Assembly: GCA_049509455.1 (NCBI GenBank)
Contig: JBEKZX010000023.1
Span: 1-22,657 of the forward strand
Source: Conexivisphaerales archaeon
Lineage (GTDB): Archaea > Thermoproteota > Nitrososphaeria > Conexivisphaerales > DTJL01
Length of the DNA: 22,657 bases
Direction: 5' to 3'
In this document: in pieces, positions 1 through 22,657 of the stretch
Layout of the letters: every line of letters starts with the position of its first letter
How positions within the stretch are numbered: position 1 is the first letter of the stretch
Made by a program: the position numbers and the translations under genes
Notes under the pieces: generated by a model
The model's input: only the letters and a program-made list of their open reading frames with translations
Databases searched by the model: none
What the model was told of the DNA's origin: nothing

Positions 1-194
1 ACGAGCTTCAGGCCGAACTCCGAAGCGAGAGACCCTGTCAATTTGAGGACGTCAAGGTAGCCCCTGCCGAGGAGGCGCTTGAGCTCCCAGCCCTTGAGGC
101 CAGGCTGGAAGTGGCGCTGGTAGAGCAGTGTCGTAAGGCCCTTCAAGGCCTTCTCCCTGATCTCCTGCGTGTCCTTGTCCTGTTCCTGTGTCAC
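1..194 (-). CDS. Partial CDS (3' end beyond window): probable winged-helix KITE-like subunit (ScpB/Nse3-MAGE-like) of the SMC operon
   Basis: Not in the ORF track; translated by hand from GTG at 194: VTQEQDKDTQEIREKALKGLTTLLYQRHFQPGLKGWELKRLLGRGYLDVLKLTGSLASEFGLKL, open to the window edge. A GGGTGAT SD-like motif overlaps the kleisin stop. An alternative GTG at 203 overlaps that stop as GTGA. The KITE identity is inferred from gene position and from the LL...P....EL..L....Y..VL.......FGL.L pattern. Confidence 0.6.
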   Translation of the reverse strand, partial: MTQEQDKDTQEIREKALKGLTTLLYQRHFQPGLKGWELKRLLGRGYLDVLKLTGSLASEFGLKL

Positions 195-199
195 CCATA

Positions 200-928
200 T
201 CACCCTAGTGAAATCGCAACGGACCTGTCGACGTTGCCGTCCGCAGCCGTTATGAGATAATCCGAAGTCGACGGATCATAGCGGAGGGCGAACGCCCCCC
301 TCATGCAGAGGTGGGCAAGAGAGTAGGTCTCCTTGAGCTTCTCGGCCCCCTGGAAGTCGCCCGCGAACTCCTTGAAGGGAAGGGGGCCTTCGGTAAGCCT
401 CCGGCTGACCCTGAGGAATGTGGACTGGAGGCGCCCTTCAAGCTCCTGGGGGTCCATCCTGATGGTCTCATAGTCGGTCCCTTGGTCAGCTAGTGCCAGC
501 GGCCCCAGCCGGGCGAGGGAGCCCCATCCGTAGAGCTGCACCCAGTAGTCGGCGGCTTCGAGCAGCCTCGAGGTGGGCATCAGCTTCGCGGCGGCCGGGG
601 GATGGTGCGCCTCCCCCAGCGCCCCGGCGATGTCAGAGACGCTAAGGGACATCAGCTTGGAGGTCAGGAGCCCCGGGTCCACCTGGAAGGTCGTGAGCTG
701 GAAGGTGAGCCATTCGTCCTGCAGGCCGACGACCTTGCTGACCGCGTTTATGGCCTGGGCGTCGGCGAGGAGGTCCTGCCTCCCAAGTTCCTTGAGGTCC
801 TTCTTCAGCCTCCTCAGTATGGGCTTGACCTCCACAGCGAAGGGATCTCCTCCCTGGTCCTTGAGGTCATCAGGGAGCGAAGCCACCCTGAGCCTGTACT
901 CCTTCGCGTCACTCGACCTGGCTGACAC
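200..928 (-). CDS. ScpA-like kleisin, 242 aa
   Basis: N-terminal DPFAVEVKPIL...DLLADAQAINAVSKVVGLQDEWL resembles the ScpA N-helical domain (DPWDIDI...DL...A..L). C-terminal LPFKEF...ETYSLAHLCMRGAFALRYDPSTSDYLI resembles the kleisin C-terminal winged helix. The GTG start overlaps the SMC gene end by 20 nt. Confidence 0.7.
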   Translation of the reverse strand: MSARSSDAKEYRLRVASLPDDLKDQGGDPFAVEVKPILRRLKKDLKELGRQDLLADAQAINAVSKVVGLQDEWLTFQLTTFQVDPGLLTSKLMSLSVSDIAGALGEAHHPPAAAKLMPTSRLLEAADYWVQLYGWGSLARLGPLALADQGTDYETIRMDPQELEGRLQSTFLRVSRRLTEGPLPFKEFAGDFQGAEKLKETYSLAHLCMRGAFALRYDPSTSDYLITAADGNVDRSVAISLG

Positions 929-2840
929 CCTTGGCCACCTTGACCTGCGAAGCCATAGCCACCTTCTGGACCATTATGTAGTGAGCGGATTCGTCGTAGA
1001 ACGCCGGCGAGCCCGGCGTTATGACGAGGTACTGCACCGACCTGTCCGCCTTGAAGTAGTCGTGGAGGGCCCTGATGAATGTCTCGCGGCTGGAAGGGTC
1101 CATGTGCACGTCGAACTCGTCCACGGCCCTGAACGGGGAGATGATGTGCTCCTGGAGGGCGAGCAGGAAGGCGGTGACGGCCGAGCTCCGCTCGCCTCCG
1201 CTCTGAGTGTACGCGTCCAGCGGGACCAAGTCTTGTCCCCTGAAGGCCACTTGGATTTCGAGGCCAGCCTTGAGTGGGTCGTCCTCTCCGACAATCCTCA
1301 CTCTTCCGCTGCCGCCGATCAGAGAGAGCATCTTGCCGTAGCTCTCGTTGACCCCGGAGACGAGTCCGTCCAGTTGCTTGCGCCACACCTTGAACCTCTC
1401 GTTGACCTCCTTGAGGGTGACCTCCTTGTTCTCCTTCAGCTTGTCCAGCTTCCCGGAGAGGTCCTGTATCCTAGCCTGGAAATCGCGGTAGATCTGCTCG
1501 GCCTCCTGAGGGATGTCACCCAGCTGGACCAGCTGCGCTTCGTCCACCTTGATGACAAGTTGGACGTCGCCCAGGCTCCTCGTAGAGGTCACCCGGGGGC
1601 CGAGGGCTTCGGCCGCAGACTTCGCCGCCACCAGCTCTTCCTGCGACGAGACCTGCTGCCCTTCGAGCGCCTTCAGCTCCCTTTTCTTCTCGTTGAGGCG
1701 GTAGTCCAATACGGCGACCTTCTCTCTCGACGCGGCGTATGCCTCGACCTTGTCGGGGAACTTGGAGTTCTCGACGCCCAGACCCCTTTCGACGGAGGAG
1801 ATTTCGTCCTCCAGCGTCTTGACCCTCCCCTGTCCAGAGCCGAGCACCTTCTCGACCTCCTTGGCAAGGTCCTTCGGAGCGTCCTGCAGCGCGGCCTTCA
1901 GAGAGCCGTATGACGAAGAATCATGTTGAATCGTCAGCAGGTCACCGCGCAGCCTGGAAAGGCCCCTCTCTCCCTTGAGCAGCAACTCGAGGGCATCGGC
2001 GATGGCCTTGGACCGTTCCTGGACGTCTCCCTGCCCTTCGGCCAGCTTCGTCGTCATTTCAGCGATGGTCGATTCGGCCTCCTTGATGCGCTGTGCGATG
2101 GAGGCGAGCTTCTCCTCCTCTCTTGAGACCCTGCACCACACTTCTTCCAGCCTGAACCTTGTGAGCTCCTCGCGAAGACCCCGGATTTTCACGCTCTTTT
2201 CATAGTTCTCCTGCCAGCGCGCCAAGGTGGTCTTCGCGGTCTCCAGCTCCTTCTTCTTCTCCTCCTCCTCGGTCATGATGGAATCGAGCCTGCCCTTGGC
2301 CTCCAGCAGGCTCGCCCTGTACGACGCGAGCCCGGCAGCATCTTCCACCATGGCTAGCTTCTCTTCGGGCCTGACCACGCTGAATGTGTCTCCGAGGCCC
2401 TGTTGCATCATTATGAGCATGTTGTCGGGGTTGAGCCCCAGCTTCCCCAACGTCTCCACGACGGCCTGCTTGTCCACCTCCTTGAAGTCGATCTCGAACC
2501 AGTAGGTTCCGTCCTTTCGAATGTACCTGGAGAGATGTATCGTGTCGGCCCTGAAAGGGAGAGGCCTCTTCCCCTTGACGAGAGAGTTGTCCAAGAGGAG
2601 CGTCACGCGGGAGATGTCCCTACCTCGCTTGACAAGGTCGCTGAGCTTTCGCGACCTCTCTGTAGACGCCTGGCCGAGGGCCACCGAGATGCCCAGGAGG
2701 ATGCTGGACTTCCCTGCACCGTTCGGGCCCATCACGACGTTGAGCCCCGGCTTGAGCAGGACGCGCCCGTAGTCGTAGCTCAGGAAGTTCTCAAGGATGA
2801 CCTCCTTGATGAATGGTCGGCCCTCCTCCACCTTCTCCAA
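909..2840 (-). CDS. SMC-family ATPase, compact SMC5/6-like, 643 aa
   Basis: Walker A GPNGAGKS, Q-loop MMQQG, coiled coils, LGDIPQEAEQIY kink motif, signature QSGGERS, Walker B/D-loop PFRAVDEFDVHMD. TTG start, with an in-frame TAG three codons upstream. Confidence 0.92.
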   Translation of the reverse strand: MEKVEEGRPFIKEVILENFLSYDYGRVLLKPGLNVVMGPNGAGKSSILLGISVALGQASTERSRKLSDLVKRGRDISRVTLLLDNSLVKGKRPLPFRADTIHLSRYIRKDGTYWFEIDFKEVDKQAVVETLGKLGLNPDNMLIMMQQGLGDTFSVVRPEEKLAMVEDAAGLASYRASLLEAKGRLDSIMTEEEEKKKELETAKTTLARWQENYEKSVKIRGLREELTRFRLEEVWCRVSREEEKLASIAQRIKEAESTIAEMTTKLAEGQGDVQERSKAIADALELLLKGERGLSRLRGDLLTIQHDSSSYGSLKAALQDAPKDLAKEVEKVLGSGQGRVKTLEDEISSVERGLGVENSKFPDKVEAYAASREKVAVLDYRLNEKKRELKALEGQQVSSQEELVAAKSAAEALGPRVTSTRSLGDVQLVIKVDEAQLVQLGDIPQEAEQIYRDFQARIQDLSGKLDKLKENKEVTLKEVNERFKVWRKQLDGLVSGVNESYGKMLSLIGGSGRVRIVGEDDPLKAGLEIQVAFRGQDLVPLDAYTQSGGERSSAVTAFLLALQEHIISPFRAVDEFDVHMDPSSRETFIRALHDYFKADRSVQYLVITPGSPAFYDESAHYIMVQKVAMASQVKVAKGVSQVE

Positions 2841-2866
2841 CGTCCCCTATCCACTGATTCAGCTGG

Positions 2867-2873
2867 TAATAAA
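2867..2873 (-). promoter_or_regulatory. Putative TATA box (TTTATTA) of the SMC operon
   Basis: AT-rich box ending 26 nt upstream of the TTG at 2840, the spacing typical of archaeal leaderless or short-leader transcripts. Confidence 0.55.
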
Positions 2874-2882
2874 CCGTTATGG

Positions 2883-3464
2883 ATGACAGATATGACCAGT
2901 AGAAAGCCGAGTTTAGGTGTCGTGGACATAAGAGACAGGGAGAACGTCAGGAAGGCCGACGCGAAGGCAAGGGAACTGGGCGATGGAGACGCCATGAGGC
3001 GGTTCGTTTCCAAGTATGGGTCGGTCGGCACGAAGGCCATATACACGAACGCCATCGCCCTCTACTTCCGCTGGCTGCGAAAGCTAGGAATCACCATGAC
3101 CCCTGACGAGATGGTCCTTGACAATCTGAAGTGTGTCTATGAAAGCAACGCCACCGAGGTCGCTACGAAACGAAAGCACACGGATTGGTTGGACAGGTAC
3201 GTGAACGGCGAGCTGGTGAAAGAGGGAATCGCTGAGAACACCAGGCATGGGATGGCGGCGGCGATCAAGATGTTCTACAAGCGGAACGACTCCCCCCTCT
3301 TCGACGACGACCGCGACAAGCGTAGGAAATCCAAGCGAAGAACCCCCATGCTTCACGGCGGGTCTAGACAGAAGCAATACGGGACTTCTGGCCCTCGCAA
3401 CAGGGCGAAGGCCAGGGTGTTGAATAGCCAGCGGCCTAGCAGAGCTTCGTTGACAACTGGCTAG
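2883..3464 (+). pseudogene. Truncated tyrosine recombinase/integrase-like ORF (core-binding domain only)
   Basis: This is the real part of track ORF 2403..3464 (ATG 2883 or 2892). SVGTKAIYTNAIALYFRWL and ENTRHGMAAAIKMFYKRN resemble the helical core-binding domain of integrases. After PLF (about 3300) the frame becomes low-complexity and has no R-H-R-H-Y catalytic motifs. Confidence 0.55.
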
Positions 3465-3559
3465 ATTCGGCTAACCCACACTAGGAAGCACACACCGAGA
3501 CATCTCCAAGACTCCTCAACAATCACTAAATGATCATACGTCACCGCCGGATTCCAGCC

Positions 3560-3703
3560 ATGTGCTGCGGCAACAGCGCGGAGCTGTATGAGAAGATGCG
3601 CGAATGGGAGCTGGAACAGGAAAGGTTGGCTAAACTCGCGCAACAAAAGAAGGAAGCGCAGGCCCCGGTCTTGACCGTAAAGGCCTCGGTCCCCAAGAAC
3701 TAG
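3560..3703 (+). CDS. Small hypothetical protein, 47 aa (MCCGNSAELYEKMREWELEQERLAKLAQQKKEAQAPVLTVKASVPKN)
   Basis: ATG 3560 to TAG 3701-3703, below the 60-aa track cutoff. It has G/C-ending codon bias like its neighbours, a charged helical body and an AT-rich CTAAATGATCAT element about 25-35 nt upstream. Confidence 0.5.
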   Translation: MCCGNSAELYEKMREWELEQERLAKLAQQKKEAQAPVLTVKASVPKN

Positions 3704-3731
3704 GACAGCTGCCGTACCTGCTGGCTCTCTG

Positions 3732-4697
3732 TCAGCTTGAGGAGTTTTCAATCCTCTTCGCGAACGACGCCAGCTCATCTGCCGTGGGGCTTCCCCTCGT
3801 GTCTAGCCGCGTCGCCTTGAAGCTCCCAGCATAGTTGGCCAGCATCAGGGACTCCTCTGGCGAGCGGCCCAGGACGATATGGACGGCGAAGCAACCGATG
3901 AAGGCGTCGCCGCAGCCAACGGTGTTCACAGCCTTAAGGCCCAAGGCGGAGAGGTCCACCCCAGCCACCTCCTCTTCGATGCCGGGTCCCAGCATGATCG
4001 CTCCGTTCCTCCCTCTCGTGACCACCAGCTTCAGCTCCTCCTGAGACTTGCTGAGCTCCCGGTAAGCGGCCGCCAGCGTCGAAGCGCCGGCCAGGTTCAT
4101 CACCTCTGGCTCATTGAGCACAAGGTAGTCGACATACTTCAGCAACTTGGTGACGGCTCCTGGGCCCTGGAGGGTGCGCACGCCGGGCGCCCACAGCCGA
4201 GGTATGGGGCGCTTCGACGCGGTCCATAGGAGTGCGTGAGTGAAGTCCAACGGGGTGTCCATCACGACCAGGAAGCGTATGGTGTTGAGGACCTGTTTCA
4301 CGCCGGGACTCTCGAGGAGAGTGGGCTTTAGGGAGGCGTTCGCCCCGAAATAGGTGTTGATGGCGTTCTGGCCCCGATCGTCTATGAGGATGTACGCCTG
4401 ACCCGACTCCACGTTCTTGAGCCTGACCAGGCCTCGCGCGTCCACCCCCTCTTTCTTGAATACGTCAAGCTGCCAGTCCCCCACGGCGTCGGCTCCGAGG
4501 GCCCCGATGATGCCGCTCGTGGCTGGCTTCAATAGCCGCGCCATCGCCACCGCGACGTTCGCAGCCTTGCCGCCAGGGACCCGGGTGATGCTCTTCACGG
4601 GCATCTCCTCTCCGCCCGCCGGGATCCTCTGTAGGAAGAGGTTGACGTCCGCGTTGATCGCCCCGGCCGCAGCGGCGAGTGGGCCGTAGTCCTTCAA
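3732..4697 (-). CDS. PfkB/ribokinase-family carbohydrate or nucleoside kinase
   Basis: PfkB signature 1 PGGKAANVAVAMARL, NEPE motif and signature 2 variant VNTVGCGDAF. TTG start; TTTAAA at 4726-4731, 28 nt upstream. Confidence 0.92.
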   Translation of the reverse strand: MKDYGPLAAAAGAINADVNLFLQRIPAGGEEMPVKSITRVPGGKAANVAVAMARLLKPATSGIIGALGADAVGDWQLDVFKKEGVDARGLVRLKNVESGQAYILIDDRGQNAINTYFGANASLKPTLLESPGVKQVLNTIRFLVVMDTPLDFTHALLWTASKRPIPRLWAPGVRTLQGPGAVTKLLKYVDYLVLNEPEVMNLAGASTLAAAYRELSKSQEELKLVVTRGRNGAIMLGPGIEEEVAGVDLSALGLKAVNTVGCGDAFIGCFAVHIVLGRSPEESLMLANYAGSFKATRLDTRGSPTADELASFAKRIENSSS

Positions 4698-4808
4698 ATC
4701 GTCGTTCCTTAGACGATCGAAACGATTTAAACCATTCTGGCGTGTCGAGCCGTCCCATCGACGCGCAGAGCAGTATTGCGCCAGGGCGAGGTCCGGCGTC
4801 TGTAGCTC

Positions 4809-5489
4809 CTACACCGTCTCCTTGTACATCAGGTAGAAGTCCGTCGCCGCCTGAAGGAACTCTTCGAGAGTCTGTGCGTCCTGGGTGGCCGTCCCTATGT
4901 AGTTGTCTCGGACGTGCGTGCCGAGCCTCATCAGTTCCGCCTGTATCGCAACGGCCCTGGTTGCTGTTTCCGTCGTTACCGACCCTATGACAGCCGTCGC
5001 CGCCGCCGTCGCTGCACTCTCTCCAGCCTTCTCGGTATCGTGCTTCGCAACCTCTTCAGCCTTCTCCCAGCGCCCTTCATAGAGGACCACCTTCTTCTCC
5101 TTCAGCTCGTCTGCCATCTTGTTAATGGTCTCCGCGCGTCCGTCCCCGTAGGCTTCACGAATGAATCGCTGCGCCTTCCCTTGGTGGAGGAGGCTGTAGA
5201 TGGTCTGCCTCTCTTCCTCGTTGAGAGGAGCTAACCTCTCTCCCTGCTGGGTCCCTTGCTCCGGCTGGCCTTCGGCTCTCTCTTGTGAAGCGTCAGGCCC
5301 CTTCGTTGCCTCGGCCTTCTCAACCCCACCCTTCGGAGTCTCCTCGGCCTTGCCTTGGTCGGTTCCCTCCTTTGCTGGTCGGTTGCTCGACCGACCACCT
5401 TTAGACGGTGGTCGGTTAGTGGTCGGTTGCTCACCGACCGCCGTCGCCTTGTCTGTCGGCTTATCAAGTGGCTCTGACATGACGGTCAT
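4809..5489 (-). CDS. Orphan hypothetical protein, 226 aa; low-complexity N-terminus and possible helix-turn-helix
   Basis: Open frame from ATG 5489 (or 5480). The helical segment IYSLLHQGKAQRFIREAYGDGRAETINKMA may be an HTH. No family recognised. The true start may lie further downstream because the 5' part overlaps the repeat array. Confidence 0.55.
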   Translation of the reverse strand: MTVMSEPLDKPTDKATAVGEQPTTNRPPSKGGRSSNRPAKEGTDQGKAEETPKGGVEKAEATKGPDASQERAEGQPEQGTQQGERLAPLNEEERQTIYSLLHQGKAQRFIREAYGDGRAETINKMADELKEKKVVLYEGRWEKAEEVAKHDTEKAGESAATAAATAVIGSVTTETATRAVAIQAELMRLGTHVRDNYIGTATQDAQTLEEFLQAATDFYLMYKETV

Positions 5490-5775
5490 GTGCTAATGAG
5501 ATAACGGGTTAGATGAAGCATACCCTTGATGGTGGTCGGTCGGTCGGTCGTGGTCGGTCTGCAATTGGGCAGGCGGTCGGAAACGGTCGGGAATGGTCGG
5601 GTACTACCCCCCCTGTCAGGCTGGAGCCATAGGGGAGCCGGAGGGAAAACAAGCTTAGGTCCGGCAGAAGAATTGGCCCGCCCGACCTGTCAGGGAACCC
5701 AGGCCACCCCTGAACACCGACCAACTCCGACCAGCCACTCCGGCGGATGCGGTATAACTTCGTAACCCCCCGACC
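5356..5775. repeat. Array of GGTCGG/CCGACC hexamers with palindromes and a (GGTC)n tract
   Basis: GGTCGG at 5357, 5377, 5410, 5421, 5534, 5538, 5542, 5552, 5575, 5585 and 5595. CCGACC at 5391, 5434, 5682, 5717, 5727 and 5770. (GGTC)4 at 5534-5549. Confidence 0.85.
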
Positions 5776-5885
5776 CCCTCTCTTCGCCTGCAAGTGGTCA
5801 AATTGTCAGAACCTAACTTAGCCGCAGCTACGGGAGACGCTTCATTCGGCTCTCAAGCCCTCCCGAAGTCTCCCCGAACACTGAA

Positions 5886-6709
5886 CTACCTCAGGGCGTA
5901 AGATAGACCGCCGAAGACCAGGAACGCGCCCACTAGGACTCCGACCGTCGGCGTCTGATTGAAAATGAAGACGGAAAGGGTCCCCGCCATCACGGGCTCC
6001 CCGAGGGTCGCGACGCTCACCGTCGAAGCGTTGAGGTACTTCAGGGCGTAGTTGAAGGAGGTGTAGCCGAGCACGCTGGGCCCGAGGGCCAGGGCCAGGA
6101 ATATCAGGTACTGGCCAGAGGAGTACCCAACGAGCGACTCGGATGTCGCCAAGCGGCCGACGAACAGGAAGAAGACGGCGATCAGGTAGACTGACGACGC
6201 ATAGGTTGTGACGCTCAGGTCCCTGCGGAGGCGGCGCCCGATGAGAAAGTACACGGCGACGACGAAAGCCCCGATGAGCGCAAGGAGGTCGCCCATGCCC
6301 AGCGTCTGGGCTCCCTGAGTCCCCCTTCGGCAGTGATGAGAACCACGCCAGCGAGAGCTACCACGAACCCCAGCATCGTCCGCCTTGACGGCTTCTCTCC
6401 GAGGAATACGAACGCCAGGAGGGCCGCGATCAGAGGGTCCGAGTGCACAGGAACCACGCTAGCCGTAATCGAAGTGTAGAACAGGGAGGTTATCCAAGAA
6501 GCGAAATGGATGGAGAAGAAGAGGCCCGCGATGACGAGGAGGAGGACCTCCCTCCTGCTGAGGGCCCCGAACTCCCTCCAGCCGCGAGCGACCAGCGGAA
6601 GGAGGATGAGGCCGCCAATGAAGTTTCGGTAGAAGGCGATGGCCAGCGGCGAAGCTCCGCTGAGGAAGCTCGATATGCTGCTGAATGAGACCGCGCCGAT
6701 CCCCAGCAC
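5886..6709 (-). pseudogene. EamA/DMT-family transporter split by a single frameshift
   Basis: ORF 6215..6709 carries the first EamA repeat (LAIAFYR, HFASWITSLFYTS, FLGEK) and ORF 5886..6296 the second (GDLLAL, GYTSFNYALKYL, GEPV). Adding one base to the C5 run at 6321-6325 joins them. May be a sequencing error. Confidence 0.85.
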
Positions 6710-6756
6710 CAGGGCGAGGCGAGCCCTTGAAGAGCCGGCCTCGGCGTCCCCTGAGG

Positions 6757-7956
6757 CTACTTCTTCAGCAGCGCTTCCGTGGACTCCTTCTTAATCCATC
6801 TGATGTTTCCACTGATGTTAATCTGGACCGGGCAGATCTCGTTGCAGGCGTCACACTCGAGGCAGAAGTAGGTCAGAGGCTCGGCGGCGTCCCTTCCTTC
6901 GGTTATCGCCGTCCAGAGCAGGCCCACGGCGGCCGTGTATGTGGAGCCTCCCCACGTGGGGCCGTCGACCGCAAACGTCGGGCACACCAGCTGGCATGCG
7001 CCACACCTTATGCAACGCAGGGCGTCCCACAGCGGCGTCTTCAGAGCTTCGAGCCTGCCGTTGTTCACGAGCACCACGTGCATCTCCTTCGAACCCTGAG
7101 CGGGCCTCACGAGCGTCTTCTCGATGTCCCGAGTGCCGCTGGGGCCCGCGGAAAGGTTGACGTAGGTGGGGACAGGCGAGCCTCCGTAGTACCCCTGCAA
7201 GAGGGCAGTCTTGACCGCGTCCAGCGTCGTGGGGACGACCTTCTCTATCCCGCCGACCACGATGTTCACCGGTGGAAGCGAGCTGGTCAGCCGGATGTTC
7301 GCCTCGTTCTCCACGGTCACCACGGTCCCGTCGGCCGCCGAGATGGCGTTGATCCCTGTTATGCCCACCTGCGCGGCGAGGAGCTTCGTGCGGAGGAACT
7401 CTCTCGCTGCCGCCACCATGGTGGGGAGGTCGTTGGGGTCGAACGTCTTCCCGAACTTCTCCTTGAATATCTCGGCGACCGCTTCGCGAGGGACGTGAAG
7501 GGCCGGCGAAATCATGTGGGCCGGCTTCTCTCCCCTAAACTGAATGATGAGCTCTCCCAGGTCCGTCTCCCATACCTCGTTGCCCCTCTCCTGGAGATAG
7601 TGGCGTATGCCGATCTCTTCGGTCACCATGCTCTTGGACTTGACGACGACCTTGCCCGTGCCCACGAGCTTGTATATGATGTCCAGGGCGTCCTGCTTCG
7701 TGTTGGCGTAGTAGGCGAGGACGCCGTTGGCCTGAAGTGCTTCCATCGCCTGCTTGTAGAGCTCCTCCATGCGCTTGACGTCGTAGTCCTTGACGGACTT
7801 AACCTCCGTGCGAAGCTGGACGACGTCGGCCCTATCTTTGACCTTGTCGTAGTTCTTGACGTAGCTGTCCATTCCTCTCGAGATGCCCGTCCGCATCGCC
7901 TTGTCTCCAAGGGCCTGGTACATCTCCTTCTTGACTTCGAGGAATGTCTTAGCCAT
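6757..7956 (-). CDS. lutB: LutB/LldF/YkgF-like protein (LUD domain plus two 4Fe-4S motifs)
   Basis: KSKSMVTEEIGI, WETDLGELIIQ, HMISPALH, SGTRDIE, CIRCGACQLVCP and CLECDACNEICP motifs; AGGTGAT SD at 7962-7968. Confidence 0.88.
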   Translation of the reverse strand: MAKTFLEVKKEMYQALGDKAMRTGISRGMDSYVKNYDKVKDRADVVQLRTEVKSVKDYDVKRMEELYKQAMEALQANGVLAYYANTKQDALDIIYKLVGTGKVVVKSKSMVTEEIGIRHYLQERGNEVWETDLGELIIQFRGEKPAHMISPALHVPREAVAEIFKEKFGKTFDPNDLPTMVAAAREFLRTKLLAAQVGITGINAISAADGTVVTVENEANIRLTSSLPPVNIVVGGIEKVVPTTLDAVKTALLQGYYGGSPVPTYVNLSAGPSGTRDIEKTLVRPAQGSKEMHVVLVNNGRLEALKTPLWDALRCIRCGACQLVCPTFAVDGPTWGGSTYTAAVGLLWTAITEGRDAAEPLTYFCLECDACNEICPVQINISGNIRWIKKESTEALLKK

Positions 7957-7962
7957 CCTATA

Positions 7963-8925
7963 TCACCTTAGGACCTCCAGCAGGTCGAGTGTCTGAAGCC
8001 CGGTCTTCGCCTCCACCCTCGTAAAGTTCGCCAGACAGATGGGGCAGGCCAGGATGGCCTTGTCGGCCATCTGCTTCAACTCGGCGGCCCTCTTGATGGT
8101 GATTTCGTTCGAGACTTTGGGGGCGATGTTCTCGATGGGCCCGCCGCAGCAGAACGTGAAGTTGCGCGTCCTGATGGGCTCGGCGACCTCGGCGCCCGCC
8201 TGCTCGAGCATGGCCCTGGAGTTCTTCCAGAGGCCCAGTTTCCTCGCCAAGAGGCAAGGATCATGGATAGTGAACTTCTGCCCCTTAAGGGAGTCCTTCG
8301 CGACGGCGACGGCAGGGTCGACCACTTCGAGATAGTGCCTTACGTCTACATCGTAGTCCTTTATGACCTCAGGGTAGAGCAGCTTGAGGGCCACGGTGGA
8401 ATGTGGGTCCATCGTGATGACCTTCCTGACGCCGTGCTTCTTGAACCTCGCATACACCTCACGGGCCTGCTCTTCGAAGACCCAGTCGATGCCCATGTCG
8501 TGGAAGAGCACGCCCGAGTAGAGCTCGTCGGCTCCGAGGTAGCTCACCTCCACGCCGCTCCTCTTCAGGAGGGAAACGACGTTCACGATGATCTGGCTGA
8601 AGCGCTTCTTGTCGCCTGCGGTCATGGCGGCATATGCCGAGCTGACATCGAGGCCTATGCTGCTCAACGCCCGAAACACCCTGAAGCCAGCACCTCCTAC
8701 GCTGGAGGACTCGAGCCTGTCGAGACCTGCCACGAAAGCGTTGATGAAGGGGACCATCTGGTAGAGACCTCCCGTGTAGATTATGGTCCCTGTGTCGGCT
8801 GGGAGGTTGAGCCCTTCCGACCAGGCCGTAAATTCGGATGTCTTGAGGCCTACGGGGTTGGTCGTCTTCTTCCAGTTATCTATGAGCGTGCTGAAAACGT
8901 CTTTCCTGTCCAGCAAGACGGGCAC
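7963..8925 (-). CDS. CCG-domain (Fe-S)-binding protein (LutA/GlpC/HdrD-like)
   Basis: HDPCLLAR, CCGGP and ACPIC cysteine motifs in the C-terminal half. CTTAAA at 8943-8948 fits a TTG start at 8916 better than the GTG at 8925. Confidence 0.85.
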   Translation of the reverse strand: MPVLLDRKDVFSTLIDNWKKTTNPVGLKTSEFTAWSEGLNLPADTGTIIYTGGLYQMVPFINAFVAGLDRLESSSVGGAGFRVFRALSSIGLDVSSAYAAMTAGDKKRFSQIIVNVVSLLKRSGVEVSYLGADELYSGVLFHDMGIDWVFEEQAREVYARFKKHGVRKVITMDPHSTVALKLLYPEVIKDYDVDVRHYLEVVDPAVAVAKDSLKGQKFTIHDPCLLARKLGLWKNSRAMLEQAGAEVAEPIRTRNFTFCCGGPIENIAPKVSNEITIKRAAELKQMADKAILACPICLANFTRVEAKTGLQTLDLLEVLR

Positions 8926-8979
8926 TGATGCCCCGAGCCGGATTTAAGAGTATTGGGAGGCTCTGTTCGAGGCCAAGCG

Positions 8980-9756
8980 CTACTGGTCTCTCTTCTGCCT
9001 CACTTCGTAGAGGAAGAGGTCCCTGAAGCTTTCGTCCAGCTTAGCGTGGTCCAACTTCTCGTATGTCTCGATGCTCCCAACGTCCAGCCAGTAGTCCTTG
9101 GTGAGGAAGACGTTCACTTTCTTCTTTGCCTCGATCATGCCGGGGATGAGCTGCCCCATGATGTCCAGCTCGTTCGTGCCCTTGGAGACCTCCTCAAGCG
9201 CGATGAGGGAGTCGCCCTTGAGGGCGAGTATCCCTATCCCGACATCGATGTCGATGACGGGCTTCTCCTCCATCTTGACAAGCCGGTTCCCTTTCACCTT
9301 GGCAACCCCCACCGGAAGCTTGTAACCCTGCGCCACCGCCAGCGTAGCATCAGAGCCTGAAGAGGTGTGCTGGCCCAGCAAGCGCTTCAGGTCCATCCGC
9401 GTGAGTATGTCCCCGTAGTAGATTAGGAGCTGGTCATCTTCGTTCAAGACGCCCTGCCGGTAGGCGTTGAGGACGGCGCCCCCATTGCCTTTCAAAGATG
9501 GGTCATCGGCGACGTAGGAAAGCTCCATGGAGACGGGAGCCCCAGATTTGAAGTAGTTCTGGATCTGCTCCGCCTTGTAGCCGGCAAGGAGGACAGCCCT
9601 GTCGATGCCGTTGTACTTCAGCGATCGCAGAATGTACTCCAAAATGGGCTTCTGTCTCTCGCCGACCGGGAGCATGGTCTTCTGGAAATAGTAGGTCAGC
9701 GGCCTGAGACGGCTTCCCAGTCCTCCGCAAAGGACCACTGCCTTGACGCTGCCCAT
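8980..9756 (-). CDS. Sugar-phosphate nucleotidyltransferase family protein
   Basis: KAVVLCGGLGSRLRPLT...K.MLPV...KPILEYI signature, YGDI and EKP motifs. ATG 9756 preferred over 9768 because TTTTAT (9782-9787) lies 25 nt upstream of it. Confidence 0.9.
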   Translation of the reverse strand: MGSVKAVVLCGGLGSRLRPLTYYFQKTMLPVGERQKPILEYILRSLKYNGIDRAVLLAGYKAEQIQNYFKSGAPVSMELSYVADDPSLKGNGGAVLNAYRQGVLNEDDQLLIYYGDILTRMDLKRLLGQHTSSGSDATLAVAQGYKLPVGVAKVKGNRLVKMEEKPVIDIDVGIGILALKGDSLIALEEVSKGTNELDIMGQLIPGMIEAKKKVNVFLTKDYWLDVGSIETYEKLDHAKLDESFRDLFLYEVRQKRDQ

Positions 9757-9872
9757 GATGCTGCCCATAAAGGCGCAGACGATAAAAGAGTTACGTCAGC
9801 CCCAGGAGCTCCTGACAATTAATGCTTGCGCTGGGCACCCTTTGTTGAAGAAGGCGAAGGGGCTTGCGCGCC

Positions 9873-10610
9873 CTAGACGACGGGCGGGCCGACATTGAAG
9901 TGCTCAGCCTTCCGGATGAGATCGGCAGGCACCTTCTGGCTCCCCATGTAGCTTGCGAACTTCTTCTTGATGAAGTTCTCCCACAGGTCGCGGTCGAGGT
10001 AGAAGACCCTCGCCCCTCCGAGCTCTGTCTGGAACTCCGGGTACGGCCGGGCCTTGTGAGCCCACTGGAGCCCGATGATCCTGTACCCATTGTAGCTTTC
10101 GAAGCACGCCTCCCACGTCTCAGCTCCGAGGTAGTCGAAGGCATATTCGGCCTTCGCAAAGTAGAGGGCTGGGCCCGAATCCGTCCCTCTCATGAAGCTC
10201 ATGGTGTGCAGAGAGTAGGCTACCTTTTCGTTGAACATCCTGGCGTTGGCAAGACCGGCGAGCTGCCCGTCGATGATGCCTATCAAAGAATATGCGTCCT
10301 TGATCCTGTGAACTTTCTGTGAGAGCACCTCCCCGTACGTCCGGACACCGACGATGTCGTAGAAGTCCTTTGGAATGAACATGTAGGGCTTTATGGCCTC
10401 GAGGACCTGGTCGTATTCGTCTTCCCTGAGAGACCTCACTACCATCTGCTCGCCACCCCTGAGCGAAACGACCTTGGGCTTCCAGGGCCTTTCGGTCATG
10501 ATTTTCATCTCTGGGACGCCGCATCGTAGGACCGGCTCCATGTCCTCCACCTTCAGCTTGTGCTCCAGGTAGGAGACTGGCTCCGGAGGCTGGTAGAATG
10601 ACGAACTCAT
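9873..10610 (-). CDS. Conserved-looking hypothetical protein with probable GNAT-like acyltransferase fold
   Basis: The beta/alpha pattern LIGIIDGQLAGLANARM...SLHTMSFMRGTDSGPALY resembles GNAT motif A (RGxxxG). TTATAT box at 10646-10651. Confidence 0.6.
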   Translation of the reverse strand: MSSSFYQPPEPVSYLEHKLKVEDMEPVLRCGVPEMKIMTERPWKPKVVSLRGGEQMVVRSLREDEYDQVLEAIKPYMFIPKDFYDIVGVRTYGEVLSQKVHRIKDAYSLIGIIDGQLAGLANARMFNEKVAYSLHTMSFMRGTDSGPALYFAKAEYAFDYLGAETWEACFESYNGYRIIGLQWAHKARPYPEFQTELGGARVFYLDRDLWENFIKKKFASYMGSQKVPADLIRKAEHFNVGPPVV

Positions 10611-10659
10611 TTCGGTTGCCCTCTTTGAGCGCCTATTGCGACTTCATATAAGCGTTTCC

Positions 10660-10674
10660 TTGCAGAAAATGCAA
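10660..10674. promoter_or_regulatory. 15-bp inverted repeat TTGCA-GAAAA-TGCAA, candidate Lrp/AsnC-type operator
   Basis: Perfect 5-bp arms around an A-rich 5-nt core, in the divergent intergenic region just upstream of the GNAT gene's BRE/TATA. Confidence 0.45.
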
Positions 10675-10744
10675 CGGAACCGTCCGCCGCCCGAGCACGA
10701 CCTAGATTTATTAAACAGAAAGGCGCTGCACTTTTGTAAATCAG

Positions 10745-11173
10745 TTGACGAAATATTCATCTGACTCCAAACATGGGCCTGGCAGAGTGAAGGTTCTGGT
10801 CACCAAGGTGGGGCTGGACGGCCACGACCGGGGGCTCAAGGTGGTGGCGAAGGGGCTCGCTGACGCTGGCCTCGAAGTCGTCTACTTGGGCGTCCATCAG
10901 ACCGTGGCCAACGTAGTCGCGACCGCCCTGCAGGAAGACGTGGACGTAGTCGCCGTGAGCATCCTGTCGGGTTCCCACATGGAGCTAGCGGCGGACCTAG
11001 TCAAGGCGATGAAAGCCAAGGGACTGGACCGGCCGCTGGTCTTCGGGGGGGTCATCCCCAGGACCGACATAGAACCCTTGAAAAAGTTGGGTATCTCGGC
11101 TGTCTACGGACCAGGTGCTTCGCTGGCGGTCGTGGCCAAGGCCGTCCGCGACGCCGCAAAGGGGGGAAGCTAG
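10745..11173 (+). CDS. Methylmalonyl-CoA mutase small subunit (cobalamin-binding domain)
   Basis: KVGLDGHDRG (DxHxxG), S-I-L-S-G-S-H and VFGGVIP motifs. TTTATTAAA at 10707-10715; TTG start. Confidence 0.93.
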   Translation: MTKYSSDSKHGPGRVKVLVTKVGLDGHDRGLKVVAKGLADAGLEVVYLGVHQTVANVVATALQEDVDVVAVSILSGSHMELAADLVKAMKAKGLDRPLVFGGVIPRTDIEPLKKLGISAVYGPGASLAVVAKAVRDAAKGGS

Positions 11174-11590
11174 TTGCCGATTACCCCTACAAAGGTGGAC
11201 CACGTTGGCATCGCCGTGAGGAGCGTCGATGAAGCGTGCAAGTTCTACGAAGAAACGCTGGGGCTCAAGTTGGTCAAGAAGGAGACGGTGGAGGAGGAGA
11301 AGGTCCGGATCGCCATGTTCAAGGTCGGGGAGAGCTACGTTGAGCTGCTCGAGCCGCTTTCCGCCGATAGCACCATCGCTAGATTCATCGAGAAGCGGGG
11401 CGAAGGCATACACCATATGGCGCTCGGCTACGACGACGTCAAGGAGGCGCATGACTTCTGCAAGATGAAGGGCGCCTTCATGGTCTATCCGGAGCCGGAG
11501 GACCTGAAGGGGGACAGAATCGTCGACTTCGTCCACCCGAAGTCGACGCACGGCGTCCTGCTTGAGATAGTGAAGAGGTACGGCGAATAG
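11174..11590 (+). CDS. mce: Methylmalonyl-CoA epimerase (VOC family)
   Basis: DHVGIAV, ELLEP, RGEGIHHMAL and FVHPKSTHGVLLEIV motifs; sandwiched between the two mutase subunit genes. Confidence 0.93.
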   Translation: MPITPTKVDHVGIAVRSVDEACKFYEETLGLKLVKKETVEEEKVRIAMFKVGESYVELLEPLSADSTIARFIEKRGEGIHHMALGYDDVKEAHDFCKMKGAFMVYPEPEDLKGDRIVDFVHPKSTHGVLLEIVKRYGE

Positions 11591-11594
11591 GCAT

Positions 11595-13292
11595 TTGAAC
11601 AGGACCAAGCGCCCCTCAAAGAAGGAGAAGGCAGGAACGTCCCTGTCGGCCAGGTCGTCGGAATGGGAGTCGGAGGTGCTCAAGCCCTACCTGGCTACAT
11701 CACCCGAGAGGGCCCTTCAGTTCCCATCGGAGGACGGAACACCTGTCCCCAGGCTGTCCACGCCAGCTACCTTAGATGAACACGGCTGGAGCTACGACAA
11801 AGACCTGGGCTTCCCGGGAAGCTTCCCTTTCACCAGAGGCGTCTACCCGACGATGTACCGGGGAAGACCCTGGACCATAAGGCAATACGCGGGATTCGGG
11901 TCGGCCGAGGACACCAACGGACGCTACCGTTACCTGCTCAAGGCCGGCCAGACCGGTCTGAGCGTCGCCTTCGACCTGCCGACGCAGCTAGGACTGGACC
12001 CTGACTGCGAGCTGGCCTACTACGAAGTCGGGAAGGTGGGCGTCTCCGTCTCGACGTTGCAGGAAATGAAGCTGGTCTTCGACTCTATTCCGCTCAGCAA
12101 GGTGTCCACCTCCATGACGATCAACGCCACGGCCATGGAGCTCCTAGCACTCTATGTCGCGGCAGCTCAGGCCCAGTCCATCGAGCCCTCCGCCCTCCGG
12201 GGGACGGTGCAGAACGACATCTTGAAGGAATATATCGCCAGAAACAACTTCATCTATCCTCCAGGGCCGTCGATGCGATACTCCACTGACATCATTATGC
12301 ACTGCGCGAAGGCCATGCCCCAGTGGAATTCGATTAGCATAAGCGGCTACCATTTCGAGGAAGCGGGGGCCACACCGTCGCAAGAAGTGGGCTTCACCCT
12401 AGCTGACGGCATCGAGTACACCAGGACGCTGACCGAGAAGGGGGTCAAGGTCGATGACTTCGCCCCCCGCTTGTCGTTCTTCTTCGCATCGAGGACGAAC
12501 CTCATCGAGCAGGTGGCCAAGTTCAGGGCCGCGCGCAGGATGTGGGCTAAGATAATGAAGGAGCGGTTCGGTGCCAGGGACCCGAAGTCACAGATGCTCA
12601 GATTCCACGCCCAGACGGCGGGCGTGACCATGACGGCGCAGCAGCCAGAGGTCAACATCATTAGGACGACGCTTCAGGCCTTGGCGGCGACCTTGGGCGG
12701 CGCCCAGTCCCTTCACGTCAACTCCTACGACGAGGCCATCTGCCTCCCCACTGAGAAAGCGGTGAAGCTTTCGGTCAGGGTTCAACAGGCTTTGCTGCTG
12801 GAATCAGGGATTGCGGACTCGGTGGACCCCCTGGGCGGTTCGTACCTCCTCGAGGAGCTAACCTCCTCTGTCGAGGAAAAGGCGTGGAAGATAGTGAATG
12901 CGGTCGAGAAGATGGGAGGGATGGTCAAGGCCGTCGAGAGAGGCTTCCCTCAGCAGGAGATAGCGCGCAGCGCCTACGACTACCAGCTCAAAGTGGAGAA
13001 GGGGGTGATACCCGTCATAGGGGTCAATGTCGCGACGGAGGAGGGTGAAGCTCCGTACGAGCCTCTGAAGGTGGACCCTTCCTCTCGCGAAAGGGTGCTG
13101 GCGAGGGTGAAGGAGTACAGAGGGTCCAGAGACCAGACGCTGGTCCGTTCTGCGCTGCGTCAGCTGGAGAAGGCGGCCTCCAACACTGAAGTAAACCTCT
13201 TCCCGCCGGTGCTGGAATGCATCAGATCAAGGTGCACCGTCGGGGAGATTAGCGGGACCCTCAGGGAGACCTGGGGAGAATGGAGACAGTAG
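11595..13292 (+). CDS. Methylmalonyl-CoA mutase large (catalytic) subunit
   Basis: FPFTRGVYPTMYRGRPWTIRQYAGFG, GLSVAFDLPTQ, QNDILKEYIARN, SISGYH and LHVNSYDEA motifs. Confidence 0.95.
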   Translation: MNRTKRPSKKEKAGTSLSARSSEWESEVLKPYLATSPERALQFPSEDGTPVPRLSTPATLDEHGWSYDKDLGFPGSFPFTRGVYPTMYRGRPWTIRQYAGFGSAEDTNGRYRYLLKAGQTGLSVAFDLPTQLGLDPDCELAYYEVGKVGVSVSTLQEMKLVFDSIPLSKVSTSMTINATAMELLALYVAAAQAQSIEPSALRGTVQNDILKEYIARNNFIYPPGPSMRYSTDIIMHCAKAMPQWNSISISGYHFEEAGATPSQEVGFTLADGIEYTRTLTEKGVKVDDFAPRLSFFFASRTNLIEQVAKFRAARRMWAKIMKERFGARDPKSQMLRFHAQTAGVTMTAQQPEVNIIRTTLQALAATLGGAQSLHVNSYDEAICLPTEKAVKLSVRVQQALLLESGIADSVDPLGGSYLLEELTSSVEEKAWKIVNAVEKMGGMVKAVERGFPQQEIARSAYDYQLKVEKGVIPVIGVNVATEEGEAPYEPLKVDPSSRERVLARVKEYRGSRDQTLVRSALRQLEKAASNTEVNLFPPVLECIRSRCTVGEISGTLRETWGEWRQ

Positions 13293-13295
13293 GCG

Positions 13296-14198
13296 TCAAA
13301 ACCCCATTGACCTGCCCAGGTTCGAGGTGAAGGAACCATGGTCCAAATCGTCCAACACGACCGAAGACGCCACTAGCATTCCCACCGACATGTCCAGCCC
13401 GGAGGAATGGCCCCTGGAGACGACATCCTCTAGGCCCAGGAGAAGCCCGTCCCCATCACCCGCGAAGAAAGACGAAACGACAGCCTCCACATCTTCGTCC
13501 ATCAGGTCGTGCTGCATATAGTCGAGCAGCCGGGCGCTGGCCCAGCTGGTCCTCCTTTCCGCTTCGGCGATATCCATGATAAGGGGCGCCCGACGGAAGA
13601 ACCTGTTTCCCGCGTTGTACATGCAGAGGAAGCCGCTGACGAAATCGTCGAAAGAGGGGGTGAAACCCGACCCTATCCCCAGAAGCCCATAAGCAGACTC
13701 CATGAATAGGGATTCATCAAAAGTGGTGGGGCGGACGAAGGCGTCCATGAAGAAGGACCGGTAGCGGTCGAACGCCTTGCCACCGGCGTCCAAGATGCTT
13801 TCCTTCAGGTCGAAGACCACTAGTAGGCACGCAGCAGCCAGAAGCTTCCCCTTTACGGACACGACCTTCTCTTTCTTGGCCTCCTCTGGCCGCAAGGAGT
13901 TAGTGAACCTTCCTTCAGTGATCGCTACCCTGAGCGGGCCGACGGACAGGACGCCTCCGCCGAACTCGGCCCTCTCACCAACCTTGACGGCCTCCTGGAA
14001 ATCCGGCCCCCCGGTTCCGATGTTCACGTTAATCGGACTCCTGACTTCCTTTCCTGTGACATTAATCAGGTCGCCGGACGCTGTGCGGAGGTAGAACGAA
14101 TTGGGGAATACATCCGCTACAGCGGGAGGCTCAACGCTAGTGCTCAGCCACTGAAAGGCATTCTCCCCAGTGCACCAGGCCGACAGGTTCGTGGACAA
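13296..14198 (-). CDS. ylbF: DUF2877 family protein (YlbF/AllH/YahE-like)
   Basis: LLGIGSGFTPSFDDF (GxGxGxTPSxDD) and GHSSGLD motifs; lies directly downstream of the DUF1116 gene. Confidence 0.85.
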   Translation of the reverse strand: MSTNLSAWCTGENAFQWLSTSVEPPAVADVFPNSFYLRTASGDLINVTGKEVRSPINVNIGTGGPDFQEAVKVGERAEFGGGVLSVGPLRVAITEGRFTNSLRPEEAKKEKVVSVKGKLLAAACLLVVFDLKESILDAGGKAFDRYRSFFMDAFVRPTTFDESLFMESAYGLLGIGSGFTPSFDDFVSGFLCMYNAGNRFFRRAPLIMDIAEAERRTSWASARLLDYMQHDLMDEDVEAVVSSFFAGDGDGLLLGLEDVVSRGHSSGLDMSVGMLVASSVVLDDLDHGSFTSNLGRSMGF

Positions 14199-14203
14199 CT
14201 TCC

Positions 14204-15490
14204 TTAGAGGGCGTACCTCTCAGCGTAGCCCTTAAGGGCTTTCTTGAACATCTCCATGGGGAAGACGACGAGCCCGGCGCCTACTTGGCCTACGCCCGCC
14301 TCCTTGCTGGCGACGCCCGTGTTGATGTTGGGGGTGATGCCCGTCTTGACGACCTTCCTGATGTCGACGCCTGTGGGCGTGCCCGCAAAGTCGAGGTTAG
14401 GTATGAGGAAGTACCTGTGCTTGGCGTAAGTGATCTCATACATCTTCTTGGTGATCTCGACTGCGGCCGCGACGCTGCCGCCCACCCATGAGACGATGGC
14501 GGGTGCGGTGGCCATAGCGAAGCCTCCGAAGCCAGCAGTCTCAGTGATAGAGCTGTCTCCGAGGTCGGGATTGGAGTCCTTCGCCGTAAAGCCTGGGAAC
14601 CAGAGGCCGTTCACCATGGGGGCAGGCGCCGTGAACCATTCCTCCCCGAGGCCGCTCACTCTGATGCCGATGTCGGTGCCGTTCCGGGCCATAGTGGTCA
14701 CTATCGTGCTATACTTGATGCCGTGAGCAGCCATCGTCATGGCCTTGGCCGAGGCCATCCCGAGGTTCAGCGCCGTAAAGTTGTTGGCGTTCATGAACAC
14801 CAAAGCCTTCCTGATCTCCTCCCTGTCTCCCCCTGAGGCGACTAGGTATTGAGCGAGCTCCCTGACGAGGAGGCTGGTGGTGGCGACGTATCTGTTGTGG
14901 CAATCGTCTCCCATGGTGAGACCCTGAGCGATCAGGGGCTTGAAGGCGAATCCCGGTTTCTCCTTCTTCAACTCCTTCAAACCTGCGAGGAGCGCAGGCG
15001 CGAAGCTGTCCCGGATATAGGCCAGCCGTTTCAGCACCTCCTCACCGTAGGCTCCATACCGGAGCACCTTCCCTATCCCTTCGTTGAAGTTGCTGTAGGA
15101 CTTCAAGCCGAACTTCCTGTCCGTGACCTCGAAGACCGGCATCGAGGGCGATATGATCCCCGCCATAGGCCCGACGGCGTCGTGGTGGTGACAGGGCTCG
15201 AACTGGACGACCCCGCTCCGGATGAGCTTCTCCGCCTCGGCGTCGTCCTTCGCCCATCCCTCGTAGATGCAAGCCCCCAAGACGGCGCCCTTAACTGGAC
15301 CGGACATCCTCTCCCAAGTTATAGGGGGGCCCGCGTGAAGAAGGAGGTGGTCCCTCATTCCTGGTATGGCCGTGATCGCAGGGACGACGTCCGTCCAGAA
15401 GGGATCGGACTCCATCATCCGATCTACGGCGACCTGATTGGCCTTCTCAACTTCGTCTTTCAAATTGACAGGAGAACTCAACCGTCGCAC
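14204..15490 (-). CDS. ylbE: DUF1116 family protein (YlbE/AllG/YahG-like)
   Basis: LLHAGPPITW, PCHHHDAVGPMAGIISPSMP, NEGIGKVLRYGAY, GDDCHNR and GDSSITET.GFGGFAMA motifs. TTTTATAT box at 15515-15522, 24 nt before the GTG. Confidence 0.92.
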   Translation of the reverse strand: MRRLSSPVNLKDEVEKANQVAVDRMMESDPFWTDVVPAITAIPGMRDHLLLHAGPPITWERMSGPVKGAVLGACIYEGWAKDDAEAEKLIRSGVVQFEPCHHHDAVGPMAGIISPSMPVFEVTDRKFGLKSYSNFNEGIGKVLRYGAYGEEVLKRLAYIRDSFAPALLAGLKELKKEKPGFAFKPLIAQGLTMGDDCHNRYVATTSLLVRELAQYLVASGGDREEIRKALVFMNANNFTALNLGMASAKAMTMAAHGIKYSTIVTTMARNGTDIGIRVSGLGEEWFTAPAPMVNGLWFPGFTAKDSNPDLGDSSITETAGFGGFAMATAPAIVSWVGGSVAAAVEITKKMYEITYAKHRYFLIPNLDFAGTPTGVDIRKVVKTGITPNINTGVASKEAGVGQVGAGLVVFPMEMFKKALKGYAERYAL

Positions 15491-15690
15491 CGAATGAAGA
15501 TTTTCGCCATCTCAATATAAAAGCGTTGCCCAGATGAAGGCGAGACATGACCAAATGACCAATCCTATTTATATGGACCTGCACTAACTGCAGTATCTCT
15601 TCGACCTGACTTTCCGACGAAACGTTCACCGGCCTTGTGCAAACAGTTTAAATGGGAGTCTCAGGCTTAGAGATTCTGCAGAACTTCGCC

Positions 15691-17307
15691 ATGCCATCGG
15701 TGAAGAATGTCGTAAAGCCGAACTTCTACAGGGATTCTCTGCAGCTGATGCAGCTCTCCGAGGACGCGAAGAAGCTCCCCGGCGTTAAGGACGCAGCCGT
15801 CGTCATGGGCACCTCCACCAACAAAGAGCTCCTGGAGCGGCTGGGCCTCCTTGCCAAGGAAGGAAGGGAGGCTTCCGAGAGCGACATCCTCATCGCCGTC
15901 CAAGCAGAAGACGCTGGTCGCCTCGACGGGATCATCAAGGAGGTCGAAGAAATCCTCACCAGGCCGGTTGCCGCGAAGGCAGAGGCCTTCAGCAACATCG
16001 ACGACGCCATGAGCGCCATGCCTGAGGCCAACCTGGCAGTGGTATCGATCCCCGGCGAGTACGCCAGGAACGTCGTGAAGAGATTCCTCGACAGGGGAAT
16101 CCATGTTCATCTCTTCAGCGACCACGTCTCACATGAGGACGAGGCCTTCCTGAAGAAGTACGCCAGCGAAAGGAGGCTCTTCGTGCTGGGGCCCGGCGCC
16201 GGCACCTCCATCATCGGAGGCAAGGCGATAGCGTTCGCCAACGTCGTCAGGAGAGGGAACGTGGGGATTGCCGCGGCCGCTGGAACCGGTCTCCAGGAAG
16301 TCAGCGTCTTGATCAGCCGGGCCGGAGGAGGCGTCTCTGAAGGCCTGGGAATCGGCGGAGGGGATGTGAAGTCCTACGTCGGAGGGATAATGGCCGTGGA
16401 CGCCGTAAAGGCGCTCGAAGCCGACCCGGAGACGAAGGTTGTGTGCCTCGTCAGCAAGCCGCCGAGCCCTGATACTCTCGCCAAGCTCATGTCTTTCGTC
16501 GAGAGCCAGACCAAAAAGAAGTTCGTCATATGCTTCCTCGGGACGAAAAAGTATGAAGTCAGCGAGGCGCAGAAGGACCGGATTTTCTCGACAAAGTCCC
16601 TTCATGTGGCTTCAGCCCAGGCGCTGAGGTTCGCCGATGGGGAGGATGCAGAGGCGATGATCTCCAAGATCTCGATGTCGCGGGACGAGGTCGAAAGGCT
16701 GGCGGCGAAGATCGCGGCGCCGCTCAGGCTCGAGCAGAAGTACGTCCGCGGCCTCTATACCGGCGGGACCCTGACGTTTGAGTCAATGTTGCTGTTCACC
16801 GAACTCTTCGGCGGCATCCACTCCAACGCCCCGCTGGACGAGAGGCTCAAGCTGGCCGACAGTTACAAGAGCGAAGGCCATACCCTGGTGGACCTGGGCG
16901 AAGAAGAGTTCACCTCAGGGCGCGCCCATCCTATGATCGACCCCACGGTGAGGAAGCTCCGTCTGGTCGACGAGGCTAGGGACGGGTCGGTCGCCGTCAT
17001 CATCATGGACGTAGTACTGGGCTACGGATCCAATCGTGACCCCGCGGGCGCGATGATATCCTCCATAAGGGAGGCCAAAGCCATCGCCAGGGCCAAAGGT
17101 AGAGAACTCCCCATTCTTGCCCATGTCTGCGGGACCGACCAAGACCCACAACCACTGAAGGAGCAGGAGGAGAAGCTGGTCAAAGAGGGCGTGGTCGTGC
17201 TCCCTTCCAACGCCCTGATGGCCGTCGTCGCCGGCCTGGCCGCATCCAGGGGCAATGTGAAGGAAGACGTCAAGAGACTGATACTGAAGGAGTACCTGGG
17301 AGTCTAG
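15691..17307 (+). CDS. fdrA: FdrA/AllF/YahF-family acyl-CoA synthetase-like protein
   Basis: YRDSLQLM N-terminus, HLFSDHV, GPGAGTSII, AAAGTGLQEV, GLYTGGTL, GRAHPMIDP and DVVLGYGS motifs. The track's ATG 15652 overlaps the TTTAAA box (15647-15652), so ATG 15691 is preferred. Confidence 0.92.
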   Translation: MPSVKNVVKPNFYRDSLQLMQLSEDAKKLPGVKDAAVVMGTSTNKELLERLGLLAKEGREASESDILIAVQAEDAGRLDGIIKEVEEILTRPVAAKAEAFSNIDDAMSAMPEANLAVVSIPGEYARNVVKRFLDRGIHVHLFSDHVSHEDEAFLKKYASERRLFVLGPGAGTSIIGGKAIAFANVVRRGNVGIAAAAGTGLQEVSVLISRAGGGVSEGLGIGGGDVKSYVGGIMAVDAVKALEADPETKVVCLVSKPPSPDTLAKLMSFVESQTKKKFVICFLGTKKYEVSEAQKDRIFSTKSLHVASAQALRFADGEDAEAMISKISMSRDEVERLAAKIAAPLRLEQKYVRGLYTGGTLTFESMLLFTELFGGIHSNAPLDERLKLADSYKSEGHTLVDLGEEEFTSGRAHPMIDPTVRKLRLVDEARDGSVAVIIMDVVLGYGSNRDPAGAMISSIREAKAIARAKGRELPILAHVCGTDQDPQPLKEQEEKLVKEGVVVLPSNALMAVVAGLAASRGNVKEDVKRLILKEYLGV

Positions 17308-17317
17308 AGTGATTAAG

Positions 17318-17491
17318 ATGTCAGAGGGCGCCAAGAAGCTGTTCCGATCGGAGCTCAAGGTGATCAACGTCGGCCTAGAGATCTTCCGCGACGACCTGGC
17401 TTCTCAATCGGTCAAGGTGGTCCAAGTGAATTTCACACCGCCCGCCAAGATTGAGAAGGAGTATGAAGACATCCTTTCGAAGCTGATGTAG
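17318..17491 (+). CDS. Stand-alone small FdrA/YahG-associated module, about 57 aa
   Basis: LKVINVGLEIFRDDLASQSVKVVQVNFTPPA matches the VINxGL..F..EL......V....W.P module recalled at the C-terminus of E. coli FdrA and the N-terminus of YahG. GAGTGAT SD-like motif before ATG 17318 (alternative GTG at 17309). Confidence 0.8.
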   Translation: MSEGAKKLFRSELKVINVGLEIFRDDLASQSVKVVQVNFTPPAKIEKEYEDILSKLM

Positions 17492-17560
17492 GTCGTGCTC
17501 TGACGAGTCGATCTGCCGACGCGGGGCGTTCAGACTCCGTCCTTAAGCTTCAAGAATACG

Positions 17561-17599
17561 AAAAAAGTTTCGGGGCGCGCGAGATCGCTCCCGCGCGCC
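17561..17599 (-). terminator. Hairpin plus T6 tract between convergent operons
   Basis: GGCGCGCG (17574-17581) pairs with CGCGCGCC (17592-17599). A6 at 17561-17566 gives a U-tract downstream of the 2Fe-2S gene on the minus strand. Confidence 0.6.
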
Positions 17600-17609
17600 T
17601 TTGGCGGAC

Positions 17610-18089
17610 CTACTTCTTGTAGTACTTCCGCGCATCCTTCACGGCTTCGACTATCTGGTAGTACGTCCCGCAGCGGCAGATGCACCCGCTCAGGTACTCC
17701 TTGATCTCTTCGTCTGTGGCATCGGGGTTCGTCTCCAGGAGGTGGTGCGCCGTCACGACAAACGCGGGTGTGCAGAAACCGCACTGTAGAGCACCGTGGT
17801 CGACGAACGACTTCTGCAGGGGCGACAACAGCTCCTCACCCGCGAGGCCCTCGGCTGTGACTATGTCGCTGCCGTCAGCGTCCACCGCCAACACCAAGCA
17901 CGTCTTGACAGGCTTGTTGTTGACGAGCGCGGTGCAGAGGCCGCATTCTCCTCTCCAGCAGGCAGCCTTGACGCTCTTGACTCCCATCCTGTCTCGCAGG
18001 ACGTCCAGGAGGAGCTCGTTGTCCTCGACGGTCGCCGTCCTCTTCGTGCCGTTGACCGTGTATGAAACCTTGTGTGTCAAAACCATCAC
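17610..18089 (-). CDS. Xanthine dehydrogenase/CoxS-family (2Fe-2S) small subunit
   Basis: CWRGECGLC-x11-C and QCGFCTP...CRC motifs. GTG 18089 or ATG 18086, coupled to the FAD subunit stop. Confidence 0.93.
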   Translation of the reverse strand: MMVLTHKVSYTVNGTKRTATVEDNELLLDVLRDRMGVKSVKAACWRGECGLCTALVNNKPVKTCLVLAVDADGSDIVTAEGLAGEELLSPLQKSFVDHGALQCGFCTPAFVVTAHHLLETNPDATDEEIKEYLSGCICRCGTYYQIVEAVKDARKYYKK

Positions 18090-18967
18090 GCCTCCAATAT
18101 CTCCTTCAGGACTGCCGCCGTCTGCACTTTCACCAGATGTTTCCGATACTCCGCGGTTCCAAGCACGTCGGTGACGGTCTCCACGGTCGCGTCCACCACT
18201 TTCAACGCCTCGCCTATGAGCTCTCCCACGGGCTTGTCCTGCCTGAAGACTTCTTCAGCTTGGAAAGCCTCGATGGGCATCAGGTTGATGGCCCCATAGG
18301 CCAACTTGACTCTCCTCCGGGCTGGGTCATTCCTGTTGACGACGAGGGCGCCAACGCTGGCGATGCTGAACTCCGTCCCCTTTGAGAACTTCAGGTAGTG
18401 GCTCACCGTGCCCGGCGCGGGCTCTGGGACGTGAACGGACCTGGCCAGCTCGTTAGGCTGCAACACGGTCTCCGCCGTGCCGATGATGAAGTCCTTGACC
18501 TTCACCCTCCTTTCGCCCTTCAGGGAGGAGATCACGACCTCCGCGTCGAAGAGGATCAGAGGAGGAGGGCCGTCAATCCACGGTATCGCTTCGCAGAGGT
18601 CGCCCAATAGCGTGGAGCGGTTCCTAAGGTTGGGGTCGCTGAGGTTCTTCACTGCGTCGTAGAGCGCAGTGTACTTCTCCTTCAGGAGTGGAAGTGCGAG
18701 CAGCTCGGAAAGGGTTACAGCCGCACCTATGCTCAGGCCCTTCCCCCTTTCGGCCGACAGCTCGCGGAGCTCGGGTATCCCCTTTATATCGAGGACGTAC
18801 TTGCAGTCGATGAGGCGCTCCTTCATGAATGCCAGGAGGCCCACGCCTCCCGCCATGACCTTGGTGTCCTCTCCCTTCCCGTCGAGGAACTCCAAGGCCT
18901 CCTTGAGCGTCTTGGGCTTCACATACTCGAACTCCGGAACAGTGAAGTATGGTGACCCGAAGCTCAA
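18086..18967 (-). CDS. Xanthine dehydrogenase/CoxM-family FAD-binding medium subunit
   Basis: FEYVKPKTLKEAL, AGG loop, GLSIGAAVT and RNRSTLLGD motifs; the TTG start overlaps the large-subunit stop as TTGA. Confidence 0.92.
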   Translation of the reverse strand: MSFGSPYFTVPEFEYVKPKTLKEALEFLDGKGEDTKVMAGGVGLLAFMKERLIDCKYVLDIKGIPELRELSAERGKGLSIGAAVTLSELLALPLLKEKYTALYDAVKNLSDPNLRNRSTLLGDLCEAIPWIDGPPPLILFDAEVVISSLKGERRVKVKDFIIGTAETVLQPNELARSVHVPEPAPGTVSHYLKFSKGTEFSIASVGALVVNRNDPARRRVKLAYGAINLMPIEAFQAEEVFRQDKPVGELIGEALKVVDATVETVTDVLGTAEYRKHLVKVQTAAVLKEILEA

Positions 18968-21357
18968 GATGACACCCCCTTTGCCTTGTACGAAAGGAAC
19001 TTCTCCGTGGCATCCTTGATTAGTTCAGGCCTCTGAGCCTTAATCGCCTGCCAGACGTTCTCTGGGTTCATCGGAAGGGTCTCCATCCTGACGCCTATCG
19101 AGCCGAAGATGGCGTTTGCGATGGCCGGCGCTGTTGCGATCATAACCATCTCACCTATACCGCGGGCTCCCAGGGGTCCATCTGACTGCGGCGTCTCGAC
19201 GCAGTGCTTGTCGATCGTGTCGGCGATATCCTTGCATCGTGGGACGTAATAGTTCGTGAAGTTGGGGTTCATCACCCATCCCTGCTCGTCGAACTTCAGG
19301 CCTTCGTAGAGGGCCGCACCCTGCCCCATTATGAAGCCCCCGTCCATCTGCTCGTCCAACATAAGCTTGTTGATGACCCTTCCCACGTCGTAGACCTGCA
19401 CCCCCTTCAGGATGCGGATTTCACCCGTCAACAGGTCCAGCTCGATCTCCACCCCCGTTCCTCCGAACGTATGGAAGATCGTGGGGACGCCCTGCCCGGT
19501 GTCGGGGTCAAGGTAGGAGTTCAGAATCGACATGAAGGTGCCCTTCCCGACGATGGGCCCTCCGATGGCGTTGCCGTTGGGGTAGGTGTAGCCAAGCACG
19601 AAGTCACTGAGAGGAGCGCTGATCCATGGCCTGCCGCGGACGAACACCTTGCCGTCTCCGAACATGACGTCGTCGGCGGGGACCCGGAACACCTGGAGAG
19701 CGACGTCGGTGATCTGCCTCTTGGCGTCCTTTATCGCGTTCAGAAGGGAGTTGGCGTCAGTGAAAAGCCCCCTGCTCCCCACCGTCTGCCAAGTATACGG
19801 CACATTGTCCGTGCTGCGCAGGTTAGAAATCCTCACCTTCTCCAGCGGGAGGCCGAACTCCTCGGCCGCTATCATGCACAGAGAGGTGGTGGTTCCCTGC
19901 CCGAAGCTGCCCGTCCCCACCATGATATCTATGCTTGTGTCCTCGTTGAACTTGAGTAGAGCCGAAGCGGCCGCGTTAGGAGGCTGCGAAGGCCCCTTCA
20001 GGCTCAATGCGAAGCCCTTTGCCCTGACCTTCCAGGGCTCCTTGGGCTGCTCCTCCTTGTCGAAGTACTTTAGGCCGTCCACCACGGTCCTCAGAACCTT
20101 CTCGGGGTCGCCCGCATCCAGCCTGATCTTCTCGCCGGTGGCAGTCGTCGACTCTCCTGGCTTCGCGATGTTGAGAAGTCTCATCCTGAACGGGTCGAGG
20201 CCCAGTTTCTTGGCGGCGTGGTCGATGATCTGCTCCAGCGCCCAGTGGCTCTCAGGATAGCCGAAGCCCCTCATCGCCGTGGTGCAGACCTTGTTCGTGT
20301 ACACTGCCAGCGAGAGGATGTGGACGTTGTGGATCTCGTAAGACCCTTCGCCAGAGTACCCGGCCGTCCTCGAAACGTTCACCGTGTAGTCCGCGTAACC
20401 ACCGGCGTCCATGACGAACTTGGCGTCGTAAGCCGTGATGGTGCCGTCCTTCTTGAAACCCGCCTTCACATGTGCATAGAAGGCCTCCCTGACGGCGGCT
20501 GAGACGAACTGATCGCGCCTGGAGAGGACGAGCTTGACCGGCCTGTTCCCCGCTTTCTTCGACAGCATGGCGACAAGAGCCTCCCACCCAAGACCCGCCT
20601 TCCCACCGAAGCCGCCACCAACGAACGGTATGCGGATTATGATGTTGTTGACAGGGATGCCAAGAGAAAGGGCCATGAGGTATCTAGTGGCGAAGGCCGA
20701 CTGGGCGCTCGTCCAGACCTCTATGGTGCCGTCCTTGTGGTAGTCCGCGATGACCACCTGGGTCTCCATGAATCCGTGGCTGACATAGGGCATCTTGAAG
20801 TCCTCCTCCAAGACGAGGTCGGCCTCCTTGAAGCCCACGCCGACGTCCCCATGCTTGAGTTCGAAGCTGTTGGCGATGTTCGTCCCGGGGAGAGGCTTGA
20901 AGGCGGGCGAGATCCGGTATTCGCCCAGCTTCTCGTGGAGCAGGGTGGCGTTGGGCTTCAACGCTTCCTCCACCGTGAAGACTGTGGGAAGGAGTTCGTA
21001 TTCCACGTCGACCTTCTCCGCCGCCTCCTCGGCCGATCGCATGGATTCGGCTATCACGGCGGCCACCGGATGCCCGACCCACCTGACCTTGTCGATGGCA
21101 AGGATGTCCCTGTCCCCTACGTAGATGCCAAGCCTGAAGGGGAAGTCCTGGCCGGTGGCTATGGCCACCACCCCAGGTACCTTCGACGCTTCAGAAGTGT
21201 CGATTTTCACGATCTTGGCGTGCGCGACATTGCTAACGACGAGTTTCGCGTAAAGCATCCCGGGCAGCTCCATGTCGAAGGTGTAGACGGCCGTGCCGGT
21301 CACCTTGAGATGGGAGTCAAGCTGCGGAATGGGTTTACCTATGTATCTCGCTGTCAA
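18964..21357 (-). CDS. Xanthine dehydrogenase-family molybdopterin-binding large subunit
   Basis: KVTGTAVYTFD, GGGFGGK, AMRGFG, GQGTTT, TVGSRG, QMDGG and GARGIGE motifs. TTTTTATT box at 21397-21404. Confidence 0.94.
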   Translation of the reverse strand: MTARYIGKPIPQLDSHLKVTGTAVYTFDMELPGMLYAKLVVSNVAHAKIVKIDTSEASKVPGVVAIATGQDFPFRLGIYVGDRDILAIDKVRWVGHPVAAVIAESMRSAEEAAEKVDVEYELLPTVFTVEEALKPNATLLHEKLGEYRISPAFKPLPGTNIANSFELKHGDVGVGFKEADLVLEEDFKMPYVSHGFMETQVVIADYHKDGTIEVWTSAQSAFATRYLMALSLGIPVNNIIIRIPFVGGGFGGKAGLGWEALVAMLSKKAGNRPVKLVLSRRDQFVSAAVREAFYAHVKAGFKKDGTITAYDAKFVMDAGGYADYTVNVSRTAGYSGEGSYEIHNVHILSLAVYTNKVCTTAMRGFGYPESHWALEQIIDHAAKKLGLDPFRMRLLNIAKPGESTTATGEKIRLDAGDPEKVLRTVVDGLKYFDKEEQPKEPWKVRAKGFALSLKGPSQPPNAAASALLKFNEDTSIDIMVGTGSFGQGTTTSLCMIAAEEFGLPLEKVRISNLRSTDNVPYTWQTVGSRGLFTDANSLLNAIKDAKRQITDVALQVFRVPADDVMFGDGKVFVRGRPWISAPLSDFVLGYTYPNGNAIGGPIVGKGTFMSILNSYLDPDTGQGVPTIFHTFGGTGVEIELDLLTGEIRILKGVQVYDVGRVINKLMLDEQMDGGFIMGQGAALYEGLKFDEQGWVMNPNFTNYYVPRCKDIADTIDKHCVETPQSDGPLGARGIGEMVMIATAPAIANAIFGSIGVRMETLPMNPENVWQAIKAQRPELIKDATEKFLSYKAKGVSS

Positions 21358-21505
21358 AAACTTCGCCTAGACTTGGAATGAAACAGTCGCAAACAGAATA
21401 AAAACGTATCGTCCGGGAATGGGTTACGAAGTCAACCGAAGCGAAAACGGGACAAAGCAGTCCGTCTCCCGCGGGGGCTCATGATGATACGCGCCAAGGA
21501 GTTTC

Positions 21506-21943
21506 CTATGAGAGCTTGGTCTGGACGCAGGTAAAGATCTGGTCCACCATCTTCTTCGCGGCACCTTCCACCATCGGAGCGGCGAGGCTGCCTAGAGGGC
21601 CGCTGACCTTGGCCTCGGAAGAGTAATCGATCTGAGACCCACCGGCAGCTGCATCCTTGAGGTCGATCAGGACGTCCGCGTTGAAAGCGCTGGCGGCCCC
21701 CGAGCCTGATATCAATAGCTTAGCATGGTAGTTGACCTTGTCGTTCTCAGCAATCACGCAAGTCACGGCGAACGTACCTCTGATGAAGCCAACGCCGGCC
21801 TTGATTCGGGCCTTTATAGTGTTGCCCTCAATGTGGCTCTCTTGCAGGCCAGGCAGGCACGTCACGATCCTCTCAGGGGTGGAAACGAATTCCCAAGTCT
21901 TGTCCTTGTCCGACGGAACGATGAAACTGCCCTTGATCTGCAT
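21506..21943 (-). CDS. coxG: CoxG/SRPBCC-family protein
   Basis: MQIKGSFIVP...WEFVSTPERIVTCLPG...VGFIRG...VSGPLGSL pattern. The real start is ATG 21943, with CTTAAA at 21978-21983; the track's extension to 22033 crosses the promoter. Confidence 0.88.
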   Translation of the reverse strand: MQIKGSFIVPSDKDKTWEFVSTPERIVTCLPGLQESHIEGNTIKARIKAGVGFIRGTFAVTCVIAENDKVNYHAKLLISGSGAASAFNADVLIDLKDAAAGGSQIDYSSEAKVSGPLGSLAAPMVEGAAKKMVDQIFTCVQTKLS

Positions 21944-22020
21944 GAGATATCGGTCTCTCGAGAGAAATATTTCTGTATTTAAGCCTTCCCGCGACCTGAA
22001 GCGGGGAGAGCGTCTCGCAC

Positions 22021-22071
22021 CTAGGGGGGTCAAGAAAGCCCCTAGCTGACGAATTCAGAAACGAGAAAAAA
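22021..22071 (-). terminator. Oligo-T tract and hairpin downstream of the cyclase gene
   Basis: A6 at 22066-22071 (T6 on the minus strand) about 10 nt after the stop, followed by a CTAGGGG/CCCCTAG stem at 22021-22045. Confidence 0.45.
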
Positions 22072-22081
22072 CCGATGTAGT

Positions 22082-22657
22082 CTACTTGCTGTAGTCGAAG
22101 GCAACTACTCTTGCGAAGGCAGCCTCTCCGCCCTTGAACAGGAAGGGGAAGCAGCCGATGGTAGTACGGACTGCCTTCTTTCCACCCAAGACTTCCTCTA
22201 TCTGGCCTCCCAGGTTCTCCATATGTATGCAGTCCCGCGGGAACAGGATGTTGTGTGTCACCTGGTAGTCCTCCGGAGGGAAGAGCTTGGCCAGGTTCTG
22301 CTCGCCGAACTTCGCTGCGGCAGCCGCCCTGACCTTATCGCTCACTCTTGGCAGGAACCTTCCAATCGGGAGGTTCATCGGGTGGTCAGACGACACGGCG
22401 TCCAGTCCCCAGATGTGTATCTTCTTCCTGAGGAGGTATTCGCAGAAGGCCCTCGTCGGGCCGGGGTGCATGTGGATGTAGCGCTCTTCGTCAGCTGTGC
22501 CTTCGGGCTTCGGCTTCTGATACCAGGCGTACTTGCTCCAACCGGTGTACAGAACAAGGATGTCGCCATCCTTGACTCCACCGGCCGCCTTGGCGTTCTT
22601 CTCGACGATTTCCTCGGTGTAGATTCCGAGGTCACCCACTTCGCTGACGTCGACGAT
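22082..22657 (-). CDS. Cyclase family (kynurenine formamidase-like) metal-dependent amidohydrolase, 5'-partial
   Basis: The frame is open to the window edge (IVDVSEVGDLG...). GDILVLYTGW, HPGP, GLDAVSSDHP, H..L, IHMENL and FPF..KGGEAAFARVVA motifs. Confidence 0.88.
   Translation of the reverse strand: MVDVSEVGDLGIYTEEIVEKNAKAAGGVKDGDILVLYTGWSKYAWYQKPKPEGTADEERYIHMHPGPTRAFCEYLLRKKIHIWGLDAVSSDHPMNLPIGRFLPRVSDKVRAAAAAKFGEQNLAKLFPPEDYQVTHNILFPRDCIHMENLGGQIEEVLGGKKAVRTTIGCFPFLFKGGEAAFARVVAFDYSK

Follow-up and report, generated by a model that had tools for sequence, protein, structure and literature searches.

A predicted SMC5/6-related SMC-kleisin-kite operon in a peat Nitrososphaerota genome

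Described relatives and layout of the operon

The closest described relatives of the operon analyzed here are themselves archaeal. SMC5/6-related archaeal SMCs have already been reported (Yoshinaga & Inagaki 2021, bioRxiv 10.1101/2021.05.15.444277 = PMC8665677), and operons with an Nse4-related kleisin and an Nse1/3-like kite are described in TACK archaea (van Hooff, Raas, Tromer & Eme, bioRxiv 10.1101/2024.01.07.573240, 2024/25), with Thaumarchaeota, Bathyarchaeota, Verstraetearchaeota, and Crenarchaeota as the carriers named in the published accounts. The window, by which we mean the whole 22,657-nt stretch of DNA that was analyzed, comes from a Nitrososphaerota (Conexivisphaerales-like) genome from peat. 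The operon type is known and the window is one further member; it has all defining features of the published archaeal complex, including a separate condensin/cohesin-related operon in a TACK archaeon, with no difference in kind. The original prediction held that the kleisin and kite partners of archaeal SMC5/6-related proteins are poorly defined. Because van Hooff et al. describe exactly such operons, the novelty that it implied is absent. It also counted ClsN, Sph, and arcadin-4 among SMC5/6-related proteins, whereas the account in PMC9389158 assigns ClsN and Sph to a separate zinc-hook family (ASRP) and nests arcadin-4 in Rad50.

With eukaryotic Smc5/6, the operon shares the QSGGER, PFRxVDE..MD, and ITP motifs of the ATPase head, a predicted C-terminal winged helix of an Nse4-type kleisin, and a predicted Nse3/MAGE-like kite of tandem winged helices. 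The eukaryotic complex, however, combines Smc5 with Smc6 and Nse1 (which has a RING) with Nse3, and also has Nse2 and Nse5/6, whereas the archaeal operon has one SMC gene, whose product presumably forms a homodimer, one kite gene whose 192-aa product has no room for a RING, and none of the genes for Nse2 or Nse5/6. Smc-ScpAB has the same three-part build (SMC, kleisin, and kite dimer) and the same operon logic, but the window proteins have no matches to SMC_hinge, SMC_ScpA (PF02616), or SMC_ScpB (PF04079). MukBEF, MksBEF, and Wadjet JetABC(D) likewise consist of SMC, kleisin, and kite, and the kite model aligns with JetB and MukE, but this likeness ranks below that to Nse3/Nse1. There is no JetD/MksG nuclease in or adjoining the operon, and neither the kleisin nor the kite matches JetA/JetB in PADLOC.

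The three overlapping minus-strand genes proposed originally agree with the open reading frames at 909..2840, 200..928, and 3..203. The features of the operon are:

2866..2873, minus strand: TATA-like box TTTATTAC, ~30 nt 5' of the TTG of gene 1
909..2840, minus strand: gene 1, predicted SMC5/6-related archaeal SMC ATPase of 643 aa, TTG start; N-terminal head at residues 1-170, modeled hairpin arm at 172-507, C-terminal head to 643
2706..2729, minus strand: Walker A motif GPNGAGKS of gene 1, residues 38-45
1581..2135, minus strand: variable distal arm of gene 1, residues 236-420, with the turn at A321-P322, no hinge, and no CxxC
1185..1205, minus strand: ABC signature QSGGERS of gene 1, residues 546-552, aligned with tqsGGERa of yeast Smc5
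1098..1136, minus strand: Walker B / D-loop PFRAVDEFDVHMD of gene 1, residues 569-581, aligned with pfrvvdeinqgmd of yeast Smc5
1014..1022, minus strand: ITP at the place of the H-loop of gene 1, residues 607-609, common to Smc5 (flITPk in the yeast Smc5 alignment)
200..928, minus strand: gene 2, putative Nse4-type kleisin of 242 aa, GTG start
3..203, minus strand: gene 3, first 67 codons of a predicted Nse3/Nse1-like kite (tandem winged helix), GTG start, open at the left end of the window

The overlap between genes 1 and 2 is 20 nt long (909..928), and that between genes 2 and 3 is 4 nt (GTGA, 200..203). A TATA box was predicted before the operon, and TTTATTAC is present there and invariant in all four aligned upstream regions (the window and loci L003, L004, and L005); judged from this conservation, it probably drives transcription of the operon as a nearly leaderless mRNA. 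In the window, an insertion of ~545 bp lies directly 5' of the box, which is nonetheless kept.

The window begins at base 1 of its contig (C57), and gene 3 is therefore truncated by an assembly break rather than by biology. Residues 109-192 of its product are encoded at the end of another contig of the same genome (C16), leaving ~41 codons missing between the two, and contigs from four other peat metagenome runs extend beyond window position 1. To the left of the window, where a look for a second kite or a nuclease had been suggested, there is neither; the end of contig C16 has only the kite remainder and, next to it, an Lhr helicase gene in convergent orientation. The remainder of the window consists of metabolic and housekeeping genes.

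Assignment of the three subunits

Translation of gene 1 confirms both head motifs named in the original prediction, QSGGERS and a stretch of the PFRxxDEFDVxMD type. All 67 family members have the Walker A residues G38, P39, N40, G41, G43, K44, and S45 without exception. Across the SMC family, S547, G548, G549, and E550 of the signature, D574-D581 of the Walker B / D-loop, and I607 and P609 of the ITP motif are invariant as well, and T608 is nearly so. The corresponding Walker B stretch of the canonical Smc in the same genome is FYLLDEIDAALD. Gene 1 matches SMC_N of Pfam (6.6e-27). As a single sequence, its best PDB match is yeast Smc5 (4.7e-35), and the profile of its family matches Smc5 (7.4e-62) and then Smc6 (2.5e-59). 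The genome's canonical Smc matches archaeal and bacterial Smc and Smc1-4, with no Smc5/6 among its 46 PDB matches at E<=1e-10. The best NCBIfam model for gene 1 is SMC_prok_A, with 194 bits versus a cut-off of 729. In a Foldseek search with the AF2 model (pLDDT 86.2), the top match is a canonical archaeal Smc head (5xei, 1.1e-22), followed by Smc6 and Smc5. Two other identities were tried and rejected: ASRP, at 47.4 bits versus an NCBIfam cut-off of 300 and with no CxxC, and Rad50, for which models reach 32-81 bits versus cut-offs of 700-1087. Among open frames of >600 aa in the genome, SMC_N matches are restricted to the canonical Smc, gene 1, an 836-aa ORF, and an 862-aa ORF.

Phylogeny also points to Smc5. 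In an IQ-TREE analysis of 42 rows and 820 columns (18 rows from the family of gene 1; arm columns included; root set on the genome's two SMC_N-bearing ORFs), the family is recovered with 100/100 support. It groups with two fungal Smc5 and one metagenome protein (100/99), apart from canonical SMC and Smc1/3/4, in a tree whose Smc5/6 side is represented by two closely related fungal Smc5 and no Smc6. Forcing the family together with canonical SMCs changes lnL by -18.9, with a marginal p-AU of 0.035 for a group defined after tree inspection. The tree supports the family as probable sister to Smc5 and, in line with the original prediction, not as a member of canonical Smc or Rad50. A tree in which the eukaryotic SMCs all form one clade was not rejected in the analysis reported by van Hooff et al. 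(p-AU 0.317; bioRxiv 10.1101/2024.01.07.573240).

The sequence of gene 2 has no Pfam, NCBIfam, or PDB match of its own, and its assignment comes from its family (A1, 72 sequences). Nse4_C of Pfam is found in 39 of the 72 members (best 7.4e-9), and the family profile matches yeast Nse4 best in the PDB (6.1e-6), with human EID3 at 1.3e-3. Against the N- and C-domains of ScpA, the same profile gives values of 0.08-0.13, the N-terminal domain matching ScpA-N only at E 0.08, and hhalign finds no significant similarity between the kleisin family and the ScpA-like protein of this genome (E 0.12). Those neighbors of gene 2 in the ESM-Atlas that are named and carry a Pfam family are kleisins. ScpA-like N- and C-terminal domains had been read into this gene; the kleisin identity stands, but the family profile supports a putative Nse4-type rather than a ScpA-type kleisin.

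Because only 67 residues of gene 3 lie within the window, the kite was modeled on the 192-aa protein from locus L003 of a 93%-identical relative; the 67-aa part is 92% identical to this protein over 65 aa. The AF2 model (pLDDT 84.8) has two winged helices only in its 192 aa. Foldseek ranks MAGE-G1/Nse3 (1.8e-6) and Xenopus Nse3 (4.3e-6) first, then Nse1, MukE, JetB, and ScpB, and VIA-align gives Z-scores of 13.6 over 171 aa for Xenopus Nse3, 9.7 over 164 aa for JetB (8as8_C), and 8.6 for ScpB. Sequence evidence for the kite is weak, as 7 of the 70 family members match MAGE, the best of them at 0.002. The model of the relative agrees with the original guess of a winged-helix KITE subunit and supports a predicted tandem winged-helix kite closest to Nse3/Nse1.

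All three assignments support the original reading of a Smc5/6-like ATPase with its kleisin and KITE, and the canonical Smc-ScpA-like-ScpB operon is separate, on contig C13 of the same genome. This canonical Smc has 1179 aa and matches SMC_hinge (1.1e-18); the ScpB of this operon (3.5e-28) is the one match of PF04079 (SMC_ScpB) in the genome. PF02616 (SMC_ScpA) has no match anywhere in the genome and thus misses even the ScpA-like gene of the canonical operon. From homology and synteny, it is highly probable that the three genes of the window form the operon of an archaeal SMC5/6-related SMC complex. By analogy with solved SMC-kleisin-kite complexes, two copies of the single SMC would engage their heads on two ATP, and one kleisin would bridge the pair, its N-terminal helices contacting the neck of one SMC and its C-terminal winged helix capping the second SMC. 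The central part of the kleisin would carry a kite dimer that helps to clamp DNA onto the heads, and ATP hydrolysis would power cycles of DNA capture.

The arm of the short SMC

The arm of gene 1 is predicted to be a plain antiparallel helical hairpin of ~150 residues per strand and ~22 nm. In the AF2 model, a helix at residues 172-320 is followed by a turn at 321-322, a helix at 323-413, short breaks, and a helix at 447-507; the tip (residues 311-340) is of low confidence, with a pLDDT of 59-64, and a model of a single chain would not reveal an interface between two SMCs. Across the family, the distal arm is 116-237 aa long, whereas the arm segments on either side of it have constant lengths of 70 and 66 aa. 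In hhalign comparisons of the arm mid-region, the probability of homology is 0.0 to the canonical hinge and 0.3 to the Smc5 hinge, while positive controls give 100 and 98.3, the latter for Smc5 hinge versus canonical hinge. The protein has a single Cys, and a zinc-hook CxxC is present in the middle third of 0 of 67 family members. With neither hinge nor zinc hook, the two SMCs would therefore depend on heads and kleisin alone to stay together, perhaps with contacts between the arms in addition. By comparison, the SMCs of eukaryotic Smc5/6 are ~1100 aa long and have a hinge. The main texts of the published descriptions of the archaeal complex mention neither a hairpin arm without a hinge nor an Lhr neighbor; their supplements may hold lengths or models.

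Short SMC-type proteins without a hinge are described elsewhere. The ASRPs (ClsN/coalescin and Sph1/2) and Rad50 resemble gene 1 in their size (~600 aa), SMC-type heads, and hairpin arm without a hinge, but they differ in having a zinc hook, and no kleisin or kite partners are known to be described for them; published trees place ASRPs apart from SMC5/6-related SMCs (PMC9389158). "Hinge-less" oceanic SMC homologues (PMC12153180) also have SMC heads on a coiled coil without a hinge domain. In contrast to the family of gene 1, they are presented as a bacterial clade near Actinomycetes from ocean catalogues, and that report gives them no kleisin or kite partners and states no relation to Smc5/6.

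Bathyarchaeia have a probable paralogue of the same head family that is ~1040 aa long and in which a CxxC resembling a zinc hook is conserved precisely halfway along the protein. Of its loci, L047 and L067 were inspected whole, and neither has a kleisin gene.

Distribution and possible functions

The gene order predicted from the window is conserved. Across 80 related loci, the kleisin gene follows the SMC gene in 73 and the kite gene is third in 70, with five of the ten misses cut by the end of the locus; each of the 70 loci has one kite match. Nitrososphaeria, Bathyarchaeia, Methanomethylicia, and Thermofilales all keep the trio side by side. Of 201 genomes sampled from the phylum, 108 have the Nse4-like kleisin, which is thus present in 49 of 94 genera and is near-universal in many families (e.g. 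16 of 17, 9 of 9, and 8 of 8), a pattern expected of a vertically kept core gene and not of a patchy defence island. Both complexes are present in 79 of the 201 genomes, including that of the window, and the Nse4-like kleisin occurs without ScpB in 29. One genome of 1.5 Mb that is complete (G008) has no SMC-type match at E<=1e-20 other than the short SMC, and ScpB was not found in it. Together with the 29 genomes, this suggests that the short SMC is the sole SMC complex in some lineages. The Lhr helicase is a convergent neighbor in 35 of 63 loci.

For the function of the complex, we give an even chance to chromosomal genome maintenance linked to repair or replication stress. A role in general chromosome folding and segregation is conceivable, if doubtful; the complex would then be a second condensin, performing the same loop extrusion, folding, and segregation as Smc-ScpAB with no special link to repair. 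The invariant ATPase motifs are consistent with such a role, as are the 29 genomes with the kleisin and no ScpB and the sole SMC of G008. The co-occurrence of both complexes in 79 genomes argues for different jobs, however, and ~22-nm hinge-less arms, if modeled correctly, are unlike those of any studied loop extruder; the convergent Lhr repair helicase in many lineages also speaks against a second condensin. We consider it improbable that the complex restricts foreign DNA, acting against plasmids or viruses as do Wadjet/JetABCD and Lamassu, or Smc5/6 on episomal DNA. The likeness of the kite model to JetB and the weak PADLOC matches of the SMC to mad3 (3.2e-24) and LmuB (5.5e-19) would fit this role. 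The short hinge-less arms are reminiscent of LmuB. Restriction of viral episomes by Smc5/6 in humans, as reported in PMC10586767, is a further point in its favor. Set against these are the housekeeping content of the window, the core-gene pattern of distribution, a kleisin and kite with no PADLOC match, and the lack of a nuclease or other effector in or adjoining the operon.

A relationship other than to Smc5/6 is very improbable. The genes would then be a divergent duplicate of Smc-ScpAB, or the SMC would be of Rad50/ASRP type and drawn toward Smc5/6 by long-branch attraction. The NCBIfam and Foldseek results for gene 1, which favor SMC_prok_A (far below its cut-off) and a canonical archaeal Smc head, lean this way, as do the marginal AU support and the p-AU of 0.317 given by van Hooff et al. 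But three independent subunits agree, the SMC pointing to Smc5/6, the kleisin to Nse4 over ScpA, and the kite to Nse3/Nse1 over ScpB. The low ASRP and Rad50 scores and the lack of a CxxC also count against this alternative, and the two published phylogenies, as reported, concur with a relationship to Smc5/6.

An archaeal Smc5/6-like complex bears on the origin of the eukaryotic Smc5/6 repair complex, a point already in print on the basis of phylogenies and gene order, and offers a minimal SMC-kleisin-kite machine suited to in vitro study. To this, the window adds a peat Nitrososphaerota member with both operons, a model of a bare hairpin arm, a hinge test with positive controls, and counts of Lhr neighbors and ScpB co-occurrence. 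We tentatively suggest that the usual archaeal Smc5/6-like machine may be a natural "mini-SMC", with hairpin arms that have neither hinge nor hook, dimerized via heads and kleisin only and acting as the sole SMC complex in some lineages, and that the same head family may have given rise to the ~1040-aa CxxC paralogue in Bathyarchaeia. If so, the means of joining arms (nothing, a hook, or a hinge) would have been freely swapped within the Smc5/6 lineage, and a hinge-less, Lhr-associated repair complex may be near the form of the ancestor of eukaryotic Smc5/6.

A conserved operon encodes an SMC with intact ATPase motifs, a kleisin, and a kite

The window starts at the first base of its contig, C57, in a 2.05-Mb genome of 140 contigs that is 95.5% complete. 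The operon at this end is a real feature, was read correctly, and is a further member of an already described kind. As the original prediction held, three minus-strand ORFs overlap, genes 1 and 2 by 20 nt and genes 2 and 3 by 4 nt (GTGA). Both SMC motifs quoted in that prediction are found in the translation of gene 1, and the TATA box it placed ahead of the operon lies ∼30 nt ahead of the TTG start.

Features of the operon and its upstream region
909..2840, minus strand: gene 1, SMC (ORF, 643 aa, TTG start)
200..928, minus strand: gene 2, kleisin (ORF, 242 aa)
3..203, minus strand: gene 3, kite (ORF, 67 aa, open at the left end)
1185..1205, minus strand: QSGGERS motif (translation of gene 1)
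1098..1136, minus strand: PFRAVDEFDVHMD motif (translation of gene 1)
2706..2729, minus strand: Walker A (translation of gene 1)
2873..2866, minus strand: TTTATTAC box
2883..3464, plus strand: 193-aa ORF of an insertion (ORF call)

The TTTATTAC box is unchanged in four of four aligned upstream regions (window and three relatives), despite an insertion of ∼545 bp just upstream of it in the window. The insertion (about 2880..3425) separates a PfkB kinase gene from the TATA box, is missing in three relatives, and occurs also in contigs from other peat runs. Searches of PHROGs and Pfam with its 193-aa ORF gave no match, and neither terminal or flanking repeats nor a second copy in the window's genome were found. 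Farther along, 6757..22639 holds genes of ordinary metabolism. LUD-type lactate utilization and AllG/AllH-like genes are present, as is a molybdenum hydroxylase of the CoxL/M/S type accompanied by CoxG, and a methylmalonyl-CoA mutase cluster includes a B12-binding subunit and an epimerase-like protein of glyoxalase fold. The window lacks tRNA genes.

Gene 3 is interrupted by the assembly. Only 67 of its codons are within the window, and they are 92% identical over 65 comparable residues to the full orthologue, 192 aa long, that a 93%-identical genome carries at L003:8623-9198. The extreme end of C16, a 3.9-kb contig of the window's genome, encodes residues 109-192 at 98% identity; thus, ∼41 codons are lost in an assembly gap. 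Contigs from four other peat metagenome runs reach as much as 715 nt beyond window position 1 and show no indels over the operon.

Kinship of the three subunits with Smc5/6

The gene 1 protein matches Pfam SMC_N (6.6e-27) and no Pfam hinge model, which alone is a weak negative because the two fungal Smc5 proteins retrieved for the tree also lack a match to PF06470. Searched singly against PDB sequences, it matches yeast Smc5 best (4.7e-35), then archaeal Smc (3.1e-26) and Smc6 (8.4e-19), and the profile of its 67-member family ranks Smc5 (7.4e-62), Smc6 (2.5e-59), and archaeal Smc (6.7e-53). The genome's canonical Smc, by comparison, finds archaeal and bacterial Smc (3.2e-89), followed by Smc2, Smc3, Smc1, and Smc4, with Smc5/6 absent among its 46 PDB matches at E ≤ 1e-10. 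QSGGER, PFRxVDE..MD, and ITP are common to gene 1 and yeast Smc5 in a pairwise alignment and are invariant or nearly so across the family, where the canonical Smc has SGGEKA and LDEIDAALD. In a Foldseek search with the AF2 model of gene 1, a canonical archaeal Smc head leads (1.1e-22), and 8 of the top 10 are Smc6 and Smc5 chains behind it. An hhalign alignment of the family with the genome's canonical Smc is confined to the N-head.

Membership of gene 1 in Rad50 or the ASRPs is rejected. NCBIfam models for SMC, Rad50, ASRP, and arcadin-4 all score far under their cut-offs, and none of the 67 family members has a CxxC in the middle third (the gene 1 protein has a single Cys). The original prediction erred in listing ClsN and Sph as SMC5/6-related, because these are zinc-hook ASRPs, a group set apart from SMC5/6-related SMCs in the sections covered of Yoshinaga et al. 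2022 (PMC9389158).

To gather relatives for a tree, a 566-aa member of the family served as query. Ranking just behind long forms of the family itself were two fungal proteins (1.6e-24 and 1.2e-22), with canonical SMCs level at 1.9e-24. This search thus retrieved two fungal Smc5, one of them an orthologue by its PDB match (1.3e-141 to human Smc5), and no Smc6. The best named eukaryotic match among proteins of at least 1197 aa, P0060, proved to be Smc3 rather than Smc5/6. The careful IQ-TREE analysis used 42 rows and 820 columns, with arm columns kept and no Smc6 in the set. Rows comprised 15 short members and three long forms of the family, two Smc5, three unnamed proteins without a hinge Pfam match, 12 prokaryotic SMCs, five eukaryotic Smc1/3/4, and, as outgroup, two SMC_N ORFs of the window's genome (836 and 862 aa) assumed to be Rad50-like. 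The family is recovered at 100/100, and its sister is a group of the two Smc5 and one 1110-aa metagenome protein (100/99), the two together being separate from every canonical SMC. Forcing the family with canonical SMCs costs 18.9 lnL (p-AU 0.035), a marginal rejection of that arrangement, for a group defined post hoc from the tree. Together, the PDB ranking and the tree uphold the reading of gene 1 as a Smc5/6-like ATPase.

The kleisin assignment of gene 2 is likewise sustained, through its family profile and not through the single sequence, which had no match in Pfam, NCBIfam, or PDB and whose close relatives are annotated as hypothetical in source records. In a family set (A1) of 72 sequences taken from related loci, 39 match Pfam Nse4_C (best 7.4e-9), and yeast Nse4 (6.1e-6) and human EID3 (1.3e-3) lead the matches of the profile to PDB. 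ScpA follows with weak, position-congruent matches, at 0.08 for its N-domain and 0.097-0.13 for its C-domain, and hhalign of the family against the genome's ScpA-like protein gives E 0.12. Pfam-bearing structural neighbors of gene 2 in the ESM Atlas are kleisins (Nse4/EID3, ScpA, and Rad21/Rec8; TM 0.28-0.39), a lead only because the TM scores are low and the gene 2 model is poor. The stops that seemed to interrupt kleisin matches in one genus turned out to be the normal termination codons of those genes.

For the kite, sequence evidence is weak: Pfam MAGE is matched by 7 of 70 members (best 0.002), and the profile reaches Xenopus Nse3 among PDB sequences at E 0.27. The predicted winged-helix KITE subunit is borne out by the AF2 model of the L003 orthologue (pLDDT 84.8), which has two winged helices. 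Foldseek against PDB ranks MAGE-G1/Nse3 (1.8e-6), Xenopus Nse3 (4.3e-6), and Nse1, then MukE, JetB, and ScpB. By VIA-align, the model is closest to Xenopus Nse3 (Z 13.6 over 171 residues), followed by chains from yeast Smc5/6 and Nse1/3/4 entries and one from the human MAGE-G1-NSE1 entry (Z 10.1-10.7), JetB (Z 9.7), and ScpB (Z 8.6).

Arm architecture of the SMC family

SMC family members are 566-683 aa long (median 592). Head-proximal arm segments are fixed at 70 + 66 aa in 67 of 67 members, and the distal arm varies from 116 to 237 aa (187 aa in gene 1). The composition of the distal arm is arm-like, with an AELKRQM fraction of 0.60 versus 0.47-0.48 in two hinge controls. Compared with a canonical hinge profile built from 35 sequences, it has an hhalign probability of 0.0, and with the Smc5 hinge, 0.3; positive controls scored 100 (hinge half versus half) and 98.3 (Smc5 hinge versus canonical hinge, E 2e-14). 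In the AF2 model of gene 1 (pLDDT 86.2), helix 172-320 is followed by a two-residue turn (321-322) and helix 323-413, and after breaks at 414-422 and 441-446, helix 447-507 leads into the C-head. By our arithmetic (∼0.15 nm per residue), ∼149 residues per strand correspond to an arm of ∼22 nm. The arm tip has low confidence (pLDDT 59-64), and the model is a monomer, so a meeting of two arms is not visible in it.

Predicted hairpin arms without a hinge or hook are the sole fresh angle of this operon, and it is structural. Short arms or a missing hinge are not mentioned in the portions covered of the texts, supplements aside, of van Hooff et al. (bioRxiv 10.1101/2024.01.07.573240), Yoshinaga & Inagaki 2021 (PMC8665677), and Yoshinaga et al. 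2022, where hinge passages are generic or, in the last, about ClsN. The only paper found on a "hinge-less SMC" concerns, in its consulted part, a bacterial ocean clade (PMC12153180).

Bathyarchaeota carry a long form of the same head family (1017-1067 aa). It is present in whole loci (L047:2941-6060 and L067:1657-4860), as N-truncated genes (L060:166-2427 and L081:5206-7041), and among fetched proteins (P0133-P0141). The motif C-[DEN]-x-C-G-S followed by [QK]-W is conserved in 13 of 13 sequences and lies at relative position 0.51-0.53 in eleven full-length proteins, a mid-length location that suggests a zinc-hook-like arm tip. Hinge homology was not found in the long forms (probability ≤1), and they score only 54-93 bits with the ASRP model, whose cut-off is 300. 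In the tree, they nest within the short family, at 100/100 with the member from L046. Neither kleisin nor kite follows the long form in the two whole loci. In genome G202, a long form, a complete short form adjoining a kleisin, and a canonical Smc co-occur; in G201, G203, and G204, only part of the short form or of the kleisin is seen.

Distribution, neighbors, and inferred function

In the parts of these studies consulted, Yoshinaga & Inagaki 2021 defined an "SMC5/6-related aSMC" in Crenarchaeota, Verstraetearchaeota, Thaumarchaeota, and Bathyarchaeota, with a canonical SMC too in 44 of 80 carriers, and van Hooff et al. described SMC operons of TACK archaea, one kind of which has a Nse4-related kleisin and a Nse1/3-like kite. 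We found 229 relatives in one-genome-per-species contigs and used the best 80 loci, which by record titles represent Nitrososphaerota/Thaumarchaeota, Conexivisphaerales, Bathyarchaeota, Methanomethylicia, and Thermofilales. Among these best 80 of 229, a kleisin follows the SMC gene in 73, and a kite, always single, is third in 70, so the three-gene order proposed at the outset is kept. Five of the 10 kite-less loci end too early (L046, L057, L064, L070, and L080), four hold another SMC form (L047, L060, L067, and L081), and L066 has opposite-strand genes downstream of the SMC gene. Two or three opposite-strand genes lie between SMC and the kleisin-kite pair in L069 and L072. Across these Bathyarchaeia/Hecatellales loci (L069:789-3983, L072:6285-8221, and L066:962-4629), two to four such genes split SMC from kleisin-kite. 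In one genus of the phylum, genome G039 has a kleisin-kite pair without an upstream SMC gene (contig C7, L094:1863-3141); its short SMC is on another contig (C17:32097-33857), ∼10 kb from canonical Smc and ScpB genes, and the operon is therefore split.

Downstream of the kite, on C16, an Lhr-type helicase gene (DEAD, Helicase_C, WH_Lhr, and DEAD_assoc) lies tail to tail with it.

Lhr-type helicase genes
C16, L093:778-3654, plus strand: window's genome (domain matches)
L003:9194-12070, convergent to the kite gene: 93%-identical genome

Among the best 80 of 229 loci, an Lhr relative is downstream in 37, immediately adjoining in 26, and convergent in all but two. Counting only loci with a kite and 1.5 kb or more of sequence past it, 35 of 63 have an Lhr relative. 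By record titles, these loci span Nitrososphaerota, Methanomethylicia, Bathyarchaeota, and Thermofilales. The neighbor is a hint, no more, of a link to repair, because genes in convergent orientation do not share a transcript and a common gene order is expected among kin.

The window's genome also has a canonical operon (contig C13, L092:380-5091) encoding an Smc of 1179 aa that matches SMC_hinge (1.1e-18), together with a ScpA-like protein and ScpB (3.5e-28). The ScpA-like protein, 170 aa as called, has only a weak CNDH2_C winged-helix match (7.1e-4), and Pfam SMC_ScpA has no match in this protein or anywhere else in the genome. The Nse4-like kleisin profile is matched in 108 of 201 sampled genomes of the phylum and 49 of 94 genera; a family within the same class as the window has it in 0 of 26 genomes. 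Across the 201, 79 have both this kleisin and ScpB, 29 the kleisin only, 33 ScpB only, and 60 neither. General chromosome folding is a tentative, rather unlikely reading of the complex's function, favored by lineages in which it is the only SMC. In the complete 1.5-Mb genome G008, the short Smc5/6-like SMC is the sole SMC-type match at E ≤ 1e-20 and ScpB was not found; in its family, the kleisin is present in 16 of 17 genomes and ScpB in 0 of 17.

A role in defense is improbable: no effector was seen, kleisin and kite have no PADLOC match, the rest of the window is metabolic, and the distribution is like that of a core gene. Membership in Wadjet or Lamassu is rejected, given the missing effector and the lack of a PADLOC match for kleisin or kite.

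The literature searched yielded no experimental study of an archaeal Smc5/6-like complex. By analogy with solved Smc5/6, Smc-ScpAB, and MukBEF complexes, the SMC, kleisin, and kite would assemble in a ring-like manner and may clamp DNA in an ATP-driven way. Kinship with Smc5/6, the Lhr neighbor, and coexistence with a canonical condensin point to repair-linked genome maintenance, which stands about an even chance of being the function of this complex.

Follow-up and report, generated by a model that had tools for sequence, protein, structure and literature searches.

A gene cluster joining FdrA/AllG/AllH homologues to a molybdenum hydroxylase and a cyclase-family hydrolase in archaea and bacteria: a candidate route for oxidative nucleobase breakdown

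Organization of the locus

The window analysed here, 22,657 nucleotides in length, is a complete contig (C57), and its end falls inside a cyclase gene, so that nothing to the right of the cyclase can be read in this Conexivisphaerales genome. A first-pass annotation of the DNA had described nine contiguous genes in an archaeal host. All nine (9/9) were found, with Pfam families assigned and a 60-residue ORF for what had been called a small module, and the close relatives of the host are Conexivisphaerales/Nitrososphaerota MAGs. The host is described as a peat archaeon. Profile and structure searches establish the following gene identities.

9873..10610, minus strand: orf245, a conserved GNAT-fold protein with no function assigned by family, lying outside the region first annotated (AlphaFold model)
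10745..11173, plus strand: methylmalonyl-CoA mutase (MCM), B12-binding subunit (Pfam B12-binding; syntenic in family relatives)
11174..11590, plus strand: glyoxalase-fold protein (Pfam Glyoxalase and Glyoxalase_4)
11595..13292, plus strand: MCM catalytic subunit, convergent with AllH (Pfam MM_CoA_mutase, 689 bits)
13296..14198, minus strand: AllH-like subunit, DUF2877 (Pfam AllH, 56.9 bits)
14204..15490, minus strand: AllG-like subunit, DUF1116 (Pfam AllG, 288 bits)
15491..15651, no strand: divergent intergenic region between allG-allH and fdrA-sm60 (ORF coordinates)
15652..17307, plus strand: FdrA/AllF-like subunit, succinyl-CoA-synthetase-alpha-like fold (Pfam CoA_binding and Ligase_CoA)
17309..17491, plus strand: sm60, a stand-alone 60-residue tether module (aligns to the C-terminal tail of E. 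coli FdrA)
17610..18089, minus strand: Mo-hydroxylase small subunit with two [2Fe-2S] clusters (Pfam Fer2 and Fer2_2)
18086..18967, minus strand: Mo-hydroxylase FAD subunit (Pfam FAD_binding_5 and CO_deh_flav_C)
18964..21357, minus strand: Mo-hydroxylase molybdopterin subunit, XDH family (Pfam Ald_Xan_dh_C and MoCoBD_1/2)
21506..22033, minus strand: CoxG/SRPBCC protein, start codon uncertain (Pfam COXG, 97 bits, from residue 35)
22082..22657, minus strand: cyclase-family metal hydrolase, C-terminal 191 residues only, cut at the contig end (Pfam Cyclase)

How far does the cluster reach? At the left, orf245 has no Pfam or NCBIfam match, and the best PDB matches of its AlphaFold model (pLDDT 84.9) are all GNAT acyltransferases. 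Its Bathyarchaeia relatives, 80-84% identical, lie directly after AllH, and in other archaea the gene adjoins the cyclase or CoxS. It is a probable member of the cluster, which probably extends left to this gene with the MCM genes between. Since the glyoxalase-fold protein is sited between two mutase genes, it is a candidate methylmalonyl-CoA epimerase. At the right, where the first-pass annotation had advised reading on, our own contig gives no answer, but in a same-genus genome a nucleobase (NCS1) permease comes next after the cyclase, just past the equivalent of the contig end. No NCS1 gene was found in our own assembly, and we presume that it was lost at the contig break.

Genomes of the same family keep the order MCM / AllH-AllG / FdrA-sm60 / CoxSML-(CoxG)-cyclase. 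Another family (G015) has these genes in rearranged order, and there an NCS1 permease gene separates CoxL from FdrA.

The FdrA/AllG/AllH trio and its detached tether

The three subunits of an oxamate carbamoyltransferase (OXTCase), FdrA/AllF, DUF1116/AllG and DUF2877/AllH, are all present above Pfam cut-offs. FdrA is 35% identical to E. coli FdrA and matches PDB 3dmy (E 1e-70); AllG is 47% identical over its full length to E. coli YlbE/AllG and matches PDB 3clq (E 9e-118); the alignment of AllH with E. coli YlbF is limited to the GxGxTPSxDD motif. The E. coli enzyme, AllFGH, interconverts oxalurate plus phosphate and carbamoyl phosphate plus oxamate (PMC11326118). Measured against this oxamic transcarbamylase and its kinase (allFGHK; Kim & Kim 2024, PMC11326118), the archaeon has homologues of all three subunits, AllH by motif only, and likewise a bona fide carbamate kinase in its genome, and the chemistry is likely the same, namely phosphorolysis of an N-acylurea to carbamoyl phosphate. 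The differences lie in context: the archaeal cluster has no allECD neighbours and the genome no detected AllC, the carbamate kinase is unlinked to the trio, the FdrA tail is a separate 60-residue gene, and the trio is partnered by a Mo hydroxylase, CoxG and a cyclase-family hydrolase. In an AllG tree of 31 rows, E. coli AllG falls outside a group of 25 that holds the clade of the window together with all hydroxylase-linked AllG clades, a branch of weak support (SH-aLRT only 81).

The small module of the first-pass annotation is a real ORF, sm60; it is 36% identical to residues 511-554 of E. coli FdrA and conserved across archaea and bacteria. It is a separate gene in this archaeal clade, an N-terminal fusion to AllG in family f4 and Hadesarchaea, and a C-terminal fusion to FdrA in Chloroflexi and E. 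coli. As judged from these alignments, sm60 is the detached C-terminal tail of FdrA and a mobile FdrA/AllG module. A predicted sm60-AllG complex scores 0.87, the best of three controls 0.00. Of 80 solved complexes 58 attain the mark used for this score, as do 2 of 110 mismatched pairs; with our own alignments as input to the model, these counts apply only roughly. The model runs have at least 83% of contacts in common, with a partner pLDDT of at least 51.

The molybdenum hydroxylase, CoxG and the cyclase

The hydroxylase genes overlap by 4 nt at both junctions, between the [2Fe-2S] and FAD subunits and between the FAD and large subunits. Together they supply the two [2Fe-2S] clusters, FAD and MoCo subunits of the XDH family plus the catalytic Glu: the large-subunit Glu in GIGE aligns with the conserved Glu of 4-hydroxybenzoyl-CoA reductase (4-HBCR), CO dehydrogenase (CODH) and xanthine oxidase. 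An MRGFG motif stands where xanthine oxidase has FRGFGG, the arginine of which we take to be Arg880 in bovine numbering. The best structure match of the large subunit is 1rm6 (E 9e-80). Xanthine dehydrogenase, quinoline 2-oxidoreductase, 4-hydroxybenzoyl-CoA reductase and CoxSML have in common with it the three-subunit layout, the catalytic Glu and the RGFG motif, and the enzyme of the window is roughly equidistant from each of the four.

We reject CODH as an identity for the large subunit: in an alignment to CODH 8uem neither the form I loop (AYxCSFR) nor the form II loop (AYRGAGR) is present, the query having TTAMRGFGYPE there, and the TIGR02416 score is 274 bits against a cut-off of 991. 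Nor is it xanthine dehydrogenase proper, with Ala in place of the Glu that follows GGGFGGK (presumably Glu802 in bovine numbering). It reaches no NCBIfam equivalog cut-off, the best being XdhA (XdhA_XDHase, 453 against 780 bits).

The cyclase fragment is over the Pfam cut-off for its family (PF04199) and corresponds to residues 87-277 of a same-genus orthologue, with 98% identity. Five full-length orthologues, that one among them, carry the HxGTHxDxPxH metal motif without variation; in the window copy it would lie past the contig end. The orthologue group is unusually conserved, at about 60% identity between archaea and bacteria. With KynB and isatin hydrolase (PDB 4co9, 4j0n) it has in common the Pfam Cyclase fold and, in the full-length same-genus orthologue, the metal motif, but it resembles them weakly (E 6e-14, confined to the N-terminal third), and the arylformamidase (KynB) equivalog cut-off is far off (61 bits against 223). 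Isatin hydrolase illustrates that the cyclase family is able to open a cyclic amide.

Linkage and co-distribution of the two blocks

Do the trio and the hydroxylase/CoxG/cyclase block belong together, as the first-pass annotation had supposed in assigning both to one pathway? With the cyclase as query, orthologues at 58-100% identity were found in at least 568 stretches, from Nitrososphaeria, Bathyarchaeia, Hadarchaeales, Chloroflexota, Gemmatimonadota, KSB1 and others. Among the 53 loci of at least 12 kb, CoxL/M/S occur in 32, FdrA in 20 and AllG in 17, in several gene orders; CoxG was found in 20 cyclase-centred loci, and MCM adjoins the cluster in nine, one of them bacterial (L103). Viewed from AllG, relatives at least 60% identical are all from archaeal or archaea-like MAGs, and nearly all of those with enough flank have CoxLMS orthologues (59-66% identical) beside sm60-FdrA/AllG-AllH.

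Phyletic counts agree. Across 61 related genomes, which are non-independent samples, AllG is present in 26, the cyclase orthologue in 20 and the CoxL orthologue in 20; every cyclase- or CoxL-positive genome is AllG-positive, and none of the 35 AllG-negative relatives has either orthologue. In family f4, AllG, cyclase and CoxL are all present though on separate contigs; FdrA and AllG there sit among housekeeping genes, and no AllH was found beside them by tblastn and Pfam searches. Because the two blocks are linked through rearranged orders in archaea and bacteria and follow one phyletic pattern, gene context supports their forming one functional unit. The joint pathway first suggested gains by this, and its authors' worry that the blocks might fail to co-occur elsewhere is answered in archaea and bacteria alike. 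Its casting as an archaeal pathway holds insofar as the cluster is real in an archaeon; exclusive to archaea it is not, being widespread in bacteria.

Carbamate kinase and the allantoin pathway

Profile searches agree with the first-pass annotation that the window holds no allantoin-pathway gene and no carbamate kinase. The kinase then reported missing is encoded on contig C108, where a gene passes the arcC equivalog cut-off, the only arcC-grade gene of the genome. An OXTCase operon would include such a kinase (allK); here it is unlinked and adjoins an ornithine-carbamoyltransferase-like gene, and it may serve arginine metabolism instead. Related archaea have a carbamate kinase inside the cluster, as seen in several Nitrososphaerales loci; four AllG loci with CoxLMS carry one as well (L153, L156, L157, L161), and in Bordetella-type loci one lies beside FdrA/AllG.

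Could the trio simply be the ordinary oxamate carbamoyltransferase in a route of allantoin breakdown whose other genes lie elsewhere, with the hydroxylase and cyclase an unrelated block (a CO dehydrogenase of form II, say, or an aldehyde oxidoreductase)? We consider this highly improbable. The genome does have an Ldh_2 (AllD-family) gene on C75, the only such allantoin-context gene found, and C2 encodes a pair of cyclic amidohydrolases, of which one comes close to the allantoinase cut-off (354.3 against 357.85 bits). It also has about eleven XDH-family paralogue sets, which make a hydroxylase beside any given gene less surprising. Against this, searches of a genome that is 95.5% complete detected no AllC, the protein near the allantoinase cut-off passes a dihydroorotase model, and the large subunit is without the CODH active-site loop. 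Of the allB, allC, allD, allE context that would supply an OXTCase with oxalurate, no more than the Ldh_2 gene was found. The complete canonical pathway that would have undone the earlier suggestion was not found, and gene content supports the view that allantoin breakdown does not account for the trio. The linkage and co-distribution of the blocks across phyla largely refute this alternative.

Recurrent neighbours and a proposed pathway

What, then, is the substrate? The genes that recur beside the cyclase offer clues, with the proviso that their names denote the best-matching family and all fall below curated cut-offs. An amidase-signature amidase is a neighbour in 25 cyclase-centred loci. 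Others are an AMP ligase nearest malonyl-CoA synthase, a family III CoA-transferase, an NCS2 permease nearest uracil permease, an NCS1 permease, a BMP-type ABC transporter, an amidohydrolase nearest cytosine deaminase and a carboxyltransferase nearest methylmalonyl-CoA decarboxylase alpha, as well as MCM, BioY/BirA and XdhC/MoeA/MobA. Because these neighbours resemble nucleobase permeases, cytosine deaminase, malonyl-CoA synthase and methylmalonyl-CoA decarboxylase, with MCM besides, a pyrimidine substrate degraded via barbiturate is suggested. We put the chances at about even that the cluster carries out oxidative breakdown of a nucleobase, uracil and/or thymine being the likeliest. Neighbours in other genomes are our ground for proposing the substrate; what each enzyme does, the phosphorolysis and the fate of the carbon are likewise inferred.

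We propose that a nucleobase permease would take up the base, and that the three-subunit XDH-family hydroxylase, with CoxG, would hydroxylate C6 to give (5-methyl)barbiturate. Ring opening by the cyclase-family metal hydrolase would follow. Its product, ureido(methyl)malonate, belongs with oxalurate to the N-acylureas, and FdrA-sm60-AllG-AllH would split it with phosphate into carbamoyl phosphate and an amide or acid. The C108 carbamate kinase could convert carbamoyl phosphate to ATP, NH3 and CO2, and the carbon skeleton may exit as (methyl)malonyl-CoA through a carboxyltransferase and the products of the B12 mutase and epimerase genes next to the cluster. The recurrent neighbours are consistent with the steps put forward in the first-pass annotation, in which hydroxylation would be followed by opening of the ring and then by transfer of a carbamoyl group, the starting compound possibly not being allantoin. 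The amidase-signature amidase, a cluster companion in many bacteria, is absent from both the window and the genome, which leaves a malonamate-type product without an obvious hydrolase in this organism.

The same coupled cluster might act on another N-heterocycle. A ureide derived from purines or of imidazolidine type could, once hydroxylated and ring-opened, yield oxalurate itself, with the trio a true oxamate carbamoyltransferase and oxamate or oxalate the carbon product. The 47% identity of AllG to the characterised E. coli subunit fits such a role; among equivalog models, those for allantoin permeases match the NCS1 permease best (below cut-off), CoA:oxalate CoA-transferase is the second-best match of the family III CoA-transferase, and nothing in the sequence fixes the substrate of the hydroxylase. 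However, MCM, the mmdA-like carboxyltransferase, BioY/BirA and the malonyl-CoA-synthase-like ligase suit C3/C4 dicarboxylates and not oxalate, the uracil-permease-like and cytosine-deaminase-like neighbours indicate pyrimidines, and E. coli AllG stands outside the hydroxylase-linked group, albeit on that weakly supported branch. We regard this reading as fairly unlikely.

Less probable still, and in our judgement quite doubtful, is that FdrA/AllG/AllH is no carbamoyltransferase and works with MCM in acyl transfer that depends on CoA or phosphate, making for example (methyl)malonyl-CoA or its phosphate directly from the ring-opened product with release of urea. FdrA does bear the CoA-binding and ligase domains of succinyl-CoA synthetase alpha, MCM genes adjoin AllH family-wide and recur elsewhere, and a GNAT-fold gene, of a fold that uses acyl-CoA, accompanies AllH; in addition, the genome lacks an amidase-signature orthologue and the cluster a ligase, the window having neither AMP ligase nor CoA-transferase. 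Yet the sole characterised member of the trio makes carbamoyl phosphate without CoA (PMC11326118), carbamate kinase keeps company with FdrA/AllG in the Nitrososphaerales and Bordetella-type loci, and the adjacency of MCM may be plain synteny.

Returning to pyrimidines, an oxidative pathway in Rhodococcus and Mycobacterium, as outlined in PMC7662398 from Soong et al. (2001, 2002), comprises uracil/thymine dehydrogenase (EC 1.17.99.4), barbiturase (EC 3.5.2.1) and ureidomalonase. In that outline the intermediates and their order are the ones proposed here: ring hydroxylation, hydrolytic opening, and conversion of ureidomalonate to a C3 dicarboxylate. The ring opener there is an AtzD/TrzD-family barbiturase, whereas here it would be a cyclase-family enzyme (KynB/isatin hydrolase-like), and the last step there is hydrolytic and yields urea, whereas here it would be phosphorolytic and yield carbamoyl phosphate. 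The AtzD/TrzD barbiturase family (PF09663) has no match in our genome, nor in any of 14 control genomes. To our knowledge, uracil dehydrogenase and ureidomalonase both lack an assigned gene. Tentatively, as a possibility falling somewhat short of an even chance, we suggest that many uncultured archaea and bacteria have in common an undescribed, ATP-yielding oxidative breakdown of pyrimidines, in which the XDH-family enzyme would be the orphan uracil/thymine dehydrogenase, the cyclase would replace barbiturase, FdrA-tether-AllG-AllH would cleave ureido(methyl)malonate with phosphate, and the carbon would pass through (methyl)malonyl-CoA and the B12 mutase. We found no published description of this gene set or of the proposed route.

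Implications

If this proposal is true, it would assign genes to orphan steps of pyrimidine catabolism and give the recently discovered AllFGH enzymes, known from allantoin breakdown, another N-acylurea as substrate. The mobile 60-residue tether offers a handle for rebuilding a multi-subunit enzyme in vitro. The label "CO dehydrogenase" that CoxSML commonly receives in Thaumarchaeota-related, Bathyarchaeia and Hadarchaeales genomes would be corrected for these genes. Finally, heterotrophic peat and subsurface archaea, along with many anaerobic bacteria, would draw nitrogen and ATP from the nucleobases of dead cells.

Results

Which genes make up the cluster, and do they belong together? The window is the entire 22,657-bp contig C57 of a 2.05-Mb metagenome-assembled genome (MAG, 95.5% complete) whose closest relatives are labelled Conexivisphaerales or Nitrososphaerota archaea and come from peat and soil. 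Every gene named in the first-pass annotation was borne out by Pfam.

Genes of the cluster in the window
13296-14198, minus strand: AllH (DUF2877; Pfam)
14204-15490, minus strand: AllG (DUF1116; Pfam)
15652-17307, plus strand: FdrA (Pfam)
17309-17491: sm60, a 60-aa module (alignment to the E. coli FdrA tail)
17610-18089, minus strand: [2Fe-2S] subunit, CoxS (Pfam)
18086-18967, minus strand: FAD subunit, CoxM (Pfam)
18964-21357, minus strand: molybdopterin subunit, CoxL (Pfam)
21506-22033, minus strand: CoxG (Pfam)
22082-22657, minus strand: cyclase-family fragment (Pfam)

These genes fall into three transcription units: allG-allH, then fdrA-sm60 (divergent) and cyclase-coxG-coxLMS (convergent). 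The three hydroxylase genes overlap one another by 4 nt each. The cyclase gene runs off the contig end, and what remains of it matches only residues 87-277 of its same-genus orthologue; the N-terminus was not found on another contig of the same genome, where the sole other PF04199 match is a paralogue on contig C1 (27% identical). The remainder of the window encodes an SMC-like ATPase, a PfkB kinase, two EamA halves, LutA/LutB-like genes, a nucleotidyltransferase, an unannotated 245-aa protein (orf245) and a methylmalonyl-CoA mutase set consisting of a B12 subunit, a candidate glyoxalase-fold epimerase and a catalytic subunit. The EamA domains lie one each in overlapping minus-strand ORFs (5886-6296 and 6215-6709), which could reflect a drug/metabolite-transporter gene that is frameshifted or split, or else an assembly error. 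The minus-strand pair at 6757-8925 (LutB-like, LUD plus 4Fe-4S; LutA-like, CCG) keeps its synteny with the cluster across the family and probably represents unrelated lactate utilisation.

The orf245 protein (9873-10610) has no family match; it is predicted to fold as a GNAT acyltransferase and belongs to unnamed clusters of Nitrososphaerota and Chloroflexota proteins. Its Bathyarchaeia counterparts, placed after AllH, are 80-84% identical, a higher conservation between Conexivisphaerales and Bathyarchaeia than that of AllG (~66%). Two copies occur in Nitrososphaerales clusters, and the gene is always in or beside the cluster. It is probably part of the system, and the cluster may therefore cover 9873-22657 and continue past it. 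A 23S rRNA-IVP family protein encoded between AllG and the cyclase in Chloroflexi was considered as a relative of orf245 and is unrelated.

The first-pass annotation had proposed that the FdrA-AllG-AllH trio and the hydroxylase/cyclase block belong together; co-occurrence in other genomes, examined in three ways and by phyletic pattern, was found. First, the order mutase genes, AllH-AllG, FdrA-sm60, CoxSML-(CoxG)-cyclase is kept in four genera of the family, and in a genome of a different family (G015) the same genes are reordered and an NCS1 permease separates CoxL from FdrA. Second, an alignment of cyclase orthologues was searched against a species-representative genome collection, giving at least 568 related stretches; the best 80 are 58-100% identical and come from Nitrososphaeria, Bathyarchaeia, Hadarchaeales, Chloroflexota, Gemmatimonadota, KSB1, Calditrichia, Myxococcota and others. 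Among the 53 cyclase-centred loci of at least 12 kb, CoxL/M/S occur in 32, FdrA in 20 and AllG in 17, in orders ranging from the archaeal arrangement to a same-strand Chloroflexi operon, CoxG-XdhC-M-S-amidase-FdrA-AllG-cyclase-L. Third, all AllG relatives at least 60% identical come from archaeal or archaea-like MAGs, and nearly all of those with enough flank adjoin CoxLMS orthologues (59-66% identical) beside sm60-FdrA/AllG-AllH.

The phyletic pattern agrees: in 61 related genomes AllG is present in 26, the cyclase orthologue in 20 and the CoxL orthologue in 20; AllG is present in every cyclase- or CoxL-positive genome, and none of the 35 AllG-negative genomes has either. Being kin, these genomes are not independent and amount in effect to three positive lineages and one within-family contrast (genus g8 versus genus g6). 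A related family, f4, carries AllG, the cyclase and CoxL on different contigs, with FdrA and AllG among housekeeping genes; tblastn and Pfam showed no AllH next to them. In other Nitrososphaeria (loci L069 and L072-L078) and in relatives of family f4, a cyclase orthologue lacking an adjoining hydroxylase sits by a thiolase and a DUF35/OB-fold pair. In the AllG tree, the window's protein falls in an archaeal clade of 33 sequences with 100% support, 24 of which have CoxL within 12 kb; hydroxylase-linked AllGs of Chloroflexi and Bacillota form a separate clade and those of Hadarchaeales a third. From family synteny, both queries, the phyletic pattern and the tree, we conclude with high confidence that the two blocks are functionally coupled.

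How would the trio be held together? The sm60 module (17309-17491) aligns to E. coli FdrA residues 511-554 and takes three forms: a stand-alone gene in the window's archaeal clade, the AllG N-terminus in family f4 and Hadesarchaea (462-472-aa proteins; L042:5560-6948, L116:16380-17771), and the FdrA C-terminus in Chloroflexi (FdrA frames of L081, L104 and L110). Such lineage-dependent fusions are a Rosetta-stone pattern, predicting contact between FdrA and AllG. In a complex model, the C-terminal helix of sm60 (residues 48-60) packs on the N- and C-terminal parts of AllG, with a score of 0.87 (best of three controls, 0.00), at least 83% of contacts common to the runs and a partner pLDDT of at least 51. 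Of 80 solved complexes, 58 reached the score mark, as did 2 of 110 mismatched pairs; these counts are only rough (own alignments were used). We read sm60 as a putative tether between FdrA and AllG.

Discussion

What does the trio do? In E. coli, AllFGH makes oxamate and carbamoyl phosphate from oxalurate and phosphate, and its genes share a transcript with a carbamate kinase gene (PMC11326118). AllG of the window is 47% identical to its E. coli counterpart and FdrA 35% identical to E. coli AllF, whereas the AllH proteins have only the GxGxTPSxDD motif in common. E. coli AllG branches apart from all hydroxylase-linked AllG clades, whose common group is weakly supported. The first-pass annotation had allowed that a canonical allantoin pathway elsewhere in the genome might explain the trio; such a pathway is unsupported. 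AllC was not found in the 95.5% complete genome; the best allantoinase-like gene scores 354.3, just under the cut-off of 357.85, and passes the dihydroorotase model; otherwise only an Ldh_2-family gene is present, on contig C75. Given these identities, the tree position and the missing allantoin enzymes, the trio would work like oxamate carbamoyltransferase, of which it is at most a putative orthologue, in a context other than allantoin. According to a 2025 paper (PMC12625717), nitrifier and non-AOA Nitrososphaerales MAGs carry allFGHK, which its authors interpret as serving oxalurate degradation. That the cluster serves a substrate yielding oxalurate is, to us, rather unlikely.

A carbamate kinase lies inside the cluster in several Nitrososphaerales loci, which supports carbamoyl phosphate as product of the trio. 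The mutase genes hold their place beside the cluster in the family, and a CoA-dependent role of the trio tied to them is a reading to which we give little credence. The only carbamate kinase of the window's own genome, which passes the arcC cut-off, is unlinked to the cluster: it lies in the stretch C108:46926-49560 (L035 9933-12559), next to a gene resembling that of an ornithine/N-acetylornithine carbamoyltransferase and to one for a PLP (PALP) enzyme that the contig end truncates. This arrangement is reminiscent of ygeW-ygeX-yqeA in the anaerobic urate cluster; arginine metabolism is also possible.

The large subunit of the hydroxylase is roughly as distant from 4-hydroxybenzoyl-CoA reductase as from CO dehydrogenase, xanthine oxidase and quinoline oxidoreductase, and it reaches no NCBIfam equivalog. 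It keeps the catalytic Glu and has Arg at the xanthine oxidase FRGFGG position, whereas the xanthine oxidase Glu after GGGFGGK is Ala. The CO dehydrogenase loop is absent and the score is far below the cut-off of that model, which rules out CO dehydrogenase; as judged from sequence, CoxSML is a putative hydroxylase. Large-subunit paralogues of the XDH family number about eleven in this genome and share 24-31% identity with that of the window (contigs C2, C44, C45, C49, C56, C64, C97, C98 and C119); on C2, two sets lie near two cyclic amidohydrolases, a family III CoA-transferase and an ADP-forming acyl-CoA synthetase. Six Bathyarchaeia loci (L061, L062, L065, L068, L070 and L071) have two tandem CoxLMS sets after the cyclase, ~64% and ~49% identical to that of the window, and upstream BioY, biotin ligase, a ThiS-like gene and a carboxyltransferase. 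The cyclase orthologue carries the KynB-type HxGTHxDxPxH motif. The barbiturase family had no match in the genome, and the identical search was equally silent in every control genome, so that the absence says nothing either way.

What is the substrate? ORFs of all 80 cyclase-centred loci were clustered and the commonest families annotated, each name being a best match below curated cut-offs: an amidase-signature amidase (found in 25 loci and co-directional in all of them), an AMP ligase (malonyl-CoA synthase), a family III CoA-transferase, an NCS2 permease (uracil permease), NCS1 permeases and BMP-type ABC transporters, an amidohydrolase (cytosine deaminase), a carboxyltransferase (methylmalonyl-CoA decarboxylase alpha), methylmalonyl-CoA mutase, BioY and biotin ligase, and molybdenum-cofactor genes. 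The genes right of the window, to which the first-pass annotation had pointed, were read in a same-genus genome, the window being a whole contig; there an NCS1 permease, absent from the window's own assembly, and a carboxyltransferase follow the cyclase. In G015 the cluster adjoins a carboxyltransferase, PrpD and a methylisocitrate-lyase-like gene. Taken with the flanks in close relatives, these recurrent neighbours suggest that the substrate is a nucleobase and that its ring carbons are released as a C3/C4 dicarboxyl-CoA. Neither an amidase-signature orthologue nor a ligase or CoA-transferase of the cluster is present in the own genome, where a malonamate-type product would thus have no evident hydrolase.

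The simplest fit would be the oxidative pyrimidine route, in which uracil or thymine would pass through (methyl)barbiturate to ureido(methyl)malonate; its biochemistry is cited in PMC7662398. Since ureidomalonate is an N-acylurea like oxalurate, its phosphorolysis by an AllFGH-type enzyme would be chemically plausible. Our literature search, which mostly covered journals other than subscription titles, found no published description of a hydroxylase-cyclase-AllFGH cluster and no published gene for uracil dehydrogenase. The neighbourhood, phyletic and tree analyses agree with the pyrimidine reading without proving it. The gene set is well supported as one unit, and we propose a pyrimidine as its substrate.
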